64,000 nt of DNA from positions 26,953-90,952 of the forward strand of contig JBBECS010000054.1 of NCBI GenBank assembly GCA_040881685.1, in the 5' to 3' direction. Positions within the stretch are counted from its first letter, which is position 1; each line of letters begins with the position of its first letter. The notes beneath the pieces were generated by a model, which was given only the letters and a program-made list of their open reading frames with translations, had not been told where the DNA came from and ran no database searches. The position numbers were made by a program, and so were the translations under genes. This document shows positions 1 through 64,000 of the stretch, piece after piece. The DNA is from Acidimicrobiia bacterium. GTDB taxonomy: Bacteria > Actinomycetota > Acidimicrobiia > IMCC26256 > PALSA-555.

Positions 1-119
1 GCGTCCTGTGCCTGCCGACCGGGGAGTCGCTGAGCGAGACCGACATCGACCGGATCTGCGACCGCGTCTCGACCATCGCTGCGAACGGCTCAGCAATCGC
101 CGCCCGGCTTGCCTCGTGA
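1..119 (+). CDS. 3' end of a DegT/DnrJ/EryC1-type sugar aminotransferase (5' part lies upstream of the window)
   Basis: Frame 3 reads VLCLPTGESLSETDIDRICDRVSTIAANGSAIAARLAS, then TGA at 117-119. The LP...L..-D-[IV]-D-R-[IV] tail resembles the C-terminus of the complete family member at 32062-33366 (LRLPFYYELREEDIVRIARTI). It is absent from the ORF track because it has no start in the window. Confidence 0.4.
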   Translation, partial: VLCLPTGESLSETDIDRICDRVSTIAANGSAIAARLAS

Positions 120-283
120 GCGCGCTCAGCGCATCTGGACCGGCCTGAGACGGGCAGGGGCCCTCTCTCGACCATCAAAACGCCGAGCGCGCCCTGGTTC
201 GCGTAGGGTTCGTTCACCGTGGGTGTCAAGCGGGGCCGAGACTGCACGGCTTGTCCCATCGGCTTCATCGGGAGGGTGACGCA

Positions 284-1294
284 GTGACGAGACTCTCTTC
301 ATCTGCGACGCGCCCGCGGGCCGTGGCGCTCGCGGCAACGCTCACCCGGCCGGTGCGATGGCGAATCGATGAGTACTCGCGGGTCGGTCCGCTGGTGCGA
401 GGGCACGAGCGCCTCCGCGAACGGCTCGAGCGCCGTGAGGAGCGGCGACTCCTGGCACTGGCGCGTGCCGCGTCGGAGGACATTCGCTCGGCGCAGGAGC
501 GTGAGCCGCTCGTCACGGTCCGCGTCGTCACCTACGACCGCGGTCCCCTGATCGTCGAGCGGGCGCTGTCGTCGATCCTGCGTCAAACCTACGAACGTCT
601 CGAGATCCTGGTGGTTGGCGACTGTTGTGACGAGGTCACTGAGCGCGCAGTGCGTTCGGTGCGTGACCCTCGAGTGCGGTTCGTGAACCTCCCGGTGCGC
701 GGCTCGTACCCGGCCGACCGGCGGCTCCGCTGGATGGTCGCCGGTGCTGCACCGGCGAACGTCGCTCTCGACCTCGCGCGAGGCGCATGGATCGCGCCCT
801 GTGACGACGACGACGAGCTCACCGGCGACCATGTCGAGGTGCTTCTGAGCAAGGCCCTGGACGACCGGCTCGAGCTGGTACACAGCAACGCGCTCATGGA
901 AGCGACTCCGGGTTCGTGGTGGGTCAGTGGGGGTCCGAAACTCGCCGAAGGCGTGGCCCACGGGTCGATCCTCTACTCGAGCAGCCTCCGGTTCATGCGT
1001 TACTCGATGACGAGCTGGAAGAGGGCCGAGCCGGGCGACTGGAACCTCTGGCGGCGGATGCAGGCGATCGGCGTCCACAGCGGGTACCTCGACCGCATCA
1101 CCTACGTCCACTACAAGGGCGTCTACAAGACGCCGGAGCTCGCGCAACTCCCCCCCACGCCGTCTCCGCTCGACGATGGCCGCGTGCCCGATTGGGCGGA
1201 GAAGGCCCCCACCGACCGACACGCCGCCCTTGCTCAACCGGCGGAGTTGGCGGGATCGTCCATGTCAGCAAGCAAGGGCACGGTCAGCACATGA
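284..1294 (+). CDS. Glycosyltransferase family 2 (GT-A fold)
   Basis: LVTVRVVTYDRGPLIVERALSSILRQTYERLEILVVGD is the GT2 N-terminal nucleotide-sugar segment; APCDDDDE is a DXD-type motif. Start placed at GTG 284, 7 nt after GGAGGG (271-276). The track ORF opens at TTG 251. Confidence 0.8.
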   Translation: MTRLSSSATRPRAVALAATLTRPVRWRIDEYSRVGPLVRGHERLRERLERREERRLLALARAASEDIRSAQEREPLVTVRVVTYDRGPLIVERALSSILRQTYERLEILVVGDCCDEVTERAVRSVRDPRVRFVNLPVRGSYPADRRLRWMVAGAAPANVALDLARGAWIAPCDDDDELTGDHVEVLLSKALDDRLELVHSNALMEATPGSWWVSGGPKLAEGVAHGSILYSSSLRFMRYSMTSWKRAEPGDWNLWRRMQAIGVHSGYLDRITYVHYKGVYKTPELAQLPPTPSPLDDGRVPDWAEKAPTDRHAALAQPAELAGSSMSASKGTVST

Positions 1295-1464
1295 CCGCAA
1301 GGGGTACGACCTCTCGCTCCTCACGTCCGCCCCGACGGCGGGCCTAAGTCCGAAGCCCTGGATCCATCTCCACACCAGCCTTGGCACCGTCGGGTCACGT
1401 GGTCGCGCCCTGCCGGCTGGTGGCCGCGGACGGCACGGGCGAGGTACGGCTACACTTTTTCACC

Positions 1465-2166
1465 ATGACTATAGGGATAATGCAGCCCTATTTCTTCCCC
1501 TATATAGGCTATTTTCAGCTGGTGAGAGCGGTCGATGCCTTCGTCATCTATGACAATATTCAATATTCCAAACGGGGATGGATAAATCGGAACCGCTACT
1601 TGCAAAACGGCAAGGACGCCTTTTTTACATTACCGCTCAAGAGCGATTCCGACGTGTTGAATATCAGCGAGAGATACCTCGCAGCATCTTTCGAGCTGGA
1701 CAAGGAAAAGCTGAAGAGAAGAATCGAGGCAGCGTACCAAAAGGCACCAAACTTTGAACAGGCCTACTCTCTCTTCGCCGGATGCTTGGATTTCCCGAAT
1801 CACAATCTCTTTGATTTCTTACTCAATTCCCTCCGTTGTATCAATGACTACCTAGCAATAGATACGAAGTTGGTGATTTCATCAGAGATAGACCAGGGGC
1901 CGCGCCTCCGTGGGCAGCAGCGAGTCATTGCTCTTTGCAAGACCCTCGATGCCGGGGGTTACATGAATCCAATTGGTGGACTTCACTTGTACGACAAGCA
2001 CGCGTTCCGTCAAGAAGGCATACACCTCTCGTTCATCGAAACGCGAGGTGTTGTGTACCGACAGTTTGAGAATGCATTTGTTCCCAACCTTTCAATCCTG
2101 GACGTGCTGATGTTCAATGAGATCGAACAGGTACACGAGATGCTGAAGAGATACGAACTCCGGTGA
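1465..2166 (+). CDS. WbqC-like family protein (copy 1, AT-rich)
   Basis: MTIGIMQPYFFPYIGYFQLV...VIYDNIQYSKRGWINRNR aligns position-for-position with the second copy at 34842 (MRAVITQSNYIPWKGSFDVF...VLYDDVQYTRRDWRNRNK). The pattern matches the WbqC-like family as I remember it. ATG 1465 lies inside the longer TTG-initiated track ORF (1381). Confidence 0.8.
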   Translation: MTIGIMQPYFFPYIGYFQLVRAVDAFVIYDNIQYSKRGWINRNRYLQNGKDAFFTLPLKSDSDVLNISERYLAASFELDKEKLKRRIEAAYQKAPNFEQAYSLFAGCLDFPNHNLFDFLLNSLRCINDYLAIDTKLVISSEIDQGPRLRGQQRVIALCKTLDAGGYMNPIGGLHLYDKHAFRQEGIHLSFIETRGVVYRQFENAFVPNLSILDVLMFNEIEQVHEMLKRYELR

Positions 2167-2816
2167 ACATTGCATTCTATGTCTCTGGTAAAGCAGGGAG
2201 ACTCAAGAAAATTCTCGAGCACGGCAGCGAAGAATTGATCAAGAGCACCAAGTTGATATTTTCTGACGATCGTCAGAATTCCTTCTTAGAGAAGCCTGCA
2301 CTGGGATTGGCAATCGAGTACCACTGCTTGGATTATCAGGCCATACGTAGAACGGATCGATCAAGGAACTTGATCTTGTCGGACGAGCTCTTAGAACTGT
2401 TGAGGCGCCACAGTGTGGAGTACTGCTTTTCCTTTGGCGACCATCTGCTGAAGGGAGAGATTCTGAACGAATACAAGTATAGGCTCATCAACTTTCATCC
2501 CTCCATATTGCCGATGTTTCCCGGAAGGTTGTCCGTAGATCAGGCGGTTGACGCCGGGAGTAATCTCCTTGGTAACACTGCCCACTTTATCGGTCCCGGA
2601 GTCGATGATGGGCCGATCATCATGCAGCATGTAGTCTCCGCCAAAGTCTTCGAAGGCGACTACGACAGCATCCTGGATCAGCAGGTTGTCATGCTCGAGC
2701 AGATATTTGCGTGGCTGCGATCCGGTCGTCTCAGCGTGAACGATGATGAAGTTACGGTCTTCGGGGCGAACTATCAGGGATCAGCGTTCTTCCCGGAGCT
2801 TGAAACCGAGGAGTAA
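2163..2816 (+). CDS. Formyltransferase-fold enzyme (PurN/Fmt/ArnA-N type); candidate sugar N-formyltransferase
   Basis: LINFHPSILPMFPGR...HFIGPGVDDGPIIMQ carries the Asn-His...Asp signature of the formyl_trans_N fold. GTG 2163 overlaps the WbqC stop (GTGA). Confidence 0.75.
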   Translation: MNIAFYVSGKAGRLKKILEHGSEELIKSTKLIFSDDRQNSFLEKPALGLAIEYHCLDYQAIRRTDRSRNLILSDELLELLRRHSVEYCFSFGDHLLKGEILNEYKYRLINFHPSILPMFPGRLSVDQAVDAGSNLLGNTAHFIGPGVDDGPIIMQHVVSAKVFEGDYDSILDQQVVMLEQIFAWLRSGRLSVNDDEVTVFGANYQGSAFFPELETEE

Positions 2817-2827
2817 GACAAGGCATT

Positions 2828-2854
2828 CGATCGTCGCTTGCCGGCTCGACGATC
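2828..2854. terminator. Candidate bidirectional hairpin between convergent genes
   Basis: GATCGTCG (2829-2836) / CGACGATC (2847-2854), an 8-bp stem around a 10-nt loop. It lies between the formyltransferase stop (2816) and the stop of the minus-strand gene (2853-2855). There is no clear U-tract. Confidence 0.3.
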
Positions 2855-4961
2855 ACGACGAGGGCACCGGACGCGCCTTGCGAGCCCTTGTCCGCTGGAC
2901 ACCGACCTTGTACCAACCGTACGGGTACCGCAACCAACCCACACCGGCGGCGCGCATGCGGATCGGCGGCCAGCCGCCGCCAGTCACCAGCCGGCGTGGC
3001 GCGAACAACTGGCCCACGATGCCGAGCGCGCTCGACGGCCCCGTCTTGGGGCGGTAGCCCCTCCGGCGGCGCCCTGCGTCGTACACGGGGAGCTGCTCGA
3101 AGAAGCGGATCTCGGCCGTCGAGGGCCGAAAGAGCATCCGAGCGTGGTACCCGGCGGCGAGGTCTACCAGCTCTTCGTCGTCGAGGGGACTCCGCGCCAG
3201 CTCTCGGCAAAGAAGACGGAAACGCCGCTCGATGCGGTGCTGCACGGGCGCGACATACTGCTCGTACGCCGCACGCTCCTCCGGGATGTCTTCGAGGACC
3301 GGAACCGCGCCTTCGTCACGCCACTCGTAGCCGCGCACGCTCCCGTGGTCGGCCGAGAGCAGGGCCTCGAAAATCGTCTTGAAGTGGGCGAAGACCTCCA
3401 GGTGCGCGGACCGCCAGGGCCAGTTGTGGAACAAGATCCCCTGCTTGGACTCCAGGGCCTCCGGAGGAGCGGCGACAAGCAGCCCCAGGTAGTGCCCTCT
3501 GAGCGCGACTCGTGAGCCGGGAACGAGGACGCGCGCGAGCCGATCTTGGGTGGTTCCCTTCCAACCCACGTCGACGAGGTGCACAACCGGGCGCGCCGAC
3601 CAATCGACGCTCTTGTCGAGGTACTCGAGGAGCGCTTCTCTCTGCTCGACCCGACGTTGCTCGTACTCCTCGGCGAAGGCCGCGTGTGCGAGGACCGCGT
3701 CGAGGTCAAGAGACGTCGAGCCCGCGGGGTCACCGGTCATGGCGGTGGCCAAGCGCTCGAGCGACGCGGCGTCGAAGCCCAGCGTCTCAAGGAACTCCCC
3801 GACGGTCAGGCCGGGTCTCCTCTCGCGGACTGCCTCGAACTCCTCGTGGGGGAGCGGCGGGAGCGACGGCAGATAGGTGGCCCGGCGCGAGACCATGAGG
3901 TAGCTCTGCGTGATCCGCATGGAGCCGGGCAGCGCGGTCTCCTCCTCGTAGGCAGCGAGGAGCCGAGAGAGGAACTGGCCCTCGCGAGCCAGGAAGAGGG
4001 CTTCGCGCGCACCCTCGGCCCGGAGCCGCCGGTGCAGGCGGCGAACGAAGGTGTAGAGGGTGAGCCCCATCGCCGGGAACAGGTCCGCTTCGTCGGCTGG
4101 CCGAAGCAGGCCGTCGAGTTGGCGCTCGACGTCCCTGGCCACCTCGTCGGCTCCAGCGTCCTTCCGCCGCTCCCACGTTCCCTGCGTCACGAGGTGTGAC
4201 CTCATCCCGGCCTCCCTGGCGCGTCGCCCGTCCGAGATGGGGTTGTCCCCGACGACCAAGACGTCCTGTGGGTCGACGCCGACACGCTTCGCGACGAGCT
4301 CGAACAGCGCCCCGCTCTTCTTGGTGCGGCCATGCTCGCACGAGACGAACACGTCGCCGAAGAGATCGGTCAACCCGTGGTGCTCGAGGAACCGGCCGAA
4401 GTGGGGCTGCGGGATGTAGAAGTCGGAGACGAGCACCAGCTCCGCACCGTTGGGTCGCTGGCGGAGCGCCTTTACGAGGGCGACGTCGACTCGCTGCACC
4501 AGGAGGTCCGATTCCACCTCGGCGTCGATCATCAGCGTCGCGAGGCCCTCGGTCGAGTACTCGGCGGTTCGCGAACCACGGCCCGATCGCGCCACGACCT
4601 CCGCGAGCTCGTCGGCGAGGTCGTCGAGTCGGAAGTCGGCGTCGAGACCCTGTTCGAGCGCCCGGTTGCAGAGCCTGCGCTCAACCTCGATGCGTGTTCG
4701 GTACAGGTCGATGGGGTCGACATCGAGGTCGAGCTGCTCCACCAGCCGGCGCCCGGCCAGCAGCTTCACGTACCAAGGAGGGACGGTGCGCGTGACGACG
4801 GTGCCGAAGTAGTCGACAAGGACGACCCGCGGCTTGGCGCCTTCGAGCACCCGGTGCAGGTTCCGAACCGCCAAGCGGCGAGGAAGCCGCCGCTGAGCGG
4901 GCTCGACGAGCCGTTCCCTCAGGAGCGAAGCGACCGACCTGCCTACCGGGACAGAACCCAA
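2853..4961 (-). CDS. HAD-superfamily domain fused to a large uncharacterised C-terminal domain
   Basis: The N-terminal half has HAD-like motifs: VVLVDYFGTVVTR (motif I position), LVLVSDFY, KKSGALFELVAKRVG, and VLVVGDNPISDGRRAREAG (motif IV GDxxxD). I could not assign the C-terminal ~400 aa to any family. Confidence 0.6.
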   Translation of the reverse strand: MGSVPVGRSVASLLRERLVEPAQRRLPRRLAVRNLHRVLEGAKPRVVLVDYFGTVVTRTVPPWYVKLLAGRRLVEQLDLDVDPIDLYRTRIEVERRLCNRALEQGLDADFRLDDLADELAEVVARSGRGSRTAEYSTEGLATLMIDAEVESDLLVQRVDVALVKALRQRPNGAELVLVSDFYIPQPHFGRFLEHHGLTDLFGDVFVSCEHGRTKKSGALFELVAKRVGVDPQDVLVVGDNPISDGRRAREAGMRSHLVTQGTWERRKDAGADEVARDVERQLDGLLRPADEADLFPAMGLTLYTFVRRLHRRLRAEGAREALFLAREGQFLSRLLAAYEEETALPGSMRITQSYLMVSRRATYLPSLPPLPHEEFEAVRERRPGLTVGEFLETLGFDAASLERLATAMTGDPAGSTSLDLDAVLAHAAFAEEYEQRRVEQREALLEYLDKSVDWSARPVVHLVDVGWKGTTQDRLARVLVPGSRVALRGHYLGLLVAAPPEALESKQGILFHNWPWRSAHLEVFAHFKTIFEALLSADHGSVRGYEWRDEGAVPVLEDIPEERAAYEQYVAPVQHRIERRFRLLCRELARSPLDDEELVDLAAGYHARMLFRPSTAEIRFFEQLPVYDAGRRRRGYRPKTGPSSALGIVGQLFAPRRLVTGGGWPPIRMRAAGVGWLRYPYGWYKVGVQRTRARKARPVPSS

Positions 4962-5068
4962 GAATCGGTCGACATCACCCGGGTGATCCGCCGCGAGAGT
5001 CCGACGCGTTCCGCACCCCGGAGGCTTCCATGGCCAACCAGCCTAGTTGTAGATCCCAGGCACGTTGG

Positions 5069-6079
5069 TCAGGCGGGCGGGGAGCCGCGTGGCCGGCCGT
5101 TGGTGTCTGAGAGCGCAGTGGGGTTGCCGTCACGCCGACGTAGGCGTCGAAGGGTTTCGAGAGCCCGCCTCGGCAGGGCACGCGCGATGCGGATACGGGC
5201 GCGCTCTCGCCAGTCCTGGCTCCGATGCGGACGCCGAGGGTCTCGTTCTGGCCAGGCTCGAGCCCGCGGCGTTGGGTCGCCTCCGCGGACCAACTCGGGC
5301 GACATCGGGGATCCGCGGAAAGCGACGAGCATCAAGCGGTCCGCATAGCGCGTGAAACCCACGGCGGTCTCGACCACGAGCGTTGTCGTGAAACCGACCT
5401 CAGCAAGCCCGCGGAGCAGAGACCGCTTCGTGAGCCAGAAACTCGCCGGGTTGTCGAGCGAGGCCCGGAGCGCGCGCTCGCGTTGCTCGGCAGTGCTAGC
5501 GGGATCGTGCTCGACGTAGGAGCGACCCCAGTAGTCGATGCCTCCGTACGAGCGCCGTTCCTTCCGGCGGAGGCTCACGTGAGTCTCGATGACGGCAAAC
5601 CCGCGGCAGACATCGGCGATCCGCTCGAGGAATTGGAATACGTCTGGTGCATCAAGGTGGTAGAGGATTCCGAGACAGAGAACCACGTCGAATTGACCAT
5701 GGGTCTCGGCGCTGAGACTTCGAACGTCCTCGTGGAGGAACTGCACCTCGCCGAGTTCCAGCGCGCGGGCGGCGAAGGACGCCCGCTCGAGGTTCGATCG
5801 GCGACCCTCGATACCCACGACCTCGGCACCTCGCTTCGCGAACTCAAGCCCGAAGATGCCTTCGAGGCATGCAAGGTCGAGAACACGAAGTTGATCGATG
5901 GGGCGCGGCGCAAGGTCGCTCACCACTTGCACGACACCTACCAGCCTCGCCCAGGTCGCCGAGGTGTCATCGGAGCCCTTTGTGTAGACGCCGTCGGCAA
6001 CCTCGAAGTTGTGAGCATTCCATGGCCCGTGGGCGTCGGTGACCGCGCGCATCTCGCTCAACACCAATTCACGGTCCAT
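5069..6079 (-). CDS. Class I SAM-dependent methyltransferase
   Basis: LRVLDLACLEGIFGLEFAKRGAEVVGIEGR (motif I, GxGxG-like) and FDVVLCLGILYHL. Start placed at ATG 6079 (MDRELVLSEM). The 66 codons upstream in the track ORF are R/S/G-rich and look non-coding. Confidence 0.75.
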   Translation of the reverse strand: MDRELVLSEMRAVTDAHGPWNAHNFEVADGVYTKGSDDTSATWARLVGVVQVVSDLAPRPIDQLRVLDLACLEGIFGLEFAKRGAEVVGIEGRRSNLERASFAARALELGEVQFLHEDVRSLSAETHGQFDVVLCLGILYHLDAPDVFQFLERIADVCRGFAVIETHVSLRRKERRSYGGIDYWGRSYVEHDPASTAEQRERALRASLDNPASFWLTKRSLLRGLAEVGFTTTLVVETAVGFTRYADRLMLVAFRGSPMSPELVRGGDPTPRARAWPERDPRRPHRSQDWRERARIRIARALPRRALETLRRLRRRDGNPTALSDTNGRPRGSPPA

Positions 6080-6337
6080 TCCTTCAGTGCCTCCTTCGTC
6101 GCAGGGACCACGACCAAACGGGTCCCCGAAGCTCCTCGATGACGCCGTACGAATGATCTCTTGTGTGCTCCAGCCGAGCAACCCAGCGGAGCCTGATCTC
6201 TCACACCTGGTTGCCCAGGAGGCGCGCGCGCATGATGTCAGGGACCTCCCACCGGGTCGTCGTGTTTGGATCGGCACCCGGGGTCAAACCCAAGCCGTCA
6301 CGACGACCGTTGGATGGTCGCCGTTCCGCGCGACCTC

Positions 6338-7489
6338 TTAGCTGGATGCTCTGCCCTTGCGCGCCGCGACCTCGTGATAGCTCTCCATGACGGTGCGTAC
6401 TACGTTCCGCTCGTCGAAGTGCCTCAGCGCGAACTCTCGTCCACCGGCTCCGAAACGATCGCGAAGCTCCGCGTCATCTCCGAGCCGTGCGATCGCCGCG
6501 CTGAGCGCACCCGCGTCATCTACGGGGACGAGGAACCCGGTGGCAGTGTCCTCGACAACCTGACGGCACCCGCGGATGTCCGTTGCAACGATTGGCAAAC
6601 CCATCGCGGCCGCCTCCATCGCGGCGCGCGGAAACCCTTCCCGGTGCGTCGCGAGCACGAAGACATCGAAGGCCGTGTAGAGACGATCGACATCGTCGCG
6701 TTGCCCGAGGAAGCAGATGCCGTCCCGGGCGGCCCGATCGAGCATCGCGCGGGGAAGGGCATCCGCCTTGTCCGGATCTTCCGGCCCCACGGCGACCAAC
6801 CGGTAGCGGTCGCCGAGCGCCTCCATTGCGTCGAACAACTCCGGGTAGCCCTTCTCTGCGACCAGACGTCCAACCGTTCCGACGACGAGCTGCCCGGGTC
6901 GGATGCTGAGCTCGCGTCGTGTCGACTCACGGTCTGCATCGCTGAATCGCGCGGGATCGAAGCGCGTGAGGTCCACACCGTTTCCGAGCAGACGGGCCCG
7001 CTTCCTCGGCGTGATTCGCCAGCGAAGCATGAGCTCGAGATCCTCTGCGTTCTGTACGAGCTCGACGTCGGAGAACCGTGCCGCAATCGCCTCGAGCACG
7101 TAGACGACGACGCGCTTGCGCCGGGGGTCGCGGTCGGTGGCGTACAGGCCGTGCACGGTGTTCACCACGATCGGTACGCCCGCGAGCCGCCCGAGAATCC
7201 GGCCGTACACGCCCGTTTTCGGGTTGTGCGTGTGCAGCACGTCGAGGCGCTCACGTCGAAGGATCCGCCAGAGCTCCCGCGCGGCGCGCAGGTCCGCACG
7301 CAAGTTCGCGCCCCGTGTCGAGGACGGCAGCGCGATGTGACGGATGCCGTCGCGCTCAAGCCCTTCGACCCAGGGTCCTGGCGCGCTGATCCCGACCGCT
7401 TCGCCTCCCGCGTCGACGACTGCGCGGAGCTGCGGGAAGAGCAGGAAGCGCAAGCTGCTGTCGACGGTCGTGAGATGGGCGACGCGCAT
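6338..7489 (-). CDS. Glycosyltransferase family 4 (GT-B)
   Basis: MRVAHLTTVDSSLRFLL..., LVVGTVGRLVAEKGY..., and VFVLATHREGFPRAAMEAAAMGLPIVATD (the E-x7-E region typical of GT4). Confidence 0.8.
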   Translation of the reverse strand: MRVAHLTTVDSSLRFLLFPQLRAVVDAGGEAVGISAPGPWVEGLERDGIRHIALPSSTRGANLRADLRAARELWRILRRERLDVLHTHNPKTGVYGRILGRLAGVPIVVNTVHGLYATDRDPRRKRVVVYVLEAIAARFSDVELVQNAEDLELMLRWRITPRKRARLLGNGVDLTRFDPARFSDADRESTRRELSIRPGQLVVGTVGRLVAEKGYPELFDAMEALGDRYRLVAVGPEDPDKADALPRAMLDRAARDGICFLGQRDDVDRLYTAFDVFVLATHREGFPRAAMEAAAMGLPIVATDIRGCRQVVEDTATGFLVPVDDAGALSAAIARLGDDAELRDRFGAGGREFALRHFDERNVVRTVMESYHEVAARKGRASS

Positions 7490-7498
7490 TTCGGCTGC

Positions 7499-8182
7499 TC
7501 AGCGGTCGAGTGTGGCCAGCAGACCGGCGAGATCCCGAAAGTCGCCCACTTCGAGGTCGACGTCGGGTCCGCTGGGCGTCGCGGCGTGGAGGCTCATCGG
7601 GCGACGGACGCGCACTGTCTTCCATCTCCGCGCGCGCGGACCCGCGAAGTCCTTTGCCGGATTGTCGGCAATGTATACGCACCTCGCTCCTGGCACCCCG
7701 AACACCTGCTCCACGCCCTCAAACGCGCGGGGGTGTGGCTTCGCATAGATGTCGCCCAGCTCCGCCGTGAACACGATCGTTCGGGCCCACTGGTCGACCC
7801 CGAGCGCACGGGCCTTCGCCCGTTGGGATTCGACGGGCCCGTCGGTCACGACCGCGAGCGCGACGAGTGGCGCCAGCGCCTCCACAATCCGGGCCGCGTC
7901 GGGGAGCAACTCGATGGCTGGCTCGTGACGCCGGTAGACATCGACGAGGGCGAGGACGATCCGCGGCGAGGGCTCGACGCCACAGTCCCGAAGCACGTCG
8001 TCGAAGATCGTCCCGCGCCCACCAGCCTCGAACCGATCCCAGGCGCGCTCGCCGAAGTGCGTAACACCGAGCTCGGTCGAGGCCCATTCGTCCGCCGCTC
8101 GGAAGCCGCTCTGCACGTAGTCCCGCTCGAGGTACACCGTGTCGTCGAGGTCGAAGACGACGCAGTCCGCCGCGGGAATCAT
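7499..8182 (-). CDS. HAD-family hydrolase/phosphatase
   Basis: CVVFDLDDTVY (DxDxT motif I), VVTDGPVESQ, KPHPRAF, YIADNPAKD. ATG 8182 overlaps the upstream stop (ATGA at 8179-8182). Confidence 0.75.
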   Translation of the reverse strand: MIPAADCVVFDLDDTVYLERDYVQSGFRAADEWASTELGVTHFGERAWDRFEAGGRGTIFDDVLRDCGVEPSPRIVLALVDVYRRHEPAIELLPDAARIVEALAPLVALAVVTDGPVESQRAKARALGVDQWARTIVFTAELGDIYAKPHPRAFEGVEQVFGVPGARCVYIADNPAKDFAGPRARRWKTVRVRRPMSLHAATPSGPDVDLEVGDFRDLAGLLATLDR

Positions 8183-9180
8183 CGGCCCGAGCCCTGGCCG
8201 AGGCCCACGTCGCTCGCGTCGACGAAGATCGCATCGTCGTAGCGCAGCATCACGACGCCGTCGCGCCATTCGTCCGCGACCGCGCTCGGCGAGAGACCGG
8301 CCCCGTCCTCGAGGAGCCAGCGGGGAAAGGGCGCGCCTGCCTCCCACGAGAGCGGGAACCCACCACCGAAGCGCGGATTGATCTCGATGATCCGCGGCTG
8401 CTTCTCGTCGGCGTCGAGGAACACCTGGACGTTCAGCGCGCCGTACGCGCCTGGGAGCGCCTCGACGACGCGGCACGCGAGTTGCTGGAGCAGCGGGCAC
8501 CGGACCGTGACGCCCTTGCTCACCTCACCACTTCGAACCTCGAGTCGGCGGCGCGGAACCGCGCAACGTGCCCGTCCGGAACGATCAGCGAACACGTCGA
8601 CGGTGTACTCGTGCCCGCGCGCGACCTCCTCAACGACGACGTCGGCGTCCGCGACGAGGTCGAGCTCGTCGGCGCTGCCCACTGTGGTGACCCCGATCGA
8701 TGCACTCCCCCGCCGGGGCTTGACCACGAGTGGGTAGCGCCAGCCATCGCCGCGGCCGAGCACCGCGTCGGGGCGGGCCTGGCGCACGGTCGGGAAACCG
8801 TTCGCCACGAGCCATTCGTTCGTCCGGAGCTTGTCGGCGCCGACGTCGACCGTCTCAGGATCCGAAATCGCGACGATGACACCGGCGTCCGCGAACGTCC
8901 CTCGGTGAGCCGCCAGCACCGCCAGCTCGGTGTCGATCGTGGGCACGATCAGGCGAACGTCATGGAGACGGCACACCTCGAGCAGCGCGGGAACGAACTC
9001 TTCGGAGATGCAGCGCGGGACGACGACCGCCCGATCGGCGGCGTGGAAGGCTGCCGAGAGCGGCGACGCGTCCGCCGCGATCACCATGCCGTCGGAGCTG
9101 AGTTCGCGCAGGCTCGCGCGAAACGCGCGGAGCAACGCGACCCGCCGTCCCGCCGAGGAGAGCAGCACGTTCCCGGTCAT
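8179..9180 (-). CDS. ATP-grasp domain protein (carbamoyl-phosphate-synthase-L-like carboxylate-amine ligase)
   Basis: YPLVVKPRRGSASIGV, EYTVDVF, GALNVQVFLD..QPRIIEINPRFGGGFP. ATG 9180 overlaps the stop of the sugar transferase (ATGA). Confidence 0.8.
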   Translation of the reverse strand: MTGNVLLSSAGRRVALLRAFRASLRELSSDGMVIAADASPLSAAFHAADRAVVVPRCISEEFVPALLEVCRLHDVRLIVPTIDTELAVLAAHRGTFADAGVIVAISDPETVDVGADKLRTNEWLVANGFPTVRQARPDAVLGRGDGWRYPLVVKPRRGSASIGVTTVGSADELDLVADADVVVEEVARGHEYTVDVFADRSGRARCAVPRRRLEVRSGEVSKGVTVRCPLLQQLACRVVEALPGAYGALNVQVFLDADEKQPRIIEINPRFGGGFPLSWEAGAPFPRWLLEDGAGLSPSAVADEWRDGVVMLRYDDAIFVDASDVGLGQGSGR

Positions 9181-9812
9181 GATCGTCGCTGCAGGTTCGA
9201 GCGCCCGCTGGGGGACTCCGTCTGTGCGGTCGCGCCGAACTCCGGCATCGTTGCGTGGTCGCCGTGGCTGATGCCCTGGCGGCGGAGGAGATGAGCGACC
9301 GTCATGCCGAGGATCCGGAGGTCGAGACCCAAGGAGCGGTGATCCACGTACCAGACGTCGAACTCGAGCTTCTCGTCCCAGCCGACCGCGTTGCGTCCAT
9401 TGACCTGCGCCCAGCCGGTGACGCCGGGGCGCACGTCGTGCCGGCGCGCCTGGCCCGGTGTGTAGCGGGTCAGGTAGCGGACCGGAAGTGGCCGCGGCCC
9501 GACGAGACTCATGTCGCCGCGGAGCACGTTGACGAGCGACGGGAGCTCGTCGACGCTCGTGCTGCGCAGGATCTTGCCCACGCGCGTGATGCGCGCGTGG
9601 TCCGATTCGGGAATCGTCTCCCCGGCACGCAGACCGCGCATCGTTCGGAACTTGAGCAACTCGAACGGACGCCCTCGACGGCCGGCTCGCGTGTCGCGGA
9701 ACAGAACAGGGCTGCCCATCGTGACGCGGACAGCAAGCGCCACCACGGCCAGCACCGGCGACGTGAGCACGAACAGGAGCGCCGTGGCCGATACGTCGAC
9801 GAGCCGCTTCAC
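9177..9812 (-). CDS. Polyprenyl-phosphate sugar-phosphate transferase (bacterial sugar transferase, PglC/WbaP C-terminal type); priming enzyme
   Basis: KRLVDVSATALLFVLTSPVLAVVALAVRVTMGSPVLFRDTRAGRRGRPFELLKFRTM...DELPSLVNVLRGDMSLVGPRPL...RPGVTGWAQVNGR. Start is uncertain: GTG 9812 (VKRLVD) was chosen, while the track ORF runs to 10043. Confidence 0.85.
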   Translation of the reverse strand: MKRLVDVSATALLFVLTSPVLAVVALAVRVTMGSPVLFRDTRAGRRGRPFELLKFRTMRGLRAGETIPESDHARITRVGKILRSTSVDELPSLVNVLRGDMSLVGPRPLPVRYLTRYTPGQARRHDVRPGVTGWAQVNGRNAVGWDEKLEFDVWYVDHRSLGLDLRILGMTVAHLLRRQGISHGDHATMPEFGATAQTESPSGRSNLQRRS

Positions 9813-9941
9813 CCGTTGTATCCCCTCTTGCGCGCTTTCATCGAACCCCGATGCTTTCAAGCCTAAGAACCATCGTACGCCGCGCGTCGGGCGGCTGTTG
9901 TTCCACGTCGAGCAACAAGAGCAGTCGGTAGAGTCACCTGG

Positions 9942-10874
9942 ATGGCGCGCTTCGACTTCGTCAGCCGGGAAGCCTTCTCGCTCGCGTTTCTCGTTGCCCT
10001 CGCGGGCAGCGCTGTGATCGCCGTAACCGCGCTCGCGTATCAACGCTGGCGCGCGACGAACCGCGTGTTCCCCGTGGCAGGCCTCGTCGGCGTCGGTGCT
10101 GCGATCCTCGCTCTTCGAGAGACCGACGCGGTGCTGGGCGATGCCGACGACCTCTACCGCGGCCTTGCCGCGTTGGCCGCGGCCGGCCTCGTTGCGGCCA
10201 TCCCCAAGGTCCCCTGGTTCGTGCGGCTCGTTACGCTGGTCCCAGGAGCCGTGCTCGTGTCGGACGCCGCGTCATCGGTCACTCACAGCAAGATCGGCGG
10301 CGATTGGGTCCGCGTTCTGGTGCTCGTCGCCGTGGTGGCCGCTGGTACCGCGATCGTCGGCTTCGATCGCCACTATGCGCGAGACGGACTCGGGCCCGTC
10401 GCGCTCGCTGTCACTGCTGGCGGTGTCTTTCTCTGTGTCCCCGACACCGAACAGGCGTTGTCCCTCGTCGGGGCGTTCGCCGCCGTCGCGCTCCTGGGCT
10501 GGCCCAAGCCTCTCTGTTCGCTCGGAGCAGCCGGAGCAGCCCCGGCGGTCGGGCTCGTCGCCTGGACCACGGCCGTCGGCGGACGGGGACGTCCGGCATC
10601 GATCGTCGGGGGGATCGCGTGCGTCGGATTGCTGTTGCTCGAGCCCGCCGTCCGTTCACTGCTCCGATCGCGGGCGCGCCCGGCACCGCGTGAGCCTTGG
10701 TCACGGGACGCGCTCGTGATCGTGGCCATTCACCTCGGTGTCGTCGTGCTGTGCTCCCGGCTCGCGGGTTCTCGATCATCGGCGACGGTCGCGGCCGTCG
10801 TCGTCATCGTCGTCTTCTCCACCGCGGGCCTGCTGCTGTGGCGACGCATCTTGCCGGCGCACGTGCCCACGTGA
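9942..10874 (+). CDS. Polytopic integral membrane protein, family not recognised
   Basis: ATG 9942. The 310 aa are almost entirely hydrophobic A/L/V/G segments, giving several predicted TM helices. No motif recognised. Confidence 0.5.
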   Translation: MARFDFVSREAFSLAFLVALAGSAVIAVTALAYQRWRATNRVFPVAGLVGVGAAILALRETDAVLGDADDLYRGLAALAAAGLVAAIPKVPWFVRLVTLVPGAVLVSDAASSVTHSKIGGDWVRVLVLVAVVAAGTAIVGFDRHYARDGLGPVALAVTAGGVFLCVPDTEQALSLVGAFAAVALLGWPKPLCSLGAAGAAPAVGLVAWTTAVGGRGRPASIVGGIACVGLLLLEPAVRSLLRSRARPAPREPWSRDALVIVAIHLGVVVLCSRLAGSRSSATVAAVVVIVVFSTAGLLLWRRILPAHVPT

Positions 10875-11084
10875 GACGACGAGGCAGTCCGAGCGTGAGC
10901 GGAGGTCAGCTCCTGCCGACAACGAGGGCATCAGCAGTACGACAACGAGGTAGAGCAGGAGGCCGCTCACGACGATCCCGATGATCGGTGCCTCACCCGC
11001 GACGAGCGACACCGCAAGGACCGGGAACGCGAGCGTCCCGACGACCACCAGTGCGGGGCGCAGGAACGACCTCTTGGGCCTCAT
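10776..11084 (-). CDS. Possible small two-TM membrane protein (weak call)
   Basis: MRPKRSFLRPALVVVGTLAFPVLAVSLVAGEAPIIGIVVSGLLLYLVVVLLMP is followed by a low-complexity tail. The 3' end overlaps the convergent gene 9942-10874 by ~100 nt, which argues against it. Confidence 0.25.
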   Translation of the reverse strand: MRPKRSFLRPALVVVGTLAFPVLAVSLVAGEAPIIGIVVSGLLLYLVVVLLMPSLSAGADLRSRSDCLVVSRGHVRRQDASPQQQARGGEDDDDDDGRDRRR

Positions 11085-11180
11085 CACTCCGTCGGAGAGG
11101 GCACGGAGGTGCCTCGCGCTGCTCCTCGACGCTTCCGTCGACGCGTCCGGCGCATCCACGATGACGACAGCATGACCGAA

Positions 11181-11199
11181 CCACCCGCCACACGGGTGG
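11181..11199. terminator. Hairpin just past the end of the long minus-strand operon
   Basis: CCACCCG (11181-87), loop ccaca, CGGGTGG (11193-99). It begins 8 nt beyond the TAA stop (11207-09) of the last GT4 gene. A T-rich run (ATTTCGGTTATT) follows on the plus strand. Confidence 0.35.
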
Positions 11200-11206
11200 A
11201 TTTCGG

Positions 11207-12310
11207 TTATTGCAGCATCGCCGAAATGAGGTCGTCCCACGCGTCGGCCACCCGGTCGATGGAGAAACGCTCGAGGCACCGGCGGCGCGCGGCCGACCCG
11301 AGCGCGCTCGGCGCACGCAGCGCGCGCTCCAGCGCGTCGGCGAAGCCCGCCCGATCACCGGGTGGAACGACATAGCCGGTCATGGTGTCGGCGACGATCT
11401 CACGCACGAAGCCGACGTCGGTCGTGACGACGGGGAGGCCGCAGAGGCCCGCTTCGATCAGGGCCCCCGGAAGACCCTCCGTGTGACTGGTGAGCACGAC
11501 GACGTCCGCAGCCGCGAGCGCGAGCTCCGGTTGATCCGTCGGCCCGGCGACGTGCACGCGGTCGGGCGCGACGCGCGATGCCTCGGCCTCCGCTGCAGAT
11601 CGCTCGGGACCGTCGCCGACGACGAGCAGATGAAGCCCGGGGATCGACGCGACGGCCTCGATCGCCAGCCTGACGTTCTTCTCCGGGCTCAGCGCGCCGA
11701 GGTAGAGCGCGACCGGTGCCTCCGCCAAGAGCTCGAAGTGAGCACGGGCGCGCCGACGAGCCTCGGCGGTCGCTGGCGTGAATCGCTCCGTGGGGACACC
11801 CTTTGGGATCACGCGGATCTTCTCCGGCGAAACGCGATAGCGCGCGTTCAGCTCGCCTGCGGTGGCTGCAGTGAGCGCGACGACGGCTGACGTCCGACGC
11901 AGGAAGGCAACGCTTCGGAGCCGGCGGGCGGGGGTCGTACCCCAGTGGGCGGGATCCCCGACGTTGCGGTAGACGAACGGCGTGCGCGTGCCGGTCGTGG
12001 CGAGCGCGCACGCCGGGAGGGTCGTCGAGCCGTGGGCCACGACGAGACCAGCATGGCGAGCTTCGGCTCGCAACGCGCGCAGCGTGGCGATTCCGAGCCG
12101 GCTGGTCCCGAGCGTCGGCACGTCGAGCCCGCCCTCTTGGCGACCGCGCACGAGCGCGACGGTCCGTACCGACCGCCCGCGATCGGTGAGGGCCCGCTCG
12201 AGGTCGGTTGCGAAGACCTCGGCGCCGCGCCGGTCGGTGCTCGTGATCACCTGGAGGACGTCGACCGTGTCAGGTCCGGTCCGCGGCGCCTCGCTCGCTC
12301 GGCGGCTCAT
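11207..12310 (-). CDS. Glycosyltransferase family 4
   Basis: VDVLQVITSTDRRGAEVF..., YLGALSPEKN..., VVVLTSHTEGLPGALIEAGLCGLPVVTTDVG. ATG 12310 overlaps the upstream stop (ATGA). The track ORF extends spuriously to 12976. Confidence 0.8.
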   Translation of the reverse strand: MSRRASEAPRTGPDTVDVLQVITSTDRRGAEVFATDLERALTDRGRSVRTVALVRGRQEGGLDVPTLGTSRLGIATLRALRAEARHAGLVVAHGSTTLPACALATTGTRTPFVYRNVGDPAHWGTTPARRLRSVAFLRRTSAVVALTAATAGELNARYRVSPEKIRVIPKGVPTERFTPATAEARRRARAHFELLAEAPVALYLGALSPEKNVRLAIEAVASIPGLHLLVVGDGPERSAAEAEASRVAPDRVHVAGPTDQPELALAAADVVVLTSHTEGLPGALIEAGLCGLPVVTTDVGFVREIVADTMTGYVVPPGDRAGFADALERALRAPSALGSAARRRCLERFSIDRVADAWDDLISAMLQ

Positions 12311-13269
12311 TGAGCGTCGAGGCCCTCCCCCTCGCCGAGGCGCCACACCCGCTGACCCATCGAGGGCACCCAGGCCGCGGCCAAGCGGGCCCAGCGCCGC
12401 GGCGACCGCGGCTCGGCGCGCACCGCTGCTGCGAGCAGACGTCGGGCCTCGCGACGCTTCCCGATGCGCGCTGCACTGACCCCGGCGATGGAGAGATAGT
12501 TGGCGAGCGCGCGGGGGGAACGACTGATCCGCTCGCGATGATGCTCCAGCACGTACACGACCCCCTCGTACAACAGGGCAGCGGTGCTCAGGGGGCGGTC
12601 GGTGGGCGGGCGTGCCTCGATCTTCACGCCCGGCTCCGCCACGCTCCGTACCTCGAGCCCGAGGTTGAGGCAGTGGGGAACGAGGCGGAACGCGAGCTCG
12701 GTGCCGTGGGTCGTCTGCAGTCCCGGTGCGTAGCCGCCGACGCTCTCGAAGAGCTCGCGACGGACCGCGAAGGTCCCACTGGCGAACGACCCCACCTGGT
12801 CGTCGTACGCCGGGCCGAGAGGCATGGGCTCCTCGGTGCGCAACGGCGCACCTTCCGCGTCGACGACGATGCGACCACAACACACGATCCCGCTGGCCGG
12901 GTCGGCCCGTTCGGCGCGGAAGAGCTCGAGCCAGCACGGCAGCGCCTGGTCGTCGTCGTCGAGGAACGTGAGCCACCGACCACGGGCGATCTGCGCGCCG
13001 GCGTTCCGCGCCGCAGAGAGGCCACCGTTCTGTTGGCGACGAAGACGGATCCGGTCGTCCCGGATCGCCGACACGACGTTCGCCGTATCGTCCGTCGAGC
13101 CGTCGTCGACGACGATGAGCTCGAAATCTGTCACCGTCTGCGCCAGGACGCTGGAGATCGCCCGCGGCACGATCGAGCTGCGGTTGTACGTGGGGATCAC
13201 GACGCTGAACGCGGGCGCACCTGGGGCCGACGCGTGGGCGAGACCCGCGGAACCCTGGTCTTGCATCAT
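12307..13269 (-). CDS. Glycosyltransferase family 2
   Basis: FSVVIPTYNRSSIVPRAISSVLAQTVTDFELIVVDDGSTDDT...NGGLSAARNAG...LDDDD. ATG 13269 overlaps the upstream stop (ATGA). Confidence 0.8.
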   Translation of the reverse strand: MMQDQGSAGLAHASAPGAPAFSVVIPTYNRSSIVPRAISSVLAQTVTDFELIVVDDGSTDDTANVVSAIRDDRIRLRRQQNGGLSAARNAGAQIARGRWLTFLDDDDQALPCWLELFRAERADPASGIVCCGRIVVDAEGAPLRTEEPMPLGPAYDDQVGSFASGTFAVRRELFESVGGYAPGLQTTHGTELAFRLVPHCLNLGLEVRSVAEPGVKIEARPPTDRPLSTAALLYEGVVYVLEHHRERISRSPRALANYLSIAGVSAARIGKRREARRLLAAAVRAEPRSPRRWARLAAAWVPSMGQRVWRLGEGEGLDAQ

Positions 13270-14438
13270 CGGCGTGGGCCGTGGCCGGCCGCGCGGGATA
13301 CCGACGCGAGCGAACGGCGATAGAACGCGACCATGTCGTCGGCCACCTGCCCGATCGTGAAGTCGGCGAGGAAGCGCCGACGAGCGACGTTCACGCGTCG
13401 CTCGGTGGCTCCGCGTTCTCGGAACACACGCGCAATCGAGCGCGCGAGGTGCTCCGGCGGCGAGCTCGGGGCCACGAGAACCGCGCTGGCTTCGTTGACG
13501 ACCTCGCGGATCTGTGGAAGGTCGGTCACGACGATCGGGAGCTCGAGCGCCATCGCCTCCATCACTGACCCCGGCGAGCCTTCGCGGCGCGAGGTCAGCA
13601 CGAAGACATCGGCCGCGCACAACAGATCAGGGACGTCGTCACGACCCCCGAGGAACGTCACCGAGTGACCGAGGCCGAGCCGATCGACGAGCGCGCGGAG
13701 GTCGGTCGTGGCGCCGCCTTCTTGTCCGGCGACGAACAGGTGGATCGCGTCGACGTCGGCCGCCAACGACGGCATCGCTTCGAGGACGACATCGAGGCCC
13801 TTCGCGTGCTCCTGGCGTGCTACCGCCAGCAGGACGCGCGCGTCCGGCGCGAGACCCAGTTGCTCTCGTGCCGTGGCCCGACGCTGCGGTGTCCGAGCGC
13901 CGAGCGAGTCCGGATCTCGGCCGCGCGGTACCACGTCGATGCGGTTTCGCGGATAGCGGAGGTTGTGCGCCATGAGGTCCGCGACGTGCGCGGATACCGC
14001 GTGCAGCCGTACCGCGAGTCGGGCGGTCAGCGCGTCGACGACCTGCGCACCTCGCAGCTTCCAGCGTCGCAGCGCTGGGTTGCTGCGATGGGCGGGTCCG
14101 TAGTGCTCGCTCACGAGGCTCGACACCACGGGTGTCCGCGTGCGGCGCGCGGCGACGCGTCCCGCGAGGTCGCTCTCGAACAAGGTCGTATGGACGAGGT
14201 CCGGGCGTCGCCTTCCGAGCAGTGTCGTCAGGCGTCGCATCCGCTCCATCCGTCTGTTGCCATCGACGAAGTGGAGCATGGCACCCGCGCGCTCAAGGTC
14301 GGCCTGGAGGCCCGGTCGGTCATGCAGGTAGGCGACTTCGAGGTCGACGCCCCGCGCGGCGTAGTGGGGTGCGAGGGCGAGCAGCGAGCGTTCGGCACCA
14401 CCGGGCACGAGGCTGTCGATGACGTACAGAAGACGCAA
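13266..14438 (-). CDS. Glycosyltransferase family 4
   Basis: (L/M)RLLYVIDSLVPGGAERSLL..., VARQEHAKG..., VFVLTSRREGSPGSVMEAMALELPIVVTD. The start is TTG 14438. Confidence 0.8.
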   Translation of the reverse strand: MRLLYVIDSLVPGGAERSLLALAPHYAARGVDLEVAYLHDRPGLQADLERAGAMLHFVDGNRRMERMRRLTTLLGRRRPDLVHTTLFESDLAGRVAARRTRTPVVSSLVSEHYGPAHRSNPALRRWKLRGAQVVDALTARLAVRLHAVSAHVADLMAHNLRYPRNRIDVVPRGRDPDSLGARTPQRRATAREQLGLAPDARVLLAVARQEHAKGLDVVLEAMPSLAADVDAIHLFVAGQEGGATTDLRALVDRLGLGHSVTFLGGRDDVPDLLCAADVFVLTSRREGSPGSVMEAMALELPIVVTDLPQIREVVNEASAVLVAPSSPPEHLARSIARVFRERGATERRVNVARRRFLADFTIGQVADDMVAFYRRSLASVSRAAGHGPRR

Positions 14439-14447
14439 GCCGGGCTC

Positions 14448-15407
14448 TCAGCGACGCGGGGTGGACGGCTGCTTCGGATCCGCCCATGGGATGACGGTCC
14501 GACCGAGTCGCCCACGATAGCCGTCGACCACTCCGCGCAGCTGCAGCAACGAGAACCGGGCTCCGTAGCGCGGACCGTGACCCCAGGACGCGACCGTGCG
14601 AACGAGCGACTTTGCAGTCTCGCGCCGGGCGAGGTCCGGTCGGTCGAACATCTGGCGCATCGCGTAGACGTAGTTGCGGGTGACGTAGTAGCGCCGCCAG
14701 ATCGCGTCGTAGGGCTGGCGCGGCAACTTGGCGCGGTGCACCGTCACGCCAACCCGATTCGCGATCTCGCGGTTGCGGTACATGAGCTCGCCGTCGACCA
14801 TCAGGCGATATCCGGCCTTCGCCACGAGCAGGCACCAGATCGGGTCGTAATGCCCGAAGAAGAACTCGGGGTCCGGCGTCCCGATCTCCTCGAGCACTCG
14901 TCGGCAGACCGTCAGCTGCTGACCACCACCGACGATGTCGACGGGGACGTCGCCTGTCAGCTCATCGTCGCGCAGCCGGCGCTGCTCCCCCGTCGTCCAG
15001 TCCCAGCGACTCCCGACCGCGGCCACGACGCCGAGCCGGCCGTCGTCGTTCCGCTCGATGAGGGCACGGAGACGCTCGACCGTGTCGGGTGTGAGTGGCG
15101 GATCGTCGTCGTCGACGGAGTGGATCCACTCGCATCCCCGGTCGAGGAGAAGACGCATCCCGAACGCGACGCCACCGGCTGAGCCCAGGTTCTCGCCGGT
15201 GGCGCAGTACTCGAGGCGGGCATCCCCGAATTCGCGAATGACGGAGGTCGTCTCCTCGTTGTCGCCGTTGTCGATCACGACGACGAGCTCGGGAGGAACG
15301 GTCTGTGCGATGAGCGCGCGGATCGTCTCCCGAAGCTGGGTCGGGCGATTGAAGGTCAGGATGAACGATCCGAAGCGGGGCGCGCTGGCTTCAGGCATTC
15401 CTGGCAT
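14448..15407 (-). CDS. Glycosyltransferase family 2
   Basis: FGSFILTFNRPTQLRETIRALIAQTVPPELVVVIDNGDNEET...NLGSAGG...HSVDDDDPP. Start placed at ATG 15407 (MPGMPEASAPRF). Confidence 0.8.
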   Translation of the reverse strand: MPGMPEASAPRFGSFILTFNRPTQLRETIRALIAQTVPPELVVVIDNGDNEETTSVIREFGDARLEYCATGENLGSAGGVAFGMRLLLDRGCEWIHSVDDDDPPLTPDTVERLRALIERNDDGRLGVVAAVGSRWDWTTGEQRRLRDDELTGDVPVDIVGGGQQLTVCRRVLEEIGTPDPEFFFGHYDPIWCLLVAKAGYRLMVDGELMYRNREIANRVGVTVHRAKLPRQPYDAIWRRYYVTRNYVYAMRQMFDRPDLARRETAKSLVRTVASWGHGPRYGARFSLLQLRGVVDGYRGRLGRTVIPWADPKQPSTPRR

Positions 15408-15552
15408 CAGATCCAAGCACTCGCGGCTCCTGGCAGGTGATCCGTCAATGGTGCCCGCCGAGTCATCGCCGTCGCGGCGCACCGCCGCATACGTTCGCGC
15501 GGGTCCCGAGGGTAGCCAATCGCGCGCTCCGCGGGACGCTCAGCACAAGTCC

Positions 15553-16749
15553 TCACCGGTGCTTCGTCCGATTGACCAGCCGCTTGAGCGGGTCTCGGAC
15601 GGTCCGCATGGCCACTCCCAACATGGGGAGGGGGTCGTCGAAAGCGAAGCTCGAGGTGGCTTCGTATCCGACGATGGAACGCAGCCACCGATGGACCGGG
15701 ATGTCATCCTCGCGAGCGGCGACGACGTCCTTCCAGGGTTTGCACCAGCGGGCGCCGATGAGCACCGGGCCAATCGGAGGTCGAGGGGTGCCCGTGAGGT
15801 CGGCGTAGACGAGCGCGGGGATGTTGACACCTGCCACGGCCCCCAGGTGGTGCCAGAGGTTGAAGCGCGGGTTGATCTCGAGCAACCAGAGGCGCCCCTC
15901 CGGATCGCGCTTGAAATCCGCCTTGGCCACACCCGTGAGACCGAGGGCATGTGTGACCTTCCGCCCGAGCTCCTTCACGTCGGTCTCGTCGGTGATCGTC
16001 ACCGCCGTCGACTCGCCGAACATGCGGGGCAGCGTCCTGATCTTCCGGCCCGTGAACTCGGCCACGATCTGGCGTCGATCGTCGATGTAGACGTGATAAC
16101 TCTCCACATGCGTCTCCCCACCGGGGATGAGCTCCTGGACCATCACGGTGGCACCGCGCGCCTCGAGACTGCCCCAGAGCTCCGCGAGCCCGCCGGCGTC
16201 GGGTACCTCGAGGGCCTTGGCTGCGCCGGCGACCGACCTCCAGAGTTCGTCCATGTGCCGGCATGGCTTCACGACGACCGGGAACCGAAGTGCCCGCAGA
16301 TCGAGGTCGGAGACGCCGGGAGCCAGCACCTCAGCGCGCGGCACCGGAAGGTCGTGAGTCCGCGCCACCGCTCCGAGGCGGGCCTTGTCGATGAGAACCT
16401 CGACGAGATCGGCGCTCGGAACCACGAACCGAAAGCCTTCCTGCAACCGTTCTCGGTGCCGCGAGATCATGAGAAGTTCGGGATCCCCTTGGTAGAAGAG
16501 AACCGGCGGCAACTTCTGCCGCCCAGCCCAGGCCGAGAGTCGCTCGACAAGGAGTTCCTGCTCGCTCCACGGATCGATGACCCAGTCGATCGCGTCTCGG
16601 CGAAACCGGGAGAAGCGGGGAGGCTTCCATCGCTGGGTGACGACAGCGCCGCGGATCCCGGCCAGAAAGAGTGGGCGGACGAGATCCATGTCACCGATCA
16701 CGCAGGCCTGTGTTCCCTCGGCTCCGCGGCGGGCGCCTGACCTAGCCAC
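15553..16749 (-). CDS. ATP-grasp domain protein (second one in the region)
   Basis: FPVVVKPCRH..., MVQELIPGGETHVESYHVYID..., LTGVAKADFKRDPEGRLWLLEINPRFNLWHHL. Start uncertain: GTG 16749 would overlap the PHP gene stop by 8 nt; the alternative is ATG 16689. Confidence 0.75.
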   Translation of the reverse strand: MARSGARRGAEGTQACVIGDMDLVRPLFLAGIRGAVVTQRWKPPRFSRFRRDAIDWVIDPWSEQELLVERLSAWAGRQKLPPVLFYQGDPELLMISRHRERLQEGFRFVVPSADLVEVLIDKARLGAVARTHDLPVPRAEVLAPGVSDLDLRALRFPVVVKPCRHMDELWRSVAGAAKALEVPDAGGLAELWGSLEARGATVMVQELIPGGETHVESYHVYIDDRRQIVAEFTGRKIRTLPRMFGESTAVTITDETDVKELGRKVTHALGLTGVAKADFKRDPEGRLWLLEINPRFNLWHHLGAVAGVNIPALVYADLTGTPRPPIGPVLIGARWCKPWKDVVAAREDDIPVHRWLRSIVGYEATSSFAFDDPLPMLGVAMRTVRDPLKRLVNRTKHR

Positions 16750-17452
16750 TCCTGCCTGCCAACTCCAACGCCTTGTGCTTGACGAAACGCCGAGCCTGGT
16801 AGCCGACGACGCGCGGCCGCCGGCGCTTCCATCCGTAGATCGCCTCGGCCACGGCGACGTCACTCGTGCGAGTCGGCACCGGGACGGGACAGGTCGCATC
16901 GGCTCGGAGCACGACCAGCGGATCCGGGCCGTCCGGATAGTCGACGAACCAGCGAGCCTCGCGCTTCAGATGGGCGTCGGATCCGAACGCGACCGCCTTA
17001 CCGTGGCGCGCGCAGAGCTCGATCGCCTCGCGATTCTCCTCGCGGTTGCAACGCGAGTTGAACACCTCGATCACGTCGGCGCCCGCGGCCAGCTCCTCGA
17101 TCTCCTTGTGGCTCCGGTATGGGTGAGGCAGCCAGACCATGGCCCCGTACTCGCGAGCGAGGACTCGGAGCGAGCGCCACGTCTTCAGATCGGACACCGG
17201 AGGGACCTCCTCCGAGGGGAACACCACGATCACGTCGCCGAGATCGGTACGAATCTCCGCGGCGACGGGCACGATCAGGGGCAGCCCCTGCCTCCCCACG
17301 ATCGACCGTGCCTCGAGGCTCCCGGCGAAGGAGTCGTGGTCGGTGATCATTGCCAGGTCGACAGCGTTGGCCCGCAGCACCCGGAGCAAGACAGGTACCC
17401 GGAGTCGGCTGTCCCAGGAATGACGCGTGTGGATGTGGGTGATCGCTCGCAT
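16742..17452 (-). CDS. PHP-domain metal-dependent phosphoesterase
   Basis: MRAITHIHTRHSWDS...LAMITDHDS...VWLPHPYR...FGSDAHL are the His/Asp metal-ligand clusters of the PHP fold. ATG 17452 abuts the upstream stop (17453-55) with no spacer. Confidence 0.75.
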   Translation of the reverse strand: MRAITHIHTRHSWDSRLRVPVLLRVLRANAVDLAMITDHDSFAGSLEARSIVGRQGLPLIVPVAAEIRTDLGDVIVVFPSEEVPPVSDLKTWRSLRVLAREYGAMVWLPHPYRSHKEIEELAAGADVIEVFNSRCNREENREAIELCARHGKAVAFGSDAHLKREARWFVDYPDGPDPLVVLRADATCPVPVPTRTSDVAVAEAIYGWKRRRPRVVGYQARRFVKHKALELAGRSG

Positions 17453-18628
17453 CTACTCGTTGCTCAAGCGCTCCCCGTGGAGCGTCTCAGGACGCCGGGT
17501 GGGTTCCGCCGCCGGCGAACGCCGGACGCGCCGGTGGCGCCGCCGGAGCGACCGGGCGGCGCGGGTCCGCCCACGGTCGAGGCGGCCAGGGACGCCTCGT
17601 CTCGAGAGCATGGCGGCGAGCAACGTGCGCTCGCCGTTCGCCCATCGTCGTTTGTATTCCTGCCCCCCGCGCATGAAGTCGACCTCGGTAATCCCTCGCT
17701 GCAACGCGTCCGCGATGGCGCGATGGTTCACGAGCTGACCGGGGCTGAACTCGCCGTAGTCGGGGTCGAACGCGCCCTTGAGCATGTAGAGCCGCGAGCG
17801 GTACTCCAGATCGAGCTCGACGGCGATCGGGCGCCCGTCGGCGCTGAGGGTCAGGAGCCGGGTGCGGCCGACGATGTCCAGGGCACGGATGGCATCGAGG
17901 AGGAAGCGCTCCGACGCGGGGTCGGCCAGCAAACCCTGGAGGCGATCGGTCTCCCCCGCCCACCGCCGACGGTGGACCTCGAGGAACGCGTCGAGGCCGG
18001 CCTCCAGACGCCCGTGGGTGTGGTGCTCGAAGACCACCTCTCGATGTCGCTCCTCGAGCCGCCGGAGACGCTGGCCGATCTTGTGCCGCTTCGCCGCCTT
18101 GCGCAGGTCGAACCCGGCGGTTGCGTCCGTGTACGGGCACGAACCGTCGAGCGGCACCTCCGAGTAGCCGATCCCCGGAACGCCGCGAAGGCTGCGGCGC
18201 AGGAACTCGACGAAATGACTGTCGGCCACCAGTCGCGAGAAGACCACCGGGTGTCCCCGGCTCGTGGCGACCTCCTCGAGGTGGCCAAGCAGCAACGCCA
18301 CCGCCTCCTCCTCGCGCCGCACCAGGACGATGCCTCCATAGTCACCCGCGTCGTGGCTCACCGACTCGAAGAAGGTGCCGACCACGGGGCCCACGCCCAC
18401 GCGCGAACGCATCAACGGGGCAGTCGCCACGAGATCGTCGCGCTCCCACATGGTGATGACGTGCAACTGCGCCGCGGCCCCGAAATGCTCCCACCACGTC
18501 CGCAACCACTCCCACGTCAGGAACACGTTGGCATCGACGCTCGCGTCGCACGCCGCGTTCCACGGCGCGCGCAATCGATCGAACTCCGCGACATCGCTCA
18601 CGACGCGCAGCTCGAGCGGGGTACTCAT
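17453..18628 (-). CDS. CelD/BcsL / FemAB-like GNAT-fold acyltransferase, paralogue A
   Basis: MSTPLELRVVSDVAEFDRLRAPWN...NVFLTWEWLRTWWEHFG...LEVHRRRWAG...EVDFMRGGQEYKRRWANG. This pattern matches the ~380-aa Acetyltransf_6-type family as I remember it. It has a 14-aa longer, R-rich C-terminus than B and C. Confidence 0.75.
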   Translation of the reverse strand: MSTPLELRVVSDVAEFDRLRAPWNAACDASVDANVFLTWEWLRTWWEHFGAAAQLHVITMWERDDLVATAPLMRSRVGVGPVVGTFFESVSHDAGDYGGIVLVRREEEAVALLLGHLEEVATSRGHPVVFSRLVADSHFVEFLRRSLRGVPGIGYSEVPLDGSCPYTDATAGFDLRKAAKRHKIGQRLRRLEERHREVVFEHHTHGRLEAGLDAFLEVHRRRWAGETDRLQGLLADPASERFLLDAIRALDIVGRTRLLTLSADGRPIAVELDLEYRSRLYMLKGAFDPDYGEFSPGQLVNHRAIADALQRGITEVDFMRGGQEYKRRWANGERTLLAAMLSRRGVPGRLDRGRTRAARSLRRRHRRVRRSPAAEPTRRPETLHGERLSNE

Positions 18629-18632
18629 GTGT

Positions 18633-19766
18633 TCACCGCCCTAACCGCGAAGCACCCGACGGCGAAAGCCGGAGCCGCCGTTGCAGCGACCGGGCGATAC
18701 GAAGCCGCTGGCGGTCGGATCGCCCCGCCAGTCCAGCACGCGTGAGTGTCGCGGCAACCAAGGTCCGCTCACCGTTGGCCCACCCTCGCTTGTACTCCTG
18801 TCCGCCGCGCATGAAGTCGTACTCGGTGACACCGCGCTGCATTGCGTCTTCGATCGCCCGTTTGCGCAGCAGCCAGCCCGGGCTGAACTCGGCGAACTCC
18901 GGGTCGAACGCGACCTTGAGCATGTAGAGGCGTGCGCGGTACTCCAGGTCGAGCTCGACCGCGATCGGGCGCCCGTCGGCGGTCAACGTCAGGAGTCGTG
19001 CACGACCGATCTGGTCAAGGGCTCGGATCGCGTCGAGGAGGAACTGCTCCGACGCCGGATCTGCCAGAAGCCCCCGGAGGCGATCGGTCTCCCCCGCCCA
19101 CCGCCGACGGTGGACCTCGAGGAACGCATCGAGACCGGCCTCCAGGCACTCGTGGGTGCGGTGCTCGAAGACCACGTCGGGGTGGCGCTCCTCGAGTCGC
19201 CGGAGCCGCTGCGTGACCCGGTGCTTCTTCGTCAGCTTCTCGAACTCGAAGCCGGCGGTGAAGTCGATGAACGGACATGCACCGTCGAGCGGCACCTCCG
19301 TGCAAGCGAGCGTCGGCACCGAGGCCAGTCGCCGTCGCAGGTGCTCGACGAACCGGCTGTCGGCCACGAGCCGCGAGAGCAGCACCGGGCTACGCCGACT
19401 CGTCGCCACGTCCTCAAAGTGCGCGAGCAGCAATGCCACTGCTTCCTCCTCGCGCCGCACCAGGACGACGCCGCCATAGTCGCCGGCGTCGTGGCACACC
19501 GACTGAAACAGCGTGCCCTCCACCGGCCCCACGCCGACCCGCGAACGCATCAATGGCGCCGCCGCCACGAGCTCATCGCGCTCCCACAGCGTCACCACGT
19601 GCAACTGCGCCGCGGCCCCGAAATGCTCCCACCACGTCCGCAACCACTCCCACGTCAGGAACACGTTGGCATCGACGCTCGCGTCGCACGCCGCGTTCCA
19701 CGGCGCGCGCAATCGATCGAACTCCGCGACATCGCTCACGACGCGCAGCTCGAGCGGGGTACTCAT
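18633..19766 (-). CDS. CelD/BcsL / FemAB-like GNAT-fold acyltransferase, paralogue B
   Basis: Its first ~55 aa are identical to A. Residues ~56-180 and the C-terminal tail (SLQRRLRLSPSGASRLGR) are identical to C. A 4-nt spacer separates it from the start of A. Confidence 0.75.
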   Translation of the reverse strand: MSTPLELRVVSDVAEFDRLRAPWNAACDASVDANVFLTWEWLRTWWEHFGAAAQLHVVTLWERDELVAAAPLMRSRVGVGPVEGTLFQSVCHDAGDYGGVVLVRREEEAVALLLAHFEDVATSRRSPVLLSRLVADSRFVEHLRRRLASVPTLACTEVPLDGACPFIDFTAGFEFEKLTKKHRVTQRLRRLEERHPDVVFEHRTHECLEAGLDAFLEVHRRRWAGETDRLRGLLADPASEQFLLDAIRALDQIGRARLLTLTADGRPIAVELDLEYRARLYMLKVAFDPEFAEFSPGWLLRKRAIEDAMQRGVTEYDFMRGGQEYKRGWANGERTLVAATLTRAGLAGRSDRQRLRIARSLQRRLRLSPSGASRLGR

Positions 19767-19770
19767 GTGT

Positions 19771-20901
19771 TCACCGCCCTAACCGCGAAGCACCCGACGG
19801 CGAAAGCCGGAGCCGCCGTTGCAGCGACCGGACGACGCGGAGCCTCTGGCGGTCCCGGCGACCAGCCGGCCCGGCGCGCGTGAGCGTCGCCGCGACCAAG
19901 GTCCGCTCACCGTTGGCCCACCGCCGCTTGTACTCCTGTCCGCCGCGCATGAAGTCGTACTCGGTGACATCGCGCTGCAATGCGTCTTCGATCGCCCGCT
20001 TCCGCAGCAGCCAGCCGGGACCGTACTCGGCGAACTCAGGATCGAACGCGACCTTGAGGTTGTAGAGGCGCGCGCGGTACTCGAGGTCGAGCTCGACCGC
20101 GATCGGACGCTGCCCGGCATTGAGGCTGAGGAGCCGTACCCGGCCGATGCAATCGAGGTTCCGGATGGCATCGAGGAGGAAGCGCTCCGACGCCGCATCG
20201 GCGAGCATGCCGCGGAGACGCTCGGTCTTTCCGGCCCAGCGTCGTCGGTGGACGTCAAGGAATGCCTCGAAACCGGCGTCCAGACGCGCACCGGTGTGAT
20301 GCTCGAAGCACAAGTCGCGATGTCGCTCCTCGAGGCGCCGGAGAAGCCGCGGGATATCCCGCTTCTTCGTCAGCTTCTCGAACTCGAAGCCGGCGGTGAA
20401 GTCGATGAACGGACATGCACCGTCGAGCGGCACCTCCGTGCAAGCGAGCGTCGGCACCGAGGCCAGTCGCCGTCGCAGGTGCTCGACGAACCGGCTGTCG
20501 GCCACGAGCCGCGAGAGCAGCACCGGGCTACGCCGACTCGTCGCCACGTCCTCAAAGTGCGCGAGCAGCAATGCCACTGCTTCCTCCTCGCGCCGCACCA
20601 GGACGACGCCGCCATAGTCGCCGGCGTCGTGGCACACCGACTGAAACAGCGTGCCCTCCACCGGCCCCACGCCGACCCGCGAACGCATCAATGGCGCCGC
20701 CGCCACGAGCTCATCGCGCTCCCACAGCGTCACCACGTGCAACTGCGCCGCGGCCCCGAAATGCTCCCACCACGTCCGCAACCACTCCCACGTCAGGAAC
20801 ACGTTGGCATCGACGCTCGCGTCGGCCGCCGCGTTCCACGGCGCGCGCAATCGATCGAACTCCACGACATCGCTCACGACACGCAACTCGAGCCGGTTCA
20901 C
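19771..20901 (-). CDS. CelD/BcsL / FemAB-like GNAT-fold acyltransferase, paralogue C
   Basis: Starts at GTG 20901 (VNRLELRVVSDV), overlapping the stop of the GNAT gene (GTGA). The middle third is the most divergent part (KKRDIPRLLRRLEERHRDLCFEHHTGARLDAGFEAFLDVH). Confidence 0.75.
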   Translation of the reverse strand: MNRLELRVVSDVVEFDRLRAPWNAAADASVDANVFLTWEWLRTWWEHFGAAAQLHVVTLWERDELVAAAPLMRSRVGVGPVEGTLFQSVCHDAGDYGGVVLVRREEEAVALLLAHFEDVATSRRSPVLLSRLVADSRFVEHLRRRLASVPTLACTEVPLDGACPFIDFTAGFEFEKLTKKRDIPRLLRRLEERHRDLCFEHHTGARLDAGFEAFLDVHRRRWAGKTERLRGMLADAASERFLLDAIRNLDCIGRVRLLSLNAGQRPIAVELDLEYRARLYNLKVAFDPEFAEYGPGWLLRKRAIEDALQRDVTEYDFMRGGQEYKRRWANGERTLVAATLTRAGPAGRRDRQRLRVVRSLQRRLRLSPSGASRLGR

Positions 20902-22049
20902 CGGTCGGAGCCTCTCACGTCGTCGGAGCGGGCTCCCCCGGCCGCAGGACTGGCGGTGCCCCATTCGAGGTCGCTGTCGCCCGCGGTGAGGAGCCAGCTC
21001 CGTCGCCTCGACAGCGCGGATCGCAACTGCTCATCGCCATCGGAGAAGCGGACCATGAACCGGATGGGCGGGTCGGGACCGCGCTGGAACCGCCGGAACG
21101 CCATGGAGCGCAAGAGTCGGTCAGCCGACTCGTTGAGGGTCTTGCAGACTACGGCCACTGCCCCCTTCGCCCTGGCGTGGTCCGCGACTCGCGTGAAGAG
21201 CGGGACGACCCAGCCCGGCGCCACCAGATAGTCCACGATGAGCGCCACCCGCTCGTCACTCCACGCCGTGAAGCGAACCACGGCGTATCCGACCACCCGC
21301 CCACGCCGGACGAGGTAGAAGCGATGGTGCCGGGTCCGGTCGGGTCGCTGGTCCCATCGCCAGCGCAGCGTCGGGGCGTCGCGCACCGCGAGGACCTGAT
21401 AACGAGGCGCGACTACCTCCCACAGATCGTCGGCTCGCTCGTCGAAACGCTCGATCGACTCGAGCCGCGCGGCCGCCAGCCGGGTAAGGGAACCGTGCAC
21501 GGCACCGACGGCCGCGAGGGCGGGTGTCGCAACCGCAGCCGCCGGCCGGCGCCAGCGCTCCGGGACGGGGCTGACCGACAGGGCACGGCGCGCGACAAGC
21601 GGACGCACGTAGACGGGAACGATGCCGAGGTCGGTCCATCCCCCTCGCAGATACGCTCGATACCCCTTCTCGGAAATGTTCAGGCCGCCCACGATGTGGT
21701 TCACGTCGAGCTGGGCCTCGACCAGCGCGGGACCGACGCCGCGCAGCCGCCACGCGGGATCGACCATCAGGTCGATGGCCCAGGCCGCGCGACACGTGCG
21801 ATCGCCGACTTTGAGCTCGAACGGGATCTCGGCCTGTTGGCCGACCACGGCGCCGTCGCGGCGACAGATCCAGAGGCCCGGGCCGTCAGGCAAGCGACAG
21901 GGGTTCCGGTCGAACAGCCAGGTGGACCGGTCGGGGTCGATCTGGCGTGACCCCGGTCCGAACATCCGCAGCTGGAAGTCGCGCAGCGCGTCCCGATCGT
22001 TGTCGACATAGCGAGTGATGCCCGCGCGGGCGCGCGTGGCAAAGCTCAT
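20898..22049 (-). CDS. GNAT-family N-acyltransferase (two GNAT-like halves)
   Basis: AAWAIDLMVDPAWRLRGVGPALVEA is the R-x-x-G-x-G/A acyl-CoA motif A. The second half has YLVRRGRVVGYAVVRF...VDYLV. ATG 22049 overlaps the upstream stop (ATGA). Confidence 0.7.
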   Translation of the reverse strand: MSFATRARAGITRYVDNDRDALRDFQLRMFGPGSRQIDPDRSTWLFDRNPCRLPDGPGLWICRRDGAVVGQQAEIPFELKVGDRTCRAAWAIDLMVDPAWRLRGVGPALVEAQLDVNHIVGGLNISEKGYRAYLRGGWTDLGIVPVYVRPLVARRALSVSPVPERWRRPAAAVATPALAAVGAVHGSLTRLAAARLESIERFDERADDLWEVVAPRYQVLAVRDAPTLRWRWDQRPDRTRHHRFYLVRRGRVVGYAVVRFTAWSDERVALIVDYLVAPGWVVPLFTRVADHARAKGAVAVVCKTLNESADRLLRSMAFRRFQRGPDPPIRFMVRFSDGDEQLRSALSRRRSWLLTAGDSDLEWGTASPAAGGARSDDVRGSDR

Positions 22050-23044
22050 GACGCTCCCGAAGAGACTTCGACGTGCTCGACGAGGAGCGCGTCGCGCAGC
22101 CCGCGTTCCGCGGCGTGGCGCTTCGCCACGATGTCACGGAAGACCCGCTCGACCTGTTCGATGGTAAGCCCGACGACACGTCCGGCTTCAACCGCGGGGA
22201 CACGATGCTCCCACGCGTAAAGCATGAGGTCCATCTCCGCGTACGGCAGCGCGAAGTAGAACTCCTCCTGGGTCTGGGGCAAGCTGTACGTGTCCGTGGT
22301 CGGGGGTTGGTCGCGAATCTCCTCGGGGATGCCGAGGTAGGCCGCCAGTGCGTAGACCTGTGTCTTGTAGAGGTGCGCGATGGGCTTGAGATCGGCGAGC
22401 CCGTCGCCACCCCGCACGAAGAACCCCAGCTCGTACTCGAGTCGGTTCGGTGTCCCGAGTACCGCATAGTTGCGTGACTCCGCGTGGAAGTACTCGATGA
22501 GCTTACGCGTCCGCTGTTTCATGTTCGTTGCCGCGACGACTTCGAGGTACACGTCGGTCGGCATGCGTCGGGTCGATCGGTCGCCCGAGGGCGACTCCAC
22601 GGTAAGGGTGAAGTAGCTGACGCGATCGCGGTCGAGCAGTCCCTCGGCGAGCGCGACCTTCTGGCGGTACCCGGCTCCGTAGTCGGAAAACAGACGGCGG
22701 ATCGCCTCGTCACGCCGCTCGTAGCAACCGAGCGCGGCAAGCGCGGGGCCGATGTCCTCGAGAACGGACGTGATGCCGAAGTGCTCGCAGAGCGCCCGCC
22801 CCCGGGCCGTGCTGCCGTCGGCAGTGTCGGCCTCGGGCATCAGGAGGGCGACGACTCGATCGGCGCCGAACGCACGTGCCGCGAGCGCGGCGCACACGGC
22901 CGAGTCGACGCCGCCGCTCACGCCGACCGCGACCCCGCGACGGTTCAACGTGCGAGACACGGCCTGCAGCATCGCCGCTTCGATGGCGGACGCCACGCGG
23001 GCGCCATCGATGTCGAGAACACTGCGGTCGAACGACGTGCTCAT
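22046..23044 (-). CDS. NAD+ synthetase-like PP-loop ATP pyrophosphatase (NadE family paralogue)
   Basis: VAVGVSGGVDSAVCAALA is the SGGxDS PP-loop; PTTDTYSLPQTQEEFYFALPYAEMDLML is a NadE-type C-terminal substrate region. ATG 23044 overlaps the AsnB stop (ATGA). Confidence 0.8.
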   Translation of the reverse strand: MSTSFDRSVLDIDGARVASAIEAAMLQAVSRTLNRRGVAVGVSGGVDSAVCAALAARAFGADRVVALLMPEADTADGSTARGRALCEHFGITSVLEDIGPALAALGCYERRDEAIRRLFSDYGAGYRQKVALAEGLLDRDRVSYFTLTVESPSGDRSTRRMPTDVYLEVVAATNMKQRTRKLIEYFHAESRNYAVLGTPNRLEYELGFFVRGGDGLADLKPIAHLYKTQVYALAAYLGIPEEIRDQPPTTDTYSLPQTQEEFYFALPYAEMDLMLYAWEHRVPAVEAGRVVGLTIEQVERVFRDIVAKRHAAERGLRDALLVEHVEVSSGAS

Positions 23045-25113
23045 CGGGGAAATCCTCCACCGTCGGGGACCGAGGATCCGGTGTGGGCTTGCCCATCGCG
23101 CTGCTCGGCGCGATCCTCGCCGGAATGATCCTCGAGCACGCACAGGTGTGCGTGCTCGAGTCGACGTCGACCATCGCGGGCCCGCTGCCGGAAGCCGTCG
23201 AAGAATGCTTGGCCGAGCAACTGCAGCGTGAGAAGCCCGACCAGTGCCATCTCCTCGCGCTCACCTGACATCCGGCCGTCGCTGCGCGTCGCTTTCGCGA
23301 CCAAGTGCGCGGCTGCCGTCGGGTCCACCAGCCCGAGGCGCGCGATGTTCGCGGGAGACACCAGCGCACGGATGTACTCTGGCATGTCGGGGCCGAAGAG
23401 CGCGGTCGTCATCGGCGCGCGATAGGGCATCTTGGGACGTCGCCAGATCTCGGGGGGCAGGGAGCGTGACGCGAGGCGTCTGAGCGTCACCTTGTCCCGG
23501 AGCGCCGGCATCTTGAGCCGGGTCGGCAGACCGGAGCAGAACTCGACCACGCCAGGGTCGAGGAACGGATACCGGACCTCCACACCGTGCGCCATCGCGA
23601 CGCGGTCGCCCTGGTACGAGAGCAGGTACGACGAGAGGAAGCTGTGGATCTCGATCCACTGCGCTCGTGCGAGTGGCGTCAACGCGTTCCAGTCAGCGGG
23701 CAGCTCCTTCTCGGCCGCTCGGTTCATCGCGTCGAGGTCGATGCTCCCTCGCAGATCGGGTGAGAGCACGCGCGTCGACCAGCCCGTGTTCCGCCATCGG
23801 ATCAGGTGAGAGTAGAAGGGATGGTCCGTATCGGTCAGCCCGCGGCCGAAGAATCGCTGCCAGAGCTGGCTGTCCCTCGCTCCGGCCGCGGCCACCTCCG
23901 GATGGAGCCGGGCGAGCAACGCGGGGCGCAGCGCCGAGTCGGGCTGCCGGGCCCAGAACCGGCGCACCTTGTCCTCCTTGAAGATGCTGTAGCCCGCCAG
24001 CAGCTCGTCGGCGCCTTCGCCGGTCAACACCACTTTCATGCCCGCCGCGCGCACGAGTCCGGACAGCAGGAACAGCGGCACGGGCGCAGTCCGTAGGAGC
24101 GGTGCCTCGCAATGCCACACGACGTCCTCCAGCGCGTTCTGGATCTCGGGCGCGCCGCAGACGATCTCGTGGTGTTCCGTGCCGAGCTTCGTGGCCATCC
24201 GGCGCTGCTCGGCCGTTTCGTCGAACGCAGGATCGGCGAAGCGCACGGCGAAGGTCTGGAGTGGGCTCCGATCTGCACTCCGCGCGAGGTCGGCGATCAC
24301 CGACGAGTCCAGACCGCCACTGAGGTACGCGCCTACGGGCACGTCGGCCCGTAGCCGCAGGTCGACGGCATCGGAGAGTTGGTCGCCGAGACGATCTGCG
24401 GCTTCGTCGAGTGTGAGGTCGCGAAGCGTCGCGTTCTCGGCGAGATCTGCTGCCCAGTAGCGATGGGATCGTTCCGTCAGGTCGCTGTCGATGGACAGCG
24501 CGGTTCCGGGCGGCACCGAGCGGACGCCCGCGAAGACGGTGTGGGGCGGTGTCGTGGACCAGCGCGTGAACACCTCGGCGAGGCCGTTGGCGTCGATCTC
24601 GGGTTCGAGGTCGTCGCACGCAAAGAGTGCCTTCACCTCCGACCCGAACAGCACTCGGCGGGCCGACCGCGCGTAGTGAAGGGGCAAGATCCCGAGACGG
24701 TCTCGAACGAGCCAGAGGAGCCGGCGGCGGGCGTCCCAGAGCGCGAACGCGAACTGACCATTGAGCATCGTCCAGGCGCGGGGGCCGAAGCGCTCGTAGC
24801 AGTGGACGATCACCTCGGAGTCTCCGTCGGTGTAGAAGCGGTGACCGAGGCTTGCCAACTCACGGCGGAGCTCCAGGTAGTTGAAGATCTCGCCGTTGAA
24901 GGACAGCCAGATCGTGCGGTCCTCGTTGTGAATCGGCTGAAATCCCCCCGCCAGGTCGATGATGCTCAGCCGCGCGTGCGCCAACCCGACCCGATCGTCG
25001 CGATACAGACCGTAGCCATCGGGTCCACGATGCCCGAGCATCGCGATCATCCGGCGAAGGTCCTCCAAGGACACCGGCCCGGATCCTGCCAGGATGCCGG
25101 CGATTCCACACAT
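23041..25113 (-). CDS. Asparagine synthase (glutamine-hydrolysing) family amidotransferase
   Basis: MCGIAGIL provides the Cys2 nucleophile. Also HRGPDG, LSIIDL, FNGEIFNY, and AYLSGGLDSS (the PP-loop of the synthetase domain). Confidence 0.9.
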   Translation of the reverse strand: MCGIAGILAGSGPVSLEDLRRMIAMLGHRGPDGYGLYRDDRVGLAHARLSIIDLAGGFQPIHNEDRTIWLSFNGEIFNYLELRRELASLGHRFYTDGDSEVIVHCYERFGPRAWTMLNGQFAFALWDARRRLLWLVRDRLGILPLHYARSARRVLFGSEVKALFACDDLEPEIDANGLAEVFTRWSTTPPHTVFAGVRSVPPGTALSIDSDLTERSHRYWAADLAENATLRDLTLDEAADRLGDQLSDAVDLRLRADVPVGAYLSGGLDSSVIADLARSADRSPLQTFAVRFADPAFDETAEQRRMATKLGTEHHEIVCGAPEIQNALEDVVWHCEAPLLRTAPVPLFLLSGLVRAAGMKVVLTGEGADELLAGYSIFKEDKVRRFWARQPDSALRPALLARLHPEVAAAGARDSQLWQRFFGRGLTDTDHPFYSHLIRWRNTGWSTRVLSPDLRGSIDLDAMNRAAEKELPADWNALTPLARAQWIEIHSFLSSYLLSYQGDRVAMAHGVEVRYPFLDPGVVEFCSGLPTRLKMPALRDKVTLRRLASRSLPPEIWRRPKMPYRAPMTTALFGPDMPEYIRALVSPANIARLGLVDPTAAAHLVAKATRSDGRMSGEREEMALVGLLTLQLLGQAFFDGFRQRARDGRRRLEHAHLCVLEDHSGEDRAEQRDGQAHTGSSVPDGGGFPR

Positions 25114-25155
25114 GACGCTCGTGCCCCGTTCCGGCCCTTCTCCCAGGTGTCGGCT

Positions 25156-26688
25156 CTACGCCTGGGAGAGCGCGGACCTCTTGATCTTGCCAGACTCGGT
25201 CTTGGGCAACGACTCGCGGATCTCGACCAGCTTCGGCACTCTGGAGGTTTCCAATCGGTCGCGGCAGTGGAGCCGGACCTGCTGGTCCGTGAGCGTCACC
25301 CCATCGCGTGGCACGACCGTCGCTTTGATCGCCATCCCCTCCACGGGGTCCGGGACCCCGACGACGGCGGCCTCGCTCACGGCCTCCAACTCGTAGAGGA
25401 CGTTCTCGATCTCCTTGGGGCTGATCTTCTCGCCCCGACACATGAACATGTCGTCCGTGCGGCCGACGAAGTAGAGAAGCCCTTCGTCGTCCATCCGGAA
25501 CTGGTCGCCCGTGTGAAGAACCTTCTCGCCCGAGATCTCACCGTCGCGTAGCCGCTCCGCGGTCTCCTCCGGCTTCCCCCAATACCCGCGCATGACGTTC
25601 GCACCGCGGACGACGAGCTCACCGACCTCACCCGGCGGCACGCGATGACCGTACTCGTCGACGATGTACACCTCTGTGTTCGGCATGGCCGTGCCAACCG
25701 ACGAGATCTTGTCCGTGAGTCGAGCCGGATCCAAGTACGACACACGCGTGCACTCGGTGAGTCCATACATGGAGAAGATGTCGGCCTGGGGAAACAACTC
25801 CTGGAGGCGACGAATGTGCGCCGGCGCGATGGGCGCCGCGGCGTTCGTGAGGTATCGAAGGTGGGAGAGATCGAGGTCGTCGAACGGCGCCACTTGGACC
25901 ATCGCCGCGAACATTGCAGGCACTCCGGGAAAGCCCGTGACTCGGTATTGCGCGACCCGGTGCATCACATCGCGTGGATACGCGAAGGATCGCTCGATGA
26001 GCACCGCGTAACCGACTCGCGCTCCCGCGAGCACCTGGAAGAGCCCGTAGCTGAACGCCATTGGCAGTGCGCACACCACGACATCGTCGGGCACGTTGGC
26101 GAGGTACGTCGAGATCGCCCACGCGTTGTTGCGCATCGTACGGTGGGTGAGCATCACTCCCTTCGGATCACCCGTGGTTCCCGATGTGTAGATGATGGCG
26201 CCGAGATCGGCGTCGATGAGACCAGGAGTCGCCACCGGGCTCGCAGGCGCCTGCATCACCTCCTCGAACGCGAGCCCGAACGGGGCCCCGGCCGGGAGCC
26301 CGCCGATCCAGATGGCGGCGCCGACGGTCGGCGCGGCGACCAGCGCGGGGACGATCACTCGGGCGATCCGCGAGTGAACCACCAAACAGCTCACGCCGCA
26401 CTGGCTCAAGATGTAGGCAAGCTTGTGCGCCTTCATGGTCGGGTTCACCGGCACGAACACACCGCCGGCCTTCAGGATGCCGAACAGAGACACCACCAGC
26501 TCAGGCGAGTTCTCGAGCATGACGGCAACCCGGTCGCCGCGGCGTATCCCGGCGCTTTGCAACGCGCAGGCGAGGCGGTCGCTCTCGCGATCGATCGCGG
26601 TGAAGCTGTGCACGTACCCGTCGGCGATGAGGGCGGTTGCGCCCGGGCGACGCGCCACGGCCTCAGCGAGAAGGTCGTGGACTAGGAT
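25156..26688 (-). CDS. AMP-forming adenylating ligase (acyl/aminoacyl-carrier-protein ligase, DltA/acyl-CoA synthetase superfamily)
   Basis: IIYTSGTTGDPKGVMLTHR (A3 core), FSMYGLTE, LHTGDQFRMDDEGLLYFVGRTDDMFMCRGEKISPKEIE (A8), PKTESGKIKR (A10). The 5' end is unresolved because there is no ATG/GTG/TTG/CTG at the expected N-terminus (see findings). The first canonical start is GTG 26658. Confidence 0.85.
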   Translation of the reverse strand: MLVHDLLAEAVARRPGATALIADGYVHSFTAIDRESDRLACALQSAGIRRGDRVAVMLENSPELVVSLFGILKAGGVFVPVNPTMKAHKLAYILSQCGVSCLVVHSRIARVIVPALVAAPTVGAAIWIGGLPAGAPFGLAFEEVMQAPASPVATPGLIDADLGAIIYTSGTTGDPKGVMLTHRTMRNNAWAISTYLANVPDDVVVCALPMAFSYGLFQVLAGARVGYAVLIERSFAYPRDVMHRVAQYRVTGFPGVPAMFAAMVQVAPFDDLDLSHLRYLTNAAAPIAPAHIRRLQELFPQADIFSMYGLTECTRVSYLDPARLTDKISSVGTAMPNTEVYIVDEYGHRVPPGEVGELVVRGANVMRGYWGKPEETAERLRDGEISGEKVLHTGDQFRMDDEGLLYFVGRTDDMFMCRGEKISPKEIENVLYELEAVSEAAVVGVPDPVEGMAIKATVVPRDGVTLTDQQVRLHCRDRLETSRVPKLVEIRESLPKTESGKIKRSALSQA

Positions 26689-26996
26689 GCGGTTCCCTCC
26701 ACGTCGGCACGATGACCGGCTCCGTGTACGAGCTGGCGGTCGACGAACGTCGCCAGTCGCTCGACCGAGTCCAGGTTGTCGGCGATGAGATCTTCCTCGT
26801 CGATCTCGAGCGCGAAGGTCTCCTCCAAGAAAGCCACGATCTCCATGACGCCGGTCGAGTCGATGACGCCGGACTCGATCAGTGAATCCGCGTCGCCAAA
26901 TCCGTCGTCGTCCCCGAACAGGAAGCTCTCGACGATGTACGCGTGGATCCGCGCCGCCGTACCGAGCTCGTAACCTCCGTCCGGCGAATTGGTCAA
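26682..26996 (-). CDS. Acyl/peptidyl carrier protein (DltC-like phosphopantetheine attachment site)
   Basis: DSLIESGVIDSTGVMEIVAFLEETFALEI matches the carrier-protein helix II with the Ser attachment site (G-x-x-D-S). TTG 26996 is preceded by GAGGAGAGG 8 nt upstream. Confidence 0.75.
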   Translation of the reverse strand: MTNSPDGGYELGTAARIHAYIVESFLFGDDDGFGDADSLIESGVIDSTGVMEIVAFLEETFALEIDEEDLIADNLDSVERLATFVDRQLVHGAGHRADVEGTAS

Positions 26997-27179
26997 CGGT
27001 CACGCCTCTCCTCGCGGCACACGTCGGACCGTCCCGCGATGCGCGCCCATCTCGCCGGGAGGACGTTACCACTCCCCGCGGCTGGCCTTCGACGCTGAAC
27101 GCGCTGCGTGAGCACCGAGGGCGCGCCTAATGTGGCAGACGCGCTCGCCAGACCGAACCGAGGGCAAGGAGGAGGCTGG

Positions 27180-27512
27180 ATGCCCGGACCGAAGTCGAGA
27201 CTCGAGCGCATGGCCAGGGTGCTGAACCGGGCGGCGATCGTGCTCCTGGTGCTCTTCGTCGGTGCCGCCATCGGTGCTGTGCAGTACGTCGACACCGAGT
27301 TCGAAGGCAACGTGAGCGTCTTCCGGTACCTGCTGACCATCGCCACGGCGGCTCCACTGCTCGTCGCCGCAATCGTCGCGTGGGTCGGGAGCGTCATCGT
27401 TCGAGCCCTCGGCCGCGTGCGGGGAAGCCTCCTCGACGCGCTGCTGCGCGACGAGGAGGACCCACCAGAGCAGCTGGCGCCTGGCTCCGACCTGACCCCG
27501 ATCGGCCGCTAG
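27180..27512 (+). CDS. Small two-TM membrane protein
   Basis: ATG 27180 lies 4 nt after AAGGAGGAGG. AAIVLLVLFVGAAIGAV and LLTIATAAPLLVAAIVAWVGSVIV are hydrophobic helices. Transcribed divergently from the big operon. Confidence 0.5.
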   Translation: MPGPKSRLERMARVLNRAAIVLLVLFVGAAIGAVQYVDTEFEGNVSVFRYLLTIATAAPLLVAAIVAWVGSVIVRALGRVRGSLLDALLRDEEDPPEQLAPGSDLTPIGR

Positions 27513-27714
27513 CGCCGCAACTCGGCGGCCACCGGTCGCGGAGGCTCGACGGGCTCCCCGAGGTCGATTTCTTGTGGCCCGCGGCAGATCCTTCAGACGT
27601 GGCCCGCGTCTGGGTGTACGCGACGTGGCGTCGCCGCGTTCCCCGGCGCGAACTCTCGAGCGGCGCAGCGCGCGCCCGCCGGTCGCGGGAGTGGTCGCGT
27701 GGGCGGGAATCTGC

Positions 27715-27726
27715 GATTGTACAATC
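27715..27726. promoter_or_regulatory. Perfect 12-bp AT-rich palindrome GATTGTACAATC containing a TACAAT -10-like hexamer
   Basis: GATTGTACAATC (27715-27726) equals its own reverse complement. TACAAT is at 27720-25. AGGAGG (27745-50) and the GGDEF start GTG 27755 follow. Confidence 0.3.
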
Positions 27727-27754
27727 ACAGGTTCTTCCCCCCTTAGGAGGTTCG

Positions 27755-28624
27755 GTGGCCGAGCGCAGCGGTCCGATCGGGCTGGCCTCGGTCGTGCCGA
27801 CGCCGGTCGAGCCACTCGACGGGCCCAGGGTGAACGCGGCTCCCGACAGCGCTGGGAGCTCCCGGGTCGTGAGGCTCGGGGCGCAGCTCTCTGCTGATAT
27901 CGCTGTCACCGAATCTGGGATCGCGCTCATCTACCGTGCGCTCGACCGGCTCGTCGACGAGCTCGGCCTCGAGGACGCCGCGCTCGTCGTCGATGACGCC
28001 GAACTCGGGCGGCAGGTGTTTCGCGCCGGGCGCCGCGGGCTGCGGGAAGACGAGATGCGCCTCATCGACCTGCCGTCCGGGCTCTACACCTCGCCGCCCA
28101 TGCCGGACACGAGCTTCGACGCCTCGCTGCTCGCGAGCCTCTCGCTCGTCGCCCTGCGCCTCGACTTGCAGCGCCACGACTCGGCCCACGACCCGCTGAC
28201 CGGGCTGTACACGCGGGGAACGTTCACTCGCCTGCTCAACACCGCGATCGCGCGGAGCCGCCGGCTTGGATGGCGGTTCGCGCTGGTGCTCGTCGATCTC
28301 GACGATCTGAAGTCGGTGAACGACAAGTATGGACATCCGGCCGGTGACGCGGCCTTGCGCGCCCTCGCCCAGTACCTGCGAACGGCACTCCGGCTCAGCG
28401 ACGACGCCGCCCGCATTGGGGGAGACGAGTTCGCCTTGATCCTTCCCGAGACGGATGCCGAGCAGGTCGCGCGGCTCTTCGAACGGATCGACACCGATGA
28501 CGATCAACCGGTACCGCGATTCTCCTACGGCGCGGCGATCTGCCCGACCGATGCCACCGACTCGGATGAGCTCCTCGCGCTCGCGGACCAGCGCCTGTAC
28601 GACGCGAAGCGACGGCGGGCATGA
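27755..28624 (+). CDS. GGDEF-domain diguanylate cyclase
   Basis: DPLTGLYTRGTF...LVLVDLDDLKSVNDKYGHPAGDAALRAL...ARIGGDEFALILPE, with an intact GGDEF motif. GTG 27755 lies 4 nt after TAGGAGG. The N-terminal ~115 aa are unassigned. Confidence 0.85.
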   Translation: MAERSGPIGLASVVPTPVEPLDGPRVNAAPDSAGSSRVVRLGAQLSADIAVTESGIALIYRALDRLVDELGLEDAALVVDDAELGRQVFRAGRRGLREDEMRLIDLPSGLYTSPPMPDTSFDASLLASLSLVALRLDLQRHDSAHDPLTGLYTRGTFTRLLNTAIARSRRLGWRFALVLVDLDDLKSVNDKYGHPAGDAALRALAQYLRTALRLSDDAARIGGDEFALILPETDAEQVARLFERIDTDDDQPVPRFSYGAAICPTDATDSDELLALADQRLYDAKRRRA

Positions 28625-29274
28625 CGATCGACGAGCTCGAGCTCGAGCTGCGGCGGCTCGACGGTGTCCACGCCGCGGGCTTCGCGGAGCAGGACGATGT
28701 GCTGTGCGTCCAGGTCTGCGTGGACGCGGACGTCGACGATGCGCTCGTCGCGAAGGCCACTCGGATCGCGGCCCGCCATGCGGAGGGGCTCGTGGCCGTA
28801 GAGCTCGTCCGAGCAAGGCCACCCACGCCGCAGGAAGCGCCGGGCAACGGCGGATCGGGCTCGGACGGGTCGGCGGCCAGTACCGGTGCGGAGGTCGTCG
28901 TCGTGCGGCCCGACCCCCGGCTCGAGCTGCTCGCGATGCTCGTCTTCCCGGAGACGAACGAGCTCGAGGTGCACATCGCGTTCGACGGGCGTCGGATCAT
29001 CGGCCGGTCCGACGCCGACCGCGAAGTCGCGGGTGCCGTCGACGCGACACTCGAGGCTGTTGGCGAGTTGATTCCTGAGTTGGCGTTCACGCGCAACTGG
29101 GCGCGGCCGCTCGGCACCGCCCCCGACGAGGCATCGGTCATCGTCGTGGGGCTTGGCGACCCCGAGTCCGGTCAGATGCGCTACGGCATCGCGCGGGCCG
29201 AACGCATCCCGGAAGCAGCTGCGAAGGCGACGCTCCACGCGCTGAACCGAACGATCGCGCGCGAGCTGCGCTGA
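28621..29274 (+). CDS. Hypothetical protein translationally coupled to the diguanylate cyclase
   Basis: ATG 28621 overlaps the GGDEF stop (ATGA). The 217 aa use GC3-rich codons and show no motif I recognise. A G/S/A-rich linker separates two halves. Confidence 0.55.
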   Translation: MTIDELELELRRLDGVHAAGFAEQDDVLCVQVCVDADVDDALVAKATRIAARHAEGLVAVELVRARPPTPQEAPGNGGSGSDGSAASTGAEVVVVRPDPRLELLAMLVFPETNELEVHIAFDGRRIIGRSDADREVAGAVDATLEAVGELIPELAFTRNWARPLGTAPDEASVIVVGLGDPESGQMRYGIARAERIPEAAAKATLHALNRTIARELR

Positions 29275-29574
29275 CGGGTGGTGATCAAGTGACAGCGGTC
29301 GCAGGCGATCCGGACGAATGTGCGTCCGATCCCGGTCTTCGCGTCCACCTCGACGAGACTGCTCCGGCCCGAGCGCAGCGTAGACGGCAAGCAATGCCAT
29401 GACAGACGTGCGAAAGCGCGAGTAAGAGTCGGCCGGAACATTACGCCGGCCATTGAGGGCTGGCGTTGTCTTTGCAGATCCCACTCTTCACACTCGCGTC
29501 GCTATGCTCTCGCCAACGCGTTCCCCCACGACGAAGTCGGCTATCGACCACCTCGAAAACCCCGGAGTCGAGTT

Positions 29575-30306
29575 ATGAGATTCGTCGTCACCGGCACAGG
29601 CCGCAGCGGAACTGGTTACGCATCGACCGTGTTCACGACCGCCGGCATTCGATGTGGCCATGAGGAGTGGTTCAACTACCGTGCGGGCGTACGGGACCTT
29701 CAAGCCATGCCGAGGAACCGCCGAGTTTCGAGGCTCGCGAGCCCCGCATTGCGTGTCCGCGAAGAAGTCCGGCGCCGACGGTTACCCATCGCCGGAGACG
29801 CTTCTTGGATGGCGGTCCCACGCCTACCAGGCTTCCGAGGCACGGTGTTCCTTCAGCTTCGTCACCCCCTCAAGGTCATCCAAAGCCTGGTGGACATGCG
29901 CTTCTTCACCGATGCTGCGCGTTACGTCCCGTACCGACGCTTCGCCGCCATGTACTTCGACATCCTTGGCGACGATCTCCTCGATGCCATGCGGTGGTGG
30001 GTCGAGTGGAACGCCGCCGCCGCCTCGTACGCCGACCTCACCTATCAGGTCGAGCGCATCGACGCAGAGCTCTTCAGCTCCATGCTGGAGATGGTCGGCG
30101 TCGTGGACTCGCACGACGCCCAACGCCGGGCCGAGCAAGCCATCGCCCACGTGACCCGAGACATCAACGCCGCGACGCGAAAATCAACGGAATCTCGTCC
30201 ACCTCTGTCGTGGGAGGACCTGCCAGCAGGAGATGCACGGGAGAGACTGGCGGAGGCAGCTCGCTCGTTCGGGTACACGCCGGACGATCCCGACGTCTCC
30301 AGGTAG
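29575..30306 (+). CDS. Sulfotransferase-like P-loop protein (tentative)
   Basis: MRFVVTGTGRSGTGYAS resembles the 5'-PAPS-binding loop (G-x-x-R-S-G-T) of bacterial sulfotransferase families. ATG 29575 follows GGAG. The rest is not diagnostic. Confidence 0.4.
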   Translation: MRFVVTGTGRSGTGYASTVFTTAGIRCGHEEWFNYRAGVRDLQAMPRNRRVSRLASPALRVREEVRRRRLPIAGDASWMAVPRLPGFRGTVFLQLRHPLKVIQSLVDMRFFTDAARYVPYRRFAAMYFDILGDDLLDAMRWWVEWNAAAASYADLTYQVERIDAELFSSMLEMVGVVDSHDAQRRAEQAIAHVTRDINAATRKSTESRPPLSWEDLPAGDARERLAEAARSFGYTPDDPDVSR

Positions 30307-30387
30307 GTATGAACACGGACGGCATCGGCGGGTCCGCGACCCGAATGTGAGCCCACGACTCCCGCGGCTGCGTCGCTCGATGTCGTA

Positions 30388-31986
30388 TCACGCGCCCGCC
30401 CGTCGCCGGACCGCCCCGGTCGCCGTCGATCGAGCCGATCTCGCATCACCAGAGCGCCCGACGATGTAGGTTTCGATTCCTTCGATCGCCGGGTCACGCC
30501 GGGATGACACGCCGAGGTGTGCCTCAAGCGCTCGGCGCGCGGGAACAGGGTCGCCGTCCCGCCGGTCGACGATAACTACAACATCGGCCTCGTCGCGCGC
30601 GCCGATGATCCGATCCAGTTGCCGCAACGCAGCGTTCTCAGTCCTTCGGCGGGGGAAAACGACCGTGGGACAGCCCGAGTACCACCGGATCTGCGGACCC
30701 CGGAAGTTGCTGATCACCACGCAGTCGCTTCTGAGGGAAGCGCTGAGCGCGAGCCCAGCGTGCCGAGTTCGTTCGTGACCGTCTCGCTGGCCGAGGTCAT
30801 GGACCATGAGGGCGGAGAGGCTTGCGATCGCTATCACGACGAACACAGTTACGGCCTTCTTCCATATACCACGCGGCACGCGGCACGTCAGCTCCGACAG
30901 GCCGAATGCACCGGCGATCACGAAATAAGGGACGGCAAGACTGAGATACCTGGACTCACCGTGATTCAACGTCATCGCGAGAAGGAAGACGGTCGCGAAC
31001 CCGGTCGCGATCGGGACCACGAAGCCCTCCTCCACGCGCTTCTCCCGGACCGACCGGATGGCGCCGAGAACCAGACCGACCACCATGACCGAGAAGAACA
31101 CGTAACCGAGCAACAGGGACGTCTTCCCCAGACTCGCCGCGCCGAGGTAGCCGGGCAGCTGTCGGGCGAAGTCGGTGAACGATTGAAACGCCTCGAATTC
31201 AGCGGTCTGCGGAAGGCTGTAGGCCGCGATGTACGGAGACTCGTCTGATCCGGTCAACCACGGAACGAAGAGGATGGCAGCGGCCGAACCGGCGATGCCG
31301 ACCGCCAGGAGGGCGATTCGCCTGAGAAGCTGGCGTGTCGTGCGCCATCGGTAGAGCAGGATCGCGGCGCAGCCGACCGCGATCGGGATGGGTGATCCGA
31401 ATCGGACGTACGTCGCAACGATCGACAGCGGTATCGCCCAGTAGATCCACCGTCGTACACGACCGTCAGCCGTGCCATAGGCCACGACGCACATCACGCC
31501 CATGGAGAGCACCGCGCCCGGGACGTCCGGCCACAAGTACGTGCTGGAACGGAGATACCCCGGGCACAGGGCGAGGAGCACTGCGGCGAGCAGTGCCACC
31601 CGTTCACCCGCCAGCTGACGCGCGAGCAGCCAGGTGACGACAATGCCTGCGGCACCGAACGCCAGCACGACGACGTGCATTGACAGTTCGCTGTCTCCCA
31701 CCACGACGCCCGCCGTGAGGGCGGCGGGGAACCCGGGTGCACGGAGATCGTGCCAGAAGCGATCTGGGCTCGTGCCGTCGACCATGTCGCGCGCGCGCTG
31801 CGCGTACACGGACTCATCGGTTCCCAATGGCGGTTCGCTCGAGACCCACGCGATGCCGATCGCGAGGAATCCGACGACGAGTGCCGCCAGGATCACCGCG
31901 GGGTAAGCGGCAATGCGTGCAAACGAGCGGTCGCCCCCGGCTTGCTCCGATGTTGCGTCTCGAACTGCGACGCTCATCGGCACCAT
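30388..31986 (-). CDS. GT-C fold membrane glycosyltransferase (ArnT/PMT/GT39-GT83-like, polyprenyl-phosphate-sugar dependent)
   Basis: A 532-aa polytopic protein. After TM1, the first extracytoplasmic loop carries PPLGTDESVYAQRARDM, an acidic D-E motif in the usual GT-C position. There is a C-terminal soluble domain of ~130 aa. Confidence 0.65.
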   Translation of the reverse strand: MVPMSVAVRDATSEQAGGDRSFARIAAYPAVILAALVVGFLAIGIAWVSSEPPLGTDESVYAQRARDMVDGTSPDRFWHDLRAPGFPAALTAGVVVGDSELSMHVVVLAFGAAGIVVTWLLARQLAGERVALLAAVLLALCPGYLRSSTYLWPDVPGAVLSMGVMCVVAYGTADGRVRRWIYWAIPLSIVATYVRFGSPIPIAVGCAAILLYRWRTTRQLLRRIALLAVGIAGSAAAILFVPWLTGSDESPYIAAYSLPQTAEFEAFQSFTDFARQLPGYLGAASLGKTSLLLGYVFFSVMVVGLVLGAIRSVREKRVEEGFVVPIATGFATVFLLAMTLNHGESRYLSLAVPYFVIAGAFGLSELTCRVPRGIWKKAVTVFVVIAIASLSALMVHDLGQRDGHERTRHAGLALSASLRSDCVVISNFRGPQIRWYSGCPTVVFPRRRTENAALRQLDRIIGARDEADVVVIVDRRDGDPVPARRALEAHLGVSSRRDPAIEGIETYIVGRSGDARSARSTATGAVRRRAGA

Positions 31987-32061
31987 CGAATCATGAACGG
32001 CACCAACAGTCTCTACGACAACGAGAGTCTCGCCACGGGGGCCTCGGGCTCTGATTTCTCG

Positions 32062-33366
32062 CTAGTAGGCCAGATAGGCCCTGATCGTGCGGGCGATCCG
32101 GACGATGTCCTCTTCGCGGAGCTCGTAGTAGAAGGGCAGACGCAGCAACCGAGAACTCATGGCTTCGGTGACCGGCAAGCTTGGCGTAGCACAACCCAAC
32201 TTCTTGGCCATCGGAGAAGTGTGCAGGGGAACGTAGTGGAAGACGGCATGAATGTTCCGCTCGGCCAAATAGTTCATGAGCCCGTCACGGATCTCTTCGT
32301 CGGGTAGCAGGACGAAGAAGATGTGTGAGTTGCTCTCACAGTGTGCGGGATGCTTCGGGAGACTCAGGAGACCAGCGCGTTCGAGCGGCGACATGTGCTC
32401 CACATACCAGTTGTAGATCTTTCCGCGAAGCGCCAGTAGAGAATCCATGACTTCGAGCTGCGCGTAGAGAAACGCACAGAGGATCTCGCTTTGCGCAAAG
32501 GAGGAACCAACGTCGACCCACGTGTACTTGTCGGCCTGGCCGCGGAAGTACTGCTGACGATTCGTGCCCTTGTCGCGCAGGATCTCGGCCCGTTCCACCA
32601 GCGCCGGATCGTTGATGCACAGAGCGCCGCCCTCACCACTCACGTAGTTCTTGGTCTCGTGGAAGCTGAAGCAACCGAGATCCCCGATCGATCCGAGGGC
32701 CCGACCCCGGTACCGGGCGTTGACCGCTTGCGCTGCATCTTCGATGATCCGCAAACCGTGATCGTCGGCGAGCCGACAAAGGTCGTTCATCTCGGCTCCG
32801 ACACCGGCATAGTGGATCGGGAGGATCGCCCGGGTACGAGGTGTGATCGCGCGCTCGACCTCCTCCTCGTCGATGTTGAGCGTGTCAGGTCGGATGTCGA
32901 CGAAGACCGGGCGACCACCTGCTCTCACCACTGCGGACGCAGTCGAGACGAAGGTGAACCCCGGCATGATCACCTCGTCGCCGGGCTCGAGCTCGCACAG
33001 CATGGCCGCCATCTCGAGTGCGGCGGTGCACGAAGTGACCATCAAGACCCTGCGGATGCCGAATCGCTCCTCGAGAAGCCGACTGCACTCACGCGTGAAG
33101 GCACCGTCGGCTGCGATTCTCTCGTACGTCACGGTCTTGGCGATGTGATAAAGCTCCCGGCCGGCGATGAACGGCTTGTTGAACGGGATGACCGCGTCAC
33201 CCGCCTCGGGCGTCGGAACCGGCCGGATCGGCACGTCCCCCCAGGGGCTCTGCTCAGGACCGAGCCCAGGAGGCACAGCAGCGTCGAGGGTCGTCAGGAC
33301 CGTCGACTCCGCCGCCGTCGCTGCGCGCTCAGATTCGCGGTCGAATTCGCGTTGCATCGCGTCCAT
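32062..33366 (-). CDS. DegT/DnrJ/EryC1 family PLP aminotransferase, WecE-like (NDP-4-keto-6-deoxyhexose 4-aminotransferase type)
   Basis: IPFNKPFIAGRELYHI, SCTAALEMAA, GDEVIMPGFTFVSTA, IIEDAAQA, and CFSFHETKNYVSGEGG (the FHETKN PLP-lysine motif is typical of WecE-type members). Confidence 0.85.
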   Translation of the reverse strand: MDAMQREFDRESERAATAAESTVLTTLDAAVPPGLGPEQSPWGDVPIRPVPTPEAGDAVIPFNKPFIAGRELYHIAKTVTYERIAADGAFTRECSRLLEERFGIRRVLMVTSCTAALEMAAMLCELEPGDEVIMPGFTFVSTASAVVRAGGRPVFVDIRPDTLNIDEEEVERAITPRTRAILPIHYAGVGAEMNDLCRLADDHGLRIIEDAAQAVNARYRGRALGSIGDLGCFSFHETKNYVSGEGGALCINDPALVERAEILRDKGTNRQQYFRGQADKYTWVDVGSSFAQSEILCAFLYAQLEVMDSLLALRGKIYNWYVEHMSPLERAGLLSLPKHPAHCESNSHIFFVLLPDEEIRDGLMNYLAERNIHAVFHYVPLHTSPMAKKLGCATPSLPVTEAMSSRLLRLPFYYELREEDIVRIARTIRAYLAY

Positions 33367-33401
33367 GGAAGCCTCTTCTTACGCTCCGAGATACGCGGGG
33401 G

Positions 33402-34403
33402 TCACGGCACCGGGAGGCGGTCGGCCGGCACTGCCTCAGGATCTCGCTGCAGGTTCAAGGTCGTCCGGACAACGTATAGCGGCCGGTTCTTCGTCTGGTC
33501 GAAGGTCTTGCCAACGTAGATCCCGGTCACACCGATGCACACGAGGATGACGCCCGTCGTGGCGAGGTTGAGCACGACGACAGAGGTCCAACCCTCCGCA
33601 AAGCCGTCGATGAGGTAGGCGACGACGAGGCCGAGGATGGCAACGATCGACAGCCCGACGAAAGTGAAGCCACCGATGATCGTGAGCCGCAAGAGTCGCT
33701 GGGACTGTGACGTGATGCCGATGATCGCCTCGTGCACGAGCTTCGCGAAGGTGTAGGAGCTTCGCCCTTCCGGGCGCTCGTAGTGCTCGATCTCGATGCT
33801 CGTGCTCTCGAATCCCAGCCATCGCAGCAAGCCCAGATAGTGCCGGTAGTAGTCGTTCATCCGGAGAAACGCGTCGACCACTGGGCGTGTGAGGAGGGAG
33901 TAGTTGCCGATGACACTGTCGCTGCGCACGGTCGGCTCGTTCACGAGGAAGTTGAGGATCCGGTGGAACGCGCGGCCGAAGACGTTGCGCTTCCCGCCGT
34001 GAGCTCGTCGGTTCTTGCGGGTGAACACGACGTCGTAGCCCTCGAGGGCCTTCTCGTACAGAACCGGGATGTACTTCGGATGATCCTGGAGGTCGCAGTC
34101 GAGGACGATCACATATCGGCCGTTCGCGGCGTCGAGCCCGGCGGTCAGCGCGTAGTGCTGGCCGAAGTTCCGACTCAGCTGGATCCCCTTGACTCGGGAA
34201 TCCCGCTTGCAGTGCTTCTCGATCTCGCGCCAGGAACCATCCGGGCTCCCGTCGTCGACGAGGATGATCTCGAAGTCTTCGGTCACCCCCGCCGCATAGA
34301 GTGCGATCTGCTCGACGAGCGCGTGGACGAGCGTCTCGCCCTGGTACACCGGGCTGACGATCGAGAGCTCGATCGAGCTTGTGGAAACGGTACCCGTGCC
34401 CAC
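33402..34403 (-). CDS. Polyprenyl-phosphate glycosyltransferase (GT2, GtrB/ArnC/PpgS type) with C-terminal TM helices
   Basis: LSIVSPVYQGE...FEIILVDDGSPDGS...IQLSRNFGQHYALTAGL...VIVLDCDLQDHP, then two C-terminal TM segments (LTIIGGFTFVGLSIVAILGLVV, VVVLNLATTGVILVCIGVTGIYV). This is the classic GtrB/ArnC architecture. Confidence 0.85.
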   Translation of the reverse strand: MGTGTVSTSSIELSIVSPVYQGETLVHALVEQIALYAAGVTEDFEIILVDDGSPDGSWREIEKHCKRDSRVKGIQLSRNFGQHYALTAGLDAANGRYVIVLDCDLQDHPKYIPVLYEKALEGYDVVFTRKNRRAHGGKRNVFGRAFHRILNFLVNEPTVRSDSVIGNYSLLTRPVVDAFLRMNDYYRHYLGLLRWLGFESTSIEIEHYERPEGRSSYTFAKLVHEAIIGITSQSQRLLRLTIIGGFTFVGLSIVAILGLVVAYLIDGFAEGWTSVVVLNLATTGVILVCIGVTGIYVGKTFDQTKNRPLYVVRTTLNLQRDPEAVPADRLPVP

Positions 34404-34649
34404 GCCGGCCTCCCTGCCTTGTGCATGTGTCCCGATGCTGACACAGCAATCTCACTCAGCGCAAGTTGATGAGCCGCCGTAACCACGCTGCGTGACAAGA
34501 AACCGTCGTCAATGGCCCGTCAAGCGCGAGGAAGACCAACAACAGCGGTCGAGCCAAAGGCCCGTCACCAGCGGGCGTCGTCGGCTCTCCTGCTCGGTCT
34601 TGAGACGAGCGTCGTAGTGTAGGGCACCGACCGTTGTACTCGTGCTCGA

Positions 34650-34825
34650 GGCGAAGGTCCCATGCTCAAGCCGAAATGCGCAGGCCCAGACCAGCGCATC
34701 ATGCTGCCAGTCACCGAGAACATCGCGGGTCGATTGGTGCGACTGCCGCTCTCCCCCAGTTCGACGACGCTGATGTCGACCGCGCGCGCGAGGCCGTTAC
34801 GACGCCCGTGACGAAGTCCGCCTGA
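34650..34825 (+). pseudogene. 5'-truncated, frameshifted remnant of a DegT/WecE-type aminotransferase 3' end
   Basis: One frame reads GEGPMLKPKCAGPDQRIMLPVTENIAGRLVRLPLSP. After a C5 run (34753-57) the adjacent frame reads QFDDADVDRAREAVTTPVTKSA*. Together they parallel the tail of the intact gene (SPMAKKLGCATPSLPVTEAMSSRLLRLPFYYELREEDIVRIARTI). An in-frame stop lies just upstream of 34650. Confidence 0.45.
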
Positions 34826-34841
34826 GCAAAAAGAGCAAGCG

Positions 34842-35543
34842 GTGCGGGCGGTGATCACCCAGTCCAACTACATCCCCTGGAAGGGGAGTTTCGACGTCTT
34901 CGACCGCGCAGACGTCGTCGTCCTGTACGACGACGTGCAGTACACCCGGCGTGACTGGCGGAACCGCAACAAGATCAAGACTGCCCAGGGACTGAAGTGG
35001 GTCACCGTTCCGGTGAGCGTCAAGGGTCGCTACGAGCAGAAGATCAACGAGGTCGAGATCTCCGACCCCGCGTGGGCGAAGAGCCACTGGGGCTCGATCA
35101 CCGGCGCCTACGCCGAGGCTCCGCACTTCTCCACGTATCGCGACCGCCTGCTCGCCCTCTACGAGCAGGCCTCGAAGTTGACGATGCTCTCGAAGATCAA
35201 CCACCTCATGCTCACCGAGGTCAGTCGGTGGCTCGGCATCGACACCGCCTTCCACTGGTCGACGGAGTTCGCCGCGGCGGGTGCACCGACCCAAAGGCTC
35301 GTCAACCTCTGTCGTGAGCTCGGGGCGACGAGCTACCTCACCGGCCCGGCTGCGAAGTCGTACCTCGAGGTCGACGAGTTCGAACACGCCGGGATCACCG
35401 TCGAGTGGATGGACTACTCGCACTACCCGCCGTACCCCCAGCTCCACGGGCAGTTCGAGCCAGCGGTCAGCGTCGTCGACGTGCTACTCAATTGTGGCAA
35501 CGACGCGCCCAACTTCATCCTCGGGAGGAATCTTGAGCACTGA
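34842..35543 (+). CDS. WbqC-like family protein (copy 2, GC-rich)
   Basis: (V/M)RAVITQSNYIPWKGSFDVFDRADVVVLYDDVQYTRRDWRNRNKIKT...WVTVPV. It is colinear with copy 1 over its whole length. Start is GTG 34842. Confidence 0.8.
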   Translation: MRAVITQSNYIPWKGSFDVFDRADVVVLYDDVQYTRRDWRNRNKIKTAQGLKWVTVPVSVKGRYEQKINEVEISDPAWAKSHWGSITGAYAEAPHFSTYRDRLLALYEQASKLTMLSKINHLMLTEVSRWLGIDTAFHWSTEFAAAGAPTQRLVNLCRELGATSYLTGPAAKSYLEVDEFEHAGITVEWMDYSHYPPYPQLHGQFEPAVSVVDVLLNCGNDAPNFILGRNLEH

Positions 35544-36213
35544 GGCGACACGACCGATCGTCATCTTCGGAGCGACGAGCCAAGCCCGGCTGGCCGCCCA
35601 CTTCTTCGCGACCGACAGTCACCGCGAGCCCGTCGCCTTCACCGTCGATGGGGCCTACCTCGACGAACCGGAGTTCAACGGCCTGCCTGTCGTCGCCTTC
35701 GAAGAGGTCATCGATCGCTACCCACCCGACGACTACGACATGTTCGTCGCGCTGGGCTACACGGACATGAACCGCCTACGAGCGTCTAAGTACGAGGCGG
35801 CAAGGGAGAAGGGCTACCGGCTCCCGAGCTACGTCAGCTCCCGCTGTACCTACCTCAGCCAGTACGAGCCTGGCGACAACTGCCTCATCCTCGAGGACAA
35901 CACCGTCCAGCCCTACGTCCGCATCGGCAACAACGTGACGCTGTGGAGTGGCAACCACGTGGGCCACGACGTCACGATCGACGACCACGTCTTCCTGACC
36001 AGCCACGTGGTCGTGTCCGGCTTCGTCCACATCGAGTCGTACTGCTTCCTCGGCGTCAACGCCACGCTGCGCGACGACATCACGATCGCCGAGGCGACGC
36101 TCGTCGGCGCGGGTGCGGTGATCATGTCCGACACCGAACCCGCAGGCGTCTACATGCCACCCCGGACCACGAAGCTCGACAAGGCCAGCTACGAGCTCAA
36201 GATCTCTGGCTGA
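35533..36213 (+). CDS. NeuD/PglD-family sugar N-acetyltransferase (left-handed beta-helix, hexapeptide repeats)
   Basis: The N-terminal Rossmann-like part is PIVIFGATSQARLAAHFF...VAFTVDG. Hexapeptide repeats follow: IGNNVTLWSGNHVGHDVTIDDHVFLTSHVVVSGFVHIESYCFLGVNATL. TTG 35533 lies 3 nt after GGGAGGA and overlaps the WbqC 3' end by 11 nt. Confidence 0.8.
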   Translation: MSTEATRPIVIFGATSQARLAAHFFATDSHREPVAFTVDGAYLDEPEFNGLPVVAFEEVIDRYPPDDYDMFVALGYTDMNRLRASKYEAAREKGYRLPSYVSSRCTYLSQYEPGDNCLILEDNTVQPYVRIGNNVTLWSGNHVGHDVTIDDHVFLTSHVVVSGFVHIESYCFLGVNATLRDDITIAEATLVGAGAVIMSDTEPAGVYMPPRTTKLDKASYELKISG

Positions 36214-36214
36214 G

Positions 36215-37141
36215 GTGACCCAACGCTGGCGCAAGTGCGGCTTGGTGTTTTGCCCGGCGGGCGAACGCGACTGGCTCGCGGGCTACGCCGCAGTCCCGTT
36301 CATCGACTGGATCGACAGGCACCGCTGCTACGTCTTCTTCTCGAGCCGGGCCGGCGACAACCGCTCCTACACGGGCCGACTCGTGCTCGACATGCGCGAG
36401 CCCCGACGACCCGTCGAGATCGACCTCGACCCCGTGATGAGCCCCGGCGACCCCGGGTTCTTCGACGCCGACGGGGCCATGGGCACCGAACTGATCAGGG
36501 TCGGTGAGCGCCGCTACCTGTACTACATCGGATGGAACCGGGCTCACGTCGTCGCGTTCCGCAACGCGGTCGGCCTGGCGATCTCCGACGGCGGCGGCTC
36601 TTACGCCAAGTACTCCGACGGACCCCTGCTGGACCGCAGCATCAACGACCCGTGCTTCGTGGCGAGCAACTGCGTGCGGCCATGGGAGAACGGCTTTCGC
36701 ATGTGGTACCTCTCGTGCAAGCGCTGGGTTCGCAGACCAGACGGGACGTACCAACACCACTACAACATCGCCGTTGCAGATTCCCCTGACGGGATCGCGT
36801 GGTCGCCCACGGGCCGGACCGCGATCGACTTCGAGCACGACGGCGAGTACGCCATCAGCGTGCCGAGGGTCCTCGAGCGCGATGGCGCGTATTCCATGTG
36901 GTACTCGTACCGAGCCGGACCGTTCGGCGACACGTACCGCATCGGCTACGCAGAGTCGACCGACGGCGAGAAGTGGATTCGCCAGGACCGCGAAGTCGAC
37001 CTACCGCCGAGCACCGACGGTTGGGATTCCGAGATGGTCTGCTACCCCTATGTCTTTCCCTATGAGGGCCGACTCTGGCTGCTCTACAATGGCAACGGGT
37101 ATGGCGCCACGGGGTTCGGCTTGGCCGTGCTCGACGACTGA
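36215..37141 (+). CDS. Glycoside-hydrolase-like five-bladed beta-propeller protein (GH32/43/130-like), paralogue 1
   Basis: Repeated blade motifs: LYYIGWN...GLAISDGG...FRMWYLS...IAVADSPDGIAW...YSMWYSY...YRIGYAESTDGEKW...LWLLYNGNGYGATGFGLAV. GTG 36215 lies 1 nt after the acetyltransferase stop. Confidence 0.6.
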   Translation: MTQRWRKCGLVFCPAGERDWLAGYAAVPFIDWIDRHRCYVFFSSRAGDNRSYTGRLVLDMREPRRPVEIDLDPVMSPGDPGFFDADGAMGTELIRVGERRYLYYIGWNRAHVVAFRNAVGLAISDGGGSYAKYSDGPLLDRSINDPCFVASNCVRPWENGFRMWYLSCKRWVRRPDGTYQHHYNIAVADSPDGIAWSPTGRTAIDFEHDGEYAISVPRVLERDGAYSMWYSYRAGPFGDTYRIGYAESTDGEKWIRQDREVDLPPSTDGWDSEMVCYPYVFPYEGRLWLLYNGNGYGATGFGLAVLDD

Positions 37142-37252
37142 CCATCAGCCGCGAGGGTCGCTCGTGGTTGCCCCTGACGACTTGCTCGTCGCGTGGAGGT
37201 CAGCGGCATCGATCCACGTACTCGTACATCCTCTGAGGGTAGGTGCCACCTC

Positions 37253-38095
37253 GTGTCCGAGTTAGCCAGATTGCGGGCGGCAGGGTGGACCGTGCCTGCC
37301 GGCGACTCAACGGGAGTCCGACGGGTGGGAGAGTGCGCTGTCTCGTACCCGAGCGAGGGTCTCGCCGCACTTGGCCTTGACGGTGGCCAAGGCCTCTGGT
37401 TCGACCACCGAGCCGACCAGGTGGCTGAGGTGCTGAGACGCCGACGGGTCGGGGCGATCTGGGACGTCGGGGCGGGTGCTGGTTCGATGTGTCGCAGACT
37501 TGCCGCCCGAGGCATCGAGGTGGTCGCCGTGGAACCACTGCCACTTGGTGCAAAGGCCATCGCGGCGCAAGGCATCGAGGTGTTCGGCGGCACGCTCGAG
37601 CAGCTCACGTTGCCCGACGGCTCACTTGGGGCAGTCGGGCTCTTCGACGTCATCGAGCACGTCGCAGACTCGCGCCCGCTGCTCGACGAGGTCCACCGTG
37701 TCCTTGCTCCGGGGGGAGTGCTGGTCGTGACTGTTCCAGCCTTCAACTGGCTGTGGAGTGACGAGGACACTGTGGGCGGACATCATCGTCGGTACCGGCG
37801 AGGGAACCTCGATGCCGACGTTGGCGCGCGCGGTTTCGTACGTAGAGACACGAGATACATCTTCGCAGCGCTCGTTCCGGTTGCTGCGGTGTTGCGCGCA
37901 CTGCCGTACCGCCTCGGCCGACGACGATCGACGACTGAGATGCTGTCTTTGGTCCCCAATCAGCTCGCTCCGTCGCCCGGTGTCGACCGGTTTGCGCGAG
38001 CCGTCCTAGCGACCGAGCGGTGGATTGCCTCTCTCGTGCCACTTCCGTTCGGGCTCAGCGTGCTCGGTGTGTATGAGCGACGGGCTGATGAGTAG
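37253..38095 (+). CDS. Class I SAM-dependent methyltransferase
   Basis: IWDVGAGAGSMCRRLAARGIEVVAVEP (motif I), VGLFDVIEHV, LAPGGVLVVTVP. Start at GTG 37253 or the track start 37193. Confidence 0.75.
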   Translation: MSELARLRAAGWTVPAGDSTGVRRVGECAVSYPSEGLAALGLDGGQGLWFDHRADQVAEVLRRRRVGAIWDVGAGAGSMCRRLAARGIEVVAVEPLPLGAKAIAAQGIEVFGGTLEQLTLPDGSLGAVGLFDVIEHVADSRPLLDEVHRVLAPGGVLVVTVPAFNWLWSDEDTVGGHHRRYRRGNLDADVGARGFVRRDTRYIFAALVPVAAVLRALPYRLGRRRSTTEMLSLVPNQLAPSPGVDRFARAVLATERWIASLVPLPFGLSVLGVYERRADE

Positions 38096-38200
38096 TCGCC
38101 AGGAACGGTCGGAGTTGGCTGGAGCGCCGGCGGCTCCTACAGCCGTTCTGCCTTCACTTCTCCTGCGTGCTCGCAAGCCGCTGCGCCAACCGGCCGCCGT

Positions 38201-39139
38201 TCAGCCCGAGGGGACGAAGCGGGCCAGACCGAGCCCATCGCGGCCGTAGCTGTTGCCGCAGTAGAGCATCCACAGGTCCTCACCCCGCTCGAACACGTGC
38301 GGGTAGCACTGCTCCGCCGCATCCCACTCTTGTCGCGGTCCCAGACAGAAGAGGTCATCGCATCGCGTCCAGGCCGCACCGTCAAACGACACGGCGTACC
38401 CGATCCGGTAGCGGTCGCCCCGCGTGCAGTACCACATGTGGTACGCGCCGCTTCGCACGATGACCGATGGTCGAGAGATGCTGTGTTCCCCCAACTCCTG
38501 CGCATCGATGCACACGATGTCATCGCGAACCCACCGCAGGCCGTCGTCCGAGGTTGCCAGCTTGATCACATAGCGGTGCTTCGGTTCGTCTGCGCTGTGG
38601 CCCCAACCTCGGAACGTCGTGTACCACATCAGCCAGCGGTCGGCTTCTGCTCGAACGAAGCACGAACCCATCGAGAGGTAGTCCGCGTCGGTCCGCTCGA
38701 GGATCGGCGCCCGCGAGACTCGCTCGAACCGTCCCGCCTCACCGAGCCGGGCGAGCCCGATGTGGTTCTGGAAGGGCGTCAGCACCGTCGGCATCCAGCC
38801 GGTGTAGTAGAGGCGGGTCTCCCCGCTCGCAGTCACCACACACGGATAGGACACACCGTTCTCGTCGAAGGCACCGAGGTCACCGAGACCGAGGACGGGC
38901 TGCTCCTCGACCTCGAGCCGCCGCGTCGGGTGGTCGAGGTCGAGGACGCCGCGTCCGATGAGCGATCGGTTGTCGGCATCGCGTCCGGTGACGAGCACCT
39001 CGACTCGAGGGGACGTGGCATCAGCGGGGATCGCACAGGCGGCGCCGGTGAACCCGTGCATCCAGGGGATCGAGCCGTCGGCGAGGGCGATGCGGTCAAA
39101 AGCCTCCCAGCGCCCACGCAGCGGTTCGGGACCCGTCAA
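38201..39139 (-). CDS. Glycoside-hydrolase-like five-bladed beta-propeller protein, paralogue 2
   Basis: Same blade pattern as 36215-37141: LYYTGWM...GLARLGEAG...WLMWYTT...IKLATSDDGLRW...YHMWYCT...YRIGYAVSFDGAAW...LWMLYCGNSYGRDGLGLA. TTG 39139 overlaps the PhyH stop (TTGA). Confidence 0.6.
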   Translation of the reverse strand: MTGPEPLRGRWEAFDRIALADGSIPWMHGFTGAACAIPADATSPRVEVLVTGRDADNRSLIGRGVLDLDHPTRRLEVEEQPVLGLGDLGAFDENGVSYPCVVTASGETRLYYTGWMPTVLTPFQNHIGLARLGEAGRFERVSRAPILERTDADYLSMGSCFVRAEADRWLMWYTTFRGWGHSADEPKHRYVIKLATSDDGLRWVRDDIVCIDAQELGEHSISRPSVIVRSGAYHMWYCTRGDRYRIGYAVSFDGAAWTRCDDLFCLGPRQEWDAAEQCYPHVFERGEDLWMLYCGNSYGRDGLGLARFVPSG

Positions 39140-39930
39140 CCCTGTCCGGCTTTGTACAGGCGCTGCTCGGGGGGACGGTAGAACTCGTCCATCGCCGACG
39201 GAACCCGGACATCGAAGCCGAGCACCCGACGCAACCGGTCGCTCGCTCCATCGAGCAGCGCGGGGTCGATCAGACGTGGGAAGTCGTACCGCGGCTTCAT
39301 GAATGAGCGGCAGCCATAGACCGTCAGGCCCGAACGGTCGCGGTCAGTCGAGTTCACGCCTCCCGCGTGCCAGACGCGGGGGCTGAAGAACACCGCGTCA
39401 CCCGCTTGCCGGCAGACCCGCACGGCACCGGCATAGAACTCGTCTTCGTTCGGTCGTTCGGGGCTGGTCACATGAGAACGAGGCAGGTAGTAGGTGGCAC
39501 CGTTCTCGTTGGTGAACTCGTCCAGCGCGATGGTGATCACTGCGCCAAGGGGATAGCCGGGGGAGAGGCGGTGGGTGTCGGTGTGGATCTTCGCCGTGTA
39601 CTGGTCGAGGTGCGCGATGGCCACCGTCGACGTGAACGAGTAGAGAGTCCAGAACTCACCGAGGATTGCCCCGAAGAGCCGGTCGATGACGTCGTTCTCG
39701 AGCAGCCGGAAGAACGGCCCGCCGTAGTGGGCCAGGTCGAGGGCGATGAACCGCTCCTTGCCTGGCAGGTGGCGATAGCGGTCCCAGTCGGCGTCCAGTG
39801 CGGTCGTCACCGCGTCGCGGAGCTCGGTGATCTCCGGTTCGGCCACGACCCCGGGTACAAGGGAGTAGCCCTGCCGCTCGAAGTCGGCGCAATGGCGCTC
39901 CACGTCGAGATCCAGGGCGACCTCAGCCAT
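39136..39930 (-). CDS. Phytanoyl-CoA dioxygenase (PhyH) family Fe(II)/2-oxoglutarate oxygenase
   Basis: FERQGYSLVPGV, KIHTDTH (the H-x-D iron ligands), FFSPRVWHAGGVN (distal His), RSGLTV. ATG 39930 lies 8 nt after GGAAGGAG. Confidence 0.8.
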   Translation of the reverse strand: MAEVALDLDVERHCADFERQGYSLVPGVVAEPEITELRDAVTTALDADWDRYRHLPGKERFIALDLAHYGGPFFRLLENDVIDRLFGAILGEFWTLYSFTSTVAIAHLDQYTAKIHTDTHRLSPGYPLGAVITIALDEFTNENGATYYLPRSHVTSPERPNEDEFYAGAVRVCRQAGDAVFFSPRVWHAGGVNSTDRDRSGLTVYGCRSFMKPRYDFPRLIDPALLDGASDRLRRVLGFDVRVPSAMDEFYRPPEQRLYKAGQG

Positions 39931-40109
39931 CACACTGCTCCTTCCGATGGTGGACAGGCATCCTAGGGTGTCGTGGTTGCCCTCGCGGGCGTGAACGACA
40001 GCTTGATGGACGCCAGGGGAGGCGGATTGATGGTGTCCTGGGGCCAGGCGGGAATGAAGGGTCGCGAGTTTCCGCCGAGCGACGTGTTCGGCCCGCTGTC
40101 GACCCGACG

Positions 40110-41489
40110 ATGAGCGCCGCACCGTGGTTGCTCCGCCGACCCGCGGTCGATACGGAGACCAACCGCTGCCCGTGGGTTGAGGGATGGTGCTCGACAACGA
40201 GCGCGACCGCGGGCGAAACGGTGACGCTGCACGTCAGCGCTGACCCGCCGTCGCAGGTACTGGTCGAGGTCTTCCGGTCCGGCTACGAAGGTGGGGCCGG
40301 AGGCCGGCAGGTGGCGGAGTTCGGTCCTCTCCACGCGACGACACAGCCATTCCCACCGGTTGGTCCTGAACGGCTCCGGGTCTGTGCGTGGGAACCGACC
40401 GTCGAGTTCACGATCCCCGCCGACTGGCGCAGTGGTGTGCATCTCATCCGGCTCACTGCGCTGGACACCGGGATCGACAGCTATGCCATCTTCATCGTCA
40501 CCGATCGGCGATCTGCCGATCTGATCGTCCAGTGCTCCGACCTGACGTGGCAGGCCTACAACGGGTGGCCCGGGCATTCCTCGCTCTATGACGACGGCCA
40601 CCGGCGGTGGTCCTTCGGACGGGACGTGTGCGTGGCATTCGATCGGCCCTACGGGAAGTACTGGCAGATCGTGGATGCCCCGCTCTCGTGCGGCTCGGGC
40701 GAGTGGCTCCTGTGGGAGTACCCGATGGCCTACTGGCTCGAGGAGGAGGGCTACGACGTCACCTATGTGTCGAACATCGACGTTCACGACGGCAGCGCCG
40801 CGCTTGGCCGAGCGCCGGCGTTTCTCTCGGTCGGCCACGACGAGTACTACACGAAGTCGATGTTCGAGCAGCTGTCGGACGCAGTCGTCACGGGAACGAG
40901 CATCGGATTCTTCGGTGCGAACACGTGCTCGGCCCTCGTCGGCCTCGACGCGGCGTCGAACCGACCCAACAGGGCCATGCGGCGCCTGGATCGGTTCGGC
41001 CCTCCGCGGCCGATCGATGACGAGCTGTTTCCAGAGCTTCGCGATCTGCCGGGTGCGATGCCGTCAGAGAGCCTGCTGATCGGTGCCCGTACCTCCGATC
41101 CCGCCACCGGCCGGGGCGACTGGATCTGTACGGCACCCGATCACTGGGTGTACGAAGGCACCGGGATGCAACGAGGTGACGCGGTACCCGGCTTGGTCGG
41201 GTGGGAGTACCACGGCGATCCCGCCGAGATCGAGGGCCTCGAGGTGGTGTCGGAGGGTCCGACCACTCACCCACGCGGGGCGGGTCGCTACACCGCGACC
41301 GTCTACGAAGGTCCGAGCGGCACCACCGTGTTCAACGCTGCGACAATCTGGTGGGCAGACGGCTTGGCGGAGCCGCCCGGCTATGTGCGTCCCAACCAGT
41401 TCACGACGCTCGCCGGCACCGACGCCCGGGTTCAGCGGATCACCCGCAACGTCGTCGACCGACTGATCGAGACGGGTGCACGCCGTTGA
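40110..41489 (+). CDS. N,N-dimethylformamidase beta-subunit-like family protein
   Basis: GWCSTTSATAGETVTLHVSA...VEVFRSGY...YAIFIVTDRRSADLIVQCSDLTWQAYNGWPGHSSLY...FLSVGHDEYYT. This pattern matches what I recall of the DMFase large-subunit-like family (N-terminal sandwich domain plus a glutamine-amidotransferase-like domain). From memory only. Confidence 0.5.
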   Translation: MSAAPWLLRRPAVDTETNRCPWVEGWCSTTSATAGETVTLHVSADPPSQVLVEVFRSGYEGGAGGRQVAEFGPLHATTQPFPPVGPERLRVCAWEPTVEFTIPADWRSGVHLIRLTALDTGIDSYAIFIVTDRRSADLIVQCSDLTWQAYNGWPGHSSLYDDGHRRWSFGRDVCVAFDRPYGKYWQIVDAPLSCGSGEWLLWEYPMAYWLEEEGYDVTYVSNIDVHDGSAALGRAPAFLSVGHDEYYTKSMFEQLSDAVVTGTSIGFFGANTCSALVGLDAASNRPNRAMRRLDRFGPPRPIDDELFPELRDLPGAMPSESLLIGARTSDPATGRGDWICTAPDHWVYEGTGMQRGDAVPGLVGWEYHGDPAEIEGLEVVSEGPTTHPRGAGRYTATVYEGPSGTTVFNAATIWWADGLAEPPGYVRPNQFTTLAGTDARVQRITRNVVDRLIETGARR

Positions 41490-41493
41490 CGCC

Positions 41494-41859
41494 TCAATTT
41501 CCCTGCGCCACGACCACCAGCCCGCCGCACACGATCAACAGTCCGACGATCTTGTAGGCGTTGATCGTCTCCCCGAACGCCACGAACGCGAGAGCGACGA
41601 CCAACACGAAGTTCAGGGCCATGAACGGATAGGCGAAGCTCAGCTCGAACTTTGTCAGGGTCGCGAGCCAACAGAGCGACGCCATGAAGGCGGCGGCGAA
41701 CCCCGACAGCACCAAGGGCCGCGTGAAGATGAACTCGATGAGGAAGCGAAAGAGAGCGGACCCGCTCGGCACCTCGTCGATCTGTCCCACCTGCTGACGG
41801 ATGATCAACTGGCCGTAGACGGTGAACGCGATCGTGCCGGCCAGAAAGACGAACCCCAT
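41494..41859 (-). CDS. Small four-TM SMR/EamA-type membrane protein (ArnE/ArnF-like candidate lipid-linked sugar flippase subunit)
   Basis: 121 aa with four hydrophobic helices. The C-terminal FGETINAYKIVGLLIVCGGLVVVA is typical of SMR/EamA half-transporters. ATG 41859 follows GAGAGGA. Confidence 0.6.
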   Translation of the reverse strand: MGFVFLAGTIAFTVYGQLIIRQQVGQIDEVPSGSALFRFLIEFIFTRPLVLSGFAAAFMASLCWLATLTKFELSFAYPFMALNFVLVVALAFVAFGETINAYKIVGLLIVCGGLVVVAQGN

Positions 41860-42170
41860 TGGCACACGTCCTCTCGTCGTCCTCGTTTTTCCGATCTCCT
41901 TCACGTCCCCCCTGAGGCAATCGATCCGCTCGCGGGAGCAGCTGCCGTCACCATACTGAGATCGACTGCCGACGTCGCGCGTCCCTCGCCGCGCCGCGGC
42001 GAGAGCGATCAGCTCCTGCTCGAGCCGGCCCCGAGCGCTCGCATCGCGCAACAGCCGCAGCGCACCACTCGAGGATCTCCGCTTCGCGTCCCGCTCCGAG
42101 GAGAGCTCCCGGCGTGCTCGTCGCAGCACCCACCGACGCCGGGGCTACGAGCGTGCGCGAGGCTGGACGG

Positions 42171-43595
42171 ATGGCCGACGTCCAGATGCTGCCCATCGGG
42201 TCCGAACGGGTGACGACCGGCGACGAGATCGTGGTGGCGTCGCCGTTCGACGGGCACGAGATCGGGCGGGTGCCGAAATGTGGTCGGGCCGAGGTCGATC
42301 GGGCCGTCGCGGCCGCCACGGCGGCCCGAACCGAGTCACCGCTCCCCCAGTGGCGACGAGCCGAGATCCTCGACACCGCGGCGCGGCTGCTCGGCGAGCG
42401 CACCGAGGAGTTCGCCCGCACGATCGCCGAAGAAGCGGCCAAGCCGATCAAGACGGCGCGGGTCGAAGCCAAGCGCGCGGTGTCGACGTTTACGTTCGCC
42501 GCGGCAGCCGCGCGTGACCTCGCGGGAGAGATGATCCCGATGGACAGCGCCGACGTCGGCGAAGGCAAGCTCGCCTTCACACTCCGCGTGCCGATCGGTG
42601 TGGTTGGCGCCATCAGTCCGTTCAACTTCCCACTCAACCTTGTGGCCCACAAGGTCGCGCCGGCGATCGCCGCGGGTTGCCCGGTCGTGCTCAAGCCAGC
42701 GTCGCAGACGCCCTTCTCCGCGATCGCTCTCTCCGAGCTGCTCCTCGATGAATGCGGGCTCCCCGCCGGGCACCTGAACGTGGTGACGGGTGGGGGTGGC
42801 ACGGTCGGCAACGCGATCGTCGACCATGACGACATCGCGATGATCACGTTCACCGGTTCGCCCGAGGTGGGCTGGGGCATCAAGGCGCAGGCACCTCGCA
42901 AGAAGGTCGGCCTCGAGCTCGGCAACAACGCACCGGTGATCCTCGAGGGCGACGCCGACTACGAGATCGCGGCCAAGAAGATCTCCGTCGCGGGGTTCAG
43001 CCATGCGGGTCAGTCGTGCATCTCCACCCAGCGCGTGCTCGTGCACCAGTCGATCGCCGACAAATTCGTCGCCGAGTTGCTCCCGCTCGTGGAGGCCCTG
43101 AAGGTCGGTGATCCGCTCGACGACGCGACCGATGTCTCGGCGCTGATCTCAGGCGCCGAGCGCGACCGGGTGAAGGCATGGGTCGACGAGGCGATCGCGA
43201 CGGGAGCAGAGGTCGCCATCGGGGGCGACGTGCACGATGGCGTGATGCTTCCCACCGTCCTCACCAACGTGCAGCCCGACATGAAGGTGTGCGCACTGGA
43301 GGTGTTCGGTCCGGTGATCGGCGTGCAGACCTACCGTGACGTCGACGAAGCCATACGCCTCGCCAATGACACCCGCTACGGCCTCCACGCGGCGATCTTC
43401 ACGAACGATCTTCCAACCGCCCTTCGCGCCGCGCGCGGTCTCGACTTCGGCGGTGTGCTCGTGAACGAGGTCCCCACGTTCCGCGCCGACCAGATGCCGT
43501 ACGGCGGCCTGCGCGACAGCGGGAACACCCGTGAGGGGCCGCGCTACGCGGTCGAGGAGATGACCGAGCCCCGCCTGATCATCGTGCAGGGCTGA
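42171..43595 (+). CDS. NAD(P)+-dependent aldehyde dehydrogenase
   Basis: VGAISPFNFPLNL, VLKPASQTP, LELGNNAPVIL (catalytic Glu), GFSHAGQSCISTQRVLVH (catalytic Cys). Confidence 0.9.
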   Translation: MADVQMLPIGSERVTTGDEIVVASPFDGHEIGRVPKCGRAEVDRAVAAATAARTESPLPQWRRAEILDTAARLLGERTEEFARTIAEEAAKPIKTARVEAKRAVSTFTFAAAAARDLAGEMIPMDSADVGEGKLAFTLRVPIGVVGAISPFNFPLNLVAHKVAPAIAAGCPVVLKPASQTPFSAIALSELLLDECGLPAGHLNVVTGGGGTVGNAIVDHDDIAMITFTGSPEVGWGIKAQAPRKKVGLELGNNAPVILEGDADYEIAAKKISVAGFSHAGQSCISTQRVLVHQSIADKFVAELLPLVEALKVGDPLDDATDVSALISGAERDRVKAWVDEAIATGAEVAIGGDVHDGVMLPTVLTNVQPDMKVCALEVFGPVIGVQTYRDVDEAIRLANDTRYGLHAAIFTNDLPTALRAARGLDFGGVLVNEVPTFRADQMPYGGLRDSGNTREGPRYAVEEMTEPRLIIVQG

Positions 43596-43597
43596 GC

Positions 43598-44419
43598 ATG
43601 GATCTCCGGGGCAAGGCGGCGTTGGTCACGGGCGGGGCGTCCGGCATCGGGAAGGCAACGGCCGAGCGGCTCGCTGGAGAGGGGATGCGCGTCTGCGTCG
43701 TCGACCTCTCCGATGAGGCTGGCGGTGCCGTCGCTGCGAGCGTCGACGGCACCTTCGTGCGCGCCGACGTCGGCGATGCTGCGCAGACCGATGCCGCGTT
43801 CGCGCATTGCGTCGAAGCCTTCGGCTCCGTTGACGTCGCGTTCCTCAACGCCGGCATCGCGATCGGGCATGCCGACCTCGCGGAGATCGATGACGACCTG
43901 TACCGGACGATCATGCGCGTCAACGTCGACGGTGTGTTCTTCGGTGCCCGCGCCGCGGTGCGAGAGATGTCGGCACAGGGAGGCGGCGCGATCGTCGCGA
44001 CGGCTTCGCTGGCCGGACTCATCCCGTTCCCACCCGATCCGGTGTACGTGCTCACGAAGCACGCGGTCGTCGGGCTCATCCGGTCGATCGCACCCACCGT
44101 CGCGCCCCTGGGCATCACCGCCAACTGCGTGAACCCCGGCTTCACCGATACAAACATCATCAACGACGAGATCAAGGGGATCGTCGCCGACCTCGGGTTC
44201 CCCCTCATCCCGCCCGCGCAGATCGCCGACGCGGTGGTGCACGCGATCACCTGCGGCGAGACCGGTCGCTGCTGGGTCTGCCAGCCGGGGCGCGAGCCGA
44301 TCGCGTATGGCTTCCGTGACGTCCCGGGGCCGCGCACCCCCGGGGCAGAAGGTCGCCGACCGCCTGAAGTCCTCGGTCACGCAGCGTCACCCGGTACGCC
44401 GAGGAACAGTGAGGGGTGA
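43598..44419 (+). CDS. Short-chain dehydrogenase/reductase (SDR)
   Basis: KAALVTGGASGIGKA (TGxxxGxG), FLNAGIA, YVLTKHAVVGL (YxxxK). Confidence 0.85.
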   Translation: MDLRGKAALVTGGASGIGKATAERLAGEGMRVCVVDLSDEAGGAVAASVDGTFVRADVGDAAQTDAAFAHCVEAFGSVDVAFLNAGIAIGHADLAEIDDDLYRTIMRVNVDGVFFGARAAVREMSAQGGGAIVATASLAGLIPFPPDPVYVLTKHAVVGLIRSIAPTVAPLGITANCVNPGFTDTNIINDEIKGIVADLGFPLIPPAQIADAVVHAITCGETGRCWVCQPGREPIAYGFRDVPGPRTPGAEGRRPPEVLGHAASPGTPRNSEG

Positions 44420-44471
44420 GCCACCCGCGCTCCCTATCCTTAGAGGGTCACGTCCCCATCCCGGAGGCCCG

Positions 44472-45002
44472 GTGAACGACCGCGACCCATCTACACCGAG
44501 CGAGCCCGTGAAACCCGAATTGCTCGACGCCTCCGCGCCCCAAGGCATGCCAATGCCTCCGGGCGGCGACCCCGAGGCCGACGGTGAGCAGGTCACGCGC
44601 CCCACGAAGCTGATCCGCATCGCCTCGATGGTGCGGAGCATGCTCGATGAGGTTCGGCGTGCCCCACTCGACGACGCCGGCCGCATCCGGCTGCGCGAGA
44701 TCCACGAGAAGTCGGTGGCCGAGCTCGAGAGCGTGCTCTCACCCGAGCTGCAGAAGGAGCTCGAAGAGGTCGTCCTCCCCTTCTCCTCGGATGCGCCCAC
44801 CGAGTCGGAGCTCCGGCTCGCGCAGGCTCAGCTCGTCGGTTGGCTCGAAGGCCTCTTCCACGGCATCCAGGCCACGCTCTTCACCCAGCAGGCCATGGCC
44901 CAAGGTCAGCTCGAAGAGGTGCGCCGCCGGCGCGCCCTGCAAGCCGTGCCGGGTGAAGGCGGCGCGCCGGGGAGCGGCGAGCCGCCAAGCGGCTACCTCT
45001 AG
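44472..45002 (+). CDS. bpa: Bacterial proteasome activator (Bpa/PafE family)
   Basis: PTKLIRIASMVRSMLDEVRRAPLDDAGRIRLREIHEKSVAELESVLSPEL...LVGWLEGLFHGIQATL, with a C-terminal ...SGYL (penultimate Tyr, compare the GQYL tail of mycobacterial Bpa/Mpa). GTG 44472 lies 4 nt after GGAGG. At 176 aa it is similar to the ~174 aa I recall for mycobacterial Bpa. Confidence 0.7.
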   Translation: MNDRDPSTPSEPVKPELLDASAPQGMPMPPGGDPEADGEQVTRPTKLIRIASMVRSMLDEVRRAPLDDAGRIRLREIHEKSVAELESVLSPELQKELEEVVLPFSSDAPTESELRLAQAQLVGWLEGLFHGIQATLFTQQAMAQGQLEEVRRRRALQAVPGEGGAPGSGEPPSGYL

Positions 45003-45004
45003 AA

Positions 45005-46372
45005 ATGTCGGTCATGCCCGACGAGCTCTTCGAGCGCAGCTGGTCCCCGCAGTCGTGGCGGACCCGCACCGCGGCGCAGCAACCTGAGTGGCCAGACGAA
45101 GACCAGCTCGACGTTGCGCTCGGCGAGATCCGCGCGATGCCACCGCTGGTGTTCGCCGGCGAGGCGCGCACGCTCACGTCCTCGCTCGCCGCCGCGAACG
45201 ATGGTGAAGCGTTCCTCCTCGTCGCCGGTGACTGCGCCGAGTCGTTCCACGAGTTCTCGGCCGATGCGATCCGCGACAAGCTCCGCGTGATCCTTCAGAT
45301 GTCGGTTGTGCTCACGTACGGCAGCGGCGTGCCAACGATCAAAGTCGGGCGCCTGGCCGGCCAGTTCTCCAAGCCGCGCTCGTCATCGACAGAGACGCGC
45401 AACGGCGTCACGCTGCCGTCGTTCCGCGGCGACAACGTGAACGACTTCGCGTTCGAGGCGGTCGCTCGCCAAGCCGATCCGCAACGCCTCCTCCGTGGGT
45501 ACCACCAGTCAGCCTCGACGCTGAACCTCGTCCGCGCGTTCGCGAAGGGAGGCTTCGCCGACCTCTCGCGCGTGCATGCATGGAACCAGGAGTTCGTCGC
45601 GAGCAGCCCCGAGGGCCGACGCTACGACGCGCTGGCCGGCGAAATCGATCGAGCCCTGCGGTTCATGTCGGCGTGCGGCATCGATCTCGAGGCGGAGCTC
45701 CAACTCCACCAGGTGGACGTGTACACCGCGCACGAGGCATTGCTGCTCGGCTACGAGGAAGCGCTCACCCGGCGCGACAGCATCACCGGTGACTGGTACG
45801 ACTGCTCGGCCCATTTGCTCTGGTGCGGCGATCGCACTCGCGCGCTCGATGGCGCGCACGTGGAGTTCCTCTCGGGCATCCACAACCCGATCGGCGTGAA
45901 GCTGGGCCCAGACGCGACACCAGAAGAGGTGGTCGCGCTCTGCGCGCGCCTGAACCCCGGCCGCCAACCTGGCCGACTCGTCCTCTTCAGTCGGATGGGC
46001 GCCGACCGGATCGATGAGTCGCTCCCGCCGCTCGTGCGCGCGGTCGAGCTCGCCAACCACCCGGTGGCGTGGGCGTGCGATCCCATGCACGGGAACACGT
46101 TCCAGCTCGAGAACGGCTACAAGACTCGGCGGTTCACCGACATCATGCGCGAGCTGCACGCATTCTTCGATGTGTGCCAGGCGAACGACATCCGGCCCGG
46201 TGGTGTGCACATCGAGCTCACCGGCGACGACGTCACCGAGTGCCTCGGCGGTACCGCCGAAGTGCTCGACAGCCATCTCCAGCAGCGTTACGAGACCATG
46301 TGCGACCCGCGCCTCAACGCGCGCCAGTCGCTCGACCTCGCCTTCGAGATCGCCGAGCTGCTCAGGCGCTGA
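45005..46372 (+). CDS. aroG: 3-deoxy-7-phosphoheptulonate (DAHP) synthase, class II
   Basis: WSPQSWRTRTAAQQPEWPD..., LLVAGDCAESF, KVGRLAGQFSKPRS, WCGDRTR, DPMHGNT. At 455 aa this is the typical class II length. Confidence 0.9.
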   Translation: MSVMPDELFERSWSPQSWRTRTAAQQPEWPDEDQLDVALGEIRAMPPLVFAGEARTLTSSLAAANDGEAFLLVAGDCAESFHEFSADAIRDKLRVILQMSVVLTYGSGVPTIKVGRLAGQFSKPRSSSTETRNGVTLPSFRGDNVNDFAFEAVARQADPQRLLRGYHQSASTLNLVRAFAKGGFADLSRVHAWNQEFVASSPEGRRYDALAGEIDRALRFMSACGIDLEAELQLHQVDVYTAHEALLLGYEEALTRRDSITGDWYDCSAHLLWCGDRTRALDGAHVEFLSGIHNPIGVKLGPDATPEEVVALCARLNPGRQPGRLVLFSRMGADRIDESLPPLVRAVELANHPVAWACDPMHGNTFQLENGYKTRRFTDIMRELHAFFDVCQANDIRPGGVHIELTGDDVTECLGGTAEVLDSHLQQRYETMCDPRLNARQSLDLAFEIAELLRR

Positions 46373-46901
46373 GGTAGTCGAGCGCTCGGTCGAGGTTCTC
46401 TTCGAACGGCCGAACCGCGTCGAGGATCAAGCGATCGGTCTCCCACGGCTCGAAACGCGACCGAACGTCTGTGACGTCTTCCCATGTGAGCTCGTACCAG
46501 CCGGGGATGTCGCGCGTGCGTCCTTCGATCCGCTCGCGGTGAACACCTTCGTCACTGCACACGCATTCGATGGGTCGAAACTGCGCTTCGAGCTCGTCGG
46601 CGAGGGCCATCCATGCGTGACGTGACGTCTTGGTGCGCGCCACGGTGTCGAGGATCGCCGACTGACCTCGGCGGAGCTGCTCACCCGCGAGGGTCCCGAG
46701 CAGGTCCTCGGCAACCTGCCAGGAGTTGGACTCGGCGGTGATGCCGCTCCTCCAGAGCGAAGCTTCGATGCGGTCCTTGTTGAACACGGGCGCGCCAAGC
46801 CGACTGGCGAGTGCGTCCGCCATCGTGCTCTTCCCGGCTCCGGGAAGTCCGCTCACCACGATCAAGAACGCCACGCCCGATTCTTGCTGGATCGACGTCA
46901 C
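46362..46901 (-). CDS. P-loop kinase / AAA_33-type ATPase
   Basis: FLIVVSGLPGAGKSTMADAL is a Walker A motif. Start placed at GTG 46901. The 3' end overlaps the aroG stop by 11 nt (convergent). Confidence 0.6.
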   Translation of the reverse strand: MTSIQQESGVAFLIVVSGLPGAGKSTMADALASRLGAPVFNKDRIEASLWRSGITAESNSWQVAEDLLGTLAGEQLRRGQSAILDTVARTKTSRHAWMALADELEAQFRPIECVCSDEGVHRERIEGRTRDIPGWYELTWEDVTDVRSRFEPWETDRLILDAVRPFEENLDRALDYLSA

Positions 46902-46947
46902 GGTGGCGTCGCCATCATGCGGGGTGGGGGCGTGCGACGATGGGGGC

Positions 46948-49900
46948 GTGAGCTTCGAGGATCTCGGGCCGAACTCCGGCCTCATCGAGGACCTCTACGA
47001 GCGCTACCGCCAGGATCCGGAGTCGATCCCGGAACGTTGGCGCAAGTACTTCGCAGAGCATCCTCCTGACGAGAACGGTGAAGGCGCGCCACCCCCGGCG
47101 TTGGCAACAGCAGCCACGGCGACGACCTCGGAATCCACTCCCTCTGCGGCTGCACCGGAGTCGGCGCAGCCGCTGCGTGGGGTCGCGGCGCGCATCGCCG
47201 AGAACATGGAAGCCAGCCTCGGGGTACCGACGGCGACGTCGGTGCGGACGGTGCCAGCGAAGCTCCTCGAGGTCAACCGCCAGATCCTCAACAACCACCT
47301 CGCGCGGAGCGGCATCGGCAAGGTCAGCTTCACGCATCTCATCGCGTACGCGGTGATCCGAGCGCTGCGCGACCACCCCACGATCAACTCGAGCTACGAC
47401 GACGAGCACGGCGGTCCCACGGTCACGCACCACGCCCAGATCAACCTCGGACTCGCCGTCGATGTGGAGCGAACAGACGGCACGCGCTCGTTGCTCGTAC
47501 CCAACATCAAAGCGGCCGAGACCCTCGACTTCTCCAAGTTCTGGGGTGCATACGAAGAGCTGATCCGCAAAGTGCGCGCCAACGAGCTGAGCCCCGACGA
47601 CTTCGCCGGCACAACGGGCACCATCACCAACCCGGGGATGATCGGCACCGTGCACTCCGTCCCTCGCCTGATGCCTGGGCAAGGGTTCATCGTCGGTGTC
47701 GGCGCGATCGGATACCCCGCGGAGTACGAGGGCGCCGATCCGCACGCATTGGCACAGCTCGGTATCAGTACAACGACGACGCTCACGAACACGTACGACC
47801 ATCGCATCATCGGAGGCGCCGAGAGTGGTGAGTTCCTCCGCCGGATCCATGACCTCCTGCTGGGCTCAGACGGCTACTACGACGAGGTCTTCCACAGTCT
47901 CAAAGTTCCGTACGAACCGGCGCGGTGGAACCCCGACCGCTCGTCGTTCGCCGATCCCGTCGCGCAGAACGAGAAGATCGTGCACGTTCACCAACTCATC
48001 AACATGTACCGCGTGCGCGGGCATCTCATCGCCAACCTCGACCCGCTCGGACGCCGCGAGCCGCACACGCATCCCGAGCTGGACATCAGCCACCACGGCC
48101 TCAGCATCTGGGACCTCGAGCGCGAGTTCCCGATCGGAAGCCTGGGCGCCGGACTGCTCGGGCGCTCGACGATGCCGCTGCGCGAGATCCTCGGCTACCT
48201 GCGCGACGCCTACGCCCGCACGATCGGCGTCGAGTACATGCACATCCAGGAGCACGACCAGAAGGCCTGGATCCAACAGCAGGTCGAGGGGCACGCGCCC
48301 GAGCTCACCCACGACGAGAAGCACCGGGTCCTCGATCGACTGAACGCGGCCGAAGCCTTCGAGCGCTTCATACACACCAAGTACCTCGGCCAGAAGCGAT
48401 TCAGCCTCGAAGGCGCCGAGACCCTCATCCCGATGCTCGACATCGTGTGCAGCTTGGCGGCCGACGCCGGCATCGCCGAGGTCGTCATGGGCATGGCGCA
48501 TCGCGGACGGCTCAACGTGCTCGCCAACGTCATCGGCAAGTCGTACGAGCAGATCTTCCGCGAGTTCGAAGGCGAGCTCGACCCCACGAGCACGCAGGGC
48601 TCGGGCGACGTGAAGTACCACGTCGGCGCGACCGGCAAGCACGTGTCCGCCGCCGGCAACGACGTGTTGCTCACACTGGCCGCCAACCCGTCACACCTCG
48701 AAGCCGTCGACCCGATCGTCGAGGGCATGGCGCGCGCCCGCGCCGACCGGCTCGGCAAAGCCGAGGGTGAGGCAGTGCTCCCCGTGCTCGTGCACGGGGA
48801 CGCCGCGTTCGCAGGCCAAGGGGTGGTGGCCGAGACGTTCAACCTCTCCGAGGTGGCCGGCTACGACGTCGGCGGCACGGTGCACGTCGTCGTCGACAAC
48901 CAGCTCGGCTTCACGACATCACCCGAGTCGGGCCGCTCGAGCGTGTACGCGACCGACGTCGCCAAGATGGTGCAAGCTCCCATCTTCCATGTGAACGGTG
49001 ACGACCCCGAAGCTGTCGTTCGCGTGATACGCCTCGCGTTCGCGTTCCGTGAGACCTTCAAGAAGGATGTGGTCGTCGACCTCGTCTGCTACCGGCGATA
49101 CGGGCACAACGAGCTCGACGAGCCCGCATTCACGCAGCCGCGGATGTACGAGCTCATCGAGGCCCGACCGTCGGTGCGCACCATCTACACCAACGCCCTC
49201 ATCCATCGTGGCGACCTCACCGACGAGGAGGTGCAAGCGACCCTCGCCGACTTCCAGGCCCGCCTCGACCAAGCGTTCGAGGAGACGCACGCCGCGCACG
49301 ACGACGGCCTCAGCGCCAGCGAATCTGCGCTGGACGGGCCCGAGCCCCAGGCCGAGGACCTGCCGGTGGCGACCGGGGTCGATCGCGCGGTGCTCGAGCG
49401 CGTCGCCGCCGGCATCACCGCGACGCCGCCGGGCTTCCATCTCAACCCCAAGCTCGAGCGAATCCTCCAGGCCACCAAGGCGACGTTCGACGGCGGCGAG
49501 GTGGACTGGGCCCTCGCCGAGGCGTGCGCGCTCGGATCACTCGTGCTCGAGGGCACCCCGGTCCGCCTCTCGGGCCAGGACACCCGCCGCGGCACGTTCA
49601 GCCAACGCCACGGCGTGCTCGTCGACACCGTCACCGAGAAGGAGTACATCCCGCTCGCCAACCTCGGCCCCGACCAAGCCCCGTTCCGCATGTACGACTC
49701 GGTGCTCTCGGAGTACGCGGCGCTCGGCTTCGAGTACGGATATTCCGTCGCCGACGCAGGCGCCTTTGTGGCGTGGGAGGCGCAGTTCGGTGACTTCGTG
49801 AACGGTGGCCAGATCATCGTCGACCAGTTCATCGTCGCGGCCGACGACAAGTGGGGGCAGCGCTCGAGCCTCAGCCTGCTCCTCCCGCACGGCTTCGAGG

Positions 49901-50538
49901 GGCAGGGGCCCGAGCACTCGAGCGCGCGTTTGGAACGATTCCTCGCACTCTGCGCCGAAGGCAACCTGCGCGTCGTCTACCCCTCGACCGCCGCGCAGTA
50001 CTTCCACGCACTCCGTCGCCAGGTCTCGAGTCCACGGCAGGTGCCCTTGATCTGCTTCACCCCGAAGAAGTACCTGCGGATGAAGCACACGCGCTCCCCC
50101 GTCGGCGCGCTCGTCGAAGATTGGTTCCATCCTGTGCTCGAAGACCGCTCCACGTCGCTGGATGCGGCGGCGGTCAAGCGCGTGCTGCTCTGCACGGGAA
50201 AGATCGGTCACGAGCTGATGGACCGACGCGACGAGATGAACGTGCCCGTCGCCGTCGTTCGCATCGAGCAGCTCTACCCGTGGCCCGAGCCCGAGATCCT
50301 GGCCGTGCGCGACCACTACCCCGCGGCCACACAGCTGTGGTGGGTGCAGGAAGAGCCGGCGAACATGGGCGCTTGGAACTACGCGCACGGCAAGCTGCAT
50401 CGCATCGTGCGTGATCGAGCAGACCTGCGCCACATCGCGCGCCACGCGAGCGCGAGCCCCGCGAGCGGGAGCACCAAGGTTCACGACCGGGAGCAGCTCG
50501 AGCTTCTCGACGCCGCGCTCGGCAGCCTGCCGAAGTAG
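46948..50538 (+). CDS. kgd: Multifunctional 2-oxoglutarate dehydrogenase/decarboxylase E1 with fused E2-like acyltransferase segment (actinobacterial Kgd/OdhA type)
   Basis: N-terminus is FEDLGPNSGLIEDLYERYRQDP. The E2-like block is FTHLIAYAVIRAL...TYDHRIIGGAESGEFL. The E1 block is MGMAHRGRLNVLAN, VHGDAAFAGQGVV, RRYGHNELDEP, LLLPHGFEGQGPEHSS. Start is GTG 46948; the track ORF opens at 46726, overlapping the divergent kinase. Confidence 0.9.
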   Translation: MSFEDLGPNSGLIEDLYERYRQDPESIPERWRKYFAEHPPDENGEGAPPPALATAATATTSESTPSAAAPESAQPLRGVAARIAENMEASLGVPTATSVRTVPAKLLEVNRQILNNHLARSGIGKVSFTHLIAYAVIRALRDHPTINSSYDDEHGGPTVTHHAQINLGLAVDVERTDGTRSLLVPNIKAAETLDFSKFWGAYEELIRKVRANELSPDDFAGTTGTITNPGMIGTVHSVPRLMPGQGFIVGVGAIGYPAEYEGADPHALAQLGISTTTTLTNTYDHRIIGGAESGEFLRRIHDLLLGSDGYYDEVFHSLKVPYEPARWNPDRSSFADPVAQNEKIVHVHQLINMYRVRGHLIANLDPLGRREPHTHPELDISHHGLSIWDLEREFPIGSLGAGLLGRSTMPLREILGYLRDAYARTIGVEYMHIQEHDQKAWIQQQVEGHAPELTHDEKHRVLDRLNAAEAFERFIHTKYLGQKRFSLEGAETLIPMLDIVCSLAADAGIAEVVMGMAHRGRLNVLANVIGKSYEQIFREFEGELDPTSTQGSGDVKYHVGATGKHVSAAGNDVLLTLAANPSHLEAVDPIVEGMARARADRLGKAEGEAVLPVLVHGDAAFAGQGVVAETFNLSEVAGYDVGGTVHVVVDNQLGFTTSPESGRSSVYATDVAKMVQAPIFHVNGDDPEAVVRVIRLAFAFRETFKKDVVVDLVCYRRYGHNELDEPAFTQPRMYELIEARPSVRTIYTNALIHRGDLTDEEVQATLADFQARLDQAFEETHAAHDDGLSASESALDGPEPQAEDLPVATGVDRAVLERVAAGITATPPGFHLNPKLERILQATKATFDGGEVDWALAEACALGSLVLEGTPVRLSGQDTRRGTFSQRHGVLVDTVTEKEYIPLANLGPDQAPFRMYDSVLSEYAALGFEYGYSVADAGAFVAWEAQFGDFVNGGQIIVDQFIVAADDKWGQRSSLSLLLPHGFEGQGPEHSSARLERFLALCAEGNLRVVYPSTAAQYFHALRRQVSSPRQVPLICFTPKKYLRMKHTRSPVGALVEDWFHPVLEDRSTSLDAAAVKRVLLCTGKIGHELMDRRDEMNVPVAVVRIEQLYPWPEPEILAVRDHYPAATQLWWVQEEPANMGAWNYAHGKLHRIVRDRADLRHIARHASASPASGSTKVHDREQLELLDAALGSLPK

Positions 50539-50547
50539 GCACCAACA

Positions 50548-52155
50548 CTAAGAGATGCTCGCCGGCTCCCTTGCGGCCTCCCATTCCGCGCGCTGGCGCT
50601 CGATGTCCTCCGCGCGTGCGCGAGCGGGCAACCACACGGCGACGGCGAGGATTCCGACGGCGAGGGCGCCCGCTCCCACGTAGAGTCCGGCGTGGAACCC
50701 GTCGACGAACGCCGACTTGGCCGCGGTCGTGAGGAACCTGCCACGCGCCGCGTCAGGGGCATGGGCCGCGATCTCGAGTGCGGCACTGATGGAACGCCTC
50801 GCCCCACGTATCACTTCCCGGGGTGCGCCTTCCGCCCTCAACACGTCGGCCACCCGGGACCCGTAGACCGACGCGAACACGCTGCCGACCACAGCCACCC
50901 CCACGGCGCCTCCGACCTGACGCGTTGTGTCGTTGACCGCGGACCCCACACCAGCTCGCGCGAGCGGGAGCGAGCCCATGATGGAGTCGGTGCCGGGCGC
51001 CATGATCAGTGCCATGCCGATCGCCATCGTCACCATCCGCCAGATGATCTGCCCATAGTCCGAGGTTTCGTCCAGACCCAGCGAGAACAGGAGCCCGGCG
51101 CTGAAGAGCACCAGTCCACTCACGATGACCAGCTTCGAACCGAACGTCTCGACAAGGCGCGCTGTGAGCAGTGCCACGACCAACATCGGGATCGCGAACG
51201 CGAGCAACCGGACGCCAGCTTCGATTGGCGAGTAGCCGATCACGAGCTGCATGTATTGGGTCAGTACGAACAACGAGCCGAACATGGCGAAGAACGTGAC
51301 CATGATCGCCCCGCTCGCCATCGAGAACCGCGGGTTGCGAAAGAACGACAGGTCCAGCATCGGAAAAGGGCTGCGAACCTCCCACACGAAGAACGCGACG
51401 ATGAGAGCTCCTCCCAAGCCGAAGACGAGCAGGGTCGAGCCATCGGTCCAACCCTTCGTCGGCGCTTCGATCACCGCGTAGAGCAAGGTCGAGAGACCCA
51501 CGATCGACAGCACGGCACCGACAGGGTCGAGCCGGCGCGCGCTCGGGTCCCTGGAGTCTGGGATGAGGAACACGCCCGCGAGCAGGCCGATCACGACGAT
51601 GGGGAGGTTCACGAGGAACACCGAACCCCAATCGAAATGCTCGAGCAAGAGGCCACCGGTCAAGGGCCCGAGCGCGACAGCGACCCCCGCGGTCGAGGCC
51701 CACACCGCGAATGCACGCCCGCGCTCGTGCGACGGGAACACGTTTGTGATGATCGAGAGGGTGGCAGGCATGATGAATGCACCGCCGATGCCCATGAACG
51801 CGCGAAACCCGATCAGCTGTTCGGCGCTCGAGGAGATCGCCGCGAGCAACGAGCCGAGACCAAACACGACGAAGCCGAACTGAAGCGTCGGCCGTCGCCC
51901 GAAGCGGTCACCGAGGCTGCCGGCGGTCAGGAGCAGTCCGGCGAAGACCAGGGTGTAGGAGTCGACCATCCACTGGAGCTCGCTCGTGGACGCGTGCAGC
52001 TCCTCCTGGATGGTTGGGATCGCGACGTTCAGGATCGAGTTGTCGAGGACGACGACGAGCAGGCTGAGACAGAGGAACGCGAGGATCAGCCAGCGCCGCT
52101 CCTCGGCCTTCGCCTGAACCCGCGCCTTCAGGCTGAGGTGCGCAAGCCCCGTCAA
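50548..52155 (-). CDS. MFS transporter, DHA2 (EmrB/QacA, 14-TMS) type
   Basis: LCLSLLVVVLDNSILNVAIPTIQEEL..SELQWMVDSYTLVFAGLLLTAGSLGDRFGRR is the DHA2 signature region. About 14 hydrophobic segments. TTG 52155 overlaps the upstream stop (TTGA). Confidence 0.8.
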   Translation of the reverse strand: MTGLAHLSLKARVQAKAEERRWLILAFLCLSLLVVVLDNSILNVAIPTIQEELHASTSELQWMVDSYTLVFAGLLLTAGSLGDRFGRRPTLQFGFVVFGLGSLLAAISSSAEQLIGFRAFMGIGGAFIMPATLSIITNVFPSHERGRAFAVWASTAGVAVALGPLTGGLLLEHFDWGSVFLVNLPIVVIGLLAGVFLIPDSRDPSARRLDPVGAVLSIVGLSTLLYAVIEAPTKGWTDGSTLLVFGLGGALIVAFFVWEVRSPFPMLDLSFFRNPRFSMASGAIMVTFFAMFGSLFVLTQYMQLVIGYSPIEAGVRLLAFAIPMLVVALLTARLVETFGSKLVIVSGLVLFSAGLLFSLGLDETSDYGQIIWRMVTMAIGMALIMAPGTDSIMGSLPLARAGVGSAVNDTTRQVGGAVGVAVVGSVFASVYGSRVADVLRAEGAPREVIRGARRSISAALEIAAHAPDAARGRFLTTAAKSAFVDGFHAGLYVGAGALAVGILAVAVWLPARARAEDIERQRAEWEAAREPASIS

Positions 52156-53078
52156 GCGGACGCGGCATCGACAGCGGCGAGGGCGTGCTCGAGCGCGGTG
52201 GCTGACGCATTGACGAGCGGGAGGCGCACGTCGGGCGTCGGAATACGGCCCTGCGAGTGCAGCACCGCCTTGAACACCGCAGGGTTGGGCTCCGCGAAAC
52301 ACGTGGCAACCACCGGTAGCAACGCCTCGTGGTGGGTCCGCCCCTCTTCGACCTTGCCGGCGATTCCACACTCGGTCATCGCAACCCAGCGTTCGATGCA
52401 CACGTGTGCCGATGCACAGATCCCACCGGAACCGCCAAGCGACGTGACCGGAAACAGCAGGTAGTCGTCTCCGCTCAGCACGGCGAAGTCGTCGGGACAC
52501 TCCGCAAGCACGCGCAACGTGGGTTCATCGAGGGTCCCCGCGGCTTGCTTGACACCGATGATGTTCTTTGTGCTCGCGAGCTCGAGGAGGCCATCGGGCT
52601 CCAGGAGGCGGCCGGTGCGCGCAGGGATGTTGTACACGACCACAGGCACCGGACTGCGCTTCGCCACTTCCTTGAAGTGAGCGACGATTCCCGCTTGGCT
52701 CGGGCGCACGTAGTACGGCACCACCACGAGCGTCGCCGTCGTGCCGTCGACATCGGCGAGTGCCTCGACCGCCGCGACCGTCGTGCGCGTACTGTTCGTC
52801 CCAGCCCCGATGACGAGCTGCGCGGTGCGTTCGCGGCAGACCGCAGCGACGACATCGATGACCCCTTGCTTCTCGTCAGCGTCGAGAAACGGCGACTCGC
52901 CGGTCGTACCGAGTGGGACCAGACCAGCGACACCCGCATCGAGACACTCGTGACTCAGTCGTTCGAGCGCGCCCAGCGCGACCGAGCCGTCGGCAGCGAA
53001 CGGAGTGATGAGCGGGACGTAGACGCCGCGCAAGAGGGGGTCGGCCACGAATCGAACGTTAGCCCCCACTAGCTCCAA
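52152..53078 (-). CDS. DapA-family aldolase (4-hydroxy-tetrahydrodipicolinate synthase family)
   Basis: VYVPLITPF, LGTTGESPFL, VVPYYVRPSQAGIVAHF, VVVYNIPARTG, and IIGVKQAAG (Schiff-base Lys). Start uncertain: TTG 53078 or GTG 53048. I cannot tell whether this is the true lysine-pathway dapA or a paralogue. Confidence 0.8.
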   Translation of the reverse strand: MELVGANVRFVADPLLRGVYVPLITPFAADGSVALGALERLSHECLDAGVAGLVPLGTTGESPFLDADEKQGVIDVVAAVCRERTAQLVIGAGTNSTRTTVAAVEALADVDGTTATLVVVPYYVRPSQAGIVAHFKEVAKRSPVPVVVYNIPARTGRLLEPDGLLELASTKNIIGVKQAAGTLDEPTLRVLAECPDDFAVLSGDDYLLFPVTSLGGSGGICASAHVCIERWVAMTECGIAGKVEEGRTHHEALLPVVATCFAEPNPAVFKAVLHSQGRIPTPDVRLPLVNASATALEHALAAVDAASA

Positions 53079-53121
53079 CTTGTCCGCTCAATGGCGCTTC
53101 GCGCCGGGCCGCTTGGGCCAC

Positions 53122-53166
53122 GGCTAGCTGCGCCGCAGGGGTACCTGCGGCGCGGTCGGTAGCCTC
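53122..53166. repeat. 45-nt structured intergenic element, copy 1
   Basis: GGCTAGCTGCGCCGCAGGGGTACCTGCGGCGCGGTCGGTAGCCTC. The inner palindrome is CGCCGCAGG/CCTGCGGCG. It ends in TAGCCT, 6 nt before GTG 53172. Confidence 0.8.
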
Positions 53167-53171
53167 CGGCC

Positions 53172-53990
53172 GTGCCGGAATGGTGGCAGGTGGTGCTCAC
53201 GATCGCGGCCGGCGTGGTCACCGGAGTGCTTTCGGGCATGTTCGGGATCGGCGGCGCAATGGTGTCCAACCCGGCGTTGCGCGCACTCGGTGCCGGACCG
53301 CGTATCGCGGTTGGCTCCACTCTCCCGGCCATCATTCCGGGCGCGATCAGCGGCGCCCTCCGGTACCGGCGCGAGGGGCTCATCCTCGAGCGAGTCGTTC
53401 GGTGGACCGCGCCGTTCGGAGTCGCGTCATCGGTAGGTGGAGCGTTCGCAGCTGACGCCATTCCGGAGGGGCGCGCGTTGACACTCGCCATCGCCGCGCT
53501 CTTGGCGTTCACCGCGGTACGGGTTGGACGCGCGCCACGTGCCGCGGCCCCGGTCGTCGCCGAGACCGATGTCGAAACGGCTGCCGACGCACGCGTCGAC
53601 CAGGCCGCGGGAGCGCACGCCGCGCGCTGGAAGCTCGCGTTGACTGGAGTCCTCGCCGGCGGTCTGAGCGGTCTGCTCGGGGTGGGCGGTGGCGTGCTCA
53701 TGGTCCCGATCTTCACGGGCTGGCTCCGCATGCCGTTGAAACCGGCACTCGCGACGTCGCTTGCCTGTGTGGGCATCCTGGCGATCCCGGGGACGATCAG
53801 CCACGCGGCCCTCGGCAACATCGACTGGGGTTACGCGCTCCCCTTGGCGCTCGGGATCGTGCCCGGCGCCCGGATCGGCGCGCACATCACGATCGGCATC
53901 GCCGAACAGCGCTTGCGGGTGCTCGTCGGCTCCGTCCTCGGCGTGATCGCAATCATCTACGGAATCAGCGAGCTCGTCGCCATCGTCTAG
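53172..53990 (+). CDS. TauE/SafE (TSUP) family anion-exporter membrane protein
   Basis: GVVTGVLSGMFGIGGAMVSNPAL, with the repeat LSGLLGVGGGVLMVPIF in the second half. This gives the two TSUP repeats. Confidence 0.8.
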   Translation: MPEWWQVVLTIAAGVVTGVLSGMFGIGGAMVSNPALRALGAGPRIAVGSTLPAIIPGAISGALRYRREGLILERVVRWTAPFGVASSVGGAFAADAIPEGRALTLAIAALLAFTAVRVGRAPRAAAPVVAETDVETAADARVDQAAGAHAARWKLALTGVLAGGLSGLLGVGGGVLMVPIFTGWLRMPLKPALATSLACVGILAIPGTISHAALGNIDWGYALPLALGIVPGARIGAHITIGIAEQRLRVLVGSVLGVIAIIYGISELVAIV

Positions 53991-54709
53991 CCGCTGGCGA
54001 GCTCCCGAGCTCGGGTGAGGACTACGTCGAGCATCGGCTCCGTGAGGCGACCGGTGAAGGTGTTCTGCTGACTCGGGTGGTAGCAGCCGAGGATCGTCGC
54101 TCGAGCATTCGACACCTCGAGCCCGTGCCCGAACGCCGGTCGCGGACGCGGAAGCTCCACACCGGCCGATCCGAGCGTTCGCCATACAGCGTCGTACGCG
54201 AAGGCGCCGAGCACGACGATCACCTTCACCTGTTCGAGCAGCGCGAGCTCGCGAACCAGGTACGGAAGGCATTGGTCGCGCTCAGCCGGCGTCGGCTTGT
54301 TCGCGGGAGGCGCGCAACGGACTGCCGCCGCGACGTACGAGTCGATGAGCTGCAACCCGTCGTCGGCTCGAACTGACGTCGGCTGGTTCGCGAGCGTGGC
54401 ACGGTGCAGGGCCGAGAACAGCCAGTCACCCGAGCGGTCACCGGTGAAGACGCGACCGGTGCGGTTGCCACCGTGCGCAGCGGGCGCGAGCCCGACGAGC
54501 AACACGCGAGCACCAGGATCACCGAAGCCCGGGACAGGTCGGCCCCAATATTCCTCGTCCGCAAACGCGGCGCGCTTGTCGTGCGCGACCTGCTCGCGCC
54601 ACGCCACCAAACGCGGACACAAACGACAACGCGTGATCTCGTCCGTGAGCGCGCCGAGCGCACGGTTCGAAGTCGTCACGGCGGCATCGTACGGCGCATG
54701 GGTCGGCAA
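53987..54709 (-). CDS. udgB: Uracil-DNA glycosylase, family 5 (UdgB type)
   Basis: CRLCPRL, VLLVGLAPAAHGGNRTGRVFTGD (the GLAPA motif A of family 5, not the GEAPG of family 4), HPSQQN (motif B). Start is TTG 54709 or an internal GTG. Confidence 0.75.
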   Translation of the reverse strand: MPTHAPYDAAVTTSNRALGALTDEITRCRLCPRLVAWREQVAHDKRAAFADEEYWGRPVPGFGDPGARVLLVGLAPAAHGGNRTGRVFTGDRSGDWLFSALHRATLANQPTSVRADDGLQLIDSYVAAAVRCAPPANKPTPAERDQCLPYLVRELALLEQVKVIVVLGAFAYDAVWRTLGSAGVELPRPRPAFGHGLEVSNARATILGCYHPSQQNTFTGRLTEPMLDVVLTRARELASG

Positions 54710-54773
54710 TTAGCCTGCCAACTTCCCGCTCTCGGTGCTGCGCACCGGGCCGCTCCTCTCCACCTCGGCGAAC

Positions 54774-54817
54774 GGCTACCTGCGCCGCAGGGTACCTGCG
54801 GCGCGGTCGGTAGCCTC
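54774..54817. repeat. 45-nt structured intergenic element, copy 2
   Basis: GGCTACCTGCGCCGCAGGGTACCTGCGGCGCGGTCGGTAGCCTC differs from copy 1 by 1 substitution and 1 indel. The outer arms GGCTACC/GGTAGCC also pair. It ends in TAGCCT, 9 nt before ATG 54826. Confidence 0.8.
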
Positions 54818-54825
54818 AGGTCATC

Positions 54826-55749
54826 ATGCGCCTGCTCTTGATTGTCAACCCAGCGGCGTCGTCGATGACTCCGAGGCGGCGCGTGCGGATCCAGCGCGAG
54901 CTCGGCAATCACCACCGCCTCGAAGTGGCCGAGACGACCAGGCGCGGCCATGCAACCCGCCTCGCCCGTTCGGCCGCACGCGAGGGCGTCGACGTGGTCG
55001 TGGTGGCCGGCGGTGACGGCACGCTCAACGAGACCGCCGACGGCCTGGCGGGCACGCAGACCGCGCTCGCCCCGCTCCCGGCCGGGTCGACCAACGTGTT
55101 CGCCCGCAGCATCGGGATGAAGAACCGCATCGACCCGGCGCTGGACCAGGTCGTTGCGGCCATCCAGGCGCAGACCTTCCGGCGCATCGGCTTGGGAAAC
55201 GGCAACGGACGCCACTTCCTCTTCCACCTGGGAGCAGGCTTCGACGCGGAGGTCATCGAGCAGGTCGAACGGCACAGCCGGCTCAAGCGCCGTTTCGCCC
55301 ACCCGATGTTCGCCGTTGCTGCGTTCACCACCTTCTTCCGCGGCTACGACCGGGACCGGCCGCAGTACCGCGTGGAGATCGACGACGGACAGTCGATCGG
55401 CGAAGGCTTCTTCGCGATCATCTCGAACTCGGCGCCCTACGCGTTCTTCGGCCCACGCCCCCTGCGCGTCACACGGTCCGCGGGTCTCGACCACAAGCTG
55501 GCGCTCACGATGTTTCGCCGGCTCGAGATGGGAGTGCTGCTGCCCGCGGCGATCTCAGCCATGGTCCGCGGTCGGAGGATCGAGCATCAACGGGACATCG
55601 TCCAGCTCGCTGATGTCGATCGTCTCACGCTGATCGCGCAGCACGGCCCCTTCCCGTGGCAGGTCGACGGCGACTACCTCGGGGAGGTCGAGCGCCTCGA
55701 GGTGCGGTACGTCCCCGATGCACTGACCCTGGTGATGCCGAAGGCTTGA
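54826..55749 (+). CDS. Diacylglycerol/lipid kinase family protein (DAGK_cat, YegS-like)
   Basis: MRLLLIVNPAASS..., VVVVAGGDGTLNETADGL, LAPLPAGSTNVFARSIG. Confidence 0.8.
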   Translation: MRLLLIVNPAASSMTPRRRVRIQRELGNHHRLEVAETTRRGHATRLARSAAREGVDVVVVAGGDGTLNETADGLAGTQTALAPLPAGSTNVFARSIGMKNRIDPALDQVVAAIQAQTFRRIGLGNGNGRHFLFHLGAGFDAEVIEQVERHSRLKRRFAHPMFAVAAFTTFFRGYDRDRPQYRVEIDDGQSIGEGFFAIISNSAPYAFFGPRPLRVTRSAGLDHKLALTMFRRLEMGVLLPAAISAMVRGRRIEHQRDIVQLADVDRLTLIAQHGPFPWQVDGDYLGEVERLEVRYVPDALTLVMPKA

Positions 55750-55761
55750 GACCGCGCGGTT

Positions 55762-56475
55762 TCAGCCTCGGCCTAGGGCACGCAGTGCGGCGTCGGGCAC
55801 GTCGGTCATGATCAGATCGACGCCGGCGGCGGCGAGGCGCCGGATCTCATCGTCGTCGTTCACCGTCCACACATTCACTTGCACGCCCTTCTCGCGGGCG
55901 CGGGCCACGGTGGCCTGCGCCATCGGTCCGGCCAGCATCCCCACGAACGGATGCAGTGCGCGGTGGCCGTGCGCCGCGCACACGTCGAGCGCGTCGACGG
56001 GGTCGAAGCCGGGCATCGTGAGGAAACCGGTGGGCACCGATGGGTTCAGCGCTCGGACCCGGTCGATGGTGGCGAGATTGAACGACGAGACCAGGACGTC
56101 GTCGTGCCCGTCGCGGTCGTCGAGGCAGGCAACAACGAGGGCGGCGGCAGTGTCCTCGGGGTCGTAGTCTCCATCGCCGGGCAGATTCTTGATCTCGATG
56201 TTGACGAGCGCACCCGCGCAGGCGTCGAGCGCCTCGTCGAGCGTGGGGATTTCGGGCCGGGCGGCCCGGATGTCCACCAAGGTCCTGGTGGCCAGCACAC
56301 CCAGCCCGGCCGCATCGGCGTCGTGGTGGACGACCAGGCCGCCGTCGACGGTCCGGTGGATGTCGAGCTCCACGCCGTCGGCTCCCTGGGCGAGCGCGAG
56401 CGCGAAGGCCTCGAGGGTGTTCTCGGGAGCTTCCCGCCGGGCGCCTCGGTGAGCGAGCACGAGGGGGGCCGACAC
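55762..56475 (-). CDS. Glycerophosphodiester phosphodiesterase (GDPD/UgpQ family)
   Basis: [48 protein letters not shown]...IPTLDEAL...NIEIK...VNVWTVND. Start is GTG 56475. The 609-aa track ORF upstream of this point is antisense to whiB and pdtaS. Confidence 0.8.
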
Positions 56476-56593
56476 GGCGACGGAGCCTAAAGGCCGGTCG
56501 CGCTCGCTCGGCGCCGGGATACCCGGCGCCGCCCTCCGGGCCGCTCGGCTGCTCCAAAGGAGAGCCAGGGACTCCGACGCGCGCGTCAGGTTT

Positions 56594-56607
56594 CTGCATA
56601 CATGCAG
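56594..56607. promoter_or_regulatory. Perfect palindrome CTGCAT-AC-ATGCAG upstream of whiB
   Basis: CTGCATACATGCAG (56594-56607) is self-complementary. It lies 12 nt upstream of the CRP-like site. Confidence 0.3.
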
Positions 56608-56618
56608 GTCAGAGGCCT

Positions 56619-56634
56619 TGTGCGCCCCGTCACA
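56619..56634. promoter_or_regulatory. CRP/FNR-family binding site candidate (TGTGc-N6-TCACA)
   Basis: TGTGCGCCCCGTCACA matches TGTGA-N6-TCACA at 9 of 10 specified positions. A TAGGCT -10-like hexamer follows at 56642-47. Confidence 0.5.
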
Positions 56635-56722
56635 TGCCCCATAGGCTGCCGTGCGCCTCGAGGGCGGACCCGAGGACACGAACGAAGCGCCCCGCAAGGG
56701 CGCCGCCGAAGCAGGAGGGGCC

Positions 56723-57013
56723 GTGGCGCTGACGTGGATCCGCACGCACGACTGGGATGTCGATGACTGGCGCGGCCGCTCGGCGTGCCTCGACTCCGAC
56801 CCCGATGTGTTCTTTCCCATTGGAACCACTGGGACGGCGCTCGAGCAGATCGAGACCGCCCGCCGCATCTGCACCGCGTGCCTTGTCGCCGACGAGTGCC
56901 TCGAGTTCGCCCTGGCCACGAACCAGGAAGCCGGGATCTGGGGCGGCACCACCGAAGAGGAGCGCCGCAAGCTCCGCAAGGGATGGCTCTCCCAGCAACG
57001 CGCCGCCGGCTGA
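56723..57013 (+). CDS. whiB1: WhiB-family [4Fe-4S] transcription factor, WhiB1/WblE-like
   Basis: [43 protein letters not shown]...[16 protein letters not shown] has four Cys plus the G[IV]WGG turn. It closely parallels mycobacterial WhiB1 (CRDEDPELFFPVGNSGPALAQIADAKLVCNRCPV..EC). Start is GTG 56723 after AGGAGGGG. The track start 56651 lies only 3 nt after the -10 hexamer, so it is unlikely. Confidence 0.8.
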
Positions 57014-58489
57014 CTAGAGCTCGGCGCGTCCCGCGTGACGTAGCGGGATGCGAAGGTGCACGCGCGTCCCCTGGTCATCGCGGAGCTCGATCGAGCCGTT
57101 GAGCTCACCCGTGACGAGCGCGTGGACGATCGAGAGTCCGAGACCCTTTCGTTCGTCGAGCACGAAGCCCGACGGCAAGCCGACGCCGTTGTCAGCCACG
57201 TCGACCAGGAGCTCGTCGCCCTCGCGGGCGAGGTGGATCTGCACCCGCCCTTCAGCCGGCCCTCCGGCTGAACGCGGGAACGCGTGATCGACCGCGTTCT
57301 GCATGAGCTCGTTGAGCACCAAGGCCAGCGGCGTCGCAACCTCCCCTGGGAGGTCCCCGGCGTCGCCGTCGACCTCGAAGGTGAGTCGGAGCTCGGGAGT
57401 GGACACGGTCTCCTCGACCACGCGGACGAGGGGGCGTACGACATCGGCGAACAGGACCACGTCGCCCATGTCCCGAGACAGCGTCTCGTGCACGATGGCC
57501 ATCGATCGAACGCGGCGCTCGGACTCCTCGATCGCGTCCTGTGCCTCCTTCGACTCCAGCCGCCGACCCTGGAGGCGGAGCAGCGCGGCAATCGTCTGCA
57601 GGTTGTTCTTCACCCGGTGGTGGATCTCACGGATCGTGGCGTCCTTCGACATCAGAATGCGGTCGCGGTGCCGCAAGTCGGTGACGTCACGCACGAGGAG
57701 CAGCACCCCGCTCACGCGCTCGTCCTCGATGAGCGGCGTTGCCTGGACGAGCACCGCGGTCTCGGCCCGCTCGACCTCCTCGATGACCGGACTCTGCGTT
57801 CGCCGCGCGCTCTCGGCCGCGTGGTGATCGAAACCGATCTCCGCGAGCGGAGCGCCCTGCGCGTTGGCATAAATGCCCATGCGGTGCAATGAGCTCATCG
57901 CGTTCGGGCTCGCGAATCGAACGTGGAGCGAGGCGTCGAGCACGATCACCCCGTCCGCGACCCGTGGCGCCTCGTCGATTTCCACCTCATCGCGAGCGAA
58001 CGGGAACGTGCCGTCCGAGATCATGCGCGCGAACGCGTCAAACACATCGGCGTACTGGCGTTCCATCTCACCCGAGCGGCGACCTGAGGTCATCGCGGTC
58101 TCGCGGGCCAGCACACCTACGAGCTCGTCTTGGTGACGAACGGGGATGCACTGCACCCGCGCCCGGTCGTCTCCTTCCAGCACTTTCGCGTCGCCACCGA
58201 CGATCTCACCCTTTCGCCACGCTCGGGCAACGATCGGCCGTTGCTGCTCCTCGACAATCGTCCCGACGAGATCAGACGGGTAGAGCGTTTGCGCCGTGGT
58301 GGGTCGGACGTGCGCGAGCACGACGAAGCGGTGGCCCTCCTCCCCCTGGATCGGCGCGAGGAACAACAGGTCCGAGAAGCAGAGGTCGGCAAGGGGCTGC
58401 CACGTCGCCACGAGCCGCTGCGCGTGACGCAGCGCGTCGCCGGCGAGGGAGGTGTTGGTGCGTGCGAGCTCGAGCAGTGGGAGCGCCAC
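57014..58489 (-). CDS. pdtaS: PdtaS-type cytoplasmic sensor histidine kinase (GAF/PAS - HisKA_2 - HATPase_c)
   Basis: [27 protein letters not shown] is the HisKA_2 H-box, near-identical to the PdtaS H-box as I recall it. [13 protein letters not shown] (N-box), DNGVGLP (G1). No TM segment. Convergent and abutting whiB, as in the mycobacterial whiB1/pdtaS arrangement. Confidence 0.8.
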
Positions 58490-58491
58490 GC

Positions 58492-59694
58492 CTAAAGGCT
58501 AGGCAGGAGCTGCGTGCCGATTCGGCGTAATCCCGTGAGATCGTGGACGTCGTCCTCGAGTGCCGGCACCGTCGCCACGATGTGAGGGACTGGCGAGAAC
58601 TTCTCTCGCAGCTCGCCTTCGCGGCCCGCGACGACGGAGTAGTCGCCGTAGATCCCGGCTGCTGCCCGCAGCACGCGAGCGGTCCGAGCCGAATCGCCAA
58701 GGTCCGCGACACCGACCATGGCGAGCTTCGCGGCAAGTGTCTCAGCGTGCTCGAGCAGGTGCGACGCCGCGGCGCGGCCCGCCTCCTGTTGGAAGTACTC
58801 CGGCAACACCCGGTTCAGCACGAGAGCGTCCAGGTTGAAGCGACGCTCTCCGAGGGCCGTGCAGAAGAACCGCGCTTCGCGCAGTGGGGCCTCTTCCAGC
58901 GTCGAGACCACGACGAAGCCCGTTCGGCGCTCGTGGAGGAGCTCTTCCACCGCCTGTGCGCGCACAACGAAGCCGTCGTACATGGTCTGGAAGTTGAGAA
59001 AGAACTCGGCAATGTCCTGGAGGAACTGCCGTCCGAGGATACGATCGGCAAGCTGGTAGAAGGGCCGACTCGCGAAGTTGATGAGTCGAGCGCCGCGCCG
59101 ACCCCCGACCCGATAGGGCATCGTGAGCCATCGGAGCAAACGCCCGCCGAAGAACTCCGCCATCCGTGCCGGCGCCTCGAGGAAGTCGATCGCATTGCGG
59201 GTAGGTGGCGTATCCACGACGATGAGGTCGTACCGACCACTCGAGTGAAGGTCGTAGAGCCGCTCCATCGCGATGTAGTCATGGCTCTGAACGAACCGGC
59301 CCGTGACCGTTGCGTACATGCGGTTGTCGAGGATTCGATAGGCGGTCTCCTCGTTCGGCGCATGGCGCAGGACGAGGTCGTCCCATGACGCCTTGGTGTC
59401 GAGCATCGCGGCGTAGAGCTCGCCGCGCGGTTCCATGCCCGCGGCACGGAGCGCCTCGTCGGGCACCCGCCGCGCGATGTTGCCGATCCCCTCCAACCCG
59501 AGGGCATCAGCGAGTCGCCGCGCGGGGTCGATCGTGAGCACGAGAACACGCCCGCCGACGCGCACTGTCGCTTCGAGCGCGGTGGCTGCCGCGGTGGTGG
59601 TCTTGCCGACGCCGCCGGAACCGCAGAAGACCACGATCTCGCGTGACCTCAGCAATGGCTCCAGGCTCACGCCCGCGGTCCGCTCGCCGCTCAT
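58492..59694 (-). CDS. ArsA/Get3-like P-loop ATPase (second of a pair)
   Basis: IVVFCGSGGVGKTTTAAATAL is a deviant Walker A motif; also VLVLTIDPARRLADALGL. ATG 59694 overlaps the upstream stop (ATGA). Confidence 0.8.
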   Translation of the reverse strand: MSGERTAGVSLEPLLRSREIVVFCGSGGVGKTTTAAATALEATVRVGGRVLVLTIDPARRLADALGLEGIGNIARRVPDEALRAAGMEPRGELYAAMLDTKASWDDLVLRHAPNEETAYRILDNRMYATVTGRFVQSHDYIAMERLYDLHSSGRYDLIVVDTPPTRNAIDFLEAPARMAEFFGGRLLRWLTMPYRVGGRRGARLINFASRPFYQLADRILGRQFLQDIAEFFLNFQTMYDGFVVRAQAVEELLHERRTGFVVVSTLEEAPLREARFFCTALGERRFNLDALVLNRVLPEYFQQEAGRAAASHLLEHAETLAAKLAMVGVADLGDSARTARVLRAAAGIYGDYSVVAGREGELREKFSPVPHIVATVPALEDDVHDLTGLRRIGTQLLPSL

Positions 59695-60680
59695 TCGCTC
59701 AGCTCCGCGGCCAGCGCGTCAGCCAACACGCTCACCGCATGAGAGGCGTGCTCCGACGCGAACAAGTACGGCAGGTTGACGAGCGGCAGGTCGATCGACT
59801 CCCTCAGCCGGGCCAGATGCGGTGTTCGTGACCGTCTCAGGGACAGCGCGAGGCCGACTGCGTCGAGCACGACGCTCGAACCCGGGCCGGCCTCGACCTC
59901 GAGCACGCTCATCGCGGCGGGCTCGCGCAGCGCCGCGAGCACCGACTCGTCTCCACGCGTGAGCGGCTCGGGCAGGACGCGATTGATGACGACCGCGCCC
60001 AGCGGTACCTCCAGCTCGAGCCGCACGCGCTCGACGAGCTGGATCGTCTCGGAGACCGGCATCTCCTCGGGAGTCGTGACCACGTTCAGGGCTGTGATCT
60101 CCGGCGATGCGAGGAGCTCGGTCATCCACTCCGTTTGGGCTCGCACGCGTCCTACCTGCACGAGCTCCCGGATCGCCCGCGGCGAGTCGAGCTGCGCGAT
60201 CACGTGCCCGCTCGCGGCCGCGTCGACGATGACGATGTCCCAGTCGGCACGACCTTCGAGAGATTCGTGGACCTCCCAGCACACCTTGCCGACCGTGAGG
60301 ATCTCCTTCACGCCGGGCGCGGCGTTGGCGACGAACTCGAGCACGTTCGCGAGCGGACCGATACCGCCGAGAACAGGGACCCGGACATGAAGGTGGAGGT
60401 ATTCGCGCAGCGACGCATCGGTGCGCATCTGGAGCAGGTGCAGACCTGGATGTACTTCGATCGGTTTGAAACCAACCGGCGCGTGATCGAACAGCGCGCT
60501 CAGGTTGCCCTTGGCATCGACCTCCACCAGGAGCACGCGCTTGCCGCGCTCGGCTGCAAGAAGCGCGGTTGCGGCCGCGACCGTGCTCTTGCCGACGCCG
60601 CCCTTCCCCGTGAAGAACAGGAGTCGCCGGTCGAGCAGATCGAGACGCTCGGCCCCATGGCTGATGGGTGCCGGTTGCAC
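59691..60680 (-). CDS. ArsA/Get3-like P-loop ATPase (first of a pair)
   Basis: LLFFTGKGGVGKSTVAAATALLAAERGKRVLLVEVD, and DIVIVDAAASGH. Start placed at GTG 60680 after GGAG. Confidence 0.8.
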   Translation of the reverse strand: MQPAPISHGAERLDLLDRRLLFFTGKGGVGKSTVAAATALLAAERGKRVLLVEVDAKGNLSALFDHAPVGFKPIEVHPGLHLLQMRTDASLREYLHLHVRVPVLGGIGPLANVLEFVANAAPGVKEILTVGKVCWEVHESLEGRADWDIVIVDAAASGHVIAQLDSPRAIRELVQVGRVRAQTEWMTELLASPEITALNVVTTPEEMPVSETIQLVERVRLELEVPLGAVVINRVLPEPLTRGDESVLAALREPAAMSVLEVEAGPGSSVVLDAVGLALSLRRSRTPHLARLRESIDLPLVNLPYLFASEHASHAVSVLADALAAELSE

Positions 60681-60699
60681 TGCTCCGCGGGCGTTCGAC

Positions 60700-60927
60700 T
60701 CAGCCGCCGAACCCGACGCGCTTCGCCCCGCTCTCGGTCTCGATCTCGACGTAGGCCACGCGATCCGCGGGCACACCAACGCGGCGTCCCTTCGCGTCGG
60801 TGAGCCAGAGCACCGAGTCTTCCGTCTTCAACGCGTCGTCGAACGCCTTCGAGACGTCGTCGGGCTTCCCCACGATCTCGAGCGTCAGCTCTTTCGGCGA
60901 ATGCAGGACTCCGATGCGAACTTCCAT
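60700..60927 (-). CDS. DUF3107-family small protein
   Basis: MEVRIGVLHSPKELTLEIVGKPDDVSKAFDDALKTEDSVLWLTDAKGRRVGVPADRVAYVEIE. This 75-aa sequence matches the conserved actinobacterial DUF3107 pattern as I remember it. Confidence 0.7.
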   Translation of the reverse strand: MEVRIGVLHSPKELTLEIVGKPDDVSKAFDDALKTEDSVLWLTDAKGRRVGVPADRVAYVEIETESGAKRVGFGG

Positions 60928-60956
60928 CGCCCCGACACTATCCGCGGCAGTCTGCG

Positions 60957-62468
60957 TTGACGGACTGCGGGCGCGGCGCGAAGGTCCCATCCGTGCTCTG
61001 GGCCGCCACCACATCGTTGTCCGACGGTTTCTCGATTCCCCTCCTCGTCGCCGGGACGGCGGTCGCGGCAGGCTGGGTTGCAGCCGCAACCGTCATCGCG
61101 CTGGCGCGGCAGCCGCCGCGCATCCGCGCTTCTGCGGCTTCGATGGAGCTGCCCCCCGAATCAACCCCGGTCGCCGGCCTTCTCGTCAACGACTTCGTCC
61201 TGCCTGCAGAGACCGCACCCGCGATCCTCCTGGACCTCGCGGCGCGCCGCGTCGTCGAGCTCGACGAGGTGCAGCCGGGGCGGACGATCTGCCGCCTGCG
61301 CCGTTCGTCTGACGAACCGCTGGCCAAATACGAGCAACGCGTGCTCGAAAGTCTGCGCGAAAAGGCGGTCGACGGTGTCGTACCGGCCGACGCGCTCACG
61401 ACCGGGCCCGAAGCGAAGTCGAAGTCTTGGCATCGTGAGCTCGCCAAGGAGGTCGTGGGTGAGACCAAGGCCTCCGGACTGACGCACGACCGATGGCCGC
61501 GCGCTGCGGTCATCGCGCTCGGCGCGCTTCTCGCGGTCGCCGTGCTGCTCCTGGCGCTGTCGCTCAAGGAGGACACGAGATCGGCCCCAGACGAGGTGCC
61601 GGTCCTCGTCCTCGGTGTGATCGCAGCCGCCATCGCGTTCATCGCCATCGCGGTGCTCATCGTCGGCCGCATGGGTTCGTCGCTCGCGCAGCTCCCGACG
61701 GAAGCCGGTCGGGCCGCGGCTGCCCGTGCCGAAGGCCTCGAGCGTCATCTCCGCGAGGACGAGCTCCTCGCCGATCTGGCCCCCGCGGCCGTCAAGATTC
61801 GCGGGCGCCACTTCGCGTACGCGGCCGCGTTCGGCGCAGCCCCGCTGGCGGTCGAGCTCCTCCCGATGGGAACCGAGGACGACCACCGCGCGTGGAGCCG
61901 GTTCGGCGGTCGGTGGCGGCGCGTGCGAGTGCGCTACCCGCGGGTGTGGCCGCCCGTGTGGGGTATGCACCCTGCCTTCGCGCTGTTCGTCGCGATCTTC
62001 TGGGGTGGCCTCGCCGGGCTCGCGATCCGGGGACTTGTGGCGCTCGCCGACGCGGACCGGCCGATCGATGTCTCGTCAGACGACTGGCGCTGGGTGGAGC
62101 GCGGCGCGTTGCTGGCCATGATCCCGTTCGTGCTCATCCTGGCGTGGGCCCTCGTGGTCTTCGTGCGCGCTGGGGCCGATCTCCCGAGCACTCGCAAGAT
62201 CACGGGTGATGTCGTACGCGACCGCGTATTCGAGAAGTGGTCGTCGTCGAACGACAGTCCGAAGTACCGGCGCTTCTTGGCAATCGACGATGGCACGAGC
62301 GACCGCATCGTGGCGTTCCGCCTCCGCCAGTCGCGGTTGTGGACGGGCCACACGCAGGGTGACACCCTCACGGTCGACGTCTCGCCGCGCCTCGGCTACG
62401 TGCGCTCGTTCACGAAGGAGCCAGGGCCCGAGCGGCCCGGCGCCGAAGGCGCCGAGAGCGGGGGTTAG
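60957..62468 (+). CDS. DUF2207-like membrane protein
   Basis: STPVAGLLVNDFVLPAETAPAILLDLAARRVVELDEV resembles the DUF2207 segment (..tllDLA.RG.l.ie.). It has several TM helices (AVIALGALLAVAVLLLAL, VLVLGVIAAAIAFIAIAVLIV, and others). Start is TTG 60957 or GTG 60993. Confidence 0.5.
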   Translation: MTDCGRGAKVPSVLWAATTSLSDGFSIPLLVAGTAVAAGWVAAATVIALARQPPRIRASAASMELPPESTPVAGLLVNDFVLPAETAPAILLDLAARRVVELDEVQPGRTICRLRRSSDEPLAKYEQRVLESLREKAVDGVVPADALTTGPEAKSKSWHRELAKEVVGETKASGLTHDRWPRAAVIALGALLAVAVLLLALSLKEDTRSAPDEVPVLVLGVIAAAIAFIAIAVLIVGRMGSSLAQLPTEAGRAAAARAEGLERHLREDELLADLAPAAVKIRGRHFAYAAAFGAAPLAVELLPMGTEDDHRAWSRFGGRWRRVRVRYPRVWPPVWGMHPAFALFVAIFWGGLAGLAIRGLVALADADRPIDVSSDDWRWVERGALLAMIPFVLILAWALVVFVRAGADLPSTRKITGDVVRDRVFEKWSSSNDSPKYRRFLAIDDGTSDRIVAFRLRQSRLWTGHTQGDTLTVDVSPRLGYVRSFTKEPGPERPGAEGAESGG

Positions 62469-63631
62469 GAGCCGATCTTCAGCTCGGGGTGTGCGCGTCG
62501 ACGCGGCTTGATCTCCGTGTCGACGATCTCGGCGATCGCACGGAACACTACGGCGGCCTCGTCGTCGGGGTGCGCGACCACGATCGGCCGACCCTCGTCT
62601 CCACCCTCTCGCAGCGCGGGCACGAGCGGGATCTGCCCGAGCAGCGGAACCCCGATCTGCGCAGCAAGGTCGCCACCGCCACCGGCGCCGAAGATCTCGT
62701 ACGTCTTGCTGTCGTCGGCACGGAACCATGACATGTTCTCGATCACGCCGATCACGTCGAGCTCTACCTTCTCGGCCATCGCGGCCGCACGCTGTGCAAC
62801 CTTCTGCGCGGCGGGTTGCGGTGTCGTCACGACGATTACTTCGGCGCGAGGCAAGAACTGTGCGATCGACAGTGAGATGTCACCGGTGCCGGGCGGGAGG
62901 TCCACGACCAGGTAGTCGGGCCGACCCCAGTGCACATCGGTGAGGAACTGCTCGAGTGCCTTGTGGAGCATCGGTCCGCGCCAGATGACGGCCTGATCCT
63001 CAGCGGTGAAGAAGCCCATCGAGATCACACGGACACCGTGGGCTTCGGGAGGAACCAGGACGTCGTCGATGATCGCGGGCGGCTCGGCGACACCGAGCAT
63101 GCGTGGGAGGGAGAAACCCCACACGTCGGCGTCGACCACCGCCACATCCCGTCCGCGTTCGGCCAACGCGATCGACAGGTTGGTGGTCACCGAAGACTTC
63201 CCGACTCCACCCTTGCCAGACGCGATCGCGAGCACACGTGTGCGCGCATCGGTGAAGGGGTTCACCCGTGCTCGACTGCCGGGCTTCTGCGCAGCCGCGG
63301 CGTCGACGACCGCCAGCGGGTCGGGCGGCGCCTCGCCCTTGAGGACCCGAGCCGCTGCCACCTTCTCGTCGTCGGTCATCTCGCGCACGTCCACGTCGAC
63401 GCGCTCGATGCCGGGAAGGGCCCCCACGGCGACCTCGACCCGCCGGACGAGCTCATTCCATACCGGGGAGCTCGGCAACGGCTCGGCGAGAGCGACCACG
63501 GCGGTGGAGCCGTCGACGGCGACGCCTTGCACGATGCCCAGCTCGCCGATCGGGTGATGCAACCTGGGCTCGTCGAGGTCGGCGATCGCAGCACGGACTG
63601 CGGCCTCCGCCACGGGCTCGTGCCTGGGCAT
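62465..63631 (-). CDS. mrp: Mrp/ApbC/NBP35-family Fe-S cluster carrier ATPase with N-terminal DUF59/MIP18 domain
   Basis: VLAIASGKGGVGKSSVTTNLSIALA, VVDADVWGFSLPRMLG, DYLVVDLPPGTGD. Start is ATG 63631 (MPRHEP). Confidence 0.85.
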   Translation of the reverse strand: MPRHEPVAEAAVRAAIADLDEPRLHHPIGELGIVQGVAVDGSTAVVALAEPLPSSPVWNELVRRVEVAVGALPGIERVDVDVREMTDDEKVAAARVLKGEAPPDPLAVVDAAAAQKPGSRARVNPFTDARTRVLAIASGKGGVGKSSVTTNLSIALAERGRDVAVVDADVWGFSLPRMLGVAEPPAIIDDVLVPPEAHGVRVISMGFFTAEDQAVIWRGPMLHKALEQFLTDVHWGRPDYLVVDLPPGTGDISLSIAQFLPRAEVIVVTTPQPAAQKVAQRAAAMAEKVELDVIGVIENMSWFRADDSKTYEIFGAGGGGDLAAQIGVPLLGQIPLVPALREGGDEGRPIVVAHPDDEAAVVFRAIAEIVDTEIKPRRRAHPELKIGS

Positions 63632-63689
63632 TGGGCAGCCTTCCGGGAGGGCGGGATTTTCCACTACGGGCGTAGGTAGAATACCGCCC

Positions 63690-64000
63690 GTGGCTCCTGA
63701 GCCCGCCCTTCAAGAGACGCCCGAGCGTGAGCTGTCCCCGGAAGAGTTCACCGCGGCTGTCGCCGCCGTCACCAACGCCTTCGGCGATCCCACACGACGC
63801 GAGATCTTCCTCTTCGTGTGGGCTGCCGCTGACGGGGTCACCGCGAACGAGGTCGCGGAGCACTTCGCGCTGCACCCCAACGTGGCCCGCCACCACCTCG
63901 AGAAGCTCACGAGCGGCGGCTACGTCACGGTCGCAGCCGCACGTGCCGAGGGAACGCGACCGGCAGGGCGGCCCTCGAAGCGTTACTGCGCCACCGACCT
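63690..64000 (+). CDS. ArsR-type winged-helix transcriptional regulator, 5' part (runs off the window)
   Basis: From GTG 63690: VAPEPALQETPERELSPEEFTAAVAAVTNAFGDPTRREIFLFVWAAADGVTANEVAEHFALHPNVARHHLEKLTSGGYV...GRPSKRY. The DPTRR...(HTH)...NV.RHHL pattern indicates ArsR/SmtB-like wHTH. TAGAAT (63677-82) lies 7 nt upstream, so the gene is probably leaderless. It is absent from the ORF track because no stop falls in the window. Confidence 0.6.
   Translation, partial: MAPEPALQETPERELSPEEFTAAVAAVTNAFGDPTRREIFLFVWAAADGVTANEVAEHFALHPNVARHHLEKLTSGGYVTVAAARAEGTRPAGRPSKRYCATD

Follow-up and report, generated by a model that had tools for sequence, protein, structure and literature searches.

The two overlapping genes at positions 1465-2816 of the window, by which we mean the whole 64-kb stretch of DNA analysed here, are jointly best explained as a horizontally acquired cassette in which a WbqC-family gene is translationally coupled to a gene for a PurN-like formyltransferase, a reading to which we give a probability of roughly 78%. 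Sequence comparisons make acquisition from a lower-GC, non-actinobacterial source well supported, and the donor, which would have been non-actinobacterial and of intermediate to low G+C (~45-55%), looks mid-GC rather than strictly low-GC. The cassette landed in a locus for cell-envelope glycans in an acidimicrobial genome, at the 3' end of an operon of resident genes (deacetylase, aminotransferase, the DegT/DnrJ/EryC1-type aminotransferase of 400 aa that we call DegT400, and a family-2 glycosyltransferase, GT2).

The island has 48.9% G+C against 67.5% elsewhere in the window, about 9 standard deviations below all other 1352-nt segments (mean 67.5%, sd 2.0%, minimum 61.1%). An earlier note on this DNA had described an abrupt drop in G+C from counts made by hand, which are exact (25/60 at 1501-1560 and 45/60 at 12001-12060), and it was also right that the dip covers exactly two overlapping genes (ORFs 1465-2166 and 2163-2816) and that composition recovers within tens of nucleotides at each end. 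The 40-nt G+C steps from 0.85 (1401-1440) to 0.42 (1441-1480) on the left and from 0.50 (2801-2840) to 0.72 (2841-2880) on the right. On the left, the high-GC spacer downstream of GT2 (1295-1447) gives way to the AT-rich leader ctacactttttcacc (1448-1464, + strand), which precedes the ATG and marks the left boundary of the foreign DNA; on the right, the boundary lies in a 36-nt spacer (2817-2852) that separates the convergent formyltransferase and HAD-fusion genes. The same note had stated that island codons mostly end in A or T, which proved wrong, since 60-64% of them end in G or C (GC3 0.60 for WbqC and 0.63 for the formyltransferase), although the flanking genes, at 0.81-0.86, lie far higher. 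The biggest deficits fall at codon positions 1 and 2, with GC1 of 0.52-0.54 against 0.71-0.74 in flanking genes and GC2 of 0.31-0.33 against 0.47-0.52. The island genes would be short of host equilibrium, with GC3 perhaps partly shifted and positions 1 and 2 and the amino acids still foreign.

Both gene identities proposed from the sequence were borne out by Pfam. The first gene (1465-2166, + strand, 233 aa, 48% G+C) matches the WbqC family (PF08889) over its full length (E 2e-66; 224.5 bits, cut-off 21.3; residues 7-224 on model positions 1-217 of 218). Its N-terminus, MTIGIMQPYFFPYIGYF, agrees with the family consensus, and the protein carries 42/42 invariant columns of a 36-sequence alignment, among them the IMQPYFFPYxGYF N-terminus, W39, R42-N43-R44 and S62-D63. 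With the family, which is named from an O-antigen cluster gene, it thus shares a full-length, high-scoring match, the conserved N-terminal motif and the glycan-locus context. Its AlphaFold model (pLDDT 94) has an alpha/beta fold. Searches by sequence or profile found no relatives in the PDB, and the sole likeness to a solved structure is weak (BshC, 4wbd; Foldseek E 4e-3, TM 0.40). WbqC proteins, of which there are thousands of homologues, have been termed functionally uncharacterised (PMC5532660), and we found no characterised member in the literature.

The second gene (2163-2816, + strand, 217 aa, 50% G+C), whose start overlaps the WbqC stop by 4 nt (GTGA), encodes a PurN-like N10-formyl-tetrahydrofolate-dependent formyltransferase (PF00551, Formyl_trans_N; E 4e-18; 66.2 bits, gathering score 26.1). 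The catalytic Asn-His-Asp triad is intact, N110, H112 and D148 corresponding to N106, H108 and D144 of E. coli PurN in a HMMER alignment to 1c2t, and these three residues are invariant in 30 formyltransferase homologues. PurN (GAR transformylase) is the best-scoring solved relative and agrees with the island enzyme in length, fold family and catalytic triad; among PDB entries, GAR transformylases give E-values of 1e-16 to 1e-14, against only ~3e-4 for PseJ and GDP-perosamine formyltransferase. However, true purN genes are only ~26-28% identical to the island gene, the phosphate loop reads SGKAGRLKK instead of the SGNGSNLQA of E. coli PurN, and the score against the PurN equivalog model TIGR00639 (72.8 bits) falls well below its cut-off of 150.1. 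The enzyme is encoded in a glycan locus and not in a purine operon, its neighbours being glycosyltransferases, aminotransferases, HAD hydrolases and a methyltransferase with no purine-biosynthesis genes among them. Curated NCBIfam models of sugar formyltransferases were not matched either (NF005755, 16.8 against 238; NF005998 for ArnA, 24.6 against 777).

The closest homologues of both genes lie in unrelated taxa. In a scan of one genome for each of 185,579 species, in which the source species itself is not among the matches, the best formyltransferase relatives come from Clostridiales, Pedobacter, Bergeyella, Verrucomicrobiae, Lachnospiraceae and similar groups at no more than 49% identity, and the best 80 matches include no Actinomycetota. 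The nearest metagenomic homologues are 55-63% identical, on contigs that have 39-48% G+C or belong to non-actinobacterial hosts or to hosts of an inferred 31-54% G+C. The best WbqC homologues are 52-58% identical and non-actinobacterial, the named ones being from Pedobacter, Anaerohalosphaeraceae, Lachnospiraceae, Spirochaetia and Imperialibacter. Judged by amino-acid composition, the nearest 20 formyltransferase and 40 WbqC matches belong to hosts of 31-54% G+C, none above 60%. The homologue search that the earlier note had proposed thus gave matches from non-actinobacterial or 31-54% G+C hosts, and not the high-GC actinobacterial genes of similar composition that it had named as evidence against transfer. 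The tree topology itself does not resolve a donor: in a neighbour-joining tree with 100 bootstraps, the branches around the window sequence received 7-23%, too little to fix its sister group.

Across 54-58 homologues, gene GC3 and GC1+2 follow the G+C of the flanking DNA (r 0.88-0.92), and family members in hosts of 60-73% G+C have GC3 of 0.62-0.93. Low G+C is thus no inherent property of the family, whose members are high-GC in high-GC hosts, and because gene composition follows host composition, the island is out of equilibrium. Calibrated on these homologues, the composition of the window genes implies a host of 50-57% G+C, and this within-family comparison of gene with host corrects the naive notion of a low-GC donor to a mid-GC one. 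We consider it very improbable that the genes are instead long-resident and, rather than being incompletely ameliorated, held AT-rich by selection acting through weak expression, through silencing by a nucleoid protein that binds AT-rich DNA, or through properties of the mRNA or its translation. Such selection would agree with a second high-GC context (contig L099) that shows the same contrast, with the fixation of the pair across all strain-level assemblies, and with GC3 values of 0.60-0.64 that only modestly exceed what GC1+2 predicts within the family (z 1.2-2.0). Against it, homologues are host-like in Longimicrobiales (73% G+C), Opitutaceae (62%) and Verrucomicrobiae (60%), and the window itself carries outside the island a second, resident WbqC-family gene (34842-35543, + strand; PF08889, E 2e-73), 25% identical to the island protein, which serves as a comparison point and is host-like in composition (GC1/2/3 0.60/0.42/0.88). 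Host-like homologues and a resident paralogue with GC3 of 0.88 show that the family tolerates high G+C; in addition, the amino-acid composition of the island is foreign too, and the pair is absent at the syntenic site of four relatives.

The genes on both sides of the island are native. GT2 (251-1294, + strand; PF00535; 68% G+C, GC3 0.81) is the last resident + strand gene of the operon ahead of the island, and the gene beyond it, HAD702 (2853-4961, - strand; 69% G+C), encodes a 702-aa HAD-hydrolase fusion with Pfam HAD domains. Upstream, the 3' end of DegT400 occupies positions 1-119 (+ strand); a contig that reaches further upstream than the window (L007) contains the complete gene at its positions 12996-14198, and its composition is host-like (GC1/2/3 0.68/0.46/0.89). 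A further aminotransferase gene, DegT391, also lies upstream of the island in the same operon.

Homologues of HAD702 with 52-62% identity were found on five contigs (L010, L011, L093, L094, L095). In four relatives of 66-72% G+C (L010, L011, L094, L095), the HAD702 homologue is followed directly by a GT2 homologue 67-75% identical to that of the window, and neither WbqC nor formyltransferase stands between them in any of the four (4/4). One of them (L094) additionally keeps the deacetylase and then DegT391 upstream. Aligning orthologous loci, as had been suggested, therefore yielded an approximate empty site, and the AT-rich pair is not conserved at this position across the lineage, whereas conservation there would have counted against transfer. 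In the relatives HAD702 lies upstream of GT2 and is co-directional with it, whereas in the window it is inverted and the island lies in between. These relatives are distant (52-75% protein identity) as well as rearranged with respect to the window, so that the gain of the pair can neither be dated nor placed on a tree. Single-protein scans of genome contigs and metagenome contigs gave no relatives of HAD702, an alignment-based metagenome scan added nothing beyond L010, and the spacer 1295-1447 showed no homology to the relatives' loci past the GT2 C-terminus.

The source is a metagenome-assembled genome, and composition-discordant segments are a classic sign of chimeric joining, in this case of lower-GC reads to an acidimicrobial contig during assembly or binning. 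We regard such an artefact as extremely unlikely. Contigs assembled separately from SRR27977658, SRR27977660 and SRR27977662, as well as the deposited MAG(s), carry identical junctions flanked by 6-32 kb, and the segment stops within tens of bases of the ends of its genes, in an operon whose function it matches. This locus was retrieved with the WbqC and HAD702 proteins; the formyltransferase, looked up as an exact sequence, returned no record. At 99.7-99.98% identity, the junctions are shared by at least three assemblies made independently (three sequencing runs), so that they are not chimeric, and the formyltransferase cluster includes four NCBI Acidimicrobiia MAG accessions.

Of the earlier proposal of a recent transfer from a low-GC donor, the transfer stands, on the empty site, the foreign homologues and the composition, while the low-GC donor gives way to the implied 50-57% G+C and the recent date finds no support. 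No homologue exceeds 63% identity, all strain-level assemblies seen carry the pair as a fixed feature, and L099 shows the same contrast in another high-GC host; the acquisition could thus be older, or the pair could have been relayed from one high-GC host to another. In a relay, the immediate donor would itself have been high-GC and would already have held a module of WbqC, formyltransferase and a DegT400-type gene, the first two AT-rich, and the step out of a low- or mid-GC lineage would predate arrival in this genome. This seems unlikely to us, though L099 does carry the closest formyltransferase (63% identity, 52% G+C), followed immediately by a DegT400-like gene (64% identity, 64% G+C, GC3 0.82). 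The neighbour-joining tree pairs the window formyltransferase with that of L099, but weakly (bootstrap 23%), and homologues from other phyla are as close (formyltransferase 58-63%, DegT400 56-60%). DegT400 is missing from the relatives' syntenic position; yet the native GT2, 67-75% identical to those of the relatives, stands between DegT400 and the pair, so the module did not arrive as one contiguous piece or was rearranged later. Several observations also count against direct acquisition of the pair as a foreign cassette, which we still prefer: DegT400, the presumed partner, has a fully host-like composition and is absent from that position; the contrast on L099 means that the pair may have stayed AT-rich in high-GC hosts or passed between them; the relatives with the empty site are distant and rearranged; and the 63% identity of the closest homologue means that there is no near-identical donor.

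The island bears no trace of a mobile element, as the earlier note had remarked. No tRNA is present in the 64 kb, domains of integrases or transposases were not detected in the genes called or scanned over ~10 kb on each side, and no convincing direct repeat or target-site duplication brackets the island. It shares with classical genomic islands the sharp compositional break and the absence from relatives, but it differs from integrative islands in lacking integrase, transposase, tRNA target and direct repeats and in measuring only 1.4 kb. From the lack of integrase, transposase, tRNA and target duplication we infer that integration relied on illegitimate recombination or on recombination at short homologies; the import would have comprised the two reading frames and ~17 nt of leader alone, and a rearrangement of the locus in the same event would have inverted the adjacent HAD-fusion gene. 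Close homologues of either gene were absent from 72,556 plasmids and 50,697 phage records: the plasmid matches were true purN genes only (26-28% identity), and the phage search gave a single 44% WbqC match on an unannotated fragment. An imperfect inverted repeat has its left arm in the high-GC spacer (1392-1434) and its right arm at 2973-3015, with a score reached by 1/300 same-geometry placements in a local null. The left arm was considered as a decayed 3' end of HAD702, but the match falls short of significance (37.5% over 40 aa, E 0.003) and stands among spurious matches that are just as weak. At the right edge there is an 8-bp palindromic stem (2829-2836/2847-2854), and the hairpin 2829-2854 was rejected as a terminator, its fold being no more stable than shuffles (z 0.99). 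Scans detected neither promoter nor terminator at the island edges, and the island is probably expressed by read-through from the GT2 operon.

Surface-polysaccharide loci are known hot spots for the import of sugar-tailoring genes, and low-GC genes in O-antigen and capsule loci, such as enterobacterial rfb/wb*, are textbook cases of laterally gained glycan genes. This transfer is ordinary in kind, with an unusually clean contrast in composition. As in rfb/wb* loci, sugar-tailoring genes well below genome G+C and patchy among relatives lie, likewise without integrase or transposase, between conserved glycan genes in a polysaccharide locus. The difference is that only a two-gene piece of 1.37 kb is aberrant here, the rest of the locus being host-like, and that the host is a high-GC member of the Acidimicrobiia (Actinomycetota) known only from metagenomes. 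The case documents cross-phylum import of glycan genes into a poorly studied, mostly uncultured class, with an approximate empty site surviving.

Family chemistry and conserved gene order suggest a function: the island pair and the adjacent aminotransferase probably make an N-formylated amino sugar. A DegT-type aminotransferase would produce an NDP-amino-deoxy sugar, DegT400 being the probable supplier of the amino-sugar substrate; the formyltransferase would transfer the formyl group of N10-formyl-tetrahydrofolate to the amine of the sugar or of its substituent; WbqC would perform an obligatorily linked step of the same pathway; and the product would enter a surface polysaccharide and alter its structure. 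Among 57 loci with a formyltransferase of at least 37% identity, WbqC lies within 6 kb in 47 and directly upstream in 26, and a DegT gene lies within 4 kb in 37. The order DegT, WbqC, formyltransferase occurs on two contigs (L006 and L096), and homologues of DegT400 (56-64% identity) adjoin WbqC genes, formyltransferase genes or both, on L099 and in other phyla. The island enzyme shares the PF00551 domain and triad with known amino-sugar N-formylation pathways (FdtB/FdtF, QdtB/QdtF, VioA/VioF, WbkC, WlaRD, the ArnA N-terminal domain, PseJ), as well as the linkage to glycosyltransferases and to DegT-type aminotransferases, here DegT400 and DegT391 upstream in a glycan locus. It differs in being single-domain and PurN-like, and whereas those pathways do not use WbqC, the island-type enzyme is nearly always paired with a WbqC gene. 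The pair acts as a minimal portable unit, acquired without the usual aminotransferase, and this portability narrows the hypotheses for the function of the WbqC family.

A bolder extension, which we offer as speculative, is that DegT aminotransferase, WbqC and PurN-like formyltransferase form an uncharacterised cross-phylum pathway of amino-sugar tailoring in which WbqC catalyses a new step. If this were true, the island would be a natural experiment, showing the WbqC-formyltransferase pair to be portable with a resident aminotransferase. The data are compatible with two candidate roles for WbqC. It could be a non-cupin keto-sugar isomerase or epimerase in the position of FdtA/QdtA in the classical pathways, or a BshC-like ligase that puts an aminoacyl group (e.g. 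glycyl) on the sugar amine; with such a ligase, the added aminoacyl group would next be formylated by the PurN-like enzyme, in a reaction analogous to that on GAR. Within the same pathway, the resident module of the window would have a hexapeptide acyltransferase in place of the formyltransferase; the ORF downstream of the resident WbqC paralogue encodes a hexapeptide-repeat acyltransferase (Hexapep repeats).

The WbqC-family gene (1465-2166, + strand) and the PurN-like formyltransferase gene (2163-2816, + strand) form an island of 48.9% G+C, whereas the remaining windows of this length (1352 nt) in the 64 kb have a mean of 67.5% (sd 2.0%, minimum 61.1%). The earlier note had reported a drop covering exactly these two genes, and we found it to be real and correctly placed; its hand counts (25/60 G+C at 1501-1560 and 45/60 at 12001-12060) were exact on recount. 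The edges are sharp in 40-nt windows, with G+C falling from 0.85 (1401-1440) to 0.42 (1441-1480) on the left and rising from 0.50 (2801-2840) to 0.72 (2841-2880) on the right, indicating that foreign-looking DNA runs from about 17 nt 5' of the ATG (1465) into the 36-nt spacer past the TAA (2814-2816). The statement that island codons mostly end in A/T was wrong, as the two genes have GC3 values of 0.60 and 0.63 (flanking genes, 0.81-0.86); the largest deficit lies at codon positions 1 and 2. Two far weaker dips (55-59% G+C) were seen inside host-like genes, at 32000-32600 in the 3' part of a DegT gene (32062-33366) and at 51000-51300 in an MFS transporter gene (50548-52500).

Such an island could be the product of a chimeric contig, but this is very unlikely because three sequencing runs, assembled independently, all yielded this locus with identical island junctions (99.74-99.985% identity over 6.5-13 kb). 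Moreover, the formyltransferase is identical to proteins from Acidimicrobiia metagenome-assembled genomes (four NCBI accessions, contigs up to 357 kb). On the near-identical contig L007, which reaches upstream of the window, the + strand operon order is polysaccharide deacetylase, DegT391, DegT400 (two DegT-type aminotransferases), GT2, WbqC and formyltransferase, and convergent genes on the opposite strand encode a 702-aa HAD-fusion protein, a methyltransferase, a GT4, a HAD protein, an ATP-grasp protein and a priming sugar transferase. Every gene of this locus apart from the pair has 63-72% G+C. Comparison with L007 and a second near-identical contig, L008, showed that the 4 distinct mismatches along 13,114 nt (1518, 2644, 2652 and 2696) all lie in the island, which makes up 1.35 kb (10%) of the comparison (clustering ~1e-4, simple binomial); 6 of the 17 mismatches against a third, L005, also fall inside it (1656-2582). 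Two neighbouring strain differences in the formyltransferase, K161R and E164K, are non-synonymous. Possible causes of these island differences are selection that is relaxed or diversifying, a short tract of recombination, or consensus noise from a strain mixture.

Homology searches pointed away from the host. The best WbqC matches are 52-58% identical, the named ones coming from Pedobacter, Anaerohalosphaeraceae, Lachnospiraceae, Spirochaetia and Imperialibacter, and the formyltransferase subfamily is much smaller (225 matches, the best at 55-63% identity). A scan of one genome per species (185,579 species) yielded 183 formyltransferase relatives, the best 80 of which belong to Clostridiales, Bacteroidota, Verrucomicrobiota, Lachnospiraceae, Balneolaceae, Helicobacteraceae and similar groups; none of these 80 exceeds 49% identity and none is from Actinomycetota. 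The source organism's own protein, which would match at 100%, is missing from the matches in this collection, meaning that the collection has no genome of the species or has one without the island. The contigs with the nearest metagenomic homologues have 38.6% (L001), 45.1% (L096) and 47.6% (L006) G+C, and a proxy for host G+C based on amino-acid composition, calibrated on 54-57 loci (r 0.86-0.90), gave 35-54% for the nearest 20 formyltransferase matches and 31-43% for the nearest 40 WbqC matches, none exceeding 60%. Low G+C is not intrinsic to the family: GC3 and GC1+2 of the homologues follow flanking G+C (r 0.88-0.92), and the composition of members matches that of the host in Longimicrobiales (73%), Opitutaceae (62%) and Verrucomicrobiae (60%). 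In-family regressions place the island genes in a genome of 50-51% G+C by positions 1+2 and 55-57% by position 3, with GC3 lying 1.2-2.0 sd above what GC1+2 predicts. The proposal of a low-GC donor thus holds for the foreign, lower-GC affinity of the genes and has to be softened as to the donor itself, since these compositions would fit either a mid-GC genome or a somewhat lower-GC one followed by partial amelioration. A donor of 30-40% G+C with no change since transfer does not fit the regressions.

The HAD-fusion protein has few homologues, all on contigs of 66-72% G+C. In four distant relatives (L010, L011, L094 and L095) its homologue (52-62% identity) is directly followed by a GT2 homologue (67-75%) on the same strand, and WbqC, the formyltransferase and a DegT400 orthologue are absent at this site; this arrangement implies an ancestral adjacency that was broken in the window's lineage. 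L094 retains the deacetylase (65%) and DegT391 (62%) directly upstream, and L010 runs on into ABC transporter genes that sit further upstream in the window's lineage. In the window, the HAD-fusion gene (2853-4961, - strand) is inverted relative to GT2 (251-1294, + strand) and the pair lies between their 3' ends. The relatives' junction is an approximate empty site, whose breakpoints are not readable at base resolution given the distance to these relatives and the additional rearrangement of the locus. The four relatives give the order deacetylase, DegT391, HAD-fusion, GT2 and ABC transporter as ancestral; window 1-4961 together with L007 13115-20262 reads deacetylase, DegT391, DegT400, GT2, island and inverted HAD-fusion; the ABC transporter genes now lie upstream in reversed orientation. 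DegT400 is fully host-like in composition, though it has no orthologue at the relatives' site. The foreign matches, their low- to mid-GC hosts and the empty site together show that the nearest homologues are not high-GC actinobacterial genes and that the AT-rich pair is not conserved at this position across the lineage, the two outcomes that the earlier note had set against a transfer.

We conclude that an Acidimicrobiia glycan locus has genuinely gained, by horizontal transfer, a cleanly delimited cassette of two genes for amino-sugar tailoring. Transfers of this kind are well known, and the remaining interest attaches to the function of WbqC and to its portability as a unit with the formyltransferase. 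How the cassette was inserted is not apparent from the sequence: as originally noted, there is no tRNA in the 64-kb window, no integrase or transposase among neighbouring genes and no direct repeat flanking the island. The one unusual structure is an inverted repeat of 43 nt around the island, imperfect (74% complementary), whose arms lie at 1392-1434 and 2973-3015, the right arm falling within the 3' end of the HAD-fusion coding sequence; among 300 control placements of the same geometry in other parts of the window, only 1 scored as high. The repeat may be a trace of an inversion accompanying insertion, or chance in GC-rich DNA. The left arm as a decayed copy of the HAD-fusion 3' end was not significant at the protein level.

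While acquisition itself stands, the claim that it was recent is weakened. No near-identical donor was found, none of the strain-level assemblies lacks the pair, and the closest formyltransferase homologue (63% identity, 52% G+C), at 22-681 of L099, a short contig from an unrelated sample, lies directly upstream of a DegT400-like aminotransferase gene (797-1816, 64% identical, 64% G+C), so that the same contrast appears in a second high-GC host. A neighbour-joining tree pairs the two formyltransferases at 23% bootstrap. With these observations, independent imports into both hosts, a relay of the pair between high-GC hosts and a long persistence of AT-richness in such hosts may each apply and are not separable.

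The full-length WbqC-family protein (PF08889, E 2e-66) and the formyltransferase (Formyl_trans_N, PF00551, E 4e-18) are encoded by ORFs overlapping by 4 bases (GTGA), as is typical of translational coupling. The best solved relatives of the formyltransferase are GAR transformylases (PurN; E 1e-16 to 1e-14), and characterised sugar formyltransferases match far more weakly (~3e-4); its score of 72.8 bits is below the PurN equivalog cut-off (150.1 bits), and it also falls under the cut-off of every curated sugar-formyltransferase model tested. Residues N110, H112 and D148 align to catalytic N106, H108 and D144 of E. coli PurN and are invariant across 30 homologues, suggesting that the protein is most likely an active N10-formyl-tetrahydrofolate transferase. 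For WbqC, sequence and profile searches gave no relative of solved structure, and the literature found holds no characterised member, calling the family just uncharacterised. Its predicted model (pLDDT 94, alpha/beta fold) resembles only BshC in the PDB, and weakly (E 4e-3, TM 0.40).

Among 57 loci with a formyltransferase of at least 37% identity, WbqC lies within 6 kb in 47 (directly upstream on the same strand in 26) and a DegT-type aminotransferase within 4 kb in 37. L006 and L096 carry the order DegT, WbqC, formyltransferase, and in several phyla the pair occurs together with DegT400-like genes (56-64%). Window 32062-36213 contains another amino-sugar module, a resident one, made up of a DegT aminotransferase (32062-33366, -), a GT2 (33402-34403, -), a WbqC paralogue of host composition (34842-35543, +; GC3 0.88) that shares 25% identity with the island WbqC, and, ending at 36213 (+), a hexapeptide-repeat acyltransferase, so that WbqC partners an acetyltransferase-type enzyme there and a formyltransferase in the island. 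From these linkages and the resident module we infer a pathway in which the DegT-type aminotransferase would make an NDP-amino-deoxy sugar, the N-acylating enzyme would cap an amine (with formyl in the island, probably acetyl in the resident module) and WbqC would perform a linked step independent of the acyl group used. WbqC could be either isomerase-like, in the position of FdtA/QdtA, or a BshC-like ligase. No promoter-like site was found in the 170-nt spacer 5' of WbqC, which makes read-through from GT2 the simplest model for how the island would be expressed.

Elsewhere in the window, an Acetyltransf_6 (FemAB-like GNAT) domain is present in all three of a tandem set of paralogous genes (17453-20964, -; 391, 377 and 397 aa). 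They are adjoined by genes for an ATP-grasp protein (15553-16899), an asparagine synthase (23041-25113) and an AMP-binding enzyme (25156-27072), a grouping suggestive of a glycan or cell-wall polymer decorated with peptide or aminoacyl groups. Finally, a 1270-aa fusion (46726-50538, +) joins 2-oxoacid dehydrogenase acyltransferase (E2) and 2-oxoglutarate dehydrogenase E1 domains, which we take to be the OdhA/Kgd-type architecture typical of Actinomycetota and which is consistent with the taxonomic assignment.

Follow-up and report, generated by a model that had tools for sequence, protein, structure and literature searches.

A conserved carrier protein, ligase, AsnB-like and NadE-like gene module in a polysaccharide locus of an Acidimicrobiia bacterium

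A 40-kb polysaccharide locus of an uncultured Acidimicrobiia bacterium contains, on the minus strand between positions 17453 and 26996, an operon that brings together a small carrier protein (CP), its predicted loader, two enzymes of amide-forming type and four double-GNAT acyltransferases. What would such a combination produce, and where would the product go? These questions were addressed by a computational analysis of the 64,000-nucleotide stretch of DNA in which the locus lies (the window) and of related loci in other bacteria.

Organization of the operon and its surroundings

All the genes of the interval are real and form a single unit, to which the last two genes below also belong:

26682..26996, minus strand: stand-alone carrier protein (CP), 104 aa, TTG start (PF00550, 23.4 bits)
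25156..26658, minus strand: adenylate-forming ligase, 500 aa, public gene call P0001 (PF00501, PF13193)
23041..25113, minus strand: AsnB-type glutamine-dependent amidotransferase, 690 aa (PF13537, PF13522, PF00733)
22046..23044, minus strand: NadE-like PP-loop ATP-pyrophosphatase of the PRK00876 subfamily, 332 aa, with the motif SGGVDSA (NF002048, PF02540)
20898..22049, minus strand: tandem-GNAT acyltransferase of a class of about 370 aa, hence "GNAT370", 383 aa here (PF00583, PF13527)
19771..20964, minus strand: CelD/FemX-like Acetyltransf_6 paralogue 3 (PF13480, 105.6 bits)
18633..19766, minus strand: CelD/FemX-like Acetyltransf_6 paralogue 2, 377 aa (PF13480, 128 bits)
17453..18628, minus strand: CelD/FemX-like Acetyltransf_6 paralogue 1, 391 aa (PF13480, 112.8 bits)
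16742..17452, minus strand: PHP-family metallohydrolase (PF13263 and a weak NF038032 match)
15553..16899, minus strand: ATP-grasp ligase, start uncertain (PF15632)

The genes are tightly packed. The start of the NadE-like gene and the stop of the AsnB-type gene share 4 nt, and the metallohydrolase gene abuts CelD-like paralogue 1 with zero gap. Paralogues 3 and 2 are 84% identical in protein sequence, with about 400 bp of DNA at 100%, and the first 200 bp of paralogue 1 are the same as those of paralogue 2; the true start of paralogue 3 probably lies downstream of 20964. Beyond the ATP-grasp ligase gene follow genes for GT2, GT4, GT2 and GT4 glycosyltransferases and for a Bac_transf priming sugar transferase, down to position 9177, and the operon is co-transcribed with them.

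The initial annotation of this DNA had singled out the CP, an adenylating ligase of about 510 aa, one dual-GNAT protein and three CelD/FemAB-like proteins, all of which were recovered here. Its title spoke of five GNAT-fold transferases; we count four GNAT-superfamily proteins, each of them a tandem GNAT. The same title omitted the AsnB-type and NadE-like genes, which occupy the interval between the ligase and GNAT370 and whose partnership with the CP and ligase proved to be the conserved one. A Pfam scan of about 50 window proteins gave no match to MBOAT, DltD, exosortase or sortase families, and tblastn with the EpsH and EpsI proteins of two related loci (L002 and L085) found neither in the window. 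This bears out the statements that a DltB-type MBOAT and DltD are missing from the window and that no exosortase is visible in it.

A four-gene module shared by many phyla

The CP, whose sequence includes DSLIESGVIDSTGVMEIV, is predicted to carry phosphopantetheine on Ser47, within the motif VIDSTG. The serine of the corresponding (I/V)DS(T/M)G motif is kept in all CP homologues compared, with Sinorhizobium (S.) meliloti strain R14 as the sole exception. The closest solved structures are stand-alone type II PCPs (2my5, PigG, PltL; E 7e-7), DltC chains in the PDB matching much more weakly (E 0.025 or worse). The neighbouring ligase, predicted to load the CP, matches P0001 of an Acidimicrobiia MAG at 100% identity, and Azospirillum and Phycisphaerae have proteins that are about 60% identical to it. 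Its top NCBIfam match is TIGR03098, followed by fatty-acid and PRK06187-type CoA ligase models. The position that we take, by way of motif A4, to be equivalent to Asp235 of GrsA is Ser in the window ligase; among 120 ligase homologues, about 82 have D there, about 27 have G and about 6 have S, and N also occurs. Such variation points to no one substrate class, and we count this against the explanation preferred below.

The pair had been compared with DltC and DltA. As in the DltABCD and AlmEFG systems, a stand-alone adenylating ligase serves a small dedicated CP and the likely use is as donor for an envelope polymer; the DS(T/M)G motif is also that of DltC. To this extent the resemblance stands. 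At the family level it fails: the CP scores 15.4 bits against the DltC model NF003464 (cut-off 68) and no DltA model figures among the best 25 of 110 NCBIfam families matched by the ligase, in which Ser also stands where motif A4 has the amino-binding Asp, so that membership of the DltC/DltA family was rejected. Other differences from the Dlt and Alm systems are the lack of MBOAT and DltD, with no LpxL-type AlmG seen, the obligate presence of two amidotransferases and transferases that are cytoplasmic tandem GNATs. The CP motif, together with the names asparagine synthase and NAD(+) synthase that PGAP gives to the two module enzymes (in S. meliloti and Azospirillum), might still suggest ordinary Dlt-type D-alanylation, or housekeeping asnB and nadE genes lying by chance near an acyl-CoA ligase. 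The profile scores, a window devoid of DltB and DltD and a NadE-like protein that tracks the CP and ligase and has a stretch of residues foreign to NAD synthetases make either idea hardly credible.

The CP, ligase, AsnB-like and NadE-like genes, the first four of the operon, constitute a conserved module. Where a ligase relative is 40% or more identical and its contig is long enough to judge (L001-L016), AsnB-like and NadE-like genes were adjacent in 13 of 13 cases, and the CP was present at nearly all of these loci, gene order varying. Such neighbours were found at none of 67 loci whose ligases show 37% identity or less. Seen from the NadE-like gene, and taking the 14 metagenomic loci whose contigs extend 5 kb or more to both sides, the CP was present in 12, a ligase of the module family in 11 and an AsnB gene in 11. 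The module occurs in many phyla, examples being pSymB of S. meliloti 1021 and plasmids of Azospirillum; because the same neighbourhood recurs across phyla, the arrangement is not due to chance. Our literature search returned no publication on the module and no biochemical or genetic data on any of its members.

Genes often found near the module encode polysaccharide deacetylases, priming sugar transferases, Wzz/BY-kinases and exosortases, and the module repeatedly ends glycosyltransferase/deacetylase operons (Azospirillum, the window, Phycisphaerae loci). Other copies have a different setting. On S. meliloti pSymB the four-gene core is alone, with no transferase or glycosyltransferase near; at L084 only a 291-aa membrane protein follows the core; and L166 is a six-gene cassette amid housekeeping genes, without glycosyltransferases. 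These cores suggest that the acceptor need not be a polysaccharide. The S. meliloti and L166 arrangements would also suit a pathway that does not decorate a glycan but yields a small metabolite, either free or linked to lipid (for instance an osmolyte, a lipoamino compound or an amidated acyl-amino acid), with the presence in EPS loci being secondary. Pointing the same way are locus L176, with an NRPS-like layout including hydrolases, and the resemblance of the AsnB-like protein to the NAGGN amidotransferase family TIGR03104 (340 bits). The recurrence of the module at the ends of glycosyltransferase/deacetylase operons and beside exosortases, and the co-transcription in the window with glycosyltransferases and a priming sugar transferase, speak against such a product, which we regard as quite unlikely.

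The initial annotation had also pointed to a link with exosortase-associated EPS loci and proposed to check it with family models. A relation to the ligase and AsnB families of the XrtA/PEP-CTERM accessory set, which also has a FemAB-like protein and an ACP, did emerge: TIGR03098 ranks first for the ligase (445.4 bits) and TIGR03108 second for the AsnB-like protein (407.5 bits), and EpsH/EpsI lie beside the module in L002, L007, L085, L090 and L141. However, both scores remain under the curated cut-offs (592.35 and 816.9, respectively), the CelD-like proteins and GNAT370 give no match to the PEP-CTERM FemAB model TIGR03019 at E values up to 10, and the window belongs to an actinobacterial class and is free of exosortase. 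In the definition of the TIGR03098 set itself, the partners are a PLP decarboxylase and two hydrolases instead of AsnB and NadE.

The AsnB-like and NadE-like enzymes and their candidate substrate

The translation of the AsnB-like gene shows an N-terminal Cys2 (MCGI) and the PP-loop motif SGGLDSS. The protein passes TIGR01536 (470 bits, cut-off 267), and its closest solved structure is the hydroxyamidotransferase 7ylz. The NadE-like protein passes the PRK00876 subfamily model NF002048 (460.5 bits, cut-off 313). Its match to true NAD synthetases is limited to about 104 bits, split over two segments (query 64-133 and 204-343), and for about 70 of its residues the solved NAD synthetases offer no equivalent. 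Several gene fusions involve this protein: to the ligase (P0312); to a PPTase, in a gene adjoining a ligase (P0315); to an AMP-binding_C domain and a PCP (A_sub-PCP), beside an A-PCP protein and an Sfp-type PPTase (P0324); and also to AsnB. Together, these fusions tie the NadE-like enzyme to carrier-protein chemistry. Since, in addition, the protein tracks the CP, ligase and AsnB-like genes and has the unmatched residues, the sequence context argues against a housekeeping role in the conversion of NaAD to NAD.

We prefer an explanation, and judge it to have an even chance of being correct, in which an acid becomes attached to the CP, undergoes amidation while bound and is then handed by the GNATs to a surface polymer. 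The computation established which genes are present, how well the module is conserved, which fusions occur and what fold GNAT370 adopts; the substrate, the order of the steps and the acceptor are inferred. The ligase would adenylate a small dicarboxylate or acidic amino acid, in any case an acid with one or more additional carboxylates, and transfer it, as a thioester, to the phosphopantetheine arm at Ser47 of the CP. By analogy, the AsnB-like enzyme would draw on glutamine and the NadE-like one on ammonia or some other amine, and each would adenylate a free carboxylate or amide oxygen of the tethered group to give a carboxamide or a further amide derivative. The downstream tandem GNATs, namely GNAT370 and, in Acidimicrobiia, the three CelD/FemX-like paralogues, would then transfer the completed acyl group from the CP onto amino groups of an envelope polymer, presumably the product of the surrounding glycosyltransferase locus. 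PrmC/HemK-like methyltransferases with an NPPY motif lie in or beside the module in at least nine loci; as this family methylates amide or amino nitrogens, their presence fits a carboxamide product.

There are precedents for amidation of a tethered acid. In gladiolin biosynthesis GbnA, GbnB and GbnC produce succinamyl-ACP, GbnC being an AsnB homologue that converts the free carboxylate of the tethered dicarboxylate to a carboxamide in a glutamine-dependent manner. OxyD, another AsnB homologue, likewise amidates an ACP-tethered starter; its substrate is malonyl-ACP, that of GbnC succinyl-ACP. The likeness of the module to GbnABC, OxyD and the malonamyl-ACP of glutarimide pathways is one of architecture: a stand-alone CP with a phosphopantetheine serine, a dedicated loader and a co-encoded AsnB homologue. 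The loader here is an adenylating ligase whereas theirs is an acyltransferase; every module also has a second amidotransferase, of NadE type; there is no PKS; and the likely takers of the acyl group are GNAT transferases in polysaccharide loci.

Alternatively, the target of the AsnB-like and NadE-like enzymes could be the glycan and not the tethered acyl group. The locus would then combine two independent decorations that travel together, the CP and ligase supplying a plain acyl or aminoacyl group to the GNATs and the other two enzymes modifying the sugar itself. They might turn uronic acid into uronamide or acetamido into acetamidino groups, reactions of the sort thought to be carried out by O-antigen sugar amidotransferases such as WbpS or PseA. 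It is commonly supposed that AsnB-family genes of EPS loci serve to amidate sugars, and such a role would be in keeping with the similarity to TIGR03108 and with the usual home of the module, polysaccharide loci that also contain epimerases/dehydratases and deacetylases. Nevertheless, the two genes remain very closely linked to the CP and ligase across many phyla, also without sugar genes nearby in S. meliloti and L166, and the fusions to ligase, PPTase and A_sub-PCP place the NadE-like enzyme in carrier-protein chemistry. On balance we consider two separate decorations unlikely.

Transferases associated with the module

The AF2 model of GNAT370 is a tandem GNAT (pLDDT 90) whose best fold matches in the PDB are N-myristoyltransferases (TM about 0.52), and its donor-binding motif, R101xxG104xG, is invariant. 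We predict GNAT370 to be an N-acyltransferase that uses a CP-borne donor; a KR-ACP-GNAT370-like fusion exists. GNAT370 homologues are the commonest flanking transferase, at 16 of 40 module loci when a divergent branch linked by hhalign (probability 98.7%) is included. A gene of this type was not seen in the remaining 24 or so, many of which are on short contigs; in some of them an SGNH-like or KASIII-like gene takes its place. We count these loci as a point against the preferred scheme.

The CelD/FemX-like proteins have a narrower distribution. Only about 4 of the 40 loci have them within 10 kb of the module, and their pairing with GNAT370 is confined to Acidimicrobiia, where the pair comes after the CP module in L086, L166 and L167. 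Matches of paralogue 2 with a named source are from Acidimicrobiia or Acidimicrobiales, several on GNAT370-bearing contigs. The CelD homologues of L168, L170 and L171 have no CP-ligase pair within 10 kb. At L169 the GNAT370 and CelD pair is kept and the loader is a DltA/NRPS-type ligase with a PCP, accompanied by a formyltransferase; such a swap is expected if the pair takes carrier-bound donors. The initial annotation had envisaged an acyl- or aminoacyl-S-carrier protein as donor for the FemAB-like enzymes. Synteny and fusions agree with a carrier-bound donor, and L169 suits the aminoacyl form of the idea. The CP does not, however, generally go together with CelD-like proteins: its obligate companions are the two amidotransferases, and the tandem GNAT of about 370 aa is the commoner transferase.

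Similarity to FemX/FemAB proteins and N-myristoyltransferases extends to the tandem-GNAT fold, at 11-14% identity. Paralogue 2 matches Mig-14 (25 bits) and FemAB (PF02388, 15.8 bits, below the cut-off of 24), and PF02388 gave no match for paralogues 1 and 3. The donors also differ, an acyl-S-carrier protein being proposed here where theirs is a tRNA or a CoA thioester. This distant FemX relationship raises a further possibility for the Acidimicrobiia cassette, that it modifies peptidoglycan precursors: the FemX-like proteins would take a residue from an aminoacyl-S-carrier protein and attach it as a side chain or cross-bridge, and amidation of that residue or of diaminopimelate would fall to the AsnB-like enzyme, like LtsA/AsnB1. 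L166 and L169 do lie between hom and lysA/argS without glycosyltransferases, and the L169 ligase is of amino-acid type, with its PCP. We find this proposal very unlikely, given that the module is shared with many Gram-negative EPS loci, that the window copy is inside a polysaccharide locus, that the FemAB score is under the Pfam cut-off and that no mur or fem context was seen.

Returning to the preferred scheme of tethering, amidation and transfer, we tentatively raise the possibility, about which we have considerable doubt, of a widespread and unrecognised carrier-protein pathway, in which a CP-tethered acid is amidated by the AsnB-like and NadE-like enzymes and delivered to envelope polymers by GNATs related to N-myristoyltransferases and FemX. 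The names asparagine synthase and NAD synthase would then be wrong, including in S. meliloti 1021 and Azospirillum brasilense. Such a pathway would represent Fem-type transfer independent of tRNA and CoA, with an acyl- or aminoacyl-S-carrier protein as the donor, and would include a NadE-family enzyme acting on a carrier-bound substrate.

A transferase acting on polysaccharide is exemplified by HfsK of the Caulobacter holdfast, a FemX-like tandem-GNAT protein described as a putative N-acyltransferase; the amines that it is thought to re-acylate are those that a deacetylase has exposed (the HfsK/HfsH system). No carrier protein is associated with HfsK, unlike the proteins studied here. By description the two are alike: the C-terminal tail of HfsK is Arg-rich and binds c-di-GMP, CelD-like proteins of the window have Arg-rich tails (in paralogue 1, at the C terminus), and a GGDEF gene is transcribed divergently from the operon.

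Gene content of the operon

G+C makes up about 68% of the window. ORFs were listed and GC at third codon positions was analysed; minus-strand genes run unbroken from position 26996 to at least 9177, neighbouring genes being separated by 0-40 nt or overlapping by 4 nt. The series begins with the following genes.

Genes of the operon at 17453-26996
26682-26996, minus: carrier protein (CP), 104 aa (PF00550)
25156-26658, minus: adenylating ligase, 500 aa (PF00501, PF13193)
23041-25113, minus: AsnB-type amidotransferase, 690 aa (MCGI N-terminus, SGGLDSS)
22046-23044, minus: NadE-like PP-loop enzyme, 332 aa (SGGVDSA)
20898-22049, minus: tandem-GNAT protein (GNAT370), 383 aa (PF00583, PF13527)
19771-20964, 18633-19766 and 17453-18628, minus: three tandem Acetyltransf_6 (CelD-like) paralogues (PF13480)

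Beyond the CelD-like genes the operon continues with genes for a PHP hydrolase, an ATP-grasp enzyme, four glycosyltransferases (GT2, GT4, GT2, GT4) and a Bac_transf priming transferase. Further polysaccharide genes, lying upstream of the operon and at other places in the first 42 kb, encode an ArnC-like GT2, a DegT aminotransferase and a PMT_2 GT-C. The same region holds a hexapeptide acyltransferase, methyltransferases, a second ATP-grasp enzyme, HAD hydrolases and two WbqC-like genes (PF08889, 224 and 247 bits). The latter, at 1381-2166 (plus) and 34842-35543 (plus), flank the polysaccharide locus, and behind the second lies an overlapping ORF, that of the hexapeptide acyltransferase. Housekeeping genes make up the right third of the window. 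A scan for promoters and terminators returned nothing exceeding chance. The initial annotation had described a CP and ligase followed by five GNAT-fold transferases, in a window devoid of MBOAT, DltD and exosortase genes. This description is confirmed in part: the genes themselves are real, and no MBOAT, DltD, exosortase or sortase was found in the window; however, the GNAT proteins number four and the two amidotransferases had been left out of the description's title.

The conserved four-gene module

An Acidimicrobiia metagenome-assembled genome (MAG) encodes a protein 100% identical to the ligase, and proteins that share about 60% identity with the ligase occur in Azospirillum and Phycisphaerae. 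Among loci gathered by ligase alignment, AsnB-like and NadE-like genes adjoin the ligase in 13/13 of those with at least 40% ligase identity and enough contig, nearly all of which also have a CP, in variable gene order; such neighbours occur in 0/67 loci where ligase identity is 37% or less. Matches at or above 40% include those from Nitrospirota, Chelativorans, Caldimonas, Aquabacterium, Cellvibrio, Ferruginibacter, Actinomycetes, Gaiellaceae and Holophagaceae. When metagenomic loci were approached from the NadE side (n=14, at least 5 kb on each side), the CP was found in 12, a ligase of this family in 11 and AsnB in 11. The true conserved unit is CP, ligase, AsnB-like and NadE-like protein. 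On pSymB of Sinorhizobium meliloti 1021 the module forms a stand-alone asnB-ACP-ligase-nadE operon (about 1,450,600-1,455,500) beside and upstream of minCDE, and on Azospirillum plasmids it ends a glycosyltransferase and deacetylase operon. In both hosts PGAP names the AsnB-like and NadE-like enzymes asparagine synthase and NAD(+) synthase, and literature searches (for the gene set, the nadE2/pSymB locus tags and PEP-CTERM accessory genes) found no published work on the module. The module is widespread, mis-annotated and apparently unstudied. Its presence in the genetically tractable S. meliloti 1021 and Azospirillum spp. makes it directly testable in model bacteria.

The serine of the (I/V)DS(T/M)G motif is kept in all CP homologues compared, bar one S. 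meliloti strain. In strain R14 the pSymB CP (CP130053.1; 10130-10393 of the extracted locus L172) reads IIDPTGV, with proline at the phosphopantetheine-serine position, while the serine is intact in strain 1021 (IIDSTGV, locus L174). Judging by this substitution, the R14 gene may be a natural loss-of-function allele.

The best NCBIfam model for the ligase was TIGR03098, the exosortase-A-associated ligase (445 bits versus a cut-off of 592), and with TIGR03108, the XrtA amidotransferase model, the AsnB-like protein scored 407 (cut-off 817). Because these scores lie under the cut-offs, the exosortase link of the initial annotation survives as an HMM relationship but not as family membership. The AsnB-like protein did exceed the cut-off for the generic TIGR01536, and the NadE-like protein that for NF002048 (PRK00876; 460 versus 313). 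The PEP-CTERM FemAB model matched neither the CelD-like proteins nor the GNAT protein at E values up to 10. As for the Dlt-like label, membership was rejected: the CP scored 15 with the DltC model (cut-off 68) and is closer to stand-alone type II PCPs, its nearest relatives in the PDB. The top NCBIfam match of the CP pointed to OlsHI-ACP, a lead that was also abandoned, as its 47 bits fall short of the cut-off of 130 and the paper on OlsH reports that this enzyme needs no ACP.

Among solved structures, the ligase is nearest to LgrA (second A domain) and to CoA synthetases of the feruloyl, fatty-acyl and malonyl types, and the AsnB-like protein to the hydroxyamidotransferase 7ylz. Against NAD synthetases the NadE-like protein scored only about 104 bits, the match falling into two segments with some 70 residues left over; no solved structure matched a CelD-like protein by sequence. 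At the ligase position that we take, from motif A4, to correspond to GrsA Asp235, the only position of the specificity code that was read and one where D, G, S and N all occur, 120 homologues carry mainly D (about 82), G (about 27) or S (about 6), and the window ligase S.

Transferases associated with the module

Genes neighbouring the module were counted in 40 module loci.

Neighbours of the module (loci out of 40)
GNAT370: 9
divergent branch of about 373 aa, homologous to GNAT370 (hhalign probability 98.7%, E 1.7e-16): 7
PrmC/HemK-like methyltransferase, mostly NPPY: 9
priming sugar transferase: 8
membrane-anchored 290-aa protein, weakly SGNH-like: 6
Wzz/BY-kinase: 6
epimerase: 6
exosortase EpsH: 4
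FabH-like KASIII: 3

Together, GNAT370 and its divergent branch occur in 16/40 loci. The AF2 model of the window GNAT370 (pLDDT 90) is a tandem GNAT whose best PDB folds are N-myristoyltransferases (TM about 0.52), and its RxxGxG donor motif is invariant. The methyltransferase genes lie in or beside the module in loci L010, L011, L015, L095, L103, L119, L132, L139 and L142; the window has none.

True CelD-like neighbours are rare among the 40 loci, being limited to the window, L086, L085 (an Acetyltransf_6 gene at a distance of about 6 kb) and L146 (a partial match), so the emphasis that the initial annotation had placed on the FemAB-like proteins is not borne out. Its broader suggestion, that GNAT-fold transferases draw on a CP-borne donor, is plausible and has comparative-genomic support, and its overall interpretation is partly upheld. 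One seeming CelD cluster among the related loci turned out to be an antisense-ORF artefact and was dropped.

CelD-like homologues at 45-55% identity have Acidimicrobiia or Acidimicrobiales as their named sources, and their contexts were compared in loci L166 to L171. L166 carries a six-gene cassette, CP-ligase-AsnB-NadE-GNAT370-CelD, between hom and lysA. L167 has CP-ligase-AsnB-CelD plus additional GNAT370, CelD, CP and AsnB-like copies. L169 (3894-11152) shares the hom/lysA position of L166 and retains GNAT370 and CelD, accompanied by a 370-aa protein; here a ligase of the NRPS/DltA type (motifs FDLS and NLYGPTE) and a PCP stand in place of the module loader, and the tailoring genes are swapped for a formyltransferase and a luciferase-like oxygenase. 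This arrangement suggests that the donor in L169 is an N-formyl-aminoacyl-S-PCP. L171 has the GNAT370 and CelD pair without any CP, and L168 and L170 have CelD alone. GNAT370 and CelD therefore form a lineage-specific transferase pair, usually but not invariably supplied by a CP system.

The three window CelD-like paralogues (17453-20964) are mosaics. In the 5′ half, copies 2 and 3 are 100% identical in DNA over about 400 bp, against 72-90% in the 3′ half, and the first 200 bp of copies 1 and 2 are identical. The pattern resembles recent gene conversion, the C-terminal (Acetyltransf_6) domain having diverged; the MAG may also be partly mis-assembled here. All three proteins end in Arg-rich tails resembling the c-di-GMP-binding tail of HfsK, a FemX-like holdfast protein, and a GGDEF diguanylate cyclase gene (27380-28624, plus) is divergent from the operon. 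By analogy with HfsK, control of the CelD-like proteins by c-di-GMP is possible.

Fusions and a proposed tailoring route

An exhaustive search returned NadE-like homologues in about 326 clusters at 50% identity (E at most 1e-30). The fusions below come from metagenomes, where merged gene calls are possible in principle; two were checked in their own contigs.

Fusion proteins
P0312: full ligase fused to a NadE-like domain
P0315: NadE-like domain fused to a 4′-phosphopantetheinyl transferase, with a ligase gene adjoining
P0324: NadE-like, AMP-binding_C and PP-binding domains, near an A-PCP protein, hydrolases and an Sfp-type PPTase
P0321, P0453: NadE-like joined to AsnB domains
P0236: GNAT370-like domain after KR-ACP

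These several independent architectures tie the NadE-like protein and the tandem GNAT to carrier-protein chemistry. In an NRPS-like locus (L176, 6207-12594), an A-PCP protein is followed by a NadE-like-AMP-binding_C-PCP protein, a GDSL lipase, two alpha/beta hydrolases and an Sfp-type PPTase; replacement of the adenylation core by a NadE-like domain before AMP-binding_C and PCP is unusual in itself.

Our proposed reading of the system is a carrier-protein-dependent envelope modification joined to ACP-tethered amidation. The ligase would load an acid onto the CP, and the tethered group would be amidated by the glutamine-dependent AsnB-like enzyme and the NadE-like protein, which has no glutaminase domain. 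Precedents are GbnC, which converts succinyl-ACP to succinamyl-ACP, and malonamyl-ACP systems. The HemK-like NPPY methyltransferases of many loci fit a primary carboxamide product. Tandem GNATs would then hand the product to amines of an envelope polymer, perhaps uncovered by a deacetylase, as proposed for HfsH/HfsK. The stand-alone cassettes of S. meliloti and L166, like the core of L084, show that the acceptor need not be encoded nearby.

On this proposal, carrier-protein-linked tailoring, and not primary metabolism, would become the assigned role of about 330 clusters (50% identity) of NadE paralogues and of their AsnB partner, and part of the long-unexplained accessory genes of exosortase/EPS loci is supplied with a hypothesis. 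Were the donor confirmed, tandem-GNAT (Fem/NMT-like) enzymes that act on surface polymers would come within the range of carrier-protein-dependent acyl transfer.

The window also carries an Arn-like set (30388-34403 and 41494-42129, both minus) comprising a GT2 resembling polyprenyl-phosphate sugar transferases, the DegT aminotransferase and the PMT_2/ArnT-like GT-C, accompanied by a small EamA-like membrane protein. It suggests the extracellular addition of a lipid-linked amino sugar, and this sugar could be a source of the amine acceptor. L084 likewise has PMT_2 genes close to the module. At the edge of the glycan locus (36215-37141, plus; 38201-39139, minus; 39136-40197, minus; 40110-41489, plus) are two paralogues with a weak GH130 match, a PhyH-family dioxygenase and an N,N-dimethylformamidase-beta-like protein.
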